DNA of 64,000 bases from an uncultured euryarchaeote (lineage in GTDB: Archaea > Thermoplasmatota > Poseidoniia > Poseidoniales > Poseidoniaceae): positions 5,004-69,003 of the forward strand of contig CAXCCF010000003.1 in the NCBI GenBank assembly GCA_963981035.1, read 5' to 3'. Positions 1 to 64,000 of this stretch are shown here, in pieces. Positions within the stretch are counted from its first letter, which is position 1; every line of letters starts with the position of its first letter. The notes under the pieces were generated by a model. That model was not told the origin of the DNA, searched no databases, and saw nothing but the letters and a program-made list of their open reading frames with translations. A program made the position numbers and the translations under genes.

Positions 1-3901
<3,901 letters not shown>

Positions 3902-3905
<4 letters not shown>

Positions 3906-6900
3906 CTTTGGTCCTCCAGTTCGAGACGCATGGCCACACCTAAACTCTTCATTTCGTCTAGTAGCAGCTTGAATGCATATGATGTCTGTACCTTGTAAAC
4001 TTCAGCGCCATCACCATGGATAGGGCTGACGTATGTTCTACGCTTTGGATCATACCAAGCGATGTGACCAGATTCGGCACAAACATACATTTCAATACCG
4101 TCTGACTCATCGAGTAGACGGTCTTTGATAACCATTGAAGCACCATGAGCAATCAAACAATCACGTTCCATCTCACCAAATCTCAGACCACCCTGTCGTG
4201 CACGACCTTCTGTAGGCTGACGTGTTAAGATTTGAACACGACCACGTGAACGTGCATGTATCTTGGAAGATACAAGGTGGTGAAGACGTTGGTAGAAAAT
4301 ACAGCCGACGAAAATATCTGCTGGGTATTCTTCACCTGTTTCACCATTGATCATCAATTCACGACCAGTATGATTTAGACCATTACGGACTAATCCATCA
4401 CGTAGGCTGGATTCCTTTTCTCCTCTGAAAGCAGTTCCATCAATACGACGTCCTTCCATAGCACCAACTTTACCACCGATCATTTCCAATACGTGAGCAA
4501 CTGTCATTCGTGATGGAATAGCGTGTGGATTAATGATTAGGTCTGGAATTACACCATCGACGGTGAAAGGCATATCTTCAGGTTCTACAAGGCGTCCAAT
4601 AACTCCTTTCTGACCGTGACGACTTGCGAACTTATCTCCAACTTCAGGAATCTTATGGCTACGTACCATTACACGGACAAGTCGTCCGGAATCAAGTGAT
4701 TCTGTAACATATACATTGTCAACCCAACCCTTCTCACCATGACGAACTAGCATAGATGATTCTCTGCGTTCTTGAGCGGTGAGGAACGAACCTCCTGTTG
4801 ACTCTTCTAAGAATCTTGGAGGGCTGGTCTTACCAACGAGAACATTTCCGCCTTCTAATTCAACTTCAGGAATTGGCAATCCATCATCTTCAAGATGATT
4901 ATATGCTTCAGGAGACTTCATTCCCTTGACTTCTTGCAAAGAGGAACCTGGCTTCTCAATCAATTCTTCTTGACCACCTGGGAATCTTCTTCGTTCTGCG
5001 TTGTAAGTTCGGTTAAATGTTGAACGCCCTAAAGCACGGTCAACTGAACCTTTGTTCATTATTACAGCGTCTTGCATGTTATATCCGTGAAGAGACATAA
5101 TCGCAACGATGTAGTTTTGTCCACCAGGACGCTCATCAAAGTTGGTTGTTGTCATTGCACGTGTACGTGTAATAGAACGGTGAGGGTAGTGCAGAATGTG
5201 TGCACGAGTATCTGGGCGCAGACGGTAGTTAGCACTAGGTAGACCTAGAGATTGCTTTACCATTGCAGTTCCACCAGTAACACGAGGTGTTGAGTTGTGT
5301 TCTGGGTAAGGAATCAATGAAGCACATACACCATGAATCAATTGAGGATCAATTTCAACGTGAGTGTGCTCTTCTGAATACAATAATGGTACATTCAATG
5401 TTGCATCTTCCCATGAGCCATTAGGCATTCGAACACGAGCAAGTAATTCTGCACTAGTAGAACCTGGAACTCCAAGATTTACCCATCTAATTTCTTCATT
5501 GGTTACCAATCGTCCCTTTAGTGGACCATCTTCAACCATTTCAGGAGTAATAAATGGACGAGGAGCGATGTACAAATCTTCTTCTTCTTCAGCATCGACC
5601 CACTCGACAATTCCTTCGTTAACCAATTCCTTGAAAGTCATCTTTCCAGCACGGAGTGATTCCAAATGGTCATTGGTCAAACGAGGTGTTCCATCATATA
5701 GAATTAGTAGAGGTCTTAGGATACGACCCTTGTCTGTGTTGATGAAAATATCGTTATTCTCTTTATCAAATCGGATTGATACTTCAGATGGGATTACACC
5801 ACGGCGACGGGCTGATTTGAAATGTCTTACCAAATTTGCACCACGCTTGTGTACACCATAGATATCACCGTTTACGTGAACTCTGTCACCACTGGTCCAA
5901 TCATCTGGTTGTACAACATCAAGTTCATCAAGACGCTCGCGGATTTCGGCCTCATCAATATTTTCTGAGATGTCAATCATTTGAGCTGCATTCTTTACCA
6001 AACCACAGTTTTGACCTTCAGGTGTCTCATTTGGACATAGACGGCCCCATTGTGTTGGGTGCAGGTCACGAGCTTCGAAGTGAGGCTGACTGCGTACAAG
6101 TGGTGAAGTTACACGGCGCATGTGAGATAGTGCCGCAAGATATGTAGTTCGGTCTAGAAGTTGTGAAACTCCAGAACGGCCTCCTACCCAGTTACCAGTA
6201 GCCAATGCATGCATTATCTTAGAAGTTAGAACGTCTGGACGAAGGCAAGAAGTAATTTTCAATTCTCTCTTGCGGTTGTGGTGGCGTTCAAGTTGGTACT
6301 TCAAGTCACGAGCAAGTTGCCCAGATGACACACGGAATAAATCCTCAATTAAGTCACCAGCGAGACGAACACGCTTGTTTGCATAATGATCCTTATCATT
6401 TGGCTCACGGTCAGTCATAGCCATTTCCAAAACTTGTCGGACAATTCTTCCAAGGAAGATAGCCTTCTTCTTACGATCTTCTGTTTGGTCACCCAAGTGA
6501 GGTAGAAGTTCTCTGTCTAGGAGTTGGTTAACACGTGCTTCGCGGTATTCTCTTTGTTGACCTGCAGCGAATTTCTTCTGAAGCCATTCGTGAGACTCAA
6601 GAGTATTGTTAACGGCGTATTCTTCATTATCATTTACTTCGTTAATGTTAGCAACGATATACTTGAAGGTCTCAGTTGGTCCTGCGATTGCTTGGAATAC
6701 TTCTTGGTCATTCTCAATTCCAAGTGCACGCATTAGTAATACTACAGGTATTGGGGTTGTACCTACTGTACTAATCTTAACCATCAACATTCCATCACGG
6801 CGCTTTTCAACTGTTAGAGGCTTTCTCATACCATCTTTTTGAGAGAAAATCTTAGCGACTTCGGTCTTCTTTACTGAACGCTTGTTGATTTCAACAGTAA

Positions 6901-7519
6901 CTCTGTTAGGAGCTAAGTCTTCCATTGAAATTAGAACACGTTCTGTACCATTGATAATGAAATAGCCACCAGGGTCAAGAGGGTCTTCGCCCTTCTTTCG
7001 CAGCAAATCCTTCCACATTTCTGCATCTTCGCCAGAAGTAGTTGGATCTAGAACTCTATCACTAATGATGTGCTCAGGATGCAAATTACATCTGCGAGAA
7101 CGAATCATAATAGGCATACTTCCAACTTGAACACTCTCTTCAAGTGGTGAACGAATTCCGTTACGATAGATTTGGAAATCAATTGAAACAGGAGACATAT
7201 ATGTCAACTTACGAAGACGGCACTCCATAGGAGTCGAGTCCATATTTGCACCATTTGCCTCTCTGATTGTAGGCTTACCGAGTTTGATATCTTTTAGACG
7301 AATGACAATATCTTGGTCAACAACGTCAAGTTTGATGTATCCACCTTCATCATCAACGATTTCTTCGTCGGTTCCGACACGAATGTTACGAATGATTTTC
7401 TCCATACGAGAGATTGTACTGTCACCTGCAGGTATACAGTCGTTATATGATGCTAATTGATGGTTTACCAAACTGCGAGCTTTGAAAAATGATTGAATAA
7501 TTTCTTGCATAATAGACAC
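3902..7519 (-). CDS. rpoB: DNA-directed RNA polymerase subunit B (unsplit)
   Basis: 1205-aa ORF with GDKFASRHGQKGV, PDLIINPHAIPSRMT, GGLRFGEMERDCLIAHGA and a C-terminal CAESGH zinc region. Confidence 0.97.
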
Positions 7520-7525
7520 CTCCCC

Positions 7526-8176
7526 TCAGTTACCCTCTACGATTAGACGGTATGCAATTGACTTACCAGCCGACGGGGATCGGCGGATAACCTTGATAAT
7601 GCGGTCGGCAATCCAACCAGCTGGAAGTGGGGTATGGTCTGCATCAGCAGCCAAATCTGCCATGTCTGCCTTTTCTGCGGTTTCTTTAATCGCTTGGACA
7701 ACAGGGTCTGAAATCAAAACTTTTGGAAGAAGTTCCTTTGCCAGGCGGGGCTTTTCTGTTTCTTCATCCATTTCAACAATATTCCATGGAGCAAGTTCTA
7801 TGCTCTCTATTTCAAATTGTTCTTCAGCGGAGATATTTGCTGCACCTACCAATTCTTGGTGAGGCACTAATACGTGATTCAGTGCATTGAATCGAGAGGT
7901 GATTTCTGGACGATCAAAATCGTCAACAGTCTTTGCTCGAATTGTAATCTTCTTACTCTTCTTTGCTGCACGGCGACGAGAACCTTGCTCTGCAATAACG
8001 GACATTACATTGGTGAATTGCTCAGAATCTTTTGAAACACCAAGAGTTGCTGCGATATCATCGGAAGAAAGACCTTTGATATCGGTCATGTTTCTGTCAG
8101 TTGCTAACTTATGGGCAAACTCTTCGGAGACACCCAGTTCCATTAATCGCTTTTTTGTTGCGCTCTTTACCACCAT
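7526..8176 (-). CDS. rpoH: DNA-directed RNA polymerase subunit H (Rpb5-like) with a long N-terminal extension
   Basis: The C-terminus (HVLVPHQEL...LPKVLISDPVVQAI...IIKVIRRSPSAGKSIAYRLIV) fits the RpoH/Rpb5 C-domain pattern. I moved the start to the ATG at 8176 (MVVKSATKK...), because the longer track ORF (to 8215) runs to within 10 nt of the tRNA gene at 8225-8298 and would leave no room for rpoH's own promoter. Confidence 0.8.
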   Translation of the reverse strand: MVVKSATKKRLMELGVSEEFAHKLATDRNMTDIKGLSSDDIAATLGVSKDSEQFTNVMSVIAEQGSRRRAAKKSKKITIRAKTVDDFDRPEITSRFNALNHVLVPHQELVGAANISAEEQFEIESIELAPWNIVEMDEETEKPRLAKELLPKVLISDPVVQAIKETAEKADMADLAADADHTPLPAGWIADRIIKVIRRSPSAGKSIAYRLIVEGN

Positions 8177-8224
8177 GTCAAGTCCCCGTACCCCGTTTTC
8201 CCCTAAGCCTGCCACTCAGTCAGG

Positions 8225-8298
8225 CGGGCCTGACGGGGTTCGAACCCGCGACCATCGGATTAAAAGTCCGACGCTCTACCTGACTGAGCTACAGGCCC
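8225..8298 (-). tRNA. tRNA-Lys (anticodon UUU)
   Basis: Hand-folded 74-nt cloverleaf on the minus strand. Acceptor GGGCCTG/CAGGCCC, D stem GCTC/GAGC, anticodon stem TCGGA/TCCGA with loop CTTTTAA, T arm GCGGG-TTCGAAC-CCCGT. No encoded CCA. The AT-rich TTATATTA ~40 nt upstream is a plausible TATA box. Confidence 0.85.
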
Positions 8299-8502
8299 AA
8301 AGTAGCAACTTGGGCTTTAGGGCCGTTCGGCCTACTATTAATATAAGTTACGGCAACGGAGAATACGGCCTCGCATCGGCGAAGCTCGCTCCCACAATAG
8401 TGGTTGGTCGGGTGAATACCGCCCTCTAAGGCACTGGGTGCGTGATTATCTTATACAGCCACATGCATAAAGGCTTCGTTCTATGACTGCCTCGGACTGT
8501 CA

Positions 8503-9993
8503 ATGGCGGACGATAGCCCCTTTGATTTTTCCAGTGCCGAGCGCGAAATTGAGCGCTTGAATCGTCCGTCAAAATCAATTATTTGGCAAGCTCCAAAGGG
8601 TGAATCATTCACACTTAACATTCCACCTACAGTTTACCCTCCAAGAGAGGATACCGACCTCCTTGCTAATGCCATTGTCAGACTCGGTGCTGGACGCGGA
8701 AAACGATGCTTTGAAATTGGCTGTGGCAGTGGCGCATTGTCACTTCTAGCCGCTCGACAAGGATGGAAGGTTAGAACTTGTGACATCAATCCATTTGCAG
8801 TCATGGCGACTAGACAATCTGCAAAAAAGGCAGATATTGAACTCGATGTTCGCGAGGGGGGGCCAGGGCCGATTGAAGATGGGGAAATCAATCAATGGGC
8901 CGGAGCAGAACTTCATGACCTGATAATTTGGAATTTACCTTATCTAGAGTTGCCAACTTCATCCGACGAAGTTCTTGGGCCACTTGAAGAGGCCGCACTT
9001 CTCGACACAGATCCTATCGGACTAATATCACGCTTGGCAAAACTACTCTCCTCTGACAAACTGATGACTGCCAATGGAATGGCCCTCATTCTCGTTTCAA
9101 ATAACCAAAGAGGAAATGATACAAAACAGATTTGCCTGCAAAATGGACTTTCATGCCGTAAAGTTTCCAATAAACAATTTGAAGACGGTGAAGAATTGAC
9201 AGTCTATGCAATTTGGCATCCCTTTTCTAATTGCACCACCAGCACATTTGATGAAATTGATTCTACAAATAACACGATGCTCGATGAAGGAGGTCCAATC
9301 GGAACATTCATTCAAGCCAAAAAACAACTGCAGGGTAGAGGAAGAAGAGGGCGTATTTGGACCAGCGAGTCAAGTTCGTTTGCTGGCTCCTGGATGGTTC
9401 ACGACGGCAAAGGGAAATTGATTCATTCCGACCTGCAATTAGTGGGCGGACTTGCCGTTATTGATGCGATACGGGCATTATCTTTGCGCGAACAACAAGA
9501 AAGGATACGTCTCAAGTGGCCAAACGACATATTATTGGAAGATGATAATGGCGAATGGGGCAAGGTTGCAGGCGTTTTACTTGAGGGGAGAAGTATGGCT
9601 TCTGAAATCAGAATGACCTTAGGAATAGGAGTTAATTTATTCTCCGACGAGCCATTGAAAAGAGATGATTTCAAGATCGCAACAATAAATCAAAGTTTGA
9701 ATCGTGACATAGAGTTTTCAACTTTTTCTGCAGTGATAAATGCCTCCTTATCTTCACTTCTAGAACAGAAAAATGAAATTGCAAATTTTCCCTCAAAAAA
9801 ACTATTGCAACTGGCAATGAATGAGATAAAAGATACTGTTATTTCTTTGGGCAACCCAATCTATAGAGAAGATGTTTGCGAAGTTGTTTCTTTGCTTGTT
9901 AACGGAAACCTACAAGTTCGTAATAAATCTGGAAAAATGTTTGAACTGGATGAGGGAGAAGACTTATTTTGGCCGAATTATAGTGATTATTAA
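8503..9993 (+). CDS. birA: Fusion protein: HemK/Mtq2-like class I SAM methyltransferase (N-terminal) plus biotin--protein ligase catalytic domain (C-terminal)
   Basis: N-terminal half has VYPPREDTDLL, EIGCGSGALSL (SAM motif I) and IIWNLPYLE (NPPY-type motif IV). C-terminal half has QLQGRGRRGRIWTSE (the GRGRxGRxW biotin-ligase signature) and KWPNDILL. Confidence 0.8.
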   Translation: MADDSPFDFSSAEREIERLNRPSKSIIWQAPKGESFTLNIPPTVYPPREDTDLLANAIVRLGAGRGKRCFEIGCGSGALSLLAARQGWKVRTCDINPFAVMATRQSAKKADIELDVREGGPGPIEDGEINQWAGAELHDLIIWNLPYLELPTSSDEVLGPLEEAALLDTDPIGLISRLAKLLSSDKLMTANGMALILVSNNQRGNDTKQICLQNGLSCRKVSNKQFEDGEELTVYAIWHPFSNCTTSTFDEIDSTNNTMLDEGGPIGTFIQAKKQLQGRGRRGRIWTSESSSFAGSWMVHDGKGKLIHSDLQLVGGLAVIDAIRALSLREQQERIRLKWPNDILLEDDNGEWGKVAGVLLEGRSMASEIRMTLGIGVNLFSDEPLKRDDFKIATINQSLNRDIEFSTFSAVINASLSSLLEQKNEIANFPSKKLLQLAMNEIKDTVISLGNPIYREDVCEVVSLLVNGNLQVRNKSGKMFELDEGEDLFWPNYSDY

Positions 9994-9996
9994 CAC

Positions 9997-10518
9997 TCAA
10001 GATTCTAGTTCAGCGTCAATTACTTGATCTGTTAGAGTTTCCATTTCCTTCTCTTCTTTTCTCTTGTACAAACCAAATATTAGTAGCAATACTCCTACTG
10101 GATATACTAGCTTATCCATCATTAATTGTCTGTCGATAGAAACAACAACTTCAGTAATGGATGAATCATCATCGCCTTCAGTAGAAATCACAAAGGAATA
10201 ATCTCCACTTTTTTCAACCTCAAACAAATATGACTCCTTAGCATCTTCTAAAAGGAAGATTTCTTCAATCGATTCCCCATTTAATTCAATTAATACTGTT
10301 GTTGCATTCGCTGCAGTGAATTGCATTTCTACTTCGTCTCCATCACTTAGAGTGGTATTCATAGCATGTGGATTATCATTACTGATGCTTATTGGGTCAA
10401 CCCAAGAATGCATGATAAATGCGCCAACTAATATTGAAATAGATACCAAAATGAAAACATCACTCATTTTCATTGCTGGTGCTGTACCTCCGCCCGACAT
10501 ATTGTACGCCACCCACAA
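9997..10518 (-). CDS. Hypothetical two-TM membrane protein with an acidic C-terminal tail
   Basis: 173-aa ORF. N-terminal TM (VFILVSISILVGAFIM), an acidic beta-rich middle, a C-terminal TM (LVYPVGVLLLIFGLY), then KRKEEKEMETLTDQVIDAELES. No recognisable family. Confidence 0.5.
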   Translation of the reverse strand: MWVAYNMSGGGTAPAMKMSDVFILVSISILVGAFIMHSWVDPISISNDNPHAMNTTLSDGDEVEMQFTAANATTVLIELNGESIEEIFLLEDAKESYLFEVEKSGDYSFVISTEGDDDSSITEVVVSIDRQLMMDKLVYPVGVLLLIFGLYKRKEEKEMETLTDQVIDAELES

Positions 10519-10554
10519 TGATATGATGAAGATAGTGATTGAAAAGTAGTTGAA

Positions 10555-10965
10555 TTAACGACTTTTTCTCTTAGGTTTAGGCAAATTCAACCTCTGTCTA
10601 ATCAAACGGATTTTACCACTCATACTAACGCTAAGCATTGAGTATTCAGCATAACCATCAGAATTATCAAGTAAATTTCTGAACTCATTTGAAACCTCGT
10701 GTGGAACTTCAATTATTGCGAAACCTTCATCGCCATTCAAATTGCTATTCGGCAGTGTTTCACCTAAGTTAGTATGAGCCAACTTAGCAACTTCACTACC
10801 ACTATTGAAGAAATCCATCAATCTTAATTTCTTCTCACAAAGCAATTTTTCTTGCAATTTATTCAATGAATCTTGTAAGTCATTTCTAGTTAATTTAGTA
10901 GGTGAAACCGCAACTCCAAACCAGCGTCTTTTCCCACGCAGAGCCTTGGACAGTTTCTTTGCCAT
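10555..10965 (-). CDS. Probable RNase P protein component 2 (Pop5/Rpp14 family)
   Basis: LRGKRRWFGVAVS near the N-terminus, FAIIEVPHE, and C-terminal LSVSMSGKIRLIRQRL match the archaeal Pop5 pattern as I remember it. The size (136 aa) fits. Confidence 0.5.
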   Translation of the reverse strand: MAKKLSKALRGKRRWFGVAVSPTKLTRNDLQDSLNKLQEKLLCEKKLRLMDFFNSGSEVAKLAHTNLGETLPNSNLNGDEGFAIIEVPHEVSNEFRNLLDNSDGYAEYSMLSVSMSGKIRLIRQRLNLPKPKRKSR

Positions 10966-11029
10966 GTTCTAAGGCAAGATATACTCCTTCAATTAGATTT
11001 CATAGGATAATTCATGCCATACACTGAAA

Positions 11030-12547
11030 ATGGAAGACCAACCCCCCTCAAATGTGGCAGATATGATAGAGGCTGACGCCTCAACCGCTGACTCTGAAAC
11101 AGAAAATAGTGAGGAGATGAATAATATTCTCGATGATCTGTCAAATCAACAGACATCTGTATGGAGCCTCATCAAGACTTTGTTATCACCTCAAACACTT
11201 CCACATATTGCATTAATTGTGATATTATCAACAACGTTTTACATTACGGCCAACTTTGATAGTCTGACCACATTTTCTGCATTGTGTTTTACTTCAATCA
11301 CTCTTGGTTATGCGATTACCGCAGCACTCTCTAACAGTTCATATGTCCAAAGGATAACAAAACTACCTAGTAAAGAGTTGCAGGAGATTGATGAAGAGCA
11401 ATCGGCAAATGACCAAATTGGCCGAATCAAGAGAATTATTTTCAGTTTTAGAATTTGTATTTTCCCATTAGTTCTATCAGGTCTTGCCATGGGAGGATTA
11501 TTGACATTATTCTCCGACAACGGCGCATTATCTGCTTTCGAGGATACCATTCCCCTTGCTCTCGCTTCGTTATTCGTGATTTGGAGTATTATCCAAGGAC
11601 GTTCATTCTCAAATTGGATAGCATCAATTTCCGCTTCTAATTTTAATCAATCAACTGCAAAAAAGGGAAATCCCAAGGCCCAAGCTGTAATTCACGGCCT
11701 TGCAATACTAATTATCGCATTCATTGGAGTATGCATATTTCACCTGCTTCAAGGAGATGAAATAGTTCCTAAAAAAATATTGATTCTCAATTTACCATTT
11801 CTTTTAACGGCGATTGGATTACATGCAGTGGCTGTTACTTTGTCATGGCAATCAAGAGTTGCCGCTTCTAGAGACGCTGCAATGTCTGCATTTACCTGGA
11901 AATGGACATTGATGGCGCAGGCTTTCATCACTTGGCATGCATTAACAATATGGCGACAAATCGCTATGACGCCAAATGGTGCCGAGTTGCTTATCGAAGA
12001 AGTTCTATTAATGATATTTACAGTATTTATGGCAATTTGGACCCTCACATCACGAGGAATTAATTCAAAACTACCATTCTTTAATCAAAATAGTGCTCTA
12101 CCTTGGGGATTAGCTTTTGGATATGCATATGCAGGTTCAGTAGCGATGCTAACTGTAGTTCTTGACGACATTACAAATGTGATGATAGCAGGTCACTTAG
12201 TGGTAATAATGACTGTATTATGGATGCAGCGGTCAGTATTGAAAAAACTTGTACAAAATAGAGACCAGGACATTGAGGTTAGACGGATTGCAGAAACTGC
12301 AATGAGCAACAAAGCTTTGGTTTCAGATGATAAGACCCCTGAAGAAGAAAGTGAGCCAATTGTGGAAGAAAGCACCGAAGTACAAGAAATTGTAGAAGTT
12401 GATGAACTTGTTGAGATTGTAGAAGAAGACTCCCAACAAAAAGAAGAAAATTGGCAGGATGACTCTACAATTGATTGGGACAAAAAGGTTGATACTATCA
12501 GCGATAATGTTGAATGGAACGATGATGTTATCGAATTAGATGACTAA
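11030..12547 (+). CDS. Hypothetical polytopic membrane protein with acidic N- and C-terminal tails
   Basis: 505-aa ORF with roughly 10 hydrophobic segments. The C-terminal ~90 aa are highly acidic and end in ...NDDVIELDD. Confidence 0.6.
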   Translation: MEDQPPSNVADMIEADASTADSETENSEEMNNILDDLSNQQTSVWSLIKTLLSPQTLPHIALIVILSTTFYITANFDSLTTFSALCFTSITLGYAITAALSNSSYVQRITKLPSKELQEIDEEQSANDQIGRIKRIIFSFRICIFPLVLSGLAMGGLLTLFSDNGALSAFEDTIPLALASLFVIWSIIQGRSFSNWIASISASNFNQSTAKKGNPKAQAVIHGLAILIIAFIGVCIFHLLQGDEIVPKKILILNLPFLLTAIGLHAVAVTLSWQSRVAASRDAAMSAFTWKWTLMAQAFITWHALTIWRQIAMTPNGAELLIEEVLLMIFTVFMAIWTLTSRGINSKLPFFNQNSALPWGLAFGYAYAGSVAMLTVVLDDITNVMIAGHLVVIMTVLWMQRSVLKKLVQNRDQDIEVRRIAETAMSNKALVSDDKTPEEESEPIVEESTEVQEIVEVDELVEIVEEDSQQKEENWQDDSTIDWDKKVDTISDNVEWNDDVIELDD

Positions 12548-12550
12548 TTG

Positions 12551-13462
12551 TCACTCTATACCAGATAGCAATGTCACAACTCTGATGGAATCGTGTAAAT
12601 CTTCACTCACCCTTGCTCCAAGAATTACCTGTGCATCTACATCTAAGGCAGCAGTAAACATGCTTGCAACTGTTTCAACTTGACCGATTGTCATTCCAAG
12701 GCCACCTTCTATTTGGATTAAACATCCTTTGGCTCCACCAACATCTAATTCAGCCAAAGGTGCCATCATTGCAGAATTTAATATTCCCTCTGGATCATCT
12801 GCTCGGCCCACTCCAACCAGCATAGTTGCCCCTCCTTTGGTGTCAACAATTGCTCGTAAGTCCATCAAATCTAGATTTATCAAACCCATTCGTAGCAATG
12901 TTCGAACTAAGCCATCGACCAAATCTTCAATCCATTCTGCACCCATTTGCCACGCAGTTCCTTTTTCTCTTGCTTGCCTTGCGAGTCTTTCGAGAGATAA
13001 TTGTACTGTAATATGGGCATTATTCTGTAAACGTTCAAGTCCTTCCGCTGCTATTTTTGAGCGTGTTTCTTGAACTTCAAATGGTAGTGCTGCGACAGAA
13101 AGAACTACCGCACCAGACTGCCTTGCTTGTCTAGCAAATTCATGACCCGCACCCGTACCAGAACCACCTCCTAATCCTACCAACAATACAACTAATTCCA
13201 CATCCTCTAAGATTGTCCGAGCCAGAGGGGATAATCCTCTCATTCTTTGTTCTGCTAGTGGAGGTAATGCTGCACAACCCATTGAATCAAGGGTATGCCC
13301 TAATCGTAATACATGAGCCGATTCACATCCGGATAAACTTGAATCATCGGCATCGATTAGAACTACATCTGCACCCTTGCCACACTTTTCATATGCCCTT
13401 TTTGCCCATGCACATCCCAATCCGCCAACGCCGGCAATTAGGATTTGTGAGGCTTCCATCAT
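12551..13462 (-). CDS. FtsZ/tubulin-superfamily GTPase, a divergent paralogue without a C-terminal tail
   Basis: ILIAGVGGLGCAWA (degenerate G1), LVGLGGGSGTGAG (tubulin signature), LINLDLMDLRAIV (T7-like NxDxxD), and GGATMLVGVGRA...GAKGCLIQIEGG...VVTLLSGIE (FtsZ C-domain). I moved the start to MMEASQ (13462) to avoid overlapping the upstream TPR gene. Confidence 0.75.
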   Translation of the reverse strand: MMEASQILIAGVGGLGCAWAKRAYEKCGKGADVVLIDADDSSLSGCESAHVLRLGHTLDSMGCAALPPLAEQRMRGLSPLARTILEDVELVVLLVGLGGGSGTGAGHEFARQARQSGAVVLSVAALPFEVQETRSKIAAEGLERLQNNAHITVQLSLERLARQAREKGTAWQMGAEWIEDLVDGLVRTLLRMGLINLDLMDLRAIVDTKGGATMLVGVGRADDPEGILNSAMMAPLAELDVGGAKGCLIQIEGGLGMTIGQVETVASMFTAALDVDAQVILGARVSEDLHDSIRVVTLLSGIE

Positions 13463-13518
13463 CCTAATGGCGGCGTTGAACCTCAATGAACTTTGGCAGT
13501 AACTTGCGCTTTGAGATT

Positions 13519-13857
13519 TTACTCGACATAACGCAAATAACGTCGCCTTGCATCCCTTGCCCAAGCATTATCAGGTTCCAATTCTAAAACAATATCATAA
13601 TACTTTATTGCATTCTCAAATTCAGATAAATGACGACCATACAAATGGCCTAAATTAGACAATACAGGAATACATTTGTAATCTTGTTCTAGCATTTTTA
13701 GCAATAATTCTTCTGCTGCACCGAGAGAGTTTTTTAACATTAATTCCTCTGCTTCATCGAGTTGTTCTAACTGCTCAGAACTCAAATTGTAAATGTTATC
13801 GAAGGTATGACTTGACACTCTCTCACCAATCTGGGGGAGAAGTAAGCAGTGAATCAA
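13519..13857 (-). CDS. Small TPR-repeat protein
   Basis: 112 aa. LSNLGHLYGRHLSEFENAIKYYDIVLELEPDNAWARDARRRY is a typical TPR helix pair. It lies directly upstream of the FtsZ-like gene on the same strand. Confidence 0.6.
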   Translation of the reverse strand: MIHCLLLPQIGERVSSHTFDNIYNLSSEQLEQLDEAEELMLKNSLGAAEELLLKMLEQDYKCIPVLSNLGHLYGRHLSEFENAIKYYDIVLELEPDNAWARDARRRYLRYVE

Positions 13858-13994
13858 TCCTTTCCCCTAATAGTTCAAAATCTGCTAAAAAAGGGGCAAA
13901 AATTGCTAACTCATAGCAATTTATTTTGTTTGAACTTGCTTTGTCCTGTCGACATATCTAAAACGCCGCACTGCGGGGCATTTATCCATCGCTA

Positions 13995-14867
13995 ATGCAA
14001 GCAATGTTTAAGGGGTCTATCCAAGTCGCTAAGAACATCTTGGGTGTGGCTATGCGAGTTGGCTCTTTTTCTGCTAGAACTACACTTCTTCTGGGACTTG
14101 TAGCGCTATTGCTCATTCCCAGCCTTGCAACATCATATCACACCGGTATCGGCGGAGAACAAAGCAATGCAGGAGATACCATCGATAATGTGGCAAAACA
14201 AGGATGTTTGTGCCACAATGGTGCTGCCGATAATTCAATTCAAGTAATCCTTGACCAAGTTCCATATGCTTGGAATGCTGGTGAAACCTATGAATTCAAA
14301 TTACAATTGATTGGAGGTCCTGCGGGTGGAACTTACACTGCTGGATTCTCAATGCAGATTAGTGCTGGAGAACTCTCTGGAACCGATTTGCAGAATTGGC
14401 AAGAAGATGTGACAACACTCACACATACCGATGCATCTGCAAGCCAAGATGAAAAGTCATGGATTCTATCATGGACTGCTCCTGCTGCTGGAGAAGGTAG
14501 TGTCAACTTCTGGATTACTGGTAACTCAGTATCGGGAGATGGTTTGCCTGGTGCTGATGATAAATGGAACCAACTATTATTCGCACTTCCAGAAGGAGAT
14601 GCAGATAGTATCGCAATGGGAACAAGAACATTGTTTGCTGGCGATGGCAATGTCAGCCCACCTGAACCTGTTTCTCATGGAGTAGACTTACACCACATGG
14701 GTGCTGCACTTAGAGCTCATTGGCTTGGACTACTCGGTTTTAGTGCTGTTATCAGCGTAGTTGTTTTCTCGGGAGTATTGCTCAGATATGGTTTCTCGAC
14801 CTCATACAAGGGCCGCAGTAACTTATTGCGACTTCGCTATAAGATGAAGAGAAGAGGTGATCAATGA
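13995..14867 (+). CDS. Exported, C-terminally anchored protein with a GCxCH beta-sandwich (reeler-like?) domain; first gene of the Rieske/cyt b operon
   Basis: Signal-like N-terminus (TTLLLGLVALLLIPSLATS), KQGCLCHNG, SWILSWTAPAAGEGSVNFW, and a C-terminal TM (LGLLGFSAVISVVVFSGVLL). Its stop overlaps the next start (ATGA). The start could instead be the internal MRVGSF. Confidence 0.6.
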   Translation: MQAMFKGSIQVAKNILGVAMRVGSFSARTTLLLGLVALLLIPSLATSYHTGIGGEQSNAGDTIDNVAKQGCLCHNGAADNSIQVILDQVPYAWNAGETYEFKLQLIGGPAGGTYTAGFSMQISAGELSGTDLQNWQEDVTTLTHTDASASQDEKSWILSWTAPAAGEGSVNFWITGNSVSGDGLPGADDKWNQLLFALPEGDADSIAMGTRTLFAGDGNVSPPEPVSHGVDLHHMGAALRAHWLGLLGFSAVISVVVFSGVLLRYGFSTSYKGRSNLLRLRYKMKRRGDQ

Positions 14868-15310
14868 TGGATGATACAATCTCCACATTATTGCGTGGCG
14901 TAGCAGACGGGAGTATTACTGTAGATGATGCCCGAACTGCTCTACAAGATGCATCCTTAACCGAGGAACAAATGCAGAGTGCGATTGACAAAGGAGTATT
15001 CAATCCTGCAGAACCAGGTTCAATCATTAGCGCCACATTGGCTCCTTCCGGTGCATCAAATTTGACAATGTTATTCTTTGTTTGGGGATTGTTTTGGGCT
15101 TGCTACTGGTCATTTTCCATGCTCTATGGTTTGTTTAACCACTGGGACCAACAACAATTATCATTCCACCTTGCAATGACACTCACCACCATCATCCTGA
15201 TGGGAATTATCTATCTCAAATACGTCCTACCTGATACAATTATTGTCAAGTATGCAAGAAATAAATTCGTGCCTGAACATCAAAAGGATTGGCAGGAGTA
15301 CAAATGGTGA
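14864..15310 (+). CDS. Small membrane protein (soluble N-terminal helix pair plus two TM)
   Basis: 148-aa ORF translationally coupled on both sides. Hydrophobic segments are LTMLFFVWGLFWACYWSFSMLYGLF and LAMTLTTIILMGIIYL. Confidence 0.5.
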   Translation: MMDDTISTLLRGVADGSITVDDARTALQDASLTEEQMQSAIDKGVFNPAEPGSIISATLAPSGASNLTMLFFVWGLFWACYWSFSMLYGLFNHWDQQQLSFHLAMTLTTIILMGIIYLKYVLPDTIIVKYARNKFVPEHQKDWQEYKW

Positions 15311-15315
15311 TTATT

Positions 15316-16164
15316 ATGTCTCGTGAATATGACCTAAAACCTGCTCCTAGTAGCGAAAACTCCTCTGCGAAATCTGTTGGCGATTCATTAATCAATAGAC
15401 GCCAATTCATCAGTTATGGTTTTAACACTGCCACAGGTGTTTTGGCTGCATCACTTGGAGTTCTAGGATTTGCTGCATTAATTCTGCCACCTGGTGGTGG
15501 CGGCGGTGGAGACCTTGCTGCAAAATATTGGGCAAAGGGTCGTGAAGATGAGGCTTGGTATGGTCCAATGCACGAACAGCCAATGAAGAAATCTGATTTC
15601 GTTGCTGAAGCCGCAAAAAGTTCAACTGGTACATCTGGTGCATCTGGTGTTTGGAACGGAGTTCCGATTGTAGTTACATATGTGGATCATGCAAAGAATG
15701 CAGGTAGCCCAGTAACCAATGGAAAAGCAAGGTTCCAATTTATGGAAGGATATGATGGAACTGGAAAGTATGTCGGACATTTTGATGACTTGGCTGATGC
15801 TGACTCGAGATTATTTCCATCGGAAAATTTGGTTATGATATTTGGAAGATGTACACATCTATGCTGTATTCCTGGTTGGCAATTAGTTTCTAACTCCTTT
15901 ACAGAAGATTCATGGACACCTGGAGGCGGCGACGATGGCGGAACTAAATTATTCTGTATTTGTCATTCATCCCGCTTTGACCCTACTGCTTTGGAAATGA
16001 ATGCAAATACAAACCGTTCTAATGGTTCCAACTTCAAATACGCAGGTATTAGAAGGTCTGGTGGACCTGCGCCTGTAGGATTACCAATTATTCCAGTAGT
16101 AGTAAATAGTGACATTATTGAAGGATTACCAGATTATGTGGATTGGTACACATATTGCGATTGA
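15316..16164 (+). CDS. Rieske [2Fe-2S] protein with a twin-arginine signal
   Basis: Box I CTHLCC and box II CICHSSRF. INRRQFISYGF followed by a hydrophobic stretch forms a Tat signal/anchor. A poly-Gly hinge (PPGGGGGGD) is present. Start placed at MSREYD, just after the upstream stop. Confidence 0.9.
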   Translation: MSREYDLKPAPSSENSSAKSVGDSLINRRQFISYGFNTATGVLAASLGVLGFAALILPPGGGGGGDLAAKYWAKGREDEAWYGPMHEQPMKKSDFVAEAAKSSTGTSGASGVWNGVPIVVTYVDHAKNAGSPVTNGKARFQFMEGYDGTGKYVGHFDDLADADSRLFPSENLVMIFGRCTHLCCIPGWQLVSNSFTEDSWTPGGGDDGGTKLFCICHSSRFDPTALEMNANTNRSNGSNFKYAGIRRSGGPAPVGLPIIPVVVNSDIIEGLPDYVDWYTYCD

Positions 16165-16175
16165 GGTGAAATGAT

Positions 16176-17042
16176 ATGACAACAATGTTTTGGATTCTTT
16201 GGTTCTTCATCGCCTTCGTGGTGGTTCTCGTTGCCTTCACTCTACGTAAGGAATCAGAAGATATGCCTCGTAGAGATATTCTTCGCGCTGTTGAGTCAAC
16301 AGGAAAAATGGGTGTGGCTGAGAGGTCTTTCCTTTGGGTATTCTCTTGGCTTGACACTAGATTTAGATTACAGGATTATTGGAATATGTCAAAAGGTGCC
16401 TATTACAATATGCATAGACAAATGCCACTTACTCACGCTGAAAAATATAAATTGAGAATTATCTGGTATTGGTATCCATTATACTGCCTAGGTGGAATCT
16501 CTTTCCTTTCTTTCATCATTCTGGTCATCACCGGAACTGTTCTCGGAATTTTCTATGTTCCTGGAGGAGAGGGTGACCCTGCTCCTGCATATGCTAGTAT
16601 GCAATATATCATGACCGAATTACCATTTGGATATATTCTTCGAGCAGTTCACCATTGGGCAACCCACTTTATGGTTGCAAGTGTATTCTTACACATGTGT
16701 AGAGTATACTTTACTGGTGCATACCGAAATCCACGTGAGTTAAACTGGCTTATCGGAGTTGCTCTAATGTTCTTAACAATCTTCTTTGGTTATTCCGGAT
16801 ATTTACTTCCTTGGGATTCATTAGCATATGGAGCGGCTGTGATTGGAATCAACATGGCAAACTCATCACCATTAATTGGTAAGTTTGCCGCAACTGCATT
16901 ATTCTCCGGTACATCATTAACTCCCGGAACTGTGACTAGAATGTATTTCATTCACGTATTTATTCTACCTGTGATAGTGACTTTGTTGATCATTATTCAC
17001 TTGTTTATTGTCTGGGTACAAGGCATTGCGGAGCCACATTGA
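16176..17042 (+). CDS. Cytochrome b, N-terminal four-helix (b6-type) subunit
   Basis: RAVHHWATHFMVASVFLHMCRVYFTGAYRNPRELNWLIGV...FFGYSGYLLPWDSLAYGAA. Helix D has two His separated by 14 residues (IHVFILPVIVTLLIIIH), which is the b6/Firmicute-type spacing. GAGGTGA sits upstream of the ATG. Confidence 0.92.
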   Translation: MTTMFWILWFFIAFVVVLVAFTLRKESEDMPRRDILRAVESTGKMGVAERSFLWVFSWLDTRFRLQDYWNMSKGAYYNMHRQMPLTHAEKYKLRIIWYWYPLYCLGGISFLSFIILVITGTVLGIFYVPGGEGDPAPAYASMQYIMTELPFGYILRAVHHWATHFMVASVFLHMCRVYFTGAYRNPRELNWLIGVALMFLTIFFGYSGYLLPWDSLAYGAAVIGINMANSSPLIGKFAATALFSGTSLTPGTVTRMYFIHVFILPVIVTLLIIIHLFIVWVQGIAEPH

Positions 17043-17059
17043 TATTGGAGGGTTAATTT

Positions 17060-19873
17060 ATGGGAATTGTAGAAAACCTTGGAAGAGTAGCTTCCTCCTA
17101 TATGGATGAAAAAGAAAACTTGCAAAGTGCTAGCATTAAGAGAAAGCGCACCCCGATGGGTCATGCGTTCTGGCCTCACGAAGTTCTTCGTGATGCAATT
17201 ATCTTCTCGTTTATGGCCGCCGTACTTCTGTTCTATGCATGGCTTATTCCTCCACCGCTACACAGTGCTGCCGACCCATATGCTCAAGCAGGATTCGTTT
17301 TCCCTGATTGGTATGTACTATTCTCATATGGATACCTACGTTGGGGAGAATATCTACCGCAATTCTCCGTCCCTACTGGATTTATTGGTGACATAGTAGG
17401 TCAGCCTGTATTCCCTTGGAACGCAGCATGGTGGGGAGCAGCACTTACAGGAATCCCAGTGGGTATTCTTACCCTTCCTCCATTGCTTGGTGGTAGAGAA
17501 AAGAGACCTGTTGAGGACCCTTGGTTTGCTAGTGCTGGTGTAGTTTATCTCGCTCACGTGTGGTTTATCTCGGTATTTTCAATCAATATTTTCTTGAAAT
17601 TATATGGAAATAATCGTTCTGATTATTGTAAATTAGATTCTCATGGTGACCTATTATGTGGTGTGAGAGACCCCTGGATTGCCGATTTATTCAATGCCAT
17701 ACCCTGGATATTAACTGGCATTCTTTTATGGATAGTGATTTATTTCGTCACTAGATCAATCATGGTAAAGGCATGGGGTGCAGGCTTTACTCCTGCACAT
17801 GGCAAGCAAATCATTGTCGGAGCATTGTTAGTTTCAACCGCAATTTCTGTTTCTACTTGGGATGTATATGACGATGGTTTCTGGGATGCAAAGGGATTAC
17901 TCACTATCGCTGATTACGAAGAACTTGAAGCGATGAGAACTCAACCTGTTGATGTTCACGTTCATTCTACTAACGAATTTACCGATACAAATGGTTGGTC
18001 TGAATCTGAAATCGTTCCAACCACTGCTTGGCTTGATTGGAATCTGTATCAACCCGCGCGATATATTATTACTGATTTTGGAGATGTTAATGGACATCAA
18101 GATGCAGCTAATGGAATAAATGCTGCAGCAACCTCTGATTCATTCTCTGGAGATTCTGCATGGGTTGCTACTGGGTCATTCACAGTTACAGAGGATACTA
18201 CCCTCTTCCCTGATGGACATCACAAGACTGTAGAAACAATCACTACAGATATTGCTTGTGAATACAGAGCTAGTGAAAGAAAAATCAATGATTTGTCAAC
18301 TGCAGATATGCTAAGTTCGACATTTGTTCTAACCGATTCTTCAGCAAATACCGTTTCTTCATTCACTGATTGTGAAGGAGCAACTATTGAACTCAAAGTA
18401 GGAACTTATGATTACGAAATGACAGTTCAAGCGAGTGGATTGCTAGCCCAAAATGCATCTATTATCACAGAAACTTCAATGATGATTTACTCGTTCCAGC
18501 CATTATTAGTGTGGGATAGTGATGCACCTGAAAGTCTTGCAGGAACAAGTGTTAATCTTTCTAGTTCAGAAGATATGGTTCTTGGACAAGGGAAATTCTC
18601 CGCAATAGAAAATCCATCATTCCATAGAAATCCTAAATCTCTGGATGCAAAATTAACCTATGCAATGTTCATCCCATGTTTGACATTTGGCGCACTTGTA
18701 TTCGTCATGCTTAGATATATGGCTCGTGGCTATGAGTTTGAGATGAACAAGTGTTACGGTTGTGACCTTTGTGATGATGCCTGTCCAGTTCGATTATTCA
18801 CTGGCGGAGATAAATTGAACATCATTTACAACTCTTGGAATAATGAAGATGACGGAGTTCCAATGTATTCATGCTTGACTTGTTCTGCTTGTACTAATGC
18901 CTGTCCACAACTTGTTGATTATGATTCATATGTTGATATTCGCCGTGGATTAATAGTTGGAGCATCTCAAGCCGAAATCCCTCACACTGTACTTCAAGCG
19001 GTTCTTTCTGCTGAGGCCGAAGAAGAAGCAGATGCTGACTTTATCGCAACAGAAGATTACCCAATCAACTCAAAGGTTGGATATTATCCTGGTTGTGTTG
19101 ACTATCTAGACCAAGAAATGGTTTTCTCCCATGTAAATGAAGGTGAGATGAACTTGGGCGACACAACAACTGCTGCTTTCACATTGTTTGAAGAAATGGG
19201 CAATGATGTCTCATACCTCGGAAGAGACTTCCTAAAGTGCTGTGGTCATGACCAAAAGTGGCAGGGACTTGACGAAGTATTTGACAAACTTAAGGCATAT
19301 AACCAACGCAAGATTGAGGAATCAGGAATAGATACTCTTGTTTCATCATGTGCAGAATGTTTCAGAACTTTTGCCCGCGACTATGAACTTGAAGGTGTTA
19401 AGGTAATGCATACTACCGAATATCTAATCGAGCAAGGATTTGACATGAATCTAAGTTCAGAGGAAACAACAGTGACCTATCACGACCCATGTAGAATGGG
19501 TCGACAAATGGGGATCTATGACGAGCCTCGTGAATTGATTAACGCTGTTGAAGGTGTTAATTTGGTGGAGATGGAACATAGCGGTGAAGATGCAATGTGT
19601 TGTGGTGTTTCCAGTATGATGTCTTGTAATGAAAATGCTCGCTCACTGCGTGTATCACGCATGGAAGAGATTCGTGCTACTGGCGCAGATACAATGATTA
19701 CATCTTGTCCAAAGTGTGTTTCTCACTTTGAGTGTTTGAAGTTTGAAGGCGATGAAAAGTATGCTGATATTGAAATTCTTGATATCGTATCATTCTTAGC
19801 AAAGCAAGTTGAAGAAAAGAAAACACAAGCAGTCTTAGCAAGTACTGATGCACAGAGCCCAATTAAGGTTTGA
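17060..19873 (+). CDS. Fusion protein: cytochrome b C-terminal/subunit IV-like membrane domain, a ~270-aa outside domain, a TM, then an HdrD/GlpC-like 2x[4Fe-4S] + 2xCCG cytoplasmic domain
   Basis: The N-terminal part has FVFPDWYVLFSYGYLRW (a PEWY-type Qo motif) and about five TM segments. From ~18740 onward come CYGCDLCDDACP and CLTCSACTNACP, then two CCG domains (PGC...KCCGHD...SSCAEC and DPC...MCCGVS...TSCPKC). It is a single uninterrupted 937-aa frame with GGAGGG upstream. Confidence 0.85.
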   Translation: MGIVENLGRVASSYMDEKENLQSASIKRKRTPMGHAFWPHEVLRDAIIFSFMAAVLLFYAWLIPPPLHSAADPYAQAGFVFPDWYVLFSYGYLRWGEYLPQFSVPTGFIGDIVGQPVFPWNAAWWGAALTGIPVGILTLPPLLGGREKRPVEDPWFASAGVVYLAHVWFISVFSINIFLKLYGNNRSDYCKLDSHGDLLCGVRDPWIADLFNAIPWILTGILLWIVIYFVTRSIMVKAWGAGFTPAHGKQIIVGALLVSTAISVSTWDVYDDGFWDAKGLLTIADYEELEAMRTQPVDVHVHSTNEFTDTNGWSESEIVPTTAWLDWNLYQPARYIITDFGDVNGHQDAANGINAAATSDSFSGDSAWVATGSFTVTEDTTLFPDGHHKTVETITTDIACEYRASERKINDLSTADMLSSTFVLTDSSANTVSSFTDCEGATIELKVGTYDYEMTVQASGLLAQNASIITETSMMIYSFQPLLVWDSDAPESLAGTSVNLSSSEDMVLGQGKFSAIENPSFHRNPKSLDAKLTYAMFIPCLTFGALVFVMLRYMARGYEFEMNKCYGCDLCDDACPVRLFTGGDKLNIIYNSWNNEDDGVPMYSCLTCSACTNACPQLVDYDSYVDIRRGLIVGASQAEIPHTVLQAVLSAEAEEEADADFIATEDYPINSKVGYYPGCVDYLDQEMVFSHVNEGEMNLGDTTTAAFTLFEEMGNDVSYLGRDFLKCCGHDQKWQGLDEVFDKLKAYNQRKIEESGIDTLVSSCAECFRTFARDYELEGVKVMHTTEYLIEQGFDMNLSSEETTVTYHDPCRMGRQMGIYDEPRELINAVEGVNLVEMEHSGEDAMCCGVSSMMSCNENARSLRVSRMEEIRATGADTMITSCPKCVSHFECLKFEGDEKYADIEILDIVSFLAKQVEEKKTQAVLASTDAQSPIKV

Positions 19874-19915
19874 GCAATATCAACTGCTAATTCAAGCGAC
19901 CCCTATTGCTAAGAA

Positions 19916-20611
19916 GTGCTGGTGCTAGCGCTATTCATGAACAGACCTGCATTGTATGTACTTACAATTGGCATTGGTTTGTACATCAGTGCTACGGGCC
20001 TGAATGGAATTATTCCGGACAATCTTTCAGAGTGGCCAGTCAACATTTGGTGCTGGTCATTATTCGCATATATCTTCTTGAAAACCAATCGTAAAGAGCG
20101 TATTGAAATGCTAACTGTTTTGGCATTTGCAACTCCAATGGAATTATTTTTCAGCGAAGTTTGGCTAATCTATGAATATCAACGTGGACTAATGCCATTA
20201 TTTGTGCCAGTTGGACATTATTTTCTATTCGACCTAGGTAGAATTATGGCCAATAAAATGAGACCAAATCTAGCAATGATCTCCCTGACTCCATTTATTC
20301 CATTAGTTGTTTATGGAGTCTACAGTGGAGGCGACACATCAGCAGTATTCTTGCTAATCCTAGTACTTGCATTCACAAAATGGGGGCCGCAACCTCGATT
20401 ATATGCAGCGATGGCTTGGGCGGCCTTGGCAATGGAATTATGGGGTACATACCTGGCCAATTGGACTTGGGCAAATGAAGTCCCATGGACCGGATTAACT
20501 GCATGGAATCCGCCACTATTAGTCGGTGCTTTCTATTGTATTGGGGATGTGCTTGTCAACCTAAGCGTTGCCAAGTTTGAAAGAGAAGTGGCCAGCGAGG
20601 TAGTTGCATGA
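19916..20611 (+). CDS. Hypothetical polytopic membrane protein
   Basis: 231-aa ORF with 6-7 hydrophobic segments. Its stop overlaps the ferredoxin start (ATGA). The start is GTG at 19916 or ATG at 19937. Confidence 0.55.
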   Translation: MLVLALFMNRPALYVLTIGIGLYISATGLNGIIPDNLSEWPVNIWCWSLFAYIFLKTNRKERIEMLTVLAFATPMELFFSEVWLIYEYQRGLMPLFVPVGHYFLFDLGRIMANKMRPNLAMISLTPFIPLVVYGVYSGGDTSAVFLLILVLAFTKWGPQPRLYAAMAWAALAMELWGTYLANWTWANEVPWTGLTAWNPPLLVGAFYCIGDVLVNLSVAKFEREVASEVVA

Positions 20612-20940
20612 CCACCAGTGACGAGTTGGCTAAGAGGCGTGCGGCTGAGGCTTTGGCCATTCGCACATCCTTAAATCGTCAACGAGGTGAACAACGAGCT
20701 AATACAAAAGGTGGAGAAGGTACTGTTGCTTTTGTTAAGGCTGAGAAATGTATCGGCTGTGACCAATGTACAATCGTTTGTGATGATGACGCCATCGAAC
20801 TATACAAGGTCGATATGGTAAGTCAATTTATCAAAGTAGAGAGTAACCGTAAGGCCAAAATAATTCGTGATGCGTGTACTGGATGCAGGTTATGTGTACT
20901 CGCTTGCCCTACTGATGCGATAGTAATGATTGATTTGTGA
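20608..20940 (+). CDS. 2x[4Fe-4S] ferredoxin
   Basis: CIGCDQCTIVCDDDAI and CTGCRLCVLACPTDAI. Confidence 0.85.
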   Translation: MTTSDELAKRRAAEALAIRTSLNRQRGEQRANTKGGEGTVAFVKAEKCIGCDQCTIVCDDDAIELYKVDMVSQFIKVESNRKAKIIRDACTGCRLCVLACPTDAIVMIDL

Positions 20941-21252
20941 GTGATAATTATGACTTCAGAGAACAAAGATGATGCTCAAAGATTTGGTGGAGAATTTGGT
21001 CCATACCGTAAGGAAGGAACTCCAGGGGTTAGCCTTGGAACTTTCAAGACATTGGTTTGGACTTCCAATATTGGCGGGCTGTTATTATGTGCATTATCTC
21101 TTGAAATGTTATTTGTTCGTAAAATGTTCGGCTGGGGATTGTTAACGCTAATCGCAGCAGTAGTCATTGCTTTATTCCCTTCAAATTATGAAATTGTTGG
21201 GATGGGCGACGACGTAAATAGTTCTGATGAAGATCTACAAAGTCAGGGTTAA
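20941..21252 (+). CDS. Small membrane protein (two TM), last gene of the operon
   Basis: 103-aa ORF directly abutting the ferredoxin stop. TM segments are LVWTSNIGGLLLCALSL and WGLLTLIAAVVIALF. Confidence 0.4.
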   Translation: MIIMTSENKDDAQRFGGEFGPYRKEGTPGVSLGTFKTLVWTSNIGGLLLCALSLEMLFVRKMFGWGLLTLIAAVVIALFPSNYEIVGMGDDVNSSDEDLQSQG

Positions 21253-21325
21253 AAAATAGTAATCTCTTCAACCATAGCAGTCATGGTGGCATGGAGCAAT
21301 ATATTGCCACTTAAATTGAAGCAAA

Positions 21326-22549
21326 TCAAGTTTCTTGAGCATAATTCATTGCCTCAGAACCCATCGCTAACATCGATAACTCCGCTACTAATGCATGCCA
21401 TCCTTTAGCATGCTCACCATAGAGGTGACCAACTTCCGAATAATCTAAGAATTTTGCACTAGGAGAATTTAAATTATCCATATCACCTTTCTTGTCGTTT
21501 ATTCTATAGAACCAAGATGCTGCTTCACCATCGACCAAATATACAACAGGTTCTACTGGAGCACTTCCTTCATCATTTAGTAGAGTAGGCACTCCTTCTT
21601 GAATCAAGAAATTTTCAACATCTGCTCCACCTTTTGAGTACATCAGTTTCTTCATCTTTCGATTAGACAGTTCAAGCAATTCTTTTCCTTCTTTAACAGC
21701 CATAATACCAAGACCATAAGTGCCTCTATCATTCTTTACGAAAACAACTGGCTCTCTTTCAATTCCTAGTGATTCATATTTTTCTTTGATTTTTGAAATA
21801 AAATCGTCTACTTCTGCTGCCAATTTAATCCTACAAGCCTCTTGATCAAGACATTTGTCTTCTGAAACAAACCAACTCGTCATCAAATGCCAAGAATCTA
21901 TTCCCAATAACTCTGCAATTTCATCAATGTATTTTTGCAGACATGCATAATGCTCAGATTTCCTACGTCGGTGCCATCCCATACTTGGAGGTGGAGTAAC
22001 TTTGTTAGTTGGTAAACCAGGAACAATTCCTTCAGTAAGATCATTATTTAGTAAAATCAAACAAGGCTTTTCACCTTCAACCAGTAATTCCTCCTTTCCA
22101 TCTTCAATAATTAACTCAACATTTGATAATTGCAATGGACCTGATATACCTGCAAGTGAACCATGTCTGGAAAGTTCAGGTGAACCGATTGTACATCTAT
22201 AACCTGATAGTTCAAGCAATCTTTGTATTGTTGCAACATTTTCAACATATCCAATATTCCTTGTGTGAGATTCAGGGTAGAGATGAACCCATTTGCATTC
22301 AGAATCAATTCGCATTATGTGGTTCTTGAGAAGACTTGAAAGATGTTCCTCATCTTCTTTGGAAACATTGTTAAAACCAGCTGGAAAGTGATTTGCATCT
22401 ACAACTGCAACTTTCCATCCAGCATCTCTTACATCTACGCTACCATAGATTGGAATTGGAACTTGGCTTCGCTTCTTTGCCATCCACGCTGTTATTTCTT
22501 CTCTCTTTTCTTCTAAAATATTTGAATAATCATGCACATATGTCATCAT
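21326..22549 (-). CDS. gshA: Probable glutamate--cysteine ligase of the GshA (PF08886-like) type
   Basis: PIYGSVDVRDAGWKVAVVDANHFPAGFNNVS matches my memory of the family's N-terminal signature (SVDLRxxGxKxxPVDxNLFPxGFNN). The start overlaps the asnB stop (ATGA). Confidence 0.5.
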   Translation of the reverse strand: MMTYVHDYSNILEEKREEITAWMAKKRSQVPIPIYGSVDVRDAGWKVAVVDANHFPAGFNNVSKEDEEHLSSLLKNHIMRIDSECKWVHLYPESHTRNIGYVENVATIQRLLELSGYRCTIGSPELSRHGSLAGISGPLQLSNVELIIEDGKEELLVEGEKPCLILLNNDLTEGIVPGLPTNKVTPPPSMGWHRRRKSEHYACLQKYIDEIAELLGIDSWHLMTSWFVSEDKCLDQEACRIKLAAEVDDFISKIKEKYESLGIEREPVVFVKNDRGTYGLGIMAVKEGKELLELSNRKMKKLMYSKGGADVENFLIQEGVPTLLNDEGSAPVEPVVYLVDGEAASWFYRINDKKGDMDNLNSPSAKFLDYSEVGHLYGEHAKGWHALVAELSMLAMGSEAMNYAQET

Positions 22550-24327
22550 ATCACCTCATCCAATAAATCAATTGCAGTTCCTGAGCGCTTATTTCTACCA
22601 CCATCAAGAATATGCATTGCCTCAAATAATCCCAAACCAATTGCCAATTCCGGTTGGTCCTTGAAAGCACCACTGAACTTAGGATATTTGTTCATTATTT
22701 GCTGCGCCCTTCCATCTAGTTGTGCCAACATCTGTTGTAATAACTTAGGTGAAGTTGCTGTTCCAGCAGGCAATTTTGGCCGTCTAACAATCTCCGCTGG
22801 TAATTTGGTCAAATCAGCAGCACGTCGTAATGCTGCCTTCTCTTCCATCGAAGGCGGAAGACGCCAATTCATCGGCAATTTATGCGAAGCTTGGCGATGA
22901 GATTTTCCAAGGAATGGAACTCTTACCTCAAGTGAATGTGCCATAGAATGTCTATCTACCAATCTCAACTGGAAATTACTCAACTGCCCACCATCCAACT
23001 CGAATTGTAGAAAATCATCCAAAGAAGATGTATGTGCAGTGGCAGAATGGTCATTACTATAGTAATAATCTCCAACCGGTAATTGGCCCTCTTCAATAAT
23101 AGATTTACAAGAATGGTTCATTGAATCTAGGCGTGATTGAATGACTCTTGAGTGATTATTGAGGTCTCGGTAACGCGGGTATCCTGCATGAAGTTCATCT
23201 GCTCCTTGTCCGCACAAACCAACTGTAACAGATTGCGACATTTTTTCAAAAAGTGGCTGGAAAAATAAGACTGTCACATCTAAATCCTCACCATGCCAGG
23301 CCAAATCAGGTAACATTTTGTCAAATGAATCCTCTTGTAAAATATGCTGATGATGTTCTAATTCTAGTGTTGAAGCAACTAATTCTGCTGCTTGCCAATC
23401 AGGGTTTTCTTCACTTTCTGCGACTGTCCAACAAGCAGGAACTGGGTTGCTACTCCTTTCAGCAGCCTCATGAGCGACCGCTGCAACTAAACTAGAATCA
23501 AGTCCTCCAGATAATACAATTCCAACAGGAACATCTGACATTAATCTCTCTTCAACACTGACAACAAAAGATTCCAGCAATTTACTAGCCTCTGTATCTG
23601 GATTCCAATCACCAGCAGGATCTACTTTTTGCATCTCCACAATTGCTTTACCTGTTAGAGTAGCATTACCACTTTCATCAAGACTCCAGGTCTCAACAGT
23701 TCCAGGTCTAACTTGTGCAACGCCCTTTAGGAGAGTGGTTCCGTCAAGCGGATATTCCCAAGCCAATCTTGCTACCAATGCAAGTTCATCAATTTGTGGA
23801 ATATGCCCTTCATGTGCTCTTAGGGCTTTGGCTTCACTTGCAAATAACAAACTACCATCTACTTCAGTTCTTACAAGTGGCTTAATTCCCATTGGGTCTC
23901 TAGCCAAAAGTAACTGCTTGTCTTTGGGATTCCAAATTGCTATCGCATACATCCCATTTAGTTGAGAAATCCATGTTGCGTGTTGTTTTGCTGATAGTAT
24001 TGTCTGACTTTTTGCTATTGCCCCTTCGTGTAAAGCGAGTATAGTTTCGCTGTCGCCATTGGTATTCCAAGGATATTGAGTGTTGTTTTTTCTAATTTTT
24101 TGGTGATTATATATTTCACCATTTGCAATCAGCACATTTCCACTTTGAGATAGAATTGGTTGGTCGCTACCGTCAATATCAACAATTGCTAATCGTGTGT
24201 GACCAAGAGAAATATTTTCATCAACCCATACATCATTTCCATCTGGACCTCGATGATGCATTATTGAATTCATGCGCTCAATAATGGCGGAGTCGGGGTT
24301 GCCGAGCATACCACCAATACCGCACAT
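22546..24327 (-). CDS. asnB: Asparagine synthase (glutamine-hydrolysing) family amidotransferase
   Basis: MCGIGGML (Ntn Cys2) and GIVLSGGLDSS (PP-loop). Start moved to the Met immediately before the catalytic Cys. Confidence 0.9.
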   Translation of the reverse strand: MCGIGGMLGNPDSAIIERMNSIMHHRGPDGNDVWVDENISLGHTRLAIVDIDGSDQPILSQSGNVLIANGEIYNHQKIRKNNTQYPWNTNGDSETILALHEGAIAKSQTILSAKQHATWISQLNGMYAIAIWNPKDKQLLLARDPMGIKPLVRTEVDGSLLFASEAKALRAHEGHIPQIDELALVARLAWEYPLDGTTLLKGVAQVRPGTVETWSLDESGNATLTGKAIVEMQKVDPAGDWNPDTEASKLLESFVVSVEERLMSDVPVGIVLSGGLDSSLVAAVAHEAAERSSNPVPACWTVAESEENPDWQAAELVASTLELEHHQHILQEDSFDKMLPDLAWHGEDLDVTVLFFQPLFEKMSQSVTVGLCGQGADELHAGYPRYRDLNNHSRVIQSRLDSMNHSCKSIIEEGQLPVGDYYYSNDHSATAHTSSLDDFLQFELDGGQLSNFQLRLVDRHSMAHSLEVRVPFLGKSHRQASHKLPMNWRLPPSMEEKAALRRAADLTKLPAEIVRRPKLPAGTATSPKLLQQMLAQLDGRAQQIMNKYPKFSGAFKDQPELAIGLGLFEAMHILDGGRNKRSGTAIDLLDEVI

Positions 24328-24608
24328 AGTAATTGGGCAACGCCCCGACCTTTTCAATGATTGTAATTAATTTGTATCAATCTATCAACAAAGATAAAAC
24401 GACATCATTTCATTATGCTCAGTTCACCAAAGAGGCCACTTAAACATAGTGATAACTAGGCATAATACCGCAACTCCAAAGAATAGAAGATATACATTTT
24501 GTGGCGGGTCATTGGATTCGTTTTCCTCAGACATAATAGTTCACTATTCCAAAGGGGGAAGCAACCACCATTTCAACATATTGAGAGAAATGTATGACTT
24601 CTGGCCAA

Positions 24609-25250
24609 TCAAAGCAAGCCAATGAATGGGTCCAGCAGCAGAATTGCGCATAATGGAATTAGTACCATTGTTGCATTATCATCAATCCAACGAAGTCGAG
24701 GCCATTCACTAATCATGCATAATGGAGCCATCAGTGGTACGAGCCAAAGAGGAGTCGCAAAGAAATGCCAACATGCCATCCAGATTGCTGCGATGGCTAA
24801 TGTTGAATAAATCATTACTTGCTTGTCCTCAAATCCTTTTCTTCTTAATTCTCCCATCAAAGGATCACCTAGTGATAATGAAAGTATTAGTGGCCAGATA
24901 TATTCCTCTGCTGGTGCCATCAATATTACCAATCCAATTCCAATCGCACCCCATCCTAATGCAGATACTTGGTGGGCTTCATATTCTCTTTGACCGAAAA
25001 TTGTTATTGAGAATTTCAACCTAATTGCTTCGGCAATAATCAGAGCTATTATGATTGCAGATACAAATTGCGGCAAATTCAAACCTACCATATTTGCAAA
25101 GTCTTTTCCAAATTCAAAATATATGAAAGGGATGAATGATAACCCCAAGTGTATTCCTCTTCGTAAGACATGGCCATATACACCACCCTTAGATTGTTCA
25201 ATCGGGTCTGTCATCTCTACTTGTCCACTATATCCTTCCATATTTTCCAC
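24609..25250 (-). CDS. Polytopic membrane protein, possibly of the polyprenol/dolichol kinase-like (CTP-dependent) family
   Basis: 213 aa with ~6 TM. LSLGDPLMGELRRKGF resembles the GDxxAxxxG motif of the SEC59/phytol-kinase family. The functional call is weak. Confidence 0.4.
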   Translation of the reverse strand: MENMEGYSGQVEMTDPIEQSKGGVYGHVLRRGIHLGLSFIPFIYFEFGKDFANMVGLNLPQFVSAIIIALIIAEAIRLKFSITIFGQREYEAHQVSALGWGAIGIGLVILMAPAEEYIWPLILSLSLGDPLMGELRRKGFEDKQVMIYSTLAIAAIWMACWHFFATPLWLVPLMAPLCMISEWPRLRWIDDNATMVLIPLCAILLLDPFIGLL

Positions 25251-25257
25251 CTTTTTT

Positions 25258-26163
25258 TCAATTATTTAATTTGTTCAGTGCCTCATCTAATTCTATAGAA
25301 CCGGATGCTAATGATGATAATAATGAATCTAATTGAGGATTCTTCAAGATTCTTTGCTCAAGTCTAGACAATAACCTTTCTCGCCATCTTGCCTTTGATG
25401 AACGTCCTGTTGATTGTAAATTAAGCAGAATATCAGATGCCATTAGACACCCATCTCCTGTTAAGGCACTCGTAAGAATAACTGGAGGAGATTGACCAAT
25501 TCCTAACTCAAATGATTCCTTGATTTCATCTGCATGTTTTCTCGCTCCAGCCATATCGGATTTGTTAACTATTACCGCATCTGCTAATTCTAACAATCCT
25601 GCCTTTTCGGCTTGGATTCCATCTCCTCTTGCCGGACCTTCAACAACAACGATCCTATCTGCAATCGCTGCACATCTTACTTCAGATTGCCCAGCACCTA
25701 CAGTTTCAATTACCACTCTATCCCAGCCGAGTGCTACCAATAATTTTACTATATCAGAAACGATTGCTGGAACGCTACTTGATGATTTACGAGTTGCAAT
25801 CGAGCGAACATAAACCATATCTTTCAGCATTATGTCATCAACTACGGATAATCTAACCCTATCTCCGAGTAATGCACCTCCTGTTCTAGAAGATGATGGG
25901 TCTACCGCAAGCAAAGCGATTTTCTTGCCTTGGCTTGCCCAGTGTGAAATTATTTTATCCACCAAACATGACTTTCCAACGCCAGGTGCACCCGTAATCG
26001 CCATAGTTTCCCAATGTGATTCTTGTAATTTGCTAGAATTATCATCGCCAATAATTGAGAGTGCCTCATCAATATTAAGTGTATGATTTTCTAATGCCGA
26101 AATTGTTCGTGCTAGTGACCGACGGCAACCGCCTTTTGCAGCCAGCACGGTGTCGGCATCCAC
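25258..26163 (-). CDS. meaB: Methylmalonyl-CoA mutase-associated GTPase MeaB/ArgK
   Basis: ITGAPGVGKS (P-loop), LAVDPSSSRTGGALLGD, ETVGAGQSE, VNKSD. Confidence 0.9.
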   Translation of the reverse strand: MDADTVLAAKGGCRRSLARTISALENHTLNIDEALSIIGDDNSSKLQESHWETMAITGAPGVGKSCLVDKIISHWASQGKKIALLAVDPSSSRTGGALLGDRVRLSVVDDIMLKDMVYVRSIATRKSSSSVPAIVSDIVKLLVALGWDRVVIETVGAGQSEVRCAAIADRIVVVEGPARGDGIQAEKAGLLELADAVIVNKSDMAGARKHADEIKESFELGIGQSPPVILTSALTGDGCLMASDILLNLQSTGRSSKARWRERLLSRLEQRILKNPQLDSLLSSLASGSIELDEALNKLNN

Positions 26164-26607
26164 TCAATCACCCTGCCAATACCAATCGTTAGACTCTCCT
26201 ACGCCGACACCGTCTAATTCAATCGCAACTTCAATGAATTTGAGTATTTCTGCGGTAGAAGTTCCTGGCCCGAAAATTGCTTTGATGCCACAAGAGAAGA
26301 GTGCTTGTCTATCTGTTGTAGGAATTATGCCCCCTCCAAAAACAATTACATCATTCAAACCAGCATTACGAAGTTCTTCGCACACTTTAGGAAATAAGTG
26401 GCTATGTGCACCAGAAAGTGATGAAAGGCCCAAAAATGATGCATCTTCATCGCGTACTGTCTCAACGATTTGACTTGCAGTTCTACGCAAACCAGTGTAG
26501 ATCACTTCGTGTCCAGCATCCCTCAATGCCCGAGCCACAACCTTGGCTCCGCGGTCATGACCATCAAGACCCGGTTTTGCAACTACAACGCGAATCATTG
26601 TACCCAT
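26164..26607 (-). CDS. Methylmalonyl-CoA mutase, B12-binding small subunit/domain
   Basis: [33 protein letters not shown] contains the DxHxxG cobalamin-binding motif. It abuts meaB with no gap. Confidence 0.9.
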
Positions 26608-26779
26608 GTCAAAACCGAGTAGGTCTTAGCCTATCAACAAAACCCATCTATCAATTGTGAAAATGGGATTTATAGTGTTAATAATAAACCTGTGATTAGG
26701 CCCATTCAATGCATATTATGCTAAGATTTGGTAGCAACGCATAAGGAGGGAGTTTTCCTAGAGATATTTGGCGAAGCCT

Positions 26780-28333
26780 ATGTCATCCACCGAGGAAAGA
26801 CTCAAGGACCTACGAAACCGTAAGGCAAGAAGTGAAGCAGGCGGTGGCCAAGCTCGTGTTGATTCCCAACACAATCGAGGAAAAATGACTGCTCGTGAGA
26901 GAATGGAATTACTACTTGACGATGGTTCATTCCAAGAAATGGATGCTCTTGTTGAGCACCGTTGCAGAGACTTTGGAATGGAGAAGAACATTATTCCTGG
27001 CGATGGAGTAGTTACTGGTCATGGAACAATAAATGGGCGAGAAGTGTTTGCTTTTGCGCAAGATTTCACTGTTTATGGAGGTTCATTAGGAGAAATGCAT
27101 GGGCTGAAAATCTGTAAAGTTCTGGATATGGCACTAAAAACCGGTAGACCAGTTATTGGAATGAATGATTCTGGTGGAGCAAGAATACAAGAAGGCGTTG
27201 CAAGTCTTGGAAGTTATGCTGAAATTTTCTTCCGCAATGTCAGGTCATCGGGTGTAATCCCACAAATTTCTGTAATTATGGGGCCTTGCGCTGGAGGCGC
27301 AGTGTATTCTCCAGCAATTACCGACTTTGTAATTATGGTCGACCAAACAGCTCACATGTTCATCACAGGACCAGAGGTAATCAAGACTGTGACAAATGAA
27401 GAAGTAACTTTTGAAGACCTCGGTGGAGCAATGACCCATGGCAGTAAGTCAGGTGTTTCTCACTTTACTGCAAACAGTGATGAGGAAGCAATTCATCTTG
27501 CTAGAGAATTAACTGATTTATTCCCACAAAATAATCTGGAAAAGCCACCGATGAGAAAAACATCAGATCCTAAAGACAGAAAATGCGAAAAGTTGGACAA
27601 TATTATTCCTCAAGAAGCAAACAAGCCATATGATGTAGTCGATGTAATCAATGAAATCCTTGATGATGGGGCTTTCTTAGAAGTTCAGGCTGATTGGGCA
27701 AAAAATATCGTGATTGGTTTTGGACACTTAGGAGGAAATACCATCGGAGTTGTTGCGAATCAGCCAAAGTTCCTCGCTGGATGTTTGGACATTGATGCTA
27801 GCGATAAAGCCGCAAGATTTGTGAGATTCTGTGACTCATTCAACATTCCAATTCTAACTTTAGAGGACGTTCCTGGATTCTTGCCTGGAACAAGTCAAGA
27901 ATGGGGTGGAATTATTCGTCATGGTGCAAAATTATTGTACGCATATGCCGAAGCAACTGTACCGTTGTTAACAGTGATAATGAGGAAAGCATACGGTGGC
28001 GCATACGATGTAATGTCAAGCAAGCATATTCGTGGCGACTACAATATTGCATGGCCGAATGCAGAACTTGCAGTAATGGGCGCTGATGGTGCGGTCGAAA
28101 TCATTCATCGCCGCCGCATATCTAACTCCCGTAATTCACAAGAAGAACGAACAAGGTTAACTGAAGATTTCAATGAAAAGTTTGCCAACCCATACAAGGC
28201 AGCAGCACTGGGTTATCTGGATGATGTAATAGAGCCAAACGAAACGAGAAGTAAGTTGATTCGTTCTTTGGAAATGCTGATGGATAAAGAAGAATTAAGG
28301 CCAGCAAGAAAGCATGGGAATATTCCACTTTGA
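26780..28333 (+). CDS. pccB: Propionyl-CoA carboxylase beta chain / methylmalonyl-CoA carboxyltransferase
   Basis: [67 protein letters not shown]. The start is ATG at 26780 or TTG at 26768. Confidence 0.93.
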
Positions 28334-28345
28334 GGAGGGGTGATA

Positions 28346-28540
28346 ATGGGCAAGGACAATGAACAAACACTCAGAATGGCAGCGATTGCCGGCGTATTAG
28401 CCATGCTCCAATCCCAAGGAGAAGATCCTGCACAAATTGCCAGAAAATCTGGCATGGCTTGGTCACAAGACCATAGGAGAATGTTTTCTGGAAAATCCTC
28501 ATTGATCAATCACAGAGCTAGTCGCTCGCCATGGAAGTGA
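28346..28540 (+). CDS. Small hypothetical protein between pccB and the biotin carrier gene
   Basis: 64-aa ORF with GGAGGGG 5 nt upstream, wedged between the two carboxylase genes. No motif recognised. Confidence 0.45.
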   Translation: MGKDNEQTLRMAAIAGVLAMLQSQGEDPAQIARKSGMAWSQDHRRMFSGKSSLINHRASRSPWK

Positions 28541-28544
28541 CATT

Positions 28545-28955
28545 ATGTCTGAAACAAGAAAGGTCATCGTTGATGGAACTGAATTTGAAGTTGTTATCGA
28601 AGGTGAGGGGACTAGTTTTTCTGCAACTGTTGAGGGCAAAACATTTGAAATTCAAATCCCTGATGCTGCACCAGTAATTAAGAAAAAACGTAGCGCAGGT
28701 GGTAAAAAGAAAAAATCCGGAACCGTTACTTCAAGTATCCCTGGAAAAATTGTTACTGTTGAAGTTAAACAAGGTGACGAAGTTACTGAAGGGCAGGTTG
28801 TATTGATTTTAGAAGCGATGAAGATGCAAAATGAAGTCCAAGCACCTGTCTCTGGAACTGTTATTTCGGTAAATATTTCTGAAGGAGAAGCGATTGAAGC
28901 GAATATCCCTCTTCTAGTGATTGAACCTGTGGCCACAGAAGAAGATTCTGAATAA
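28545..28955 (+). CDS. Biotin carboxyl carrier protein (biotinyl domain)
   Basis: VLILEAMKMQNEVQAP contains the AMKM biotinyl-lysine motif. It is preceded by a Lys-rich linker. Confidence 0.9.
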   Translation: MSETRKVIVDGTEFEVVIEGEGTSFSATVEGKTFEIQIPDAAPVIKKKRSAGGKKKKSGTVTSSIPGKIVTVEVKQGDEVTEGQVVLILEAMKMQNEVQAPVSGTVISVNISEGEAIEANIPLLVIEPVATEEDSE

Positions 28956-29055
28956 TTCAATATCATTTATCAATCTCTTAATTGCAGTGGAAATCTTGGT
29001 GTAGTTATAGCCGTTAGTGCGATAGTTAATGTGCATCCTGTGTTCACACCATACT

Positions 29056-29295
29056 ATGGCGGAGGCAGCAGTCTGTGATTTACCCGGTTGTGGAGATGAG
29101 GGAGTTATTGTTTCCCGTCTTTCACCGGAAGGTTACCTAGTTGCCACCGGAAAAAAGGCCTATTCATTTAGAGAGGCATACCGTCGCTTCCACTACTGCC
29201 AAAACCATCATGATGAATTGATGGGAGGAGTTTGGTCAAGAGTTAGAACTCCAGAAGATAAGAAAGAAGGTCATGTTGCACCTACTGCAATTTGA
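29056..29295 (+). CDS. Small Cys/His-rich hypothetical protein
   Basis: MAEAAVCDLPGCGDEG...HYCQNHHDEL suggests a possible zinc-binding protein. No family recognised. Confidence 0.4.
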   Translation: MAEAAVCDLPGCGDEGVIVSRLSPEGYLVATGKKAYSFREAYRRFHYCQNHHDELMGGVWSRVRTPEDKKEGHVAPTAI

Positions 29296-29363
29296 ATTTT
29301 GATATATTTTCAATTTGAAACACAATAGCAATCTATGATAAAGTGGTTATCTCTGCGTTGTAC

Positions 29364-32300
29364 ATGCGTGATAACTCTATTACCGTTGTGCCTACGAACT
29401 TGAAGCCAATAATTGTTGCACTTTTGATGTTGATTAGTTCATTAACACTAATCGCAAGCCCCGTTCAAGCAATAGGGCCAAATCAAAATGATATGGGTTC
29501 AGGTGGAGACTCTTCAGATAATACTACAAATGCCGTGAATTACATTTTTTCAGGACATTTGTCTGGTACAGGTGAATTGGACATTAACGATGACCACGAT
29601 TGGCTGCGAGTCAGTTTAAGTTCAAACCAAGGCGTTACCATGAGGCTAACATTCAATTCGAGTACTACACTACCTAATGGGACTACTACTGTAAATGATT
29701 TTGATTTGGGTCTGTATGATAACACAAGTCAAAATCTAATATCAAGCAGTTGGCAAAGTAATCCGGAAATAGTGACTACAAATGGATCAACTATTGCGCA
29801 TAATGGATTGGTTTACCTAGATATTAGCAGATATTCTGGCATTGGTAGTTGGAGTTTAGATATTTGGAAGTTTACTGTTAGTTCATCGAATGGAACTGGC
29901 GGAAATGGTACAGCAGTGCCAACAAATTGTGCTGGTTCCAATACGATTGTTTCAGATATTTTAGAATCTAATGACCAATTTTCAACAGCATCCCAAGCAT
30001 CTACCCTGCCGATTTCCTGTACTGGATTGAGCATCCACACCTCCACTGATGAAGATGTATTTGAGATTCAAATGTACAGCGGAGTCACATATTACTCCAA
30101 CCTTACATTTACTCATGCAACTGGAGATCTTGACTTCAAGTGGGAAACTGCGACTCAAGGATGGTTGACTTCATCCACTGGAACATCAAATAATGAAGCA
30201 ATGTCATACACTGCAACTGTTAACCAAACCACATATATCACTGTATATGGCTGGAGTTCAGCAACCAATACATATGACATTGATATTACAACGAATAACC
30301 CTGGTGGTGGCCAGAGTATGGAAAGTGTAGAGGTTATTTCTACGAGTCTAACAACTGCTTCAGTAACTTTTAGTGGGCTAAGCATTGGTACTAATTACAA
30401 TTATAATTATTCAAGTGCACAAGTAATGCTTGATGGATCTATCTCTTGGTCTAATCCTACCAATGTTTCATTTAATGCTACAGCAACTACAATGACATAC
30501 AATGTATCAGTATCGCAACCTCAAAGTGTTGAATCTGAATACTATATTGTTTCATTCTTCAAGGATTCAAATGGTGGACACATTGCTTCTGATAGCGATT
30601 ACACATATATCGAAATGGTGGAACTTGCTACTTCCTCTTCTTCAACAGGTGAAATATCACTAACAAATTTGTCCATTGGTACAGATTACTATCTAGAATG
30701 GTTGGTGGTTGACCAAATCATATTCGAGAATAGTTACAATGTTTCAATGGATGTGTATACTGCATTAAATGCATCTACTATAGATACTGATTACATGTCT
30801 TTCAATGCAACAGCATCCTCTTCTACAACTCAACTAAATTGGACTGGTCCAACTACACTGAATGACCACTTTTTCGCTGCAATTCTCTCTTACAATAATA
30901 CAGCGACCAATCATAGCACTGGTGGTGGATGGATTGGTTTCCATGAAGAGGATTTCACCCCACAATTGCCAACTCTGCTAATAGATAGCCATTCAACAAG
31001 TAGTACATCGTCTACAAATGATGTATCTGTCAAAGGATATGATTTAGTCACCGGTGATGATTACAAGTACCAAATCAGAATTACTGACAGCAGTGGTGCT
31101 TCTGTTTCCACTTTGAATTTGACTAACTTTACTGCTACAGCATCTAATATGAGTATGCCACTATATACATATGCAACTCCAACAAGCAGTGGAAATTATT
31201 GTGTTATTGTAGACTTATTCTCTGATGTAAATGTTCAATTAATCGGGGATTCAACTTGTTTCAATATCACTCTAGATGATGATAATGATGGTGTTGCAAA
31301 CGAACAGGATAATTGCCCTAACACTCCAATAGGAACAATTGTTGACCAAAATGGATGTGCAAGTTCTCAAAAGGATACCGATGGTGATGGCCACAATGAT
31401 AGTTTTGATGCATTCCCTACTGATTCAAGTCAATGGTCTGACGCTGATGGAGATGGATATGGAGACAATCCTAACGGAAATAATTCAGATGCATTCCCAA
31501 GTGATTCAAGCCAATGGTCTGATATTGATGGTGATGGATATGGGGATAATGCTGGCGGAAATAATTCAGATGCATTCCCTAATGACCCAACTCAATGGTA
31601 TGACGGAGACGGTGATGGATATGGAGATAATTCTGCAGGAAACAATCCTGATGAATATCCACTTGACTCAACTCAATGGAAAGATAGTGATGGTGATGGA
31701 TGTGGCGATAATAGTGCAGGAACTAACGGAGATCATTTCCCTAATGACCCGTCACAGTGTTCTGATATCGATGGAGATGGTCATGGCGATAACGCCAGTG
31801 GAACTGACCCTGATGAATTCCCAACTGACTCCACCCAGTGGCAAGATAGCGACGGTGATGGATATGGAGATAGTCAAACTGGAAATAACCCCGACAGATT
31901 CCCATCAGACAGCACTCAATGGAGTGATGCAGATGGTGACGGCTACGGAGATAATCAAGCTGGAACTAACCCAGATGCATTCCCTAATGATGGCACCCAG
32001 TGGGCTGACGCTGATGGAGATGGATTTGGAGACAATCCTACAGGAGCAAATGCTGATGCATTCCCTTCAGATAGCACTCAATGGATTGATGCTGATAATG
32101 ATGGCTATGGTGATAATGCAAATGGACTCAATGGAGACCAATGCTTAGACACTCCAGCAGGTAGTGTAGTTGATGAAAATGGTTGTGCTGAGAGCCAAAA
32201 GGATGATGATTTGGATGGAATAAACAACGCAATGGATGCTTGTCCAAATACTCCTGCCGGTTCACCTGTAGATACTACTGGTTGTGCTGCAAGTCAGGAA

Positions 32301-33449
32301 GATTCTGATGCTGATGGCGTAATGGATGCTTACGATGATTGTCCAAGTACGACTCTTGGCGACATCGTTGATGCTGCTGGTTGTGCAACATCACAATTGG
32401 ATTCTGATGCTGATGGAGTAATGGATGACCGCGACCAATGTCCAAACACAACGGCAGGAGCAAGTGTAAATGGATTTGGCTGCGCAAGTGATGAGAGAGA
32501 TACTGACGGTGATGGAATTGTTGATAGCAATGATATTTGCGACTCAACTCCTGTACTCGAAGTCGCTGATGAAGAAGGATGTTCAGATTCTCAGAAAGAT
32601 GATGATAATGACCTCTTTACCAATGATATTGACCAATGTCCACTAACTCCATTGGGTGAAGGCGTGGACGTAAATGGATGCTCAAGTTCTCAACGTGATA
32701 CAGATGGCGACCAAATAATGGATGATGCTGATATTTGCCCTGCAACACCAAGTGGTGAACAACCTGATATCAATGGTTGTGCTGATTCACAGAAAGATGA
32801 AGATAATGATGACATCTGGAATTCAGATGACCAATGCCCTGATACTGCTAGCGGTGAAACTGTGGACATCAATGGCTGCTCTGATCAACAAAAGGATGAT
32901 GATGATGACAGTATCAGAAATCATCTAGATAATTGTCCAAACACAGTTCCTGGTTGGATAGTGGATGATGAAGGATGTGCATTGAATCAAATTGATAGTG
33001 ACAGAGATGGAGTCAATGATGCAGATGATGCATTCCCTAATGATGCCAATGAAACCACTGATACAGATGGAGATAGTGTTCCTGACCGATGGGATGCCTA
33101 TCCAGATGACCCACTAAGAAGTCAACAAGAAGTAGTTGAAGAGAATGGAAATGTAATGATTTATGCAATCATTACAATTCTAATTATTGGAATAATTGCT
33201 GCTGTTATGTTTTTCCGACGTGATTCTCCGGTAAATCAATCGCCATTTGAAGTTGCTAATGCAGAACTTGATGCTGCTTCAGAAGCAGCGTTTGCTCAGT
33301 CTAATTCTGACAAATCATTGCCAGAACTTTCTACATTAGGAGAACCTGTACAGTGGGAAGAGAACGGTACTAATTGGTCAAGAGATGCAAATGGAACGTT
33401 ATCTTATTATGATCCAAACAGTGAAACATGGTTGCCATACCAGTCTTGA
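29364..33449 (+). CDS. Large surface protein: signal peptide, PPC-like and Ig-like domains, a long thrombospondin type-3 (TSP3) Ca-binding repeat array, a TM, and a W-rich cytoplasmic tail
   Basis: Signal KPIIVALLMLISSLTLIASPVQA. About 10 units of SQWSDADGDGYGDNxxGNNxDAFPxD, then Cys-bracketed DxDxDGVxDxxDxCPNT units. TM is IYAIITILIIGIIAAVMFF. Confidence 0.85.
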   Translation: MRDNSITVVPTNLKPIIVALLMLISSLTLIASPVQAIGPNQNDMGSGGDSSDNTTNAVNYIFSGHLSGTGELDINDDHDWLRVSLSSNQGVTMRLTFNSSTTLPNGTTTVNDFDLGLYDNTSQNLISSSWQSNPEIVTTNGSTIAHNGLVYLDISRYSGIGSWSLDIWKFTVSSSNGTGGNGTAVPTNCAGSNTIVSDILESNDQFSTASQASTLPISCTGLSIHTSTDEDVFEIQMYSGVTYYSNLTFTHATGDLDFKWETATQGWLTSSTGTSNNEAMSYTATVNQTTYITVYGWSSATNTYDIDITTNNPGGGQSMESVEVISTSLTTASVTFSGLSIGTNYNYNYSSAQVMLDGSISWSNPTNVSFNATATTMTYNVSVSQPQSVESEYYIVSFFKDSNGGHIASDSDYTYIEMVELATSSSSTGEISLTNLSIGTDYYLEWLVVDQIIFENSYNVSMDVYTALNASTIDTDYMSFNATASSSTTQLNWTGPTTLNDHFFAAILSYNNTATNHSTGGGWIGFHEEDFTPQLPTLLIDSHSTSSTSSTNDVSVKGYDLVTGDDYKYQIRITDSSGASVSTLNLTNFTATASNMSMPLYTYATPTSSGNYCVIVDLFSDVNVQLIGDSTCFNITLDDDNDGVANEQDNCPNTPIGTIVDQNGCASSQKDTDGDGHNDSFDAFPTDSSQWSDADGDGYGDNPNGNNSDAFPSDSSQWSDIDGDGYGDNAGGNNSDAFPNDPTQWYDGDGDGYGDNSAGNNPDEYPLDSTQWKDSDGDGCGDNSAGTNGDHFPNDPSQCSDIDGDGHGDNASGTDPDEFPTDSTQWQDSDGDGYGDSQTGNNPDRFPSDSTQWSDADGDGYGDNQAGTNPDAFPNDGTQWADADGDGFGDNPTGANADAFPSDSTQWIDADNDGYGDNANGLNGDQCLDTPAGSVVDENGCAESQKDDDLDGINNAMDACPNTPAGSPVDTTGCAASQEDSDADGVMDAYDDCPSTTLGDIVDAAGCATSQLDSDADGVMDDRDQCPNTTAGASVNGFGCASDERDTDGDGIVDSNDICDSTPVLEVADEEGCSDSQKDDDNDLFTNDIDQCPLTPLGEGVDVNGCSSSQRDTDGDQIMDDADICPATPSGEQPDINGCADSQKDEDNDDIWNSDDQCPDTASGETVDINGCSDQQKDDDDDSIRNHLDNCPNTVPGWIVDDEGCALNQIDSDRDGVNDADDAFPNDANETTDTDGDSVPDRWDAYPDDPLRSQQEVVEENGNVMIYAIITILIIGIIAAVMFFRRDSPVNQSPFEVANAELDAASEAAFAQSNSDKSLPELSTLGEPVQWEENGTNWSRDANGTLSYYDPNSETWLPYQS
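31275..33115 (+). repeat. In-frame TSP3 repeat region (protein-level tandem repeats, diverged at the DNA level)
   Basis: Repeated GAT-GGT-GAT-GGA-type codon strings encode DxDGDGYGDN and DxDxDGxxDxxDxCP units. They also create spurious out-of-frame and antisense ORFs. Confidence 0.8.
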
Positions 33450-33528
33450 ATAGATAATTATTGAAAACCCGCTAATAGAGGCACTATTTGTCAAAAGCAT
33501 TTAGGACAATAGTCAAAGTGGTAGTATT

Positions 33529-34092
33529 ATGGAGGGGCTTAGGCGCAGTGAATCTGCAGAATTAGCCATCGGAGCACTTATCTCTTTCATTGGAATAATG
33601 GTCACATCTGCATTGCTTGCTTCACTGATGGTTGGTATTGTTCAAACAACTTTCTATAATGCTCAAGAGCATGGCATGACCCAATCTGAAACACTCAATG
33701 GAATCATCCAAGTTAATCGATTTGAGTTATCACAATATTCAGACCCAGGTGCTGATTCAATCTATTTGGTTTTTGAATTCCCCTATATTCTCAATAATGT
33801 GCTCGATACTGATGTAGTGTGGTCAATGCTTTGCCCAGATACTACGCAAGTTCGGTATATTTCTGGAGATTTTGACACTGCAACAGAAATTAATGATGAT
33901 GGAATAAGTGCAGGATTAAATGATGATTTCACCGGTACAGAAATGTATCACATGTTTATTTCAACTTCTGGATTTTGTGATATATCTCCCAATACATCTG
34001 CTGAGCTAGTTATTGCAATAAATGGTGGAAGAACTACAACAATTCCGTTTGAAGTCGGTTCAAGCCCACATGTTGGGATGGCATTTATCTGA
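33529..34092 (+). CDS. Archaellin/type IV pilin-like protein (class III signal-type N-terminus)
   Basis: MEGLRRSESAELAIGALISFIGIMVTSALLASLMV resembles the archaellin N-terminal hydrophobic helix (xGIGTLIVFIAxVLVAA). Confidence 0.55.
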   Translation: MEGLRRSESAELAIGALISFIGIMVTSALLASLMVGIVQTTFYNAQEHGMTQSETLNGIIQVNRFELSQYSDPGADSIYLVFEFPYILNNVLDTDVVWSMLCPDTTQVRYISGDFDTATEINDDGISAGLNDDFTGTEMYHMFISTSGFCDISPNTSAELVIAINGGRTTTIPFEVGSSPHVGMAFI

Positions 34093-34101
34093 GGTGAGAT
34101 T

Positions 34102-34692
34102 ATGAAACAAGAATATGATGACAATGCACAATATGGTATTGGCCTGATGATAGTCTTCATGGCCTGTATTATGGTTGCTGCAATCACAAGTGCAGTAATC
34201 ATCAACTCCGCAGAATATTTAGCACAACAAACCCAGCATACATCACACGATGCTAACAAGGAATCTGCAACTCAAATGATTATTCTAAATTCTTGGGTTG
34301 AAGATGATTATGATGATTACCTTTTCATGATCGAGTACCAATCGATGGGCAAGGAAGTAAGTCCTGCTGATGTTGATTGGATTCTATCGTGCAAATACGA
34401 TGGCAATTTCTATTATAGAAGTGGTTCTCTTAATTCTTGGATTTCAGGTCCGGGTTCGATTTGGGAGGTGGGCCAACAGCCAAGTTCGGTCACAAGTCTT
34501 GAATCTGGAAAAAGATACTTTTTCGGTATTGATGCGGGACTCAATACGCAAGTCGGTGGAGCGCATTGTGGACCGAATTGGATTGATGCAAGAGGCATTA
34601 CTGCTACTTTCATGATAAATATGCCAGATGGAGGAGTAACAACACAAATACTTCAAGTCCATGATTTGACAATCGGCGCCTCTGTAATATGA
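34102..34692 (+). CDS. Archaellin/type IV pilin-like protein
   Basis: NAQYGIGLMIVFMACIMVAAITSAVIINSAEYLAQQ closely follows the archaellin N-terminal consensus. It starts 10 nt after the previous gene. Confidence 0.6.
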   Translation: MKQEYDDNAQYGIGLMIVFMACIMVAAITSAVIINSAEYLAQQTQHTSHDANKESATQMIILNSWVEDDYDDYLFMIEYQSMGKEVSPADVDWILSCKYDGNFYYRSGSLNSWISGPGSIWEVGQQPSSVTSLESGKRYFFGIDAGLNTQVGGAHCGPNWIDARGITATFMINMPDGGVTTQILQVHDLTIGASVI

Positions 34693-34755
34693 TTCATATT
34701 ACAATTGACTGTAAGAGAGGAGTACAGATAATGGCGTAAATGCCAATATCTTGTT

Positions 34756-36126
<1,371 letters not shown>

Positions 36127-36278
36127 TCACACTTTGTGTGTTTGATGCCCGCCGCTTGCCCCTTCTAATAGTTGCCATTAGACGCATAGGAGAATAGCCA
36201 TTTTATTGAGTGTGTATTGAGTTAGCAGTAGCCTCTTTACCGGAGATGATTCTGGCTAAAGTGTAATAAATAAACTGC

Positions 36279-36734
36279 TCAGCAAAAGGGACAGACAATA
36301 TTGAAACGTTCTAATCGCTCTAATCTTCTAGAACCGTTTTCATCGACATCTGCCATAGCACGTATCGCTTCCTCAATAAGTGCGTGCTGGTCTTCTTGAA
36401 GGCCAATTAAGTCTCGTAGATGATTTAGCATCTCCCATTCATCTTCACTGATTACTTCATCATCCAATGCTGCAATCAATGCACTTTGGTAAGTCGTTAC
36501 ATCACCAATATGATGTCCCGAATAATCCGAAGAGTCATCTGCGAATGGATCTTTTTCCTCACCACTTACAATGGATAGACAATAAGCAGTATCGCTTGGA
36601 TGAATTCCCAGTGCTGTTGCCAATACTTTGAGGATTGAAGCTTCATTATCAGTTACTATATTGTCATCCATTGCAGTTCTAAGTGTGTTGATGTATAGGT
36701 ATAATCCACGCGAGGGTGTTAGGGTCATATCCAT
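36279..36734 (-). CDS. Hypothetical acidic protein with two similar helical repeats and a C-terminal CPFC
   Basis: 151 aa. VTDNEASILKVLATALGIHPSD and ISEDEWEMLNHLRDLIGLQEDQ look like a TerB/DjlA-type repeat. The call is weak. Confidence 0.45.
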   Translation of the reverse strand: MDMTLTPSRGLYLYINTLRTAMDDNIVTDNEASILKVLATALGIHPSDTAYCLSIVSGEEKDPFADDSSDYSGHHIGDVTTYQSALIAALDDEVISEDEWEMLNHLRDLIGLQEDQHALIEEAIRAMADVDENGSRRLERLERFNIVCPFC

Positions 36735-37005
36735 ACCAGAGGTGAATGGTGTTTAGAATTTATTGCAGAATAATCTCATATGCTGTTGAAAAAATGTATT
36801 CGCAGTGAAATACAAAATTATTCTCGAATCTGTATTGTGGAGATTCAAATAGGAACTCCTAATTCGTAAAATAGCCCGCAGTAGGGCGATTTACACCCCA
36901 TTGTTAACAGTCCAAACAGCGTAATCAATTGTATTTCAATTCGTAATCATATGGAATACACTTATAGGGTGCGTGTGTTTATCTTGTATTACAGGAGGGG
37001 TAAGG

Positions 37006-37380
37006 ATGAGCAAGCCAAGCAATCTCGTTTCACTAAGAATCACTGAGGATGACCTCAATGAATTAGAGGCAAGAGTCGGTCTTGACGGTGCAAGAAATCG
37101 TTCCGATGTAATTCGTCTTGCAATCCAACAATTCCTCCAAGGACAGCCACTCTTACCAGAGATGGATACTGTCCGAATAACAATTGGCCGTGCAAACAAA
37201 ATGCACTTGGGACAATTATACGAACTCCAAGGCATTAGTCCAGAAACTGCTTGCCAGGAAGGATTGAAACTCTATATCGCTAATGCAATTAAGCAACAAG
37301 CGGAATTAAATGAAAAATTCGAATCTGCTCTTGAGGTGTCTCGAGCAGCTACGATCAGACGTGAGGAATACCACGAATAG
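37006..37380 (+). CDS. Ribbon-helix-helix (CopG/Arc/MetJ-type) DNA-binding protein
   Basis: MSKPSNLVSLRITEDDLNELEARVG...RSDVIRLAIQQFL has the beta-strand and two-helix pattern. GGAGGGG precedes the ATG at 37006. Confidence 0.65.
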   Translation: MSKPSNLVSLRITEDDLNELEARVGLDGARNRSDVIRLAIQQFLQGQPLLPEMDTVRITIGRANKMHLGQLYELQGISPETACQEGLKLYIANAIKQQAELNEKFESALEVSRAATIRREEYHE

Positions 37381-37595
37381 TGGGTGAGCTCGGAGGGGAT
37401 GGGATGTCTTGGCAAAATGATGGATTTAAACCACATGATGCCACCTTCATTGCTGTGTATGGTGAGGCCAACCTACACGGATTAGCCACCTTGCGTCTAC
37501 GTGCCCGTCGTGCACAAAATGGCCAAAACCCAACAACAAACGGCCTCCCCGATGACGACGACGGGGAGGACTCCAATTCCACCCCAGCTAGCTGA
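37380..37595 (+). CDS. Possible small protein coupled to the RHH gene (GTG start overlapping the RHH TAG); coding status uncertain
   Basis: 71-aa ORF in a visibly GC-richer stretch. It ends 18 nt before an 8-bp hairpin. No family recognised. Confidence 0.25.
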   Translation: MGELGGDGMSWQNDGFKPHDATFIAVYGEANLHGLATLRLRARRAQNGQNPTTNGLPDDDDGEDSNSTPAS

Positions 37596-37716
37596 GTTGG
37601 TGGTTACAACCCGTGCCCAGACCCCCCAAATTTTCTGGGCACATTTACTCATCAAAGGCGTAAGCCTTGTCATCTACTCCCCAATCCTTTAGAAGGGTCG
37701 CCAACGGAGTACAATT

Positions 37717-39813
37717 ATGACCTCGCAGGAAGCATCAACACATCCTGCGATTGAATACTTGGCACACAAAAATCCTAGACCTGGTCAAATTGAAATGATC
37801 ATTGAAGCAAATAAGTCATTATCCAATGGCGGGTTCCATTTGGCAGCAGCACCCACCGGTATTGGAAAGACCGCTGCTGCCCTTGCTGCCGCACTTGAAG
37901 TTGCTAGAAAATCGAATATTGCAAAGAAAGTCTTTTTCTTAACATCTCGGCAAAGCCAGCACCGAATCGTTGTTGATACTGTTAGAAGATTGAATCAATT
38001 GCGACAGAATAACAGCCAAATCACGCTGGTAGATATGGTTGGGCAATCCGGAATGTGTGTTCAACCATTTGCAAAGGAATCTTCCTTGGTATTCTCAATC
38101 CTGTGCTCACAGGCAAGAAAAAGTCGTAGTTGCATGCCTTGGATAACACAGGCTCCAAGCCTATCACAGCGAATATTGGACGGTCCATTACATGTTGATG
38201 AATTAGTTGAGTTAACAAAAATCCACAGAGAAAATAATGTTCTCACACAGGTATGTCCTTGGAAGATTGCCCGTGAATCTGTTAAGCATGCCGACGTATT
38301 TGTTGGAGATTATAATCACTTATTCGATGATGGAGTTCGTGAAGTTAGTCTAGAAGCGATGGGTGTTAACCTAAGTGATATCATTATCATTGTTGATGAA
38401 GCACACAATTTGGCAAGCCGTATTCGTATGACAATGGAAAAAAGGTTGACTCCAACGATAGTTAGGAATGCTGGGATGGAAATTGAAGAACACCTTGGGG
38501 TATTGCAAGAACAACAACAAATGGACAGAAATTCAAATGCTGAAGAAATCGCATTATTCTCATGGGGATTAGAGGTCATGGGGGCTTGCAGACGCACATT
38601 TAACGAATTATTTCATTCAATGCACAGTAGCCTGCCAAATGGCAAAGATGAGCAGAAAGTAGAGGCTAATGATTTTGTTAATGCGATTCATCGCGCTTGC
38701 GACATAGTGGATGGAGTTTCTGGCCAAAAGTCCATCACCGAAAATGTTGAACAAAAAACACCCTTGGTAAGCCGTGAAAAACGTATTCAAAGAATACAAC
38801 AATTATTGGCAAATGTCGAAATCGAAGTTGACACTGATTCAGCAGATGGTGCATTTGAACCGGATTCTCATCGCTTTGCAGAAATCATTGCTTGCATTAA
38901 CCGCTTTGGAGGGGGCACTGCGATGACTTTAATTTTTGACAACAAGGGTAAAGATGGAAAGATTACAACTCATTTACTCGACCCTGGCTTAGTTTCAAAA
39001 CCAGTCTTTGAGAATTCTGCTGGCGCTATTTTGATGTCCGGAACTCTATATCCGCCTGAAATGTATGCCAATTTACTTGGACTAACAAGTGCAAAAACCA
39101 CTTCTAAATCATATAAATCACCATTTTCTGGTAGCAGAAGACCAGTCTTGTTGGCACAGGACGTGACAACAAAATATACTGAACGTGGCCATGCAATGAC
39201 CATGAAAATTAGAGCGCAAATTGATGCTTTGGTCAAAGGAACACCAGGTAATATTGCAGTTTTCGTACCATCATACAAAATGCTCAATGAAATATTTGCT
39301 GATGCCTTTTTCTCTGGAATTCGCAAGATCACCGAATCCAGAGATTGGTCAAAACAAGATATCGATGGAATTGTAGATTTGCTAAGAGATGAAAAAGAAT
39401 CTGGCCAGAGAATACTATTATGCGGAGTGTTCGGTGCAAGGTTGAGCGAAGGTGTGGATTACAACGGAGGTGTATTAGATGCTGTTGCCTGTGTAGGAAT
39501 ACCAAATCCACCACCATCGGTATTGAATGATTCATTGAAAGAGTATGTTTCTGAACGCTTTGGCAAAGATTTAGCATGGCAATATACCTCCACGCAACCG
39601 GCGATTAATTCAATCCTGCAAGCAATGGGAAGACCGATTCGTTCAATCGGCGACCGCGCCCTCATTCTTCTCTTAGACAAGCGTCATTCGGATAGAGTAT
39701 ATTCAAAATGCTATCCAAAGGACCTGATGATGAGTACAACTTCTGGACCTGAAACTACAACAAGTTTCGCAAGGAGATTTTTTGCGAAGGTTCATACAAC
39801 AATAGAGGAATGA
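37717..39813 (+). CDS. xpd: XPD/Rad3-family (DinG-like) superfamily 2 DNA helicase with an Fe-S domain
   Basis: AAAPTGIGKTAAAL (Walker A) and VDEAHNL (DEAH). Four Cys lie between motifs I and II (GMCVQ, ILCSQ, RSCMPW, QVCPW). The C-terminus has MSGTLYP and LQAMGRPIRS. Confidence 0.9.
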   Translation: MTSQEASTHPAIEYLAHKNPRPGQIEMIIEANKSLSNGGFHLAAAPTGIGKTAAALAAALEVARKSNIAKKVFFLTSRQSQHRIVVDTVRRLNQLRQNNSQITLVDMVGQSGMCVQPFAKESSLVFSILCSQARKSRSCMPWITQAPSLSQRILDGPLHVDELVELTKIHRENNVLTQVCPWKIARESVKHADVFVGDYNHLFDDGVREVSLEAMGVNLSDIIIIVDEAHNLASRIRMTMEKRLTPTIVRNAGMEIEEHLGVLQEQQQMDRNSNAEEIALFSWGLEVMGACRRTFNELFHSMHSSLPNGKDEQKVEANDFVNAIHRACDIVDGVSGQKSITENVEQKTPLVSREKRIQRIQQLLANVEIEVDTDSADGAFEPDSHRFAEIIACINRFGGGTAMTLIFDNKGKDGKITTHLLDPGLVSKPVFENSAGAILMSGTLYPPEMYANLLGLTSAKTTSKSYKSPFSGSRRPVLLAQDVTTKYTERGHAMTMKIRAQIDALVKGTPGNIAVFVPSYKMLNEIFADAFFSGIRKITESRDWSKQDIDGIVDLLRDEKESGQRILLCGVFGARLSEGVDYNGGVLDAVACVGIPNPPPSVLNDSLKEYVSERFGKDLAWQYTSTQPAINSILQAMGRPIRSIGDRALILLLDKRHSDRVYSKCYPKDLMMSTTSGPETTTSFARRFFAKVHTTIEE

Positions 39814-39840
39814 ATATCACACCGAGGAGGACGAAGGTTC

Positions 39841-40338
39841 ATGGACATCGCAAGCAACGGCAACAATATGGAACAATGGCAGGACATGGAAATCTCTCTC
39901 GAGAAGCCAACTGATTTGGCACCTACTACACCAATTTCTAATGGTTTGGATGTAACACCAAACCTTCTCCATGATGAATTTCATCAGCAGGCTGGCCACT
40001 TATCTGAAGTCGAACAATTGCATAGCCATGTACTGGTAACCGCAGGAATGTTGCCTGAAACCCATATCGCAGAAGTTCAACCTCAACGTCAATTGGCTTG
40101 GGTAATCAAAGAATTGCATGGAAGATTGAATCCAGATGGATTATCTGTACCATTATTAGGTGCGGCAATTGACCAAATCCAATTACAGGTGATGAGAACA
40201 GAAACTAGAGCAACAGTAAAACTGACCATTAGTGAAGAAAATAACCCTACACTTGAGCGATTGATGCCACTTCCTGAAGAAGCAACTGGTGATATTAATG
40301 CACACTTTGTCAATGGCAAATTACACCTTAGATGGTAG
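39841..40338 (+). CDS. Hypothetical protein, possibly with a degenerate Hsp20/alpha-crystallin-like C-terminus
   Basis: ...ATVKLTISEENNPTLERLMPLPEEATGDINAHFVNGKLHLRW resembles the end of an alpha-crystallin domain (LP..v....i.A.f.nGvL.i). The call is weak. Confidence 0.35.
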   Translation: MDIASNGNNMEQWQDMEISLEKPTDLAPTTPISNGLDVTPNLLHDEFHQQAGHLSEVEQLHSHVLVTAGMLPETHIAEVQPQRQLAWVIKELHGRLNPDGLSVPLLGAAIDQIQLQVMRTETRATVKLTISEENNPTLERLMPLPEEATGDINAHFVNGKLHLRW

Positions 40339-40522
40339 ATTTTGATTGTTTTACTTCTTGAAAATGAGGTATAAAGCTAATCCAACAATTATTACAATAC
40401 CAACTATTGCCTTGATACTAAGACCTGAAAGAACTGATTCTGTCATGAATTGGCGATAACACAGCAATATTTAGTTTCTAAGGTAGAACAAAGTTTTTGA
40501 GAGTTGATAAATTAAACAATCC

Positions 40523-40951
40523 ATGAAGCCCTACCTTGAGCATGTAAATATCACCGTAATCAATGTGGATGAAGCGGTTCGTTTCCTTCAAACTGCAATG
40601 CCTGATTGGAAAGTTCGAGCAGATGTTAGCAGTGCGGAAAGCAACTGTCGCAGATGGGTTCACCTAGGCACCGATACAAGTTATATTGCCATTGAAGATA
40701 GAGGCGCGACGGAAAAGGGAGGCCACGAACCTTATGTTGATCCAGGAGTGAATCACCTAGGCTTTGTTGTCAATGATGTCAATGCTGTATCAAAGAGATT
40801 AACCGATGCTGGATATGAAGAGGGTTTGAGTTCTCTTGATAATCCAAATCGAAAGCGTATATATTTCTATGATGCAGACGGTAATGAGTACGAATTCATT
40901 GAATATCTCAAAACGGATGTTGCTTCGCGCAACGACTATTCAGACGCATAA
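40523..40951 (+). CDS. VOC-family (glyoxalase/bleomycin-resistance/dioxygenase) protein
   Basis: LEHVNITVINVDEAVRFL, VNHLGFVVNDVNAVSKRLTDAGY and IYFYDADGNEYEFIEY form the paired beta-alpha-beta-beta-beta pattern with H/E metal ligands. Confidence 0.85.
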   Translation: MKPYLEHVNITVINVDEAVRFLQTAMPDWKVRADVSSAESNCRRWVHLGTDTSYIAIEDRGATEKGGHEPYVDPGVNHLGFVVNDVNAVSKRLTDAGYEEGLSSLDNPNRKRIYFYDADGNEYEFIEYLKTDVASRNDYSDA

Positions 40952-40972
40952 ATTGATTGAAACAATCAATTA

Positions 40973-43900
40973 TCAAGTTCTTGGAGCGATTGCTTGCAAC
41001 TGGTTAATCTCAGCACTCATACGATTCAATGCCTGCACTGCAGCCTCTTGGTGGACACCACCCATCTCTTCTCGACTATATCTTGCCATCTCGAAGGTGT
41101 TGTCCAAAGCGATTAGTGCATCATTGGAAATTCCTGGCATTGCTTGGCGAATAGCAACTTCGAATTCACGAACTGTTTCAAAGTCACGGCGTAAGAAATC
41201 ACGCTGTTGAAGCAATGAACACAAATCTTGGTAGCAATTGAAAATCGCTTCTCTAATCGAGTCTCCTGCTGCCAATAATTCAGCAGTATATGCAAATATT
41301 TCAGCAGCATCTGACATCAGTTCAGCAGCCTTTTTCTTTCGATACATTACAACGCCTGCAGCACCTAAGGCCGCGATTAGAAGCATTAGCACATATGACC
41401 ACGTTGATACTTCTTGGACATCTTCAGCATAGGTATATTGTGGTGAGAAACCATCTTGGCGTATTGCTGCAAATGATGTGAGGCTTTCATCACTCAAGCG
41501 TGGATCGTTGATGATAATGTCCATCGAAACTTCTCCCCAGCGACTTGCATCACCGTAAGGTGGGTCTGAGTTAAAATTAATCAGTGCGACTCCATTTTCA
41601 TTTGTTATCGGTTGTAATGGATTACCCAATTGCGTGCCATTTCCGTCATAGAGATAGATAGTTACACTAATTCCAGGAACTCCTGCTCCTGTATCTTGGG
41701 CTGTAATAATTACATTGCCGGTAATGTCTTCGTCTTTATCTTCAATAACTTCATCAATATTTACATTGAAGTCTGCATTTATCTTGACATATAGTATTTG
41801 AGAAATACTCTCTGCATTCAAGTAGAGTGAATCATTTCTTGGTGCATCTATTGCAATCCATTGTGAACCAGATTCCATCCACGAAGGCGCAGGTCCAGTA
41901 ATTGAGAAATTACCATTTGTCCAAGTGACTAGTAATCCTCCAATACAACTTGCTCCATCTCTGCCATTGACACAGTCTGTGCCATTTCCAATGTGTAGAA
42001 CTAGATTTTCAAAGACTTCTCCTTGACCGCCAACTTCTGCTATTGAACCGGTTAGAACAATCGGAGCAAAGGTTCCATCGGAACGTGTCACAATCTTTGA
42101 AGAGGTTTCATCAAGGGTTATTTCCATATTTGACCAAACGATAGCAATAGCACTTTCTGATGCTTCTAGGTGAGCATTTGTCCCTGTGAAAATGACTGTA
42201 AAGGTATGTTCTCCTCTGGTCAATTCCATTGTTGCTGGAATAACTACATTCCATGTACCATCTTCACTAGTAGTTGCAGTTGCAACTTCCACATCATCGA
42301 GGACAATGCTTACCATCATTCCTCCAAGACCGTCTCTATTTACTGTGTCAATGTCAAACAATCTTCCAGATAATTCCCATGTATCTCCACGTGTAGCATC
42401 TCTTCCATCATCAAAGATCAGCGTGATATCTGAACGGTGAGCGAGGAAGAAGGTCGTATTGCCTGTGTCTGAACGATAGAATCCTTGGGCAGATACTATT
42501 GCATCCATTGTGTGGTTGCCAAACGAGAATATGTCAGGGATTGTCCAATCGTATGAGAATTGACCTTGCGCATCTGTAGTTACTACAGCAACGACGACCC
42601 CCTCAACATTCAGTTCAACTTGGTGTCCAGCTATTGGATTCAATTGATTATCAACTACTAATCCTGTGATTGACACATTCTGTGAAACCGCTACTGGACT
42701 TGGCATATCTACAGTTACCAAGACCTTGCTGAATACATTCCAAGTTCCAGTTTCCTGACTCGGTAAGTAGAATGTAGTTCCTGTGAACTTAACTTCAAGT
42801 GATAATGGGCCAAGGTTTGCATCCGCTGGCACTGCATGTACTGCAGTAAACATTCCATCAACATCTGTTGTAACATTGGTTAGCCACATTCCATCAAGCC
42901 AAATTTCAATGGTTAGATTTTCCAATGGTAAATCAACAATATCAAGCAATCTTCCTTGGATAGTCATACTATCTTCTCGGTCAACATCTCCGGTTGGAGT
43001 AATCAATAGAATCTTAGTTGGAACACTAACATTGAAAGCAACAATATCGCTGCTTGGGTGGTAATATTCAGGGTTTGCAGGGTCACCTACACCAATCGGG
43101 TCAACCCAATCTCGGCCACCATTAAAGCGAACCTCAATTTGATGCGCTCCTGCTGTAGCATCTTCTGGAAGAACCCAACTCAAGGAAAAGGCTCCACTCA
43201 ATGCATTTGTTTCAACACTCGCTACTGGAACTCCATCAACCAATAGATGAACGATTGCTAGAGATTCAACACCATTGCTGTATAGCGGTAGTCCAAGGTC
43301 ATCTAGTAGAGTTCCGTTAACAATGAATGAATCACCAGCAGTCAGTGTGCTCGGGCTTTGAGAAATACTCAAATTGGTTTCTGCCAACACAACGAATTGA
43401 GTTGTTGCATTACTACCCAATAATCCGGTAGTTCCAGGGATTCCTCCAAATGTAACCCTTAGGTCAGAAGGACCGACTGATTGGTCACTTGGTACATTCA
43501 ATACTCCAATAGCCGTTCCATTTGCTGCAGTGGTTAATGTAGCGTTGATATTTGTGCCAACAATCTCAATCATTACTGCTTGCTGTGGCACATTTTCGCC
43601 AGTATTATCTCTCAACAAGATTTGTATTGAGACATTATCTCCACGATCAGTTCTATCATTTAGTGAAGGTTGTCCAAGGCCATCTATCGACGGCTTCAAG
43701 AATACCAACGTTGTATATCCTCGACTATCAAATGTAGTATTATCTTTAGAACCTAAGTAGAAATTAACATTAGGCACAAATGATGCTTCAAGTACATGGC
43801 TATCTGCTTTGAAGTTCTGGCTTAGTGTAATTGTTGCATTCCAGAATCCTCCAGTCATCACAGTACCGTTGGCGACAGTAAACCCTGTAGGGTTACCATC

Positions 43901-46900
43901 TAGTGTAAACAAGATATTAGCCAGTAAATCAGTACCATCTCTTTGCTCTAAACCGCTTCCGTTATCAGAAACAACTTGCCCAGATACATCAAACGATTGT
44001 CCAGCCACTGGATTGGCAGAAATTGCATCTACGACCAATATTGTCGCTGCTCTAATAGTAATAGTTGACAAATTAGCATTCGTTGATAATAAATCGCTAG
44101 AACCATTGAATACGATGTTGACTGTAATCAGTCCAAGTGGATGGCTTGAAGGGATTACATGAGTAAAGTTGGCGAACCCTTCACCATCGGTAATAGTCGG
44201 AGCAAGCCATGTCTCATGGAATTCAATTGCAACATCATATCCAACAAGTGGTTGCCACATATTAGAAGATTCAACTAACTTAGAAGTCATATTGACAGTT
44301 TCACCGCGATTGATGATTATTGGATTCAATGGTTGTAAATTCTCAAAGCGAGAAACACCCATAACCAATATTCCGTGTTGAGTTGAGGCGGTCAGATAGA
44401 AAGGAGAAGAACCTTCCATCACACTGATTACCAGTGTTTTTTGCCCTCTTACTGTTCCATTGTTTAGTGAATCGGTAGGAATAGACATATTGAATGTTCC
44501 ATTTTGTGAAGTAATATGTCCTTCTACAAGTGTTTCATTTGGATTTTCTAGCCAAAATGCGGAAAGTGCGACTGCACTAATTAGAGATCTACTTCCATTA
44601 TCGGCATCAAGAACTTGCCCTAACACATTGAAATTTATTCCAGCAGTAACAGTGCTAGGAACACTATCAATTCTGAAATCACTATCTACTTGAACGGTGA
44701 TATTTACGATAGTATCGTTACCTGTACGTCGTGAATTACCCATGCTCAATCCATCTGTCAAGTCATCGTGAACTACCATTCTCAAATCATAATATCCTGG
44801 GCTAATTCCTGAAGGAGTCCATGAAAAACTTGCATTTCCAGATGCATCGGAAACAATAGTTGCAATGGTTTGATTTGTATTGCCATAGTCAAACACAAAT
44901 TCAACAGATGCATCACTTACATTCGACATATCAGCAACATCAAAAATTGAAGCATTCAGGAATACTGAATTATTCATCTCCACTATTATTATCGGCCGTT
45001 CAGATTGTACAACAAACTCTGATTCTACACCCACTAATACCGAAGGTAAGTTAGGAGGTTGAGGAGGGTCAGAAGGAGGTGATAGGTCAACTAATTGATA
45101 GAAAGCTCCACCGATTGGTGCAACTGCATCAAAGTCCATCAATAATTCAAATTCATACGCATTACTCGGTTGATTCGTCGGCATTGTCACTGAAATGTTG
45201 AATGTTCCAGTGGAATTGTTGAGCATACCATTTGCAATATCTATCAAATTACCATCTGGCAATCGCATAAGAACTGTAAGTATTGAATCATTATTGAGAA
45301 CTGGTGTTAAATGAACTGAATCAAATACATCTCCGTAAATGTAGGTACTAGTTCCCAAGTGATTCCAATCTTGCCCTACACTGAGATTCCATCCTACTTC
45401 TGCCTGAGTTCTTAGCCAGGCTTGACCAATTGATGGTTGGAAATATTGTGAACCATTGAAAGAAATATCAAGAATGTAATCATAAGCAATCTTACTGGAA
45501 TTTAAATCCCAACTCAAAGAAATCACTGTGGATTCTGGGTCTGTAGTAGTATTTACCCAGTTGTTATCAAAGAAGAAGTCATAATCTCCAACCGTGTTAA
45601 AGCCTTGAATTACACCTCGGTGATCTTCAATTTGCACACGTACATTTGTCGGAGTTCCTCGCATCTGTGGCATTGCTTCAATTGAGAAATCAAGTATTCC
45701 TTGCAACCAATATGGAGCATTAATTGATACATTTGCATCATCGGTTGCTAATAGTACATCTGGGAAGAAGCGCAATTGTATTTCAATAACACCTGCCGCG
45801 ACTGGTGTATCTGCTGCTGCAAGAAGATGAGTAATAGTAAACGAACCATTTACTGTGAAATTGAAAACTTCAAGCCATTCCATTCCTGAATCATTTTGAC
45901 GAATTGACAATGACAGATTTCCAAGCATAGCGACCGGAGTTGCACCGATACTCATCGATGAACCATTGATATGTATATCATCATTCAACACGAAAACACT
46001 GTTATTGGCCAAAGGCCCCTCAACTGTTGCTGTGAGGTTAGGAGCATCTCGAATATCCAATGTAATAGCATGTGTTGATGGCCTTAGATGGAATTGTGGC
46101 GGAGTGAATGTGGTAACTGATGTATCTAACCAACCAGAATAACCAAGTGTTGCAGAAATATTTGTCTTGAATTCTAATGGGTCCAAATCAACTACAATAC
46201 TCCATACACCACCAGGGCCTACATCTCCGCTTAGATTAGTTAATCCATTTACTGAAGAAGTAAATTCCAACCAAACCGTTTGGTTTTCAATTTCATCAGC
46301 CCAACTAATAGGTGGATTCTCAAATGAAAGCAACCCTTGGATAGTTGTCGTTGCTCCCGCACCTGCAACTGGAGAATCTATTGCTTGTGGACTGGTGTGG
46401 TTTATCACCGAATCATCGGTGACATTGATGTATACATCCAAGACAATTCCGTCATGCGAAACATATCCACTCTGTAGATGTTCAACTACGAGACGGTGAA
46501 TGCCTGGGCGTATTGCATCAGTAGGAATTCCATTCATTGTGAAATTACCATCCTGCAAACTATTTGATGATGAAAAGATTCTAGCAGGGTTACCACCTGG
46601 ACCAGGGACTAGATCTGCTTCATTAAGCGGAACTAGATATCCAATTAGTGGTATTTCTCCGATTGGAGTTGCATTGTCTACAAATCTAAGTTGACCTGAG
46701 ACAGAAATATTTGTTTGGCCATCTCTATCCCATGTCAATGGGCTAACAGTTTGGTTGACGAGTTCAATTTCTTCGGCTGCTGGACAAGCATCAAATGGAA
46801 CCCAGCCCATGTCAAGATTTCCATTTGCTGAATTTTGTTGCAGTTTGACTTCGCCCCATGTAGAGCGGTCACCAGAATAGACTTCATACCCATTACCTGT

Positions 46901-49900
46901 CCATGTCCCACCAACATATCCAGTGACATATCGAGCTGGCAATCCTGCCAAACGAGCCATGGTAACAAACGCTGCTGAAAATTCTGCACAGGTTCCTTCG
47001 AGGACACTGCCGACAAGAAGATTGGACATATCCTCTTCTTTTGGAATACCAGAACCGTTGTAATTTCTCTTGAATTCCGTTGTTGAGTTACCATTGATTA
47101 AAAAGTCTGAAATCGCTGAAGCCTTGGAATAAGCATCCGTTGCTCCAGCATCATTTATCACAGCATTAGTGATATTGAAAATACCAGAATTAATGTGGGT
47201 CAAATCCTTGAAACTTGCATCTAGTGATAATTCATAGGAAAAGCCTGGGCTGGCGATTGACGAGGCCGAATTATTTGCCCAATCAAAGTAAAACTCTGAA
47301 TTATTTACCCATATTTCACTGAGCGGACCAGGATTGACAGTTATCATGTAAGTATCATTTGTCACATCCAAAGAGGCTGAAGCATCCGACCAGAACGATA
47401 GTTCTGTCCATGAATCAGGCATCGGCACTGCCCCATTCATTATTGGATTGTTCATTTGTATGGTCCATAAGACAGTGTCATTTGCAAAAGAAATATCCGC
47501 AAGGTTTGTCTTATTGGCTGTTGGAACATTGACAACTGAACTTGGGTGTGCCGTACCTATGTGAGCATAGGTTGTACCAGTATAGAAATCGTTAGTGGTT
47601 TGTCTCCAACGGTGCACTGAAAATACATCTACATTACCAGTTGTATTGTTGGCCCAGAATACAACTTCATTTGAAAACGAATCGTCGCTTGGGTCCCATG
47701 GATTGAATGGCGCACCAACACAATTAACAAACCAGAATTGTATTGGACATTCATCACCATCTAGCATTCCTCCACCATCAGTATCTGGATTTGTCCAGTC
47801 TGTACCGGTTTGATTCTCAATAGCATCTGGGATACCATCTCCATCAAAATCATCAGGGAGTAAATCGTCAGAAGGATCATTTTCTGGATTTGTACCATCG
47901 AAGTATTCTGATTTATCGTCTACTCCTCCACCATCTGTATCTGCAGCAGTAGTATCTGTAATCCAAGTGTCTTGTGAACCATTAGTAATCCCTATCCAAG
48001 ATAAATCGCAACCAGTATTTGCCTCAAAGTAGTTGTTCAGTCCGTCCAAGTCGTCGTCCAATAGATTTGAGCAGGGTTCATTTGGATCGGTTCCATCAAT
48101 TCTCGCCTCATCATAGTCATTGACTCCATCACCATCTGTATCAACTAATGTAGGATTTGAAAACCAACCAAAGGTTCCCAGTAATTCCTGCCAATCTGCT
48201 AATCCATCGCCATCGGAATCTGTATAATCATCATCACAATAACTGTGTGTTGTTAGGATTGTTCCGGATTGTGTTGCACTATAATGACAGAATGAACCGT
48301 TACGGTTCTCCACAGTAGTGACGCCTGCTCCTGGGCCATTTGATACACCCTGAATCACATTATTGACCACAGTTGCATAGGCAAACGAGCTAAGCGTTCC
48401 CGACGCGTTATACCATCCAACACCTCCTGCAGGATTGAATCCTGAGCCATCTCCAATCGTCAATTGGCTAGTTAGGGCATTCCATGAAGAAAAAGAAGTC
48501 GAATAATCAACCATTGAATCACAAGGGTCTGTACCATGTGATACATTTCTCTCATCACCGTCATTTATTCCACCAAAATCAGTATCGGCAATATCCCACG
48601 ATGTACAAGAAAGGTTTTCTTCCCAGTTTTGAATTCCATCGCCATCAGCATCGCCAGAATCTTCTCGGCGCGTAGGGTCTGTCTCACCGGGGTCCAAAAT
48701 TCCGTTAGCGTTCAAATCTTCTGCACCATCATCAAATGCATCATCATCTGTATTGTTATCTCTTGGATCACTCGCTTGAGGAGGATTTCCATATGCTCCT
48801 GAAACTTCAACACCATCTGGAACACCATCATTATCTGTATCAGATGATGTTGGGTCGGTTAGTAGTGTAAGAGCTTCGTGTGAATCATTTAATCCATCAC
48901 CATCAGTATCTGCTTTTTGCGGATTAGTTGAGGTAATTCCATCAACTTCTGCAGTAAATGTTGCACAAGCACCAGGGCCGATTCCTTGAGCAGGGTCACA
49001 TGGCGAGACAGTTTCGGTAACCAAGCCATTCGGACCATTACGGAAACATGGTGAAGAACCACACATCGTAGTCCAAGTAGGGTTGACATATTCCATCAAA
49101 TTGCTTAGACCATCACCGTCTGGGTCTCCATTTGCTCCATCTGCATTTGACGCTTGAGTAGCATTCAATCCGTTCGCTGCTTCCCACCCATCTGGCATTC
49201 CATCACCATCTGTATCCCATCCTGCTACGTCTTCATCAGCAATTCCATCGCCATCATCATCGTTACTTGAACAGTCTAAATCGCCATCGTTATCTGGGTC
49301 TGCGGAATCAATGAAACCATCCTTGTCATCATCAAATCCATTGGTACAAATATTTCCAACTGGGTCTTCGTCACACAAAATAACTGAGCCAGTTCCATCA
49401 TTACCGCTGCCTCCACAAGCGACTCTTGTGTATTGCATTGCATTTTCTTCATCCCAATTATTAACCGGTACAGTCCCATTCCACCAAACACCTTTGTCCA
49501 AAACATTTGGTGTAGTAGAAGAATCCCATCCAGTAGGCATCAGATAATTATATTCCATCAAATTGGTCATACTATCACCATCTGGGTCACCAGTTGCACC
49601 ATCCCCACCTTGACTTGAAAGAGGGTTTAATCCATACTGCCATTCCCACCCATCTGGTAGACCATCGTTATCGGAATCGGGGTTATTTGGTTGAGTATTC
49701 ATCAGATACTCTAGACCGTACGTTAATCCATCACCATCTTGGTCAGATGCTGCTAATGCACTATATGAAAAAAAGTCAATTGTTGCGAATGTGGACATCA
49801 CCATTAGCATTACTAATGACAACGATTTGATAGCATCTCGATGCTTCAAAATCTCCAATCCTGGGCGCGCCAAATCGGGGGAAGAATACTTGCGCATAGT

Positions 49901-49987
49901 TTTCACTAACCTCGGGTTGTTCTTTTGCCTCATAAGGGGAATGGTACGCTGTTCATACAATGCTCGTTTATTGAAACCAATTGCCAT
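40973..49987 (-). CDS. Giant (3004-aa) surface protein: TSP3_bac-type repeats, a transglutaminase-like core, >10 Ig/CarboxypepD_reg-like repeats, a TM, and a DUF4129-like cytoplasmic tail
   Basis: N-terminal DQDGDGLTYGLEY/DSDNDGLPDGWE repeats. GTCAEFSAAFVTMARLAGLPARYVTGY...GWVPFDACP is the TGase core. Units such as IQGRLLDIVDLPLENLTIEIWLDG...TTDVDGMFTAVHAVP recur. TM is WSYVLMLLIAALGAAGVVMY. The tail has FETVREFEVAIRQ...TFEMARYS. Confidence 0.9.
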   Translation of the reverse strand: MAIGFNKRALYEQRTIPLMRQKNNPRLVKTMRKYSSPDLARPGLEILKHRDAIKSLSLVMLMVMSTFATIDFFSYSALAASDQDGDGLTYGLEYLMNTQPNNPDSDNDGLPDGWEWQYGLNPLSSQGGDGATGDPDGDSMTNLMEYNYLMPTGWDSSTTPNVLDKGVWWNGTVPVNNWDEENAMQYTRVACGGSGNDGTGSVILCDEDPVGNICTNGFDDDKDGFIDSADPDNDGDLDCSSNDDDGDGIADEDVAGWDTDGDGMPDGWEAANGLNATQASNADGANGDPDGDGLSNLMEYVNPTWTTMCGSSPCFRNGPNGLVTETVSPCDPAQGIGPGACATFTAEVDGITSTNPQKADTDGDGLNDSHEALTLLTDPTSSDTDNDGVPDGVEVSGAYGNPPQASDPRDNNTDDDAFDDGAEDLNANGILDPGETDPTRREDSGDADGDGIQNWEENLSCTSWDIADTDFGGINDGDERNVSHGTDPCDSMVDYSTSFSSWNALTSQLTIGDGSGFNPAGGVGWYNASGTLSSFAYATVVNNVIQGVSNGPGAGVTTVENRNGSFCHYSATQSGTILTTHSYCDDDYTDSDGDGLADWQELLGTFGWFSNPTLVDTDGDGVNDYDEARIDGTDPNEPCSNLLDDDLDGLNNYFEANTGCDLSWIGITNGSQDTWITDTTAADTDGGGVDDKSEYFDGTNPENDPSDDLLPDDFDGDGIPDAIENQTGTDWTNPDTDGGGMLDGDECPIQFWFVNCVGAPFNPWDPSDDSFSNEVVFWANNTTGNVDVFSVHRWRQTTNDFYTGTTYAHIGTAHPSSVVNVPTANKTNLADISFANDTVLWTIQMNNPIMNGAVPMPDSWTELSFWSDASASLDVTNDTYMITVNPGPLSEIWVNNSEFYFDWANNSASSIASPGFSYELSLDASFKDLTHINSGIFNITNAVINDAGATDAYSKASAISDFLINGNSTTEFKRNYNGSGIPKEEDMSNLLVGSVLEGTCAEFSAAFVTMARLAGLPARYVTGYVGGTWTGNGYEVYSGDRSTWGEVKLQQNSANGNLDMGWVPFDACPAAEEIELVNQTVSPLTWDRDGQTNISVSGQLRFVDNATPIGEIPLIGYLVPLNEADLVPGPGGNPARIFSSSNSLQDGNFTMNGIPTDAIRPGIHRLVVEHLQSGYVSHDGIVLDVYINVTDDSVINHTSPQAIDSPVAGAGATTTIQGLLSFENPPISWADEIENQTVWLEFTSSVNGLTNLSGDVGPGGVWSIVVDLDPLEFKTNISATLGYSGWLDTSVTTFTPPQFHLRPSTHAITLDIRDAPNLTATVEGPLANNSVFVLNDDIHINGSSMSIGATPVAMLGNLSLSIRQNDSGMEWLEVFNFTVNGSFTITHLLAAADTPVAAGVIEIQLRFFPDVLLATDDANVSINAPYWLQGILDFSIEAMPQMRGTPTNVRVQIEDHRGVIQGFNTVGDYDFFFDNNWVNTTTDPESTVISLSWDLNSSKIAYDYILDISFNGSQYFQPSIGQAWLRTQAEVGWNLSVGQDWNHLGTSTYIYGDVFDSVHLTPVLNNDSILTVLMRLPDGNLIDIANGMLNNSTGTFNISVTMPTNQPSNAYEFELLMDFDAVAPIGGAFYQLVDLSPPSDPPQPPNLPSVLVGVESEFVVQSERPIIIVEMNNSVFLNASIFDVADMSNVSDASVEFVFDYGNTNQTIATIVSDASGNASFSWTPSGISPGYYDLRMVVHDDLTDGLSMGNSRRTGNDTIVNITVQVDSDFRIDSVPSTVTAGINFNVLGQVLDADNGSRSLISAVALSAFWLENPNETLVEGHITSQNGTFNMSIPTDSLNNGTVRGQKTLVISVMEGSSPFYLTASTQHGILVMGVSRFENLQPLNPIIINRGETVNMTSKLVESSNMWQPLVGYDVAIEFHETWLAPTITDGEGFANFTHVIPSSHPLGLITVNIVFNGSSDLLSTNANLSTITIRAATILVVDAISANPVAGQSFDVSGQVVSDNGSGLEQRDGTDLLANILFTLDGNPTGFTVANGTVMTGGFWNATITLSQNFKADSHVLEASFVPNVNFYLGSKDNTTFDSRGYTTLVFLKPSIDGLGQPSLNDRTDRGDNVSIQILLRDNTGENVPQQAVMIEIVGTNINATLTTAANGTAIGVLNVPSDQSVGPSDLRVTFGGIPGTTGLLGSNATTQFVVLAETNLSISQSPSTLTAGDSFIVNGTLLDDLGLPLYSNGVESLAIVHLLVDGVPVASVETNALSGAFSLSWVLPEDATAGAHQIEVRFNGGRDWVDPIGVGDPANPEYYHPSSDIVAFNVSVPTKILLITPTGDVDREDSMTIQGRLLDIVDLPLENLTIEIWLDGMWLTNVTTDVDGMFTAVHAVPADANLGPLSLEVKFTGTTFYLPSQETGTWNVFSKVLVTVDMPSPVAVSQNVSITGLVVDNQLNPIAGHQVELNVEGVVVAVVTTDAQGQFSYDWTIPDIFSFGNHTMDAIVSAQGFYRSDTGNTTFFLAHRSDITLIFDDGRDATRGDTWELSGRLFDIDTVNRDGLGGMMVSIVLDDVEVATATTSEDGTWNVVIPATMELTRGEHTFTVIFTGTNAHLEASESAIAIVWSNMEITLDETSSKIVTRSDGTFAPIVLTGSIAEVGGQGEVFENLVLHIGNGTDCVNGRDGASCIGGLLVTWTNGNFSITGPAPSWMESGSQWIAIDAPRNDSLYLNAESISQILYVKINADFNVNIDEVIEDKDEDITGNVIITAQDTGAGVPGISVTIYLYDGNGTQLGNPLQPITNENGVALINFNSDPPYGDASRWGEVSMDIIINDPRLSDESLTSFAAIRQDGFSPQYTYAEDVQEVSTWSYVLMLLIAALGAAGVVMYRKKKAAELMSDAAEIFAYTAELLAAGDSIREAIFNCYQDLCSLLQQRDFLRRDFETVREFEVAIRQAMPGISNDALIALDNTFEMARYSREEMGGVHQEAAVQALNRMSAEINQLQAIAPRT

Positions 49988-50062
49988 TGGAAAAACGCAA
50001 CACTAAGAGGCAATTTAAGAAAATAATCAAATGTCCTATAATTTTCATCGCAAAATGTCAAA

Positions 50063-53014
50063 TTAGAGATTTTCAAGCTCGTCGAGCAATTCTAAATCAT
50101 CTTCTTCTTCAACTTCAACCTGTATTTCTTCTAGCGATAAATCATCAATAATTTCCTCTTCTTCATCACTGATTTCCAAGTCATGTCCGAAGTCCTTAGG
50201 ATCGGCGGAGTATTTCGCCTTGTTATAGAAACTGTACAAAGCCAATAATGCAATTACGACTATCAAAGCAAGTGTAGATGGTTCAGGGTCAATTATTTCA
50301 TTGAACATACAAGAAATCCCACTGCATTCAGTCATGAATTTGAATGATTGTATCTGAGTATAATTACCATCATATGGTGAGTTCTCATCCATCGGAGTCA
50401 TCGTCAATGAAAATGAAACTTCTCCACTATTCTTTAATTGCGAAGGTGAAGTTATTTCAACTGAAAAATCCTTATTTGTGTATGCAGGCAAATGTAAGAT
50501 AATGAATGGACCACCTGCTTGTTCAGAAGAGGCTCTAATCAATCCATCCCAGCCCGTCGGTTCATCCAAGGTGATAACAACATCGAGAGGAACATTGTTT
50601 TGATTATCAATTCTGAATTCGATATTCTTCGTCTCATCTGGTGCAAAATATGTGTTTTCGCTCTTTTGAGTGACTTCTAATCGGCCTGCACGGACATCCT
50701 TCTCTACTTCAATGACCACTGGTAAATCAAAATATCTTGCGACTTCAGCATCAACTCCTTGTTCAATCACACGAGTATAGATTGTATGGTTTCCAGATTC
50801 TACTTCAGGTAGTAAATCAATACTCAATTTCACATCTACGTAATTATTGGTCCAGGTTTTTACCACAACAATATCGCTTGCTGAATCATTGGAAATGGAA
50901 TAATCCCAATTAGCATAATTGGAATTAGAATCAGTATTTCTAGATAGGGCATCAGGTTTTACGATTCTCCATTCAGTTTCACCAGCATTGTCACTTGAGT
51001 CGGAAATGCGCAGGTTAAACCATGTGCTTGCTCCTAATGCTACTGGGCCTACATGTGCCAGTGTACCACCGTCACTATCTGCAATTACTTCTACTAGAAT
51101 TCCAAATGTACGATGAACTGTAAATCCAACAATCGTTGGGTCCAAGGCAGATTCACCTGAACTGCTAATCATCATTTTTACCAATCCAATGTCTTGGGAT
51201 TCCCTATCACTCGGTGGATATGCTTCCATACGAATAATCCTTGTTTTATGAGACCCAATCTCAGGTGTAATTGATTGAATTCCCTCATCGACTAATTCTT
51301 CACCTGTTTCGTTATCAAATAGCCTAAATTGCCAAGCATCTGGGAAGTCAACAACTCTAATGCGGAAAGTGTCAACATCAAATCCAGAATTAAACAAGTC
51401 GATGTAGAACATTCCTGTTTCACTAACATCAACATAGTGCGAAATAGATTCATTATATGCCTCCGGTCTTGTAGAATCTGCAATTTGTTTTTGATGTTCT
51501 ACATCTTCATAAATAGAAACACGAGGGGATGAATAAACACCTACCTCTGTAATGTTTAGATGTAATGTTTTAATCGCTACTTCAACTGTTTGACCTTGAT
51601 CATTCTCAGCATAGGCTCTTGCTTCAATGTTCAATTTATCCGGTGCATCGGACAAATCATCATTTGGTACAACCAACTCCAGAATAGGAATTACAGATGC
51701 TCCGCCGCCGCTCAATTGGTAGCCACCAGGTTGATCCCATATTGGTTCGGACCAAGAAGAGGGCAATCCCGGAAATGCCAAATCAATCTGTACATCGATA
51801 GTAGAGGCTGTTGAGCCTGTGTGTTCAAGCAATAATTCAACATATGAAGTTTGACCTGGGGCGATAAGAACTACATCTGCTTGATCAATTGCTAGTCCGA
51901 GTGCTACGTCATGTTCTACCATTGTTATTCCTTCGTGATCAACAATAACAGTATGTCCTTGAACATCCTTTATTTCGAGATACAAGGGGTAATCACCTGC
52001 TTCTATCCCAGCATCATATACCCACGATAAATTACCAACTAAGCCATTGTTATCCAATCTCAAATCATTATCGGAAAAGGTTTCAACGAATTTAGTAGAT
52101 GCTCCATTTGGAGTACTCATTACCAACTTAACATCCTGAATATCTGCTCTTCCAAATGCATCTCTTACATCAATTGAAAAATGAATTTCTCTGTATTCTG
52201 GGCGGTGATTCGGCGACCATTCTATCTTCTCTTCTTCAAGCCATCCACAGCCATAATCCTCATGGCAACTATGAACTTTTATTGCTGAACCTGAAAGTGC
52301 ATTGGCCTTCAATTCAATCTTTGAAAATCCTTGAGTTCCTGAAACATCACCAAAAGCAACCATTACATCACAATCTCCTTGCCCGATTCCACCGCCACTA
52401 CCTTCACAAGTTGCTTGTGCATCGATTCGTAATTTCAATTGCTTCCCATTAGGAACTGTGAAACCATTAGTAGGGATGCTAAAGAATACTTCGTTGCTCG
52501 TCCATGTACAAGATTGGAAAGGCGAACTTTGACATGGCTCATCGAGGTTGATAGTCTCAGTAAATTCAGAATTACCTCCTTCTAATGAGAACGTTACATC
52601 TGCAGTTGAACCGGAACTACCTGTAAATTTCAGATACACGGATAATTCTGCAACATCTCCTGTTTGTGTAGATGTTTCCCCATAAACTTGCAAATCACTA
52701 ATCATTTCGCTACTACGGAATTCAAGGCCACCAAGTGCACTCTCTTCGATATGCCCACTATCTGGTTGAGTCGTATTAATCGCCCCATCCCCACCATTTT
52801 CAGCAGCCTTCCTATCCAAATAAAGGTCATAAGATTCTATCGAACCTGATGTACTGAGAATTTTTGTTGTGGGCTCTAATGTATCCACTGAATCATCATC
52901 ACCAATGCTAGAGAACATTGTTAGTGGAGCAATTGCCCCCAATAGAATCAATATGATAATCGATGGAAGTAGGATGCTATTTACGCTTCTCTTGGTAGCC
53001 AGCATAGTGTTCAC
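50063..53014 (-). CDS. 983-aa exported wall/surface protein with repeated beta-sandwich (NEW3/CARDB-like?) modules, a C-terminal TM and an acidic tail
   Basis: N-terminal anchor/signal is SILLPSIIILILLGAIAPL. The C-terminal TM is LALIVVIALLALYSFY, followed by ...DEEEEIIDDLSLEEIQVEVEEEDDLELLDELENL. It lies 76 nt upstream of the giant gene on the same strand. The domain family call is tentative. Confidence 0.75.
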   Translation of the reverse strand: MNTMLATKRSVNSILLPSIIILILLGAIAPLTMFSSIGDDDSVDTLEPTTKILSTSGSIESYDLYLDRKAAENGGDGAINTTQPDSGHIEESALGGLEFRSSEMISDLQVYGETSTQTGDVAELSVYLKFTGSSGSTADVTFSLEGGNSEFTETINLDEPCQSSPFQSCTWTSNEVFFSIPTNGFTVPNGKQLKLRIDAQATCEGSGGGIGQGDCDVMVAFGDVSGTQGFSKIELKANALSGSAIKVHSCHEDYGCGWLEEEKIEWSPNHRPEYREIHFSIDVRDAFGRADIQDVKLVMSTPNGASTKFVETFSDNDLRLDNNGLVGNLSWVYDAGIEAGDYPLYLEIKDVQGHTVIVDHEGITMVEHDVALGLAIDQADVVLIAPGQTSYVELLLEHTGSTASTIDVQIDLAFPGLPSSWSEPIWDQPGGYQLSGGGASVIPILELVVPNDDLSDAPDKLNIEARAYAENDQGQTVEVAIKTLHLNITEVGVYSSPRVSIYEDVEHQKQIADSTRPEAYNESISHYVDVSETGMFYIDLFNSGFDVDTFRIRVVDFPDAWQFRLFDNETGEELVDEGIQSITPEIGSHKTRIIRMEAYPPSDRESQDIGLVKMMISSSGESALDPTIVGFTVHRTFGILVEVIADSDGGTLAHVGPVALGASTWFNLRISDSSDNAGETEWRIVKPDALSRNTDSNSNYANWDYSISNDSASDIVVVKTWTNNYVDVKLSIDLLPEVESGNHTIYTRVIEQGVDAEVARYFDLPVVIEVEKDVRAGRLEVTQKSENTYFAPDETKNIEFRIDNQNNVPLDVVITLDEPTGWDGLIRASSEQAGGPFIILHLPAYTNKDFSVEITSPSQLKNSGEVSFSLTMTPMDENSPYDGNYTQIQSFKFMTECSGISCMFNEIIDPEPSTLALIVVIALLALYSFYNKAKYSADPKDFGHDLEISDEEEEIIDDLSLEEIQVEVEEEDDLELLDELENL

Positions 53015-53219
53015 AACTCCGGCCTGCCCAACCGACTGTTAAACGGTTTTGCCTCAATTGCTCTCTAAACACCCCCTCTACGAGGGGGATTGTTTCTTCC
53101 AGAAAAATAATTTCAGTAAATAATTTGTTGTGAATGTGAAAATAGGTCAAAGTATTGTCAAAAATTGCTACAAAAAAAAGAGCATCATTGAAAGACTCTA
53201 GGCGACCCGACCGGTTTAC

Positions 53220-53302
53220 GCAGGGGTGGCTGAGGCGGTCAAAGGCGCCGGGCTTAAGATCCGGTCCTTATGGGTTCGTGGGTTCGAATCCCACCCCCTG
53301 CA
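53220..53302 (+). tRNA. tRNA-Leu (anticodon UAA), long variable arm
   Basis: Hand-folded 83-nt structure. Acceptor GCAGGGG/CCCCTGC, anticodon stem CCGGG/TCCGG with loop CTTAAGA, 13-nt variable arm, T arm GTGGG-TTCGAAT-CCCAC. No encoded CCA. Confidence 0.85.
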
Positions 53303-53330
53303 TCTATTTTCATCCATTTTAGAAGGGGGA

Positions 53331-54077
53331 CTACGAGTTAATTGACCATCCGCCATCAACAGTGATTACTTGGCCAGAAAGATGCGGACTATTGACAAGA
53401 AATAATATCGCTTTTGCGACATCCTGAGGATTTCCTTCCCTCCCCAATGGAACTTTCTCAATTATTGAAGCATAATGTGGCGCTTCCCAATCCGCCGCTA
53501 ATATCGCTCCAGGAGCGATACAATTCACCCTAATTTCGGGTGCTAATTCACCAGCTAAATTCATCATTAATTGACGCATTCCCGCCTTGCTTGAAGTATA
53601 ATGTGAAAGACCGCTCCAAGAGCGGCCTAATGAAGTATCAATTATTCCGATAACACTGCCTTTCACAGCTTTCAAATTAGCAATAAATGCTTGTGTAATC
53701 AAAAATGGAACTTCAATATGAATTCTATTCATTAATCTAATATCTGATAAAGAAATTTGCTCAACATCCTTTGGTATATAGAATGAAGCATTATGAATTA
53801 TTGCTGAAATCCCTCCGGCATCAACCACATGTTTGGAATCATTTACTTGTGAAATAAATCGTTGTAATTGTCCATCATCTTGAAAGTCGCATTTGATTAT
53901 TTCAGCACTCGGTTCATTACCGTTTTTTTGCTCGAAATCCACTAACAATTGTTGTGCTTCTTGGAGACTATTATTGACGTGAATAATTACGTGCCAACCC
54001 ATCTCCAAAAACGCTGTGGAAATTGCCGCCCCAATTCTCTTCCCACCTCCAGTTATGATTGCAACTGGGCTGGCCAT
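53331..54077 (-). CDS. Short-chain dehydrogenase/reductase (pteridine-reductase-like SDR)
   Basis: AIITGGGKRIGAAIS (TGxxxxxG) and the catalytic YTSSKAG (YxxxK). Start moved to MASPVAII (54077). The longer track ORF would overlap the divergent lipA start. Confidence 0.85.
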   Translation of the reverse strand: MASPVAIITGGGKRIGAAISTAFLEMGWHVIIHVNNSLQEAQQLLVDFEQKNGNEPSAEIIKCDFQDDGQLQRFISQVNDSKHVVDAGGISAIIHNASFYIPKDVEQISLSDIRLMNRIHIEVPFLITQAFIANLKAVKGSVIGIIDTSLGRSWSGLSHYTSSKAGMRQLMMNLAGELAPEIRVNCIAPGAILAADWEAPHYASIIEKVPLGREGNPQDVAKAILFLVNSPHLSGQVITVDGGWSINS

Positions 54078-54211
54078 ATCATGCCTGAACAATTCGTCAC
54101 TTTTCAACTCTTGTTTGCTATTATCCACCCATAGGGGTACGATTTTGGTAAAATCAGGCCCACACACCTTTTTGATGGACGAATCATGCCGTTGGATAAG
54201 GGGGAAGGGAA

Positions 54212-55240
54212 ATGACGGGCAAACCACTTCCAATGGCCAAACCAATTCCCCCTGCTTTACGAGAAAAACCAAAACGTGAAAGGCTGCCTGAATGGTTTAG
54301 GACATCCCTTCCAAATGGTAAGCAACAAGCAATTTTCAATGATACTAAAGTCGCTGTTGCAAAGAACAAATTACACACAGTTTGCCAAGAAGCCCGTTGC
54401 CCTAATATCCATGATTGTTGGGCCAGTGGAGATGCTACATTCATGATAGCAGGTCAGGAATGCACAAGAGGTTGTAGATTCTGTGCCGTAGGCACTATCA
54501 AAACACCACCGGCTCTTGATTTAGATGAACCAAAAAATCTTGCGGAAGCGGTTACATCGATGAATCTCAAGCATGTCGTAATCACTGTGGTCAATAGAGA
54601 TGATTTACCTGATTCTGGCGCTGAGCATTATAAGAAATGTATAGAGGCAGTCCATCTTGCACAACCAGAGATTACTCTGGAATTACTTTGCTCTGATTTA
54701 GCAGGTGATATGGATGCATTGGCGCATTTACTGGATGGTTCACCGCTTTCTGTTTTTGCTCATAATGTGGAATGTGTGCCGCGCCTTGACAAAACGGTTA
54801 GAGATCACCGAGCAAGCTTTTCGCAATCTATTGCTATCTTGGCTGAAGCAAAGAAATTGAGACCTGACATTTTGACAAAGTCATCGATTATGGTAGGACT
54901 GGGAGAAACCGATGAAGAAGTGACACAAACTCTAAGATTGCTGAAGGATGCAAATGTAGATCTAATTACGATTGGCCAATACCTTGCTCCTTCATCAAAA
55001 CACCTTTCCGTGGACCGTTTTCCACAACCTGAACAATATGATATTTGGGCTAAGCAAGCGATATCAATGGGATTCAGTGGCATTGCAAGCGGACCGTTGG
55101 TCCGTTCATCATTCAAAGCAGGATTACTGCTAAGGAAATCACAAGACCCACAAAACTCCGAATCCATGCCAGGCGCATATGTTTATGTCAATGATTTACA
55201 AGACATTCATACAACATCACTTAAGGCCGATATTGATTGA
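54212..55240 (+). CDS. lipA: Lipoyl synthase
   Basis: CQEARCPNIHDCW (auxiliary cluster) and CTRGCRFCAV (radical-SAM CxxxCxxC). Confidence 0.93.
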   Translation: MTGKPLPMAKPIPPALREKPKRERLPEWFRTSLPNGKQQAIFNDTKVAVAKNKLHTVCQEARCPNIHDCWASGDATFMIAGQECTRGCRFCAVGTIKTPPALDLDEPKNLAEAVTSMNLKHVVITVVNRDDLPDSGAEHYKKCIEAVHLAQPEITLELLCSDLAGDMDALAHLLDGSPLSVFAHNVECVPRLDKTVRDHRASFSQSIAILAEAKKLRPDILTKSSIMVGLGETDEEVTQTLRLLKDANVDLITIGQYLAPSSKHLSVDRFPQPEQYDIWAKQAISMGFSGIASGPLVRSSFKAGLLLRKSQDPQNSESMPGAYVYVNDLQDIHTTSLKADID

Positions 55241-55249
55241 GGTGAAACG

Positions 55250-56491
55250 ATGACGGACAGAAAGACGCTGATAACAAGTCCATACACCCTCGGCGCTCCG
55301 CCATCAAGACCGGGAGAAACCACTGATTTTGGCGGCAAATGGAAAGAGCAGCCTGAAGATTTACCAAGGCCAAATCCTGCAAAATGTAATTCACAAGATA
55401 CTGCCTCTCATGCCTCTGGATTGGTCAGAGTTTTGGATGACAACGGTGAAGCAAAAGGTGAATGGAATCCTAAGTTGAAAAAGGAAACTTTGATCGAGGG
55501 ATTGGAATACATGATGCGTTTGAGAATTTTTGATGATAGAATGATCAAAATGCAGCGAACTGGAAAACTTTCTTTCTACATGCGCTCATATGGAGAAGAG
55601 GCAGTTGCAATCGCACAAACGATGGCATTACAAAATCAAGATTGGATATTCCCGTCATACAGACAACCTGGGGCTCAATTCGTAAGAGGAAGAAGCATGG
55701 TAAGCATGATATGCCATTGCATTGGAAATACTGAAGACAATGTAAAGGGAAGACAAATGCCTGTCCATTATACTTGGAAAGAAGGCCGATTCATTTCAAT
55801 TTCAAGTCCTGTTGGAACTCAGTTCTCACAGTCGGTAGGAGTTGCCATGGCAAGTGCCTACAAAGGTGATGATGAAGTGTGTATTTCTTGGCTGGGTGAT
55901 GGAACTTCTGCTCAAGGTGACTATCACTATGCTCTGAATTTCGCTTCAACATTCAAACCTCCTGTAATCCTTAATGTAGTTAACAATCAATGGGCAATTT
56001 CTACTCACCGAAACCTTGCGACAGGTGGAAGAACTTTCGCAGAACGTGGATTAGCATATGATATTCCTAGTTTCAGAGTTGATGGAAATGATTTCCTTGC
56101 TCTATACAGCGTAACACAATGGGCTCGTGACCGAGCTGCTGCAGGATTAGGCCCGACTCATATCGAGGTCTATACCTATCGCGCTGGACCTCATTCATCT
56201 TCTGATGACCCTAGTGTCTATCGTCCTGCGGACGAATTTGATTCATGGCCTGGTGGCGACCCAATTGACAGATTGAGGCAACATCTCATCAATAATGGCG
56301 ATTGGGATGACAAGAAAAATGCCGCACTCGAAAAGAAAATTGATGCAGAGGTAATGGCCGCATACAAGGAAGCATGTACATTTGGCGACTTAGCCAGTGG
56401 ACCTTATCCACCTGCAAGTACAATCTTTACAGAAGTTTACGAAACTGTTCCTTGGCATATCCAAGAGCAGCGCGAGGAGTTAGGGAAGTGA
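55250..56491 (+). CDS. 2-oxoacid dehydrogenase E1 component alpha subunit (branched-chain type)
   Basis: KGRQMPVHYT and WLGDGTSAQGDYHYALNFAS...VVNNQWAIST (the TPP-binding GDG...NN motif). Confidence 0.93.
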   Translation: MTDRKTLITSPYTLGAPPSRPGETTDFGGKWKEQPEDLPRPNPAKCNSQDTASHASGLVRVLDDNGEAKGEWNPKLKKETLIEGLEYMMRLRIFDDRMIKMQRTGKLSFYMRSYGEEAVAIAQTMALQNQDWIFPSYRQPGAQFVRGRSMVSMICHCIGNTEDNVKGRQMPVHYTWKEGRFISISSPVGTQFSQSVGVAMASAYKGDDEVCISWLGDGTSAQGDYHYALNFASTFKPPVILNVVNNQWAISTHRNLATGGRTFAERGLAYDIPSFRVDGNDFLALYSVTQWARDRAAAGLGPTHIEVYTYRAGPHSSSDDPSVYRPADEFDSWPGGDPIDRLRQHLINNGDWDDKKNAALEKKIDAEVMAAYKEACTFGDLASGPYPPASTIFTEVYETVPWHIQEQREELGK

Positions 56492-56495
56492 TATC

Positions 56496-57506
56496 ATGGC
56501 AAAAATGAATATGATTGCATCTCTAAATTCAGCATTACGCTGTCAATTGGAAAAAGACCCTAATGTCGTCATTTTTGGCGAAGACGTTGGATTTTTTGGT
56601 GGCGTTTTCAGAGTAACTGATGGACTACAGAAGGAATTTGGAGCACACCGAGTATTCGATGCACCACTTGCCGAAGGCGGTATTGCCGCTATTGCAATGG
56701 GAATGAGTTTGAATGGATTACGCCCTGTTGCAGAAATCCAATTCGCAGATTATATATTCCCAGCATATGATCAAATTGTCAATGAGATTGCAAAAGTTAG
56801 GCATCGTTCTGGTGGAGAATTCTCCGCACCGCTTACTTTCCGCACTCCTGCCGGCGGAGGCATCAAGGGTGGACATCATCACTCACAATCCCCTGAGGCT
56901 CAATTTACACATACTCCGGGATTGAAAGTTGTGTATTGCTCAAACCCTTACAATGCAAAGGGTTTGCTGACCAGCGCCATTGAATCTAATGACCCAGTGA
57001 TATTCTTTGAGCCAAAGCGCTGCTATCGTGGACCATTCTATGGTGACCCTCATGATGTACCTACATGGAATGACCATCCAGATGGTGAAGTTCCTGAAGA
57101 ATATTTTTCAATTCCACTTGAACAAGCAAGAATTGTTAGAGAAGGCGAGGCTTGCACAGTCATCGCTTGGGGTGCTATGGTTCATGTAAGTGAACAGGCG
57201 ATCAAAGACTCTGGAATAGACTGCGAACTCATAGATTTACAGACATTGGTTCCTTGGGATAGAGATACTGTGGTTAATTCAATTAAGAAAACTGGGCGAT
57301 GTGTTATCGTTCACGAGGCACCGAAGACTTCAGGATTCGGTGCTGAGATGAGTGCATCTATTCAAGAAAGGTGTTTCTATCACTTAGAAGCACCAATTTG
57401 TCGAGTTACCGGATGGGATACACCATTCCCTCATACTACAGAATGGGACTATATGCCAAGTCCAGAGAGAATAGCAGAAGCAATAAAGAAAACACAGGAG
57501 GAATGA
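56496..57506 (+). CDS. 2-oxoacid dehydrogenase E1 component beta subunit
   Basis: VVIFGEDVGFFGGVFRVT, RVFDAPLAEGGI, IQFADYIFPAYDQI. Confidence 0.95.
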   Translation: MAKMNMIASLNSALRCQLEKDPNVVIFGEDVGFFGGVFRVTDGLQKEFGAHRVFDAPLAEGGIAAIAMGMSLNGLRPVAEIQFADYIFPAYDQIVNEIAKVRHRSGGEFSAPLTFRTPAGGGIKGGHHHSQSPEAQFTHTPGLKVVYCSNPYNAKGLLTSAIESNDPVIFFEPKRCYRGPFYGDPHDVPTWNDHPDGEVPEEYFSIPLEQARIVREGEACTVIAWGAMVHVSEQAIKDSGIDCELIDLQTLVPWDRDTVVNSIKKTGRCVIVHEAPKTSGFGAEMSASIQERCFYHLEAPICRVTGWDTPFPHTTEWDYMPSPERIAEAIKKTQEE

Positions 57507-57509
57507 AAC

Positions 57510-58784
57510 ATGGGAATTTTTGCATTTAAAATGCCAGACATAGGTGAAGGAGTAGTAGAAGGAGAAGTTGTTGAATGGATGGTCGCTGTTGGCGATTCTG
57601 TCAAAGAAGATGACCCTATTCTATCAGTAATGACCGACAAAGCAACTGTTGAAATTCCATCCCCTGTTGATGGAACTGTCAAAAGTGTAGTTGGGGAAGC
57701 CGGCGACATTCTACCAGTTGGAGTTGTTTGTATTGAATTTGAGGTAGATGGTGATGGAAACGCATCTGCTGATGCGACCCCTGCTCCTGCAAAGGAAAAG
57801 AAGGAAGCAAAACCTGAGCCTGTTGCTGAAACAAAAGCTAAGCCTGAACCTGCAAAAACTCCAGCACCTGTTGCTGCAGCACCTGCTGTTGCTAAGGCTG
57901 CTGGAACAAAGGCACTTGCAAGCCCTGCAGTCCGACAACGTGCACGTGAAGCAAATATCACTCTCGATCATGTTGCTGGTTCTGGCCCAGGTGGACGAAT
58001 TTCTCATGGAGACTTGGATGCACATATTGCAGGTGGTTCAAACGCCACTCGCTCAGCACCAATCGGTTCTAGCGCTAAGGTTGAACTAAATGGAACTGAA
58101 GAACACAAGGTCATCGGATTACGCCGCAAGATTGCAGATAGCATGATGTCTTCATACAGTACTATCGCTCACTTCTCATACTTTGAAGAAGTGGATATTA
58201 CTGCTCTAGAAGAACTTCGTCAACATTTGAATGCAACACGTCCAGAAGGCGCTCCAAAACTAACCTACTTACCATTCATCATGCTCGCATGTGTCAAAGC
58301 ATTAGCAAAGAGTCCTGAATGTAATGCGCTATACGATGATGATGCGGGAGTAGTAACTCGTCATCAAGCCGTCAACCTTGGAATTGCAACTCAAACTGAC
58401 CGTGGTCTATACGTTCCTGTTGTCAAGCATGCTGAGGCAATGGACATCTGGCAAGCAGCAGCAGAAATGGTACGTGTAACCAGTGCAACTAGAGATGGTA
58501 AAGCCGGAATTGATGAACTAAGTGGCTCAACCTTCACAATCACAAGTCTTGGAAGACTTGGTGGATTAGGGGCTACTCCGATTATTAACAAACCAGAAGT
58601 CGGAATTCTTGGAGTTCATAATGCTAAGGAGCGCGCTGTTGTTAGAAATGGCAATGTAGTAATTCGTCGAATGATGAATCTATCTTCATCTTGGGACCAC
58701 AGAGTTGTTGATGGCCATGATGGCGCAACAATGGTTCAAACATTGAAGACTTACTTAGAAAATCCAGCAACAATCTTCATGTGA
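57510..58784 (+). CDS. Dihydrolipoamide acyltransferase (E2) with one lipoyl domain
   Basis: LSVMTDKATVEIPSP (lipoyl-Lys), an Ala/Pro-rich linker, the subunit-binding ASPAVRQRARE, and the catalytic LSSSWDHRVVDG. Confidence 0.93.
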   Translation: MGIFAFKMPDIGEGVVEGEVVEWMVAVGDSVKEDDPILSVMTDKATVEIPSPVDGTVKSVVGEAGDILPVGVVCIEFEVDGDGNASADATPAPAKEKKEAKPEPVAETKAKPEPAKTPAPVAAAPAVAKAAGTKALASPAVRQRAREANITLDHVAGSGPGGRISHGDLDAHIAGGSNATRSAPIGSSAKVELNGTEEHKVIGLRRKIADSMMSSYSTIAHFSYFEEVDITALEELRQHLNATRPEGAPKLTYLPFIMLACVKALAKSPECNALYDDDAGVVTRHQAVNLGIATQTDRGLYVPVVKHAEAMDIWQAAAEMVRVTSATRDGKAGIDELSGSTFTITSLGRLGGLGATPIINKPEVGILGVHNAKERAVVRNGNVVIRRMMNLSSSWDHRVVDGHDGATMVQTLKTYLENPATIFM

Positions 58785-58793
58785 GGTGTAATT

Positions 58794-60224
58794 ATGCAGA
58801 CTAAAAAATGTCAAGTGTTAGTAATAGGCGCTGGCCCTGGTGGCTATGTCGCAGCAATTCGTGCAGGTCAACTTGGACTAAAGACAATAATTGTTGAAGC
58901 AGAAAGAGCGGGTGGAACTTGTCTCATTAGAGGTTGTATTCCAAGTAAGGCTCTGATTCATGCCGCACATACTTTCCACAAGTTGGCACAACACTCCAGC
59001 GATGAAGGTCATATGGGAATAACAATTCCAGGCCCTGCTGAATTGAATATGTCTGGTCTTATCGGGTGGAAAGAAGGCATCGTTGACAAATTAAACAAGG
59101 GTGTCGAACATCTCCTCAAGACCGCAGGTGCTGAATTAATCACCGGCTGGGCTGAATTTCAAGATGCAAAAACTGTCAAGGTTGGTGAAGGTAAAGATGC
59201 GATCATTATTCAGGCTGATAATGTAATTCTTGCCAATGGTAGCGTTCCAATTGAACTCCCATTTATGAAATATGGAAATAATGTAATCTCTAGCAGAGAA
59301 GCATTACAATTACAGGATAGACCTGAACATGTTGTTGTCATCGGTGGAGGATATATCGGATTAGAATTGGGAATAACATACAAAATGCTTGGTTCTGAAG
59401 TAACAGTGATTGAGGCAATGGATAGTGTGTTACCTATTTTTGATAAAGAATTACGAAGACCATTAGAGAGATATTTGAAGAAAAACAAAATCAAGGTAAA
59501 CCTTGGAGTTTTTGCTAAGGGTGTTGAAGACCAAAAGGATGGAAGAACAAAGGTTAATTTCATTGATAAGAATGAGAAAGATGAGGCAAAAATGCAATCT
59601 GTTATTGCAGATAAGGTTCTTGTTACAGTGGGAAGAAAACCAAATTCAGAATGTTTAGCCCCTACAGGAGTTGCACTTGATGAAAGAGGATTTGTCAAAG
59701 TTAACCAACGCTGTGAAACCAACATGCGGGGAGTATATGCAATTGGAGACGTCACAAATCTTGGAGAAATGTTAGCCCATGTCGCTTCTTTCCAAGGAGA
59801 GATGGTTGCAGAAATAATAGCCGGTAAAAATCGTATTTATGACCCTGTTGCAGTTCCTGCAATCGTATTTACTGAACCTGAAATAGTCAGTGTTGGACTT
59901 TCACCGGATGAAGCAAAGGAAGCAGGACATCCAATTATTATTGGCAAGTTCCCACTTGCAGCAAATGGAAGATCGCTTACTCAAGAAGCTGAAAAAACTG
60001 GTGGCTTCGTAAGAGTTGTCGCAAGAGAGGATGACCATCGTATTCTCGGCGTACAGGCTGTTGGAACCCATATCTCTGAATTGGTTGGAGAATGGACTCT
60101 TGCACTTGAAATGGGCGCTGTTTTAGAAGATATTGCAGCAACAATTCACGCTCACCCTACGATGACTGAAATGACTCACGAGGCTGTTCTTGCAACACTC
60201 GGTCACGCAATTCATTCCGCATAA
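58794..60224 (+). CDS. lpdA: Dihydrolipoamide dehydrogenase (E3)
   Basis: VIGAGPGGYVAA, GGTCLIRGCIPSK (redox disulfide), and C-terminal HAHPTMTE. Confidence 0.95.
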   Translation: MQTKKCQVLVIGAGPGGYVAAIRAGQLGLKTIIVEAERAGGTCLIRGCIPSKALIHAAHTFHKLAQHSSDEGHMGITIPGPAELNMSGLIGWKEGIVDKLNKGVEHLLKTAGAELITGWAEFQDAKTVKVGEGKDAIIIQADNVILANGSVPIELPFMKYGNNVISSREALQLQDRPEHVVVIGGGYIGLELGITYKMLGSEVTVIEAMDSVLPIFDKELRRPLERYLKKNKIKVNLGVFAKGVEDQKDGRTKVNFIDKNEKDEAKMQSVIADKVLVTVGRKPNSECLAPTGVALDERGFVKVNQRCETNMRGVYAIGDVTNLGEMLAHVASFQGEMVAEIIAGKNRIYDPVAVPAIVFTEPEIVSVGLSPDEAKEAGHPIIIGKFPLAANGRSLTQEAEKTGGFVRVVAREDDHRILGVQAVGTHISELVGEWTLALEMGAVLEDIAATIHAHPTMTEMTHEAVLATLGHAIHSA

Positions 60225-60257
60225 TACCGATTCGTATAGCCTCATTGAGAAAGGGGG

Positions 60258-60327
60258 CCTATGAGTGAGGGTGATTATGAAGAATTTGAGAAGAAACAGA
60301 ACTCAACTCGGGAACCTCACTCATAGG
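60258..60327. other. Perfect 13-bp inverted repeat (CCTATGAGTGAGG / CCTCACTCATAGG) with a 44-nt spacer, overlapped by a second small hairpin
   Basis: Read directly. Left arm 60258-60270, right arm 60315-60327. The second hairpin is TCGGGA (60308-13) / TCCCGA (60337-42) with inner GGACT/AGTCC. It lies 34 nt after the lpd stop. Confidence 0.6.
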
Positions 60328-60485
60328 ACTTAGGAGTCCCGAGCAATGAATTGGACTGACGACCTAATATAAGGTCTGTAGAAACCAATATTGTCTCAGT
60401 TAACGCTATTTATTATCAAAAAGGTAATTTCTATTTATTATCATGAGACCGCTACCTTTGAAGTATATGACTCGCTCCAAATGTT

Positions 60486-62624
60486 ATGGCTAAGTCTTCA
60501 ACTGTCGTTTCAATCGCAATAATCATGCTACTGCTAGCATTAGCACCTTCTATTGAAGGAAAACCTACTGGAAAGCATAATACTAGTTCTGGCTGCACAT
60601 GCCACTACAGTACATCCACTGTTACCCCAGGTCACAATTTCCCGTCATCATACACGCCAGGAACTACTTACAATATTCAAATTACCATACAAGGAGGTGT
60701 TCCTGGTTCCGAAGGTGGATTTTCATTAGATGTAGACAAAGGTGCCTATTCCAACAACGGTCCAGATGTGTCATTTCAAATAACAAGTGCAACTCATACA
60801 AATCCAAGCCAAAGAAGTTGGATGTTTGATTGGACCGCTCCAGCTGCAGGAAGTGGAACTGTCTCTGTGGAATTGGCAACTTTGACAGCAGATGGTCAAT
60901 TTGATACTAACAATGATGCTTGGGGAACTACAACTCATTCCATTACTGAAATGGTGACAAATCAAGCACCTAGTGCATCAAATGTCCAAGTGTTCTCTTC
61001 TTCAACATCCAGTAAAACAAATGTTGTTGAAGATACCGATATCGGAATTAGTTACACCTATTCAGACCCAGATAGTGATCTTGAACAAACTTCTAGTACT
61101 GAAATTAGATGGTACAAAAACAGTGTTATCCAACAAATGTATAATGATAACAACCCGCTACCAGCATCTGCGATTAGTGCTGGAGACTCATGGCATGCTA
61201 CAGTGGCCCCTCATGATGGAACAACACTTGGCAACGCTGCACAATCCAACTCTATTACTGTCGATGCGGTAGTAATTCCAAACAATCCACCAACAGTAAC
61301 TGACTATGAAATTACAGCAGCAACTGCTGGTTCAAATGTACCAGTAAACGAAGATTTGTGGCTGGGTTATCTATACGATGATAGTGATGGTGATTCTGAA
61401 TCTGGAACTACTATTAGATGGTTCAAGGATAACGGACCGCAAGCGGCTTGGAATGATGTAACAACTGTACCATCCTCGGCAACATCTGTCGGAAATTCCT
61501 GGAAAGCAATAATTACTCCTTCAGATGGAATCGACATGGGTACTACCTATGAAACTACAGTAATTACAATAATTGATATCGACAGTGATGGAGATGGTGT
61601 CTTCAATGAGAATGATGCATTCCCTAATAATGCTGCTGAAACAATGGATTCCGACCTTGATGGAGTAGGTGACAATGCTGATGCATTCCCTAATAATGCT
61701 GCTGAAACAATGGATTCCGACCTTGATGGAGTAGGTGACAATGCTGATGCATTCCCTAATGATGCTACTGAAACATTAGATTCAGATGGTGATGAAGTCG
61801 GTGATAACGCTGACGCATTCCCTAATGATGCTACTGAAACAATGGATTCTGATGGTGATACGGTAGGAGATAATACCGATGTATTCCCTAATGATGCTAA
61901 CGAAACAATGGATTCTGATAATGATACTGTAGGAGATAATGCAGATGCATTCCCTAATGATGCTAACGAAACTATGGATACTGACGAAGATGGTGTAGGC
62001 GACAATGCTGATGCTTTCCCTAATGACCCTTCAGAAACTATGGATACAGATGGTGATGGTGTAGGCGACAATGCTGATGCTTTCCCTAATGATGCTACTG
62101 AAACTGTTGATACTGATTCTGATGGAACTGGAGATAATACTGACGTATTCCCTAATGATGCTACTGAAACTATGGACTCTGACCTTGATGGAGTAGGTGA
62201 TAATGCTGATGCTTTCCCTAATGATGCTTCTGAAACTTTGGATACTGATGGTGATGGTGTTGGAGATAACGCACAAGCTGCAGCAGAAGCAAAGGCTGCT
62301 AAACTTGCTGCAGAACAACGTGAAATGTACATGATGATCGGTATTGCAGCTGTTGTCATCATTCTATCATTGGCTGCGGTAATGATTTTCATGAAGAAGA
62401 AAAATGTTGGTGAACCAGTAATTACCACAAAGGAATATGATACACCTCAACCATTGCCACAAACTCAACCAGTTGTAACCCAACCAGTTGCACCTCAACC
62501 TGTAGCACAAGTAATTGCAGCAAGTGAAGTTCAACGATGGACTGACGAGAGCGGACATACCTGGAGAACCATGAGCGACAATTCAACGCAATGGTGGAAT
62601 GGAAGCGACTGGCAACAAAGATGA
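60486..62624 (+). CDS. Surface protein: signal, GCxCH (reeler-like?) domain, two Ig-like modules, ten 22-aa TSP3-type repeats, a TM, and a W-rich cytoplasmic tail
   Basis: Signal VVSIAIIMLLLALAPSIEG. SSGCTCHYS...SWMFDWTAPAAGSGTVSV is paralogous to the ORF at 13995. AFPNDATETMDSDxDGVGDNAD occurs 10 times. TM is MMIGIAAVVIILSLAAVMIF. Confidence 0.85.
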   Translation: MAKSSTVVSIAIIMLLLALAPSIEGKPTGKHNTSSGCTCHYSTSTVTPGHNFPSSYTPGTTYNIQITIQGGVPGSEGGFSLDVDKGAYSNNGPDVSFQITSATHTNPSQRSWMFDWTAPAAGSGTVSVELATLTADGQFDTNNDAWGTTTHSITEMVTNQAPSASNVQVFSSSTSSKTNVVEDTDIGISYTYSDPDSDLEQTSSTEIRWYKNSVIQQMYNDNNPLPASAISAGDSWHATVAPHDGTTLGNAAQSNSITVDAVVIPNNPPTVTDYEITAATAGSNVPVNEDLWLGYLYDDSDGDSESGTTIRWFKDNGPQAAWNDVTTVPSSATSVGNSWKAIITPSDGIDMGTTYETTVITIIDIDSDGDGVFNENDAFPNNAAETMDSDLDGVGDNADAFPNNAAETMDSDLDGVGDNADAFPNDATETLDSDGDEVGDNADAFPNDATETMDSDGDTVGDNTDVFPNDANETMDSDNDTVGDNADAFPNDANETMDTDEDGVGDNADAFPNDPSETMDTDGDGVGDNADAFPNDATETVDTDSDGTGDNTDVFPNDATETMDSDLDGVGDNADAFPNDASETLDTDGDGVGDNAQAAAEAKAAKLAAEQREMYMMIGIAAVVIILSLAAVMIFMKKKNVGEPVITTKEYDTPQPLPQTQPVVTQPVAPQPVAQVIAASEVQRWTDESGHTWRTMSDNSTQWWNGSDWQQR
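61614..62274 (+). repeat. Ten tandem 66-bp (22-codon) in-frame repeats; the first two copies (61614-61679 and 61680-61745) are identical
   Basis: Direct reading. GATGCATTCCCTAATAATGCTGCTGAAACAATGGATTCCGACCTTGATGGAGTAGGTGACAATGCT occurs twice back to back, followed by eight progressively diverged copies. Confidence 0.9.
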
Positions 62625-62760
62625 ATTATCTATTCAAGATAATGAATTCAAATGACAATTGATGTACTTGCACCTGTGCAAGAAAAACATTCAGCTCAAC
62701 GCCCTTTCAAGTGATTGAACAATTGTAAACGATTAACCGTTTCAAACAATGGTGTGATTA

Positions 62761-62778
62761 TTCGACATCACTGTCGAA
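62761..62778 (-). terminator. Possible csp terminator hairpin
   Basis: TTCGACA-TCAC-TGTCGAA forms a 7-bp stem, beginning 8 nt past the csp stop and preceded on the minus strand by a short T-run. The archaeal termination signal is uncertain. Confidence 0.3.
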
Positions 62779-62785
62779 AAGAATT

Positions 62786-62986
62786 TCACTCTTCTTCGCC
62801 AACTTTGGAAACCTTGACTGCGTTAGGGCCTTTAGGGCCTTCACCGACTTCAAAGTTTACAACGTCTCCTTCAGTGATCTCTCCAGTCACTTCAGAAACG
62901 TGAACGAAGAGGTCGTCTCCGCCCTCTCTTTCAATGAATCCGTATCCTTTCGTAAAATTAAACCACTTGACCGTACCTTGTGCCAT
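62786..62986 (-). CDS. cspA: Cold-shock protein (CspA family, OB fold)
   Basis: [33 protein letters not shown] contains RNP1 (KGYGFI) and RNP2 (LFVHV). Start moved to the Met before GTVKWFN. Confidence 0.9.
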
Positions 62987-63083
62987 GCCCCACGCTACGA
63001 CAAGGGGTATTTGAAACAACACGATGAAAACGCACCAAAAAGGCGATTATATGTCGTTTTATTACGAGCCAAAATATGTTTTC

Positions 63084-64000
63084 TCACGAACCGCACGAGA
63101 AGCAATCATCCGGAGAATCGAGAGAACAAGCAATCGCTTCCAGACTGCTAATTTCCTCTGCCCTATCGGCTAATCCAGATACTGTTTGATCATCTTTTGC
63201 TTTGGCTTCAACTGTAAATTGAATCGCATCGGCTGCTGCCTTTGTTCTAAGATAATACATTCCTGTCTTCAATCCCTTTTTCCAACCATAGAAGTGCATA
63301 GAAGTTATTTTTGCAGGATTTGCATCGACCATGTGAATATTCAAAGATTGACTTTGGTCTACATATGCGCCTCTATCCGCAGCCATATCCAAAACATATC
63401 GTTGCTTAATTTCCCAAGTAGTCTTGTACATTTCTTTGATATCATCAGGAATTCCAGTAATCATTTGAATACTACCTTTGTGTCTCAAAATTTCATCCTT
63501 CATTTCCAGAGACCACAAATCTCTTGCGATCAAGTCACGAACTAAGTGCTTATTCAGTACAATAAATTCACCAGAAAGAGTTCTCCTAACATACAGGTTT
63601 GAAGTGAATGCTTCAAAACACTCGTTATTTGCCAATATTTGGCTAGTAGATGCTGTTGGCATAGGCGCCAACAGTAGTGAATTACGCATACCATTATCCA
63701 CTATCTCTTGCTTCAGTGTATCCCAATCCCAACGTCCAGAATGTTCATCCATTCCCCACAAATCAAACTGAAGTTTTCCTTCACTTGCTGGAGAGCCTTT
63801 GAATGTTGAATAAGGTCCTTCTTCAATCGCTGCATCCTTGGATGCAGAACAAGCTGCGAAGTAAATGGTTTCAAAAATTTCCTTATTTAATGCCCTTGCC
63901 TCATCACTTTCAAAGCATAATCCAAGCATTGCAAATGTATCTGCTAATCCTTGCACTCCCAAACCAATAGGTCTGTGCCTCATATTGGAATTTTGTGCCT
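63084..64000 (-). CDS. nrdA: Ribonucleoside-diphosphate reductase large subunit, class I (C-terminal part; the gene continues beyond the window end)
   Basis: [60 protein letters not shown] and a C-terminal CFSCGS redox tail. The frame stays open to position 64000. Confidence 0.9.

Follow-up and report, generated by a model that had tools for sequence, protein, structure and literature searches.

The window, a stretch of 64,000 nucleotides from an uncultured member of the Poseidoniaceae, carries eight co-directional genes (g1 through g8) on the + strand between positions 13995 and 21252. All eight predicted open reading frames (ORFs) were found, with ATGA overlaps at 14864 and 20608 and a largest intergenic gap of no more than 42 nucleotides. 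The original prediction of an eight-gene operon holds at this locus, but as a conserved unit the arrangement is only sublineage-specific. Among the loci of relatives, the order of g1 to g5 is constant and invariable collinearity is limited to these genes, whereas g6 to g8 form a separate unit of variable orientation that is inverted in most relatives. Thus, the locus does not represent a conserved eight-gene operon. Profile-HMM searches with each ORF support the Cytochrome_B domain of g4, the CCG and Fer4 domains of g5, and the Fer4 domain of g7.

The g1 gene (13995-14867, +), whose translation probably starts at the ATG at 14052, codes for an exported protein with a C-terminal transmembrane (TM) anchor. 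It had been described as a GCxCH-domain protein, and the GCLCHN motif is indeed invariant in alignment A3, where His242 at the start of the anchor helix is also conserved. However, the fold is that of a Reeler-like/choice-of-anchor-V beta-sandwich, to which no cofactor could be assigned. The protein matches NCBIfam choice_anch_V (NF041895, 6e-25), and its AF2 model resembles the F-spondin reeler domain (Foldseek, TM 0.56). A pentaheme cytochrome c stands in the position of g1 in one related locus (L084), and g1 is a candidate for the p-side partner of the Rieske protein. As predicted, CxxCH is absent from the eight proteins, and profile searches with these proteins gave no match to cupredoxin families. 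The CxxxCH and CxxxxCH motifs are absent as well.

The g2 gene (14864-15310, +) codes for a small membrane subunit with two TM segments. It matches Pfam DUF7318 with E = 0.011 and, by BLASTP, a DUF7318 protein that heads a Geothermarchaeales operon (5e-10). DUF7318 genes occupy the same position in four related loci (L086, L087, L088, and the P0264 locus), and this type of subunit belongs to the conserved core of the complex family.

The g3 gene (15289-16164, +) codes for a divergent bc-type Rieske [2Fe-2S] protein. It carries a Tat motif (NRRQF), a TM anchor at residues 48-66, a GPAP loop, and the predicted box I (CTHLCC) and box II (CICHSS), whose Cys and His ligands are invariant in 73 of 73 homologs. 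Pfam does not recognize g3 as a Rieske protein, and its match to TIGR01416 (5e-9) lies under the curated cutoff. A profile made exclusively from MGII sequences found bc1 or b6f Rieske subunits in all 19 of its PDB matches, and both boxes align with those of the L084 and L086 Rieske proteins, which Pfam does recognize. The Rieske assignment is based on these weak but entirely family-consistent matches, together with the Pfam-positive homologs elsewhere.

The g4 gene (16176-17042, +) codes for a cytochrome b6-type subunit that comprises helices A-D and one extra N-terminal TM segment. It matches Pfam PF00033 (Cytochrome_B, 2.6e-40) and cytochrome b6 in the PDB (2e-42), the latter with a residue-level alignment. 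All four His heme ligands are present and invariant in homologs (H159/H173 and H260/H275), and the second pair has the b6-type helix D spacing that had been noted (H260-x14-H275). The C-terminus, QGIAEPH, is family-specific. Cys104, which is invariant in 80 of 80 sequences, is equivalent to b6 Cys35, the attachment site of heme ci, although a family member in L087 has Tyr at this position. This single cysteine implies that a covalently bound heme ci is likely at the n-side. The claim that the operon has no c-type cytochrome is therefore correct regarding CxxCH motifs, but it overlooks this probable covalent heme.

The g5 gene (17060-19873, +) codes for a 937-amino acid fusion of a subunit IV homolog with an HdrD-type Fe-S/CCG module. 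Residues 1-237 (17060-17770, +) correspond to helices E-H of subunit IV, or the C-terminal part of cytochrome b, and include the expected Qo motif (PDWY, residues 82-85), which is invariant in homologs. Pfam does not recognize Cytochrom_B_C in this region, but distant relatives found with a profile of the g5 N-terminus do match this family. Each of the top eight PDB matches of the profile is to subunit IV of b6f or to mitochondrial cytochrome b, with E values of 0.05-0.3 and alignments at helix E and the PEWY loop. As with g3, the subunit IV assignment is based on these weak but entirely family-consistent matches and the Pfam-positive homologs. The identification of a Rieske/b6-type complex is supported.

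Residues 251-550 of g5 (17810-18709, +) form an MGII-specific insertion consisting of TM5, an ectodomain, and TM6. Relatives of 540-800 amino acids lack this insertion. The ectodomain (residues 270-531) is acidic, as had been proposed, with 41 D/E versus 12 K/R. It is beta-rich and poorly conserved, and its AF2 pLDDT is mostly 77-92, dropping locally around residues 384-388. In both the N-terminal membrane part and the Fe-S region, the AF2 monomer is poor. Hydropathy agrees with the six TM segments originally counted and, together with charge counts, indicates that TM6 brings the chain back to the cytoplasm. There are four TM segments in short relatives and six in MGII. This even parity, the positive-inside flanking loops, a common junction motif, and a conserved Cys pair in an outside loop place the Fe-S/CCG module in the cytoplasm, in accord with the earlier topology.

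A 2x[4Fe-4S] ferredoxin-type domain (residues 561-617; 18740-18910, +; Fer4_8/9/10, 2e-7) begins 15 residues past TM6, after a conserved junction, RGYEFEMNKCYGC, that recurs in most of the fusion family. Two CCG domains follow at residues 675-890 (19082-19729, +), matching PF02754 in two stretches (6.6e-24). The module is complete, as the original prediction held. Both CYGCDLCDDACP and CLTCSACTNACP are present and invariant in homologs, as are the ten CCG cysteines (C679, 727, 728, 764, 767, 811, 847, 848, 883, and 886).

The best match to g5 by both sequence (phmmer, 4.5e-23) and fold is EtfD, which is membrane-anchored, followed by LutA and HdrB in Foldseek comparisons of the CCG region. The best partial NCBIfam matches are TfrB, LdhH, and GlpC, and g5 reaches none of the NCBIfam equivalog cutoffs for HdrB, HdrD, or DsrK. 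In EtfD, a comparable arrangement of a TM helix leading to CxxCxxC sets the first cubane about 7 Å from the n-side heme b, and the Fe-S chain forms a wire to menaquinone; Thr and His substitutions render that enzyme non-catalytic (PMC13083937). In contrast, MGII proteins have CC and CAEC where EtfD has CT and CPHC, and keep all ten cysteines like catalytic HdrB and HdrD. Disulfide chemistry is as compatible with this cysteine set as simple electron transfer is.

The g6 gene (19916-20611, +) codes for a 231-amino acid polytopic membrane protein that is highly conserved in Poseidoniaceae and has a Trp-rich segment, but has no Pfam, NCBIfam, or PDB match. It is translationally coupled to g7, which it always adjoins in MGIIa, and is absent beside the operon in MGIIb. 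The g7 gene (20608-20940, +) codes for the expected soluble 2x[4Fe-4S] ferredoxin, with a Fer4 dicluster (Fer4_21, 6e-14) and eight invariant cysteines. MGII are known to carry an orphan 'RnfB' (PMC6336850), but g7, which bears this name in MGII annotations, falls under the RnfB cutoff (TIGR01944, 49 bits versus 68.7). It is homologous (7e-13) to the ferredoxin that follows a CCG protein in L089. Despite inversions, g7 is located near the fusion in both MGIIa and MGIIb, usually on the opposite strand, although it is not within 8 kb in L039, L045, L047, L056, and L060. The g8 gene (20941-21252, +), coding for a small single-TM protein, travels with g7 and is weakly similar (7e-5) to a 102-amino acid protein located after the fusion in L088. 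In most MGIIa, the g6-g8 block adjoins gshA (glutamate-cysteine ligase), an adjacency that is absent in MGIIb.

Relatives of g5 are encoded by at least 417 GTDB species representatives; the best 80 listed span essentially the full length, and nearly all of them carry a Poseidoniales or archaeal label. More than 120 protein clusters, derived from independent assemblies, contain full-length orthologs of 908-969 amino acids. The fusion design is not confined to Poseidoniales; shorter versions, new here, are found in Thermoplasmata, Geothermarchaeales, a Halobacteria MAG, and others. These relatives share a common core (DUF7318, Rieske, the N-terminal part of cytochrome b, and subunit IV fused to the Fe-S module), while the cytoplasmic partners vary: HdrC/HdrB/HdrA/MvhD in L084, FrhB/HdrA/MvhD in L087, polyferredoxin-MvhD in L086, a polyferredoxin in the P0264 locus, a CCG protein and a ferredoxin in L089, and a ferredoxin in MGII. 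The closest unfused relatives reside in HdrCBA-MvhD clusters of Methanoperedens. We found no description of the fusion in the literature, as the original prediction supposed, but there is one earlier mention of an hdrD-like gene beside complex III. In Angelarchaeales, this gene and an rnfB-like gene adjoin complex III, and ferredoxin entry at that complex was proposed (PMC9038741). No second complex III appears in published surveys of MGII.

The explanation we favor, with somewhat less than an even chance of being correct, is that the respiratory complex III of this Poseidoniaceae archaeon has an Fe-S wire connecting the n-side heme/Qi region with ferredoxin-level carriers in the cytoplasm, with g7 as the partner and inward flow likeliest. 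Quinol would be oxidized at a Qo site to which both g4 and the PDWY loop of g5 contribute. The first electron would pass to the Rieske cluster of g3 and then to an acceptor outside the cell, which may be the Reeler-like g1 in place of the cytochrome c of relatives. The second would pass through hemes bL and bH to the n-side, where the invariant g4 cysteine suggests a covalently bound heme ci as in b6f. There, subunit IV continues into the cytoplasmic module, which would hold two cubane [4Fe-4S] and two CCG-type clusters, the first of them about 15 residues from the membrane. For inward flow, reduced ferredoxin would feed the Fe-S chain, then heme ci/bH, and finally a quinone at Qi. MGII are described as aerobic heterotrophs that use proteins and fatty acids (PMC6336850), which makes this direction the likeliest. 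The sequence itself fixes no direction; for such an organism, entry is at least as likely as exit toward ferredoxin or a disulfide. The EtfD wire is a precedent for the proposed one, and the persistence of g7 near the fusion, its homology with the L089 ferredoxin, the varied redox partners beside a constant core, and the Angelarchaeales proposal also favor this explanation. Counted against it are the complete cysteine set of the module, the Tyr in L087, and the loci in which g7 is distant from the fusion or on the opposite strand. In addition, passing ferredoxin electrons straight into quinone would waste energy unless the step is coupled.

The same architecture could serve the opposite flow, in which bifurcation at Qo drives an electron via bL and bH into the HdrD-type module and from there to ferredoxin or some other acceptor in the cytoplasm, replacing or supplementing Qi, with the high-potential Rieske/oxidase branch providing the pull. 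Such a complex, which we consider unlikely, would resemble the NAD(P)H-producing Rieske/cytochrome b complexes proposed for anammox bacteria, where a cytoplasmic oxidoreductase subunit provides a precedent (PMC12954380). Anaerobic relatives have HdrA/MvhD, FrhB, or polyferredoxin beside the fusion and a multiheme cytochrome c on the Rieske side, which would suit a machine that uses quinol and a strong acceptor on the outside to make low-potential reductant. The PDWY motif, discussed by Kao and Hunte in 2014, is also reportedly associated in general with low-potential quinones. However, the electron would have to overcome the membrane potential and then climb to about -400 mV. The heme ci cysteine and Qi-side residues are retained, suggesting that quinone reduction still happens. 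With archaeal 2-oxoacid:ferredoxin oxidoreductases, MGII should make reduced ferredoxin and not need it, and the aerobic lifestyle described for MGII likewise disfavors exit.

The CCG clusters might instead act as catalysts that link a disulfide/dithiol pair in the cytoplasm to the quinone pool via the b hemes; this pair could belong to a thiol of low molecular weight or to a carrier protein. This would be the logic of HdrDE and DsrMK placed on a b6-type anchor, and seems quite doubtful to us. Both CCG motifs keep CC...CxxC and lack the EtfD substitutions (PMC13083937), but many non-Hdr CCG proteins (LutA, GlpC, GlcF, and SdhE) also keep these cysteines (see also PMC2754724). By fold, HdrB ranks with the best matches, yet no cutoff for HdrB, HdrD, or DsrK is met. 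The Methanoperedens HdrCBA-MvhD clusters, and a second HdrD-like gene with GcvH and a GlcD-like gene downstream in L087, favor thiol chemistry, as does the proximity of gshA in most MGIIa, although not in MGIIb. Against it, synthesis of CoM or CoB is not known in MGII, and oxygen sensitivity is to be expected of catalytic noncubane clusters (PMC13083937).

It is very unlikely that the electron donor of the module is a soluble flavoprotein, whether the ETF of beta-oxidation (as for mycobacterial EtfD) or a lactate-, glycolate-, or glycerol-3-P-type dehydrogenase, with the membrane part of complex III serving only as the anchor and quinone site. The rank of EtfD as top match and of LutA as second by fold, the partial matches to TfrB, LdhH, and GlpC, and the MGII diet of proteins and fatty acids (PMC6336850) favor such a donor. 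However, no ETF or flavoprotein dehydrogenase gene is present in the operon or the related loci examined, the recurrent neighbors are ferredoxins and HdrA/MvhD, and the diagnostic cluster ligands of EtfD are absent from g5.

Finally, a chimeric join or read-through of two genes is effectively refuted as the origin of the 937-amino acid ORF: gene callers split the g5 homolog in three metagenomic contigs (L090-L092), but these rare splits are due to frameshifts, and homology continues unbroken on both sides, in assemblies of 0.14x and 1.4x coverage or a polished long-read assembly, whereas full-length orthologs are widespread and short relatives carry the same fusion and junction motif.

In the abundant marine archaea Poseidoniales (MGII), the fusion is real and conserved, and its design has gone almost undescribed. 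If electrons do flow inward from ferredoxin, complex III would be an entry point for low-potential electrons.

The predicted arrangement of eight co-directional genes was borne out by ORF analysis of the window, which places all eight on the + strand at positions 13995-21252, where two gene pairs overlap by ATGA (14864 and 20608) and no gap is larger than 42 nucleotides. In order, the genes code for an exported protein (g1), a small membrane subunit (g2), a Rieske protein (g3), a b6-type cytochrome b (g4), a 937-aa fusion protein (g5, positions 17060-19873), a membrane protein (g6), a ferredoxin (g7), and another small membrane protein (g8). Although the eight ORFs are co-directional in the window, the proposal that they form a single operon does not extend to most of its relatives. 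Synteny comparison reveals that the g1-g5 order is collinear in all loci with sufficient sequence, and that g6-g7-g8 constitute a separate unit. In most genomes of the Poseidoniaceae (MGIIa, one of two families of the Poseidoniales or MGII), this unit is inverted relative to g1-g5 and convergent with g5 (window positions 19916-21252 compared with loci L005-L080). It is co-directional only in the close relatives of the window (L001-L004). Several loci carry no g6-g7-g8 within 8 kb of the fusion gene, and the unit lacks g6 in the second family, MGIIb. The ferredoxin gene g7 stays near the fusion gene in both families.

The surroundings are a conserved core-genome neighborhood that includes genes for RNA polymerase subunits, FtsZ, GshA, MeaB, and a carboxyltransferase. 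A divergent FtsZ/tubulin-family gene (positions 12551-13564, - strand) lies directly upstream of the operon, and the same neighbor is found beside the operon in MGIIb locus L081 and in L083, L090, and L092. The gshA gene (positions 21326-22549, - strand), which codes for glutamate-cysteine ligase (4e-100), adjoins the ferredoxin block. This adjacency is shared by most MGIIa loci and L083, and is absent in L081. Where the block is inverted, which is the commoner arrangement among the examined loci, it is co-directional with gshA. Elsewhere in the window, a 3004-aa ORF (positions 40973-49987, - strand) carries transglutaminase-core, macroglobulin MG2/MG4, TSP3, and Ig-like domains, and two ORFs of 1368 and 983 aa (positions 29343-33449, + strand, and 50063-53014, - strand) are without Pfam matches. 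These probably code for surface proteins.

The g4 protein contains a cytochrome b N-terminal domain (PF00033, 2.6e-40) and matches cytochrome b6 structures in the PDB (2e-42), wherein His159/His173 and His260/His275 align with the four heme ligands of helices B and D, the latter with H-x14-H spacing of the b6 type. In addition, Cys104 (LYCLGG) aligns with Cys35 of b6 (FYCLGG), the residue that carries covalent heme ci. All 80 orthologues compared carry this cysteine, and in the wider family seven out of eight members have it. A motif scan found no CxxCH-type motif in any of the eight proteins, and the c-type cytochrome that serves as the acceptor subunit of Rieske/cytochrome b complexes is not among them. 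Thus, the absence of a c-type cytochrome holds in its classical sense, but the Cys35 equivalent makes a covalently bound heme on the n-side (cytoplasmic side) of g4 likely. The C-terminus of g4 (positions 17031-17042) reads QG(I/L/V)AEPH in every family member, compared with RKQGISGP in b6. The terminal AEPH is invariant in the cytochrome b subunit (window, L081, L083, L084, and L086-L089), and Arg207/Lys208 of b6 are replaced by Trp-x. Further conserved n-side histidines occur in the motifs PLTH of g4 and GHxFWPHE of g5, and these residues together with the AEPH end may be ligands of an extra n-side cofactor.

The Pfam Rieske model does not match g3, but other evidence identifies it as a Rieske protein. 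All 19 PDB matches of an MGII-only profile are Rieske subunits of bc1 or b6f complexes. The boxes CTHLCC and CICHSS can be aligned to Rieske proteins from related operons that Pfam does recognize, and neither the boxes nor the ligands vary among 73 orthologues. A Pfam scan to E = 10 of g1, g2, g3, g6, g8, the g5 N-terminus, and the g5 ectodomain returned nothing except a weak DUF7318 match for g2, which is homologous to the DUF7318 subunit (5e-10).

Pfam is therefore silent on the N-terminus of g5, but other evidence agrees that this region is a subunit IV homologue, as originally predicted. A profile built from 17 MGII N-termini has eight PDB matches with E up to 1, each of them to either subunit IV of b6f or mitochondrial cytochrome b, and the alignments span helix E and the PEWY loop at E-values of 0.05-0.3. 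The PDWY sequence of g5 (residues 82-85) is invariant and aligns with PEWY of these proteins. When the same N-terminal profile was compared with 1.8 billion representative proteins, the distant relatives recovered match Pfam Cytochrom_B_C (PF00032). The remainder of g5 includes two CCG domains (6.6e-24) and a Fer4 dicluster domain, such that HMM searches recovered the expected cytochrome b N-terminal, CCG, and Fer4 assignments for g4, g5, and g7.

Independent assemblies provide more than 120 protein clusters of 908-969 aa that carry the fusion and match over their full length with 60-97% identity. Relatives are encoded by at least 417 GTDB species representatives. The best 80 of these cover essentially the full length, and nearly all of them carry the label Poseidoniales, Poseidoniaceae, or archaeal MAG. 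Three contigs (L090, L091, and L092) have the gene called in pieces. Two of these come from assemblies with 0.14x and 1.4x coverage in which neighboring genes are broken as well. In the third, a contig from polished long reads, one +1 frameshift interrupts the reading frame, but homology runs on past it with no residues lost. Given the full-length clusters and the frameshifts in the split copies, g5 is not a chimeric join, and the chance that the fusion is an artifact is negligible. Frameshifted copies yield spurious "unfused" proteins that serve as cluster representatives in protein databases. Moreover, the archaeal operon occurs under bacterial labels (Verrucomicrobiales, Flavobacteriales) in L016 (NZEQ01000055.1) and for protein P0075, in contigs that are probably mis-binned.

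The g5 protein is composed of helices E-H of cytochrome b, two additional transmembrane helices flanking an acidic, beta-rich ectodomain, and then the Fe-S module. The ectodomain (positions 17867-18652) is MGII-specific and the least conserved part of the protein, with AF2 pLDDT values mostly between 77 and 92. In an AF2 model of the whole protein, this domain and parts of the CCG region are usable, whereas the quality of the membrane and Fe-S parts does not permit distance arguments. Related Thermoplasmata instead carry a Big_5 Ig-like domain on the cytochrome b N-terminal subunit, and the outside decorations of the complex seem to be lineage-specific. Four transmembrane helices precede the Fe-S module in shorter relatives and six in MGII, and thus their parity is conserved. 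Because helix E begins on the n-side in all cytochrome b proteins, this parity places the module in the cytoplasm. This placement is consistent with the positive-inside loops and with the conserved pair Cys190/Cys200, which lies in an outside loop, and the predicted cytoplasmic location of the CCG module is well supported. Most examined relatives share the junction motif (R/K)xGY-x-(Y/F/W)-x-(L/M)-N-x-C-(Y/H)-x-C.

The fused architecture is not restricted to MGII. Searches with the N-terminal profile and with one short member as the seed uncovered some 40 additional clusters, 540-800 aa long, that combine Cytochrom_B_C and Fer4 with two CCG domains. Their sources include Geothermarchaeales, Thermoplasmata (L086 and P0423), and metagenomes. 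In archaeal locus L084 (GCA_964347835.1), genes for a pentaheme cytochrome c, a small g2-like protein, a Rieske protein, cytochrome b-N, and the fusion are followed by those for HdrC-like, HdrB-like, HdrA-like, and MvhD/FlpD proteins. In Methanoperedens, the counterpart of the module is unfused and shares 47-50% identity with it. The closest unfused relative (L085, GCA_002839545.1) heads a series coding for HdrC-like, HdrB-like, and 1020-aa HdrA-like proteins, MvhD, a second HdrA-like protein, and a second MvhD. Downstream of its subunit IV fusion, L084 carries the same set of genes. The Geothermarchaeales locus L087 codes for DUF7318, Rieske-like, cytochrome b-N, fusion, FrhB-like, HdrA-like, and MvhD proteins. 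In L086, from a complete Thermoplasmata genome, the order is DUF7318, Rieske, Big_5-cytochrome b, fusion, and polyferredoxin-MvhD, and the P0264 locus codes for a Reeler protein, DUF7318, a 260-aa protein, Big_5-cytochrome b, the fusion, and a polyferredoxin. A Halobacteria MAG (L088) has cytochrome c, DUF7318, Rieske-like, and cytochrome b-N genes followed by one for subunit IV fused to Fer4 without CCG domains. Finally, L089 carries genes for a subunit IV-Fer4 fusion, a separate CCG protein, a ferredoxin homologous to g7 (7e-13), and a small protein.

These gene orders and the homology between g2 and DUF7318 define a conserved core of DUF7318, Rieske protein, cytochrome b-N, and subunit IV fused to an Fe-S module. 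Cytochrome c genes head the operons of L084 and L088, and the partner on the p-side (outer side) varies across the family among multiheme c, mono-heme c, and Reeler-like proteins. The cytoplasmic partner likewise varies among HdrABC/MvhD, FrhB, polyferredoxin, and ferredoxin.

In MGII, the candidate p-side partner is g1, which has a choice-of-anchor-V domain (6e-25). A Foldseek search indicates a Reeler-like sandwich, with weak matches to AmoB, and revealed no cofactor site. An invariant GCLCHN motif (positions 14205-14219) lies in a low-confidence loop before the sandwich. Within positions 14709-14867, the C-terminal transmembrane anchor helix begins with an invariant His242, and the cytoplasmic tail LRYxFSTSYxGRSNxLRLRYK..RRGDQ is nearly invariant. 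These features suggest a cofactor and tight contact with another subunit. There is no similarity between g1 and the first gene of L089, and thus the p-side partner is not conserved. The g7 protein (110 aa) is a 2x[4Fe-4S] ferredoxin (6e-14) with no transmembrane helix and only two [4Fe-4S] motifs. It is not RnfB, as it scores 49.3 bits against the TIGR01944 cutoff of 68.7 and is without the N-terminal anchor and extra Fe-S domain of that protein. The g6 protein matches nothing in PDB, Pfam, or NCBIfam; a strongly conserved Trp-rich segment at residues ~176-205 (positions 20441-20530), WGTYLANWTWANEVPWTGLTAWNPP, loosely resembles the WWD motif of heme-handling proteins. No similarity was found between g8 and the small protein of L089.

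The complex shares with b6f and with the b6-type bc complexes of Firmicutes and Heliobacteria a cytochrome b split into b6 and subunit IV, four histidines, the H-x14-H helix D, a cysteine at the b6 Cys35 position, a Tat-exported Rieske protein, and a PEWY-type Qo loop (PDWY here). Unlike these systems, it is without a cytochrome f or c subunit, its subunit IV has two helices beyond the four core ones and is fused to a cytoplasmic 2x[4Fe-4S] and 2xCCG module, Arg207/Lys208 of b6 are replaced, and it has its own AEPH C-terminus and DUF7318 and Reeler-like subunits. SoxLN-CbsAB of Sulfolobus is an archaeal Rieske/cytochrome b analogue without a c-type cytochrome and with no HdrD fusion. Its gene order is presumably the same as here (exported C-terminally anchored protein, membrane protein, Rieske protein, cytochrome b), and the exported CbsA is a b-type cytochrome that stands in for cytochrome c1.

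Published surveys describe the MGII complex III only as "MGII-specific" and treat an orphan "RnfB" as a separate puzzle (PMC6336850). Tully 2019 lists cytochrome b, a Rieske protein, and the orphan RnfB in MGII, without a canonical bc1. For Ca. Angelarchaeales (Thermoplasmata), one sentence each mentions hdrD-like and rnfB-like genes near complex III and suggests this complex as a possible entry point for reduced ferredoxin (Diamond et al. 2022, PMC9038741). Given the Thermoplasmata relatives L086 and P0423, that locus very probably belongs to the same family. The account does not include the subunit IV fusion, its topology, the heme ci cysteine, the distribution, or the partner variants. Searches of open-access text likewise turned up no description of these features or of the DUF7318 subunit, and within that scope the fusion appears to be new. 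In the MGII complex, two known kinds are combined into a chimera, with a Rieske/b6 complex joined to a membrane-anchored HdrD module.

All parts needed for Qo chemistry are conserved and no other complex III has been reported in MGII by published surveys (PMC6336850), and therefore the complex must oxidize quinol and feed an oxidase. The HdrD-type addition would most plausibly serve as an Fe-S wire between the n-side heme(s) and cytoplasmic carriers at the ferredoxin level. We propose this role because the first cubane is located about 15 residues past the last transmembrane helix, as in EtfD, because the junction is conserved, and because the neighboring genes always code for low-potential Fe-S or flavin proteins. 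In MGII, which are aerobic and heterotrophic, the favored direction is that reduced ferredoxin would enter via the module. Drawn from sequence data, this overall reading is tentative, plausible but somewhat short of probable. In b6f-type complexes, exchange between cytoplasmic or stromal ferredoxin and n-side heme ci/Qi has long been debated as the "ferredoxin:quinone reductase" route of cyclic electron flow. Ferredoxin entry at the MGII complex would echo the ferredoxin-to-heme-ci route proposed there.

The module might instead provide an exit for low-potential electrons, as proposed for the anammox complexes of Kuenenia (kuste4569-74 and kustd1480-85), in which a Rieske/cytochrome b complex likewise bears an added n-side redox module that is proposed to take the low-potential electron (PMC12954380). 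However, these complexes are bacterial, their module is a separate FAD/NAD(P)-type subunit rather than a fused HdrD-type Fe-S protein, and they carry multiheme c and HAO-like subunits on the p-side. We regard such an exit route in MGII as unlikely.

Hdr-like disulfide chemistry at the module must also be weighed. The two [4Fe-4S] ferredoxin motifs and two CCG motifs of HdrD are present and invariant. All ten module cysteines are invariant, and CC and CAEC occupy the positions at which EtfD is variant; thus the Hdr-type ligand set is kept. The gshA neighbor may hint at a gamma-glutamylcysteine thiol pool relevant to this hypothesis. The first CCG spacing (x47) is longer than in Cx31-39CCx35-36CxxC, and the module falls far below every cutoff of the NCBIfam models for Hdr (HdrB/D), DsrK, GlpC, and TfrB. 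Its membrane partner is b6-type rather than HdrE (NarI-type). HdrDE reduces CoM-S-S-CoB, and MGII are not methanogens. Disulfide chemistry is a distinctly doubtful role for the module.

The best fold matches of the module by Foldseek are EtfD of M. smegmatis, LutA, and HdrB, and EtfD is the best sequence match (4.5e-23). EtfD has a cytochrome b membrane domain running into the same four-cluster module, and its cryo-EM structure reveals a continuous wire that starts at the CCG clusters, passes both cubanes, and reaches heme b (~7 A from the last cubane) and then menaquinone (PMC13083937). Two substitutions set EtfD apart from catalytic Hdr: a Thr replaces the second Cys of CCG1, giving a linear [3Fe-4S] cluster, and the His of CxHC is a ligand of the noncubane cluster (PMC13083937). 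In the alignment, MGII proteins have KCCGHD and SCAEC where EtfD has ETCTGD and TCPHC, and thus the ligand pattern of the linear [3Fe-4S] cluster (CT, CPHC) is not common to both. As in HdrDE, DsrMK, and EtfD, a cytoplasmic two-cubane and two-CCG module directly follows a transmembrane helix of a heme b membrane domain, but in MGII the module is joined to a Rieske/b6-type complex that has a Qo site and not to a NarI/HdrE-type cytochrome b. That the module serves as a dehydrogenase anchor like that of EtfD appears very unlikely.

Extending the Fe-S wire proposal to the entire family, its members could represent a natural, hard-wired exchange between ferredoxin and heme ci/Qi, and the anaerobic members could couple the Qo site to flavin-based HdrA-MvhD via the fused HdrD. 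We consider this joint reading speculative and rather unlikely to hold in full. If true, two electron-bifurcating devices, the quinone-based Qo site and the flavin-based HdrA-MvhD, would be physically coupled in anaerobic members, and the family would constitute a new class of archaeal energy-converting complexes, including the only complex III of highly abundant surface-ocean archaea.

Poseidoniales are among the most abundant archaea of the surface ocean, and the present analysis joins their MGII-specific complex III and orphan "RnfB" into one machine. The same core is found in Thermoplasmata, Geothermarchaeales, a Halobacteria MAG, and others, with interchangeable cytoplasmic partners that include HdrA/MvhD bifurcation modules. 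The complex would give a testable model for ferredoxin-to-heme-ci transfer and for anammox-type diversion of low-potential electrons. If the Fe-S chain contacts the n-side hemes, it would be a new link of the quinone cycle to ferredoxin-level metabolism, and energy-yield estimates for the host organisms would change.
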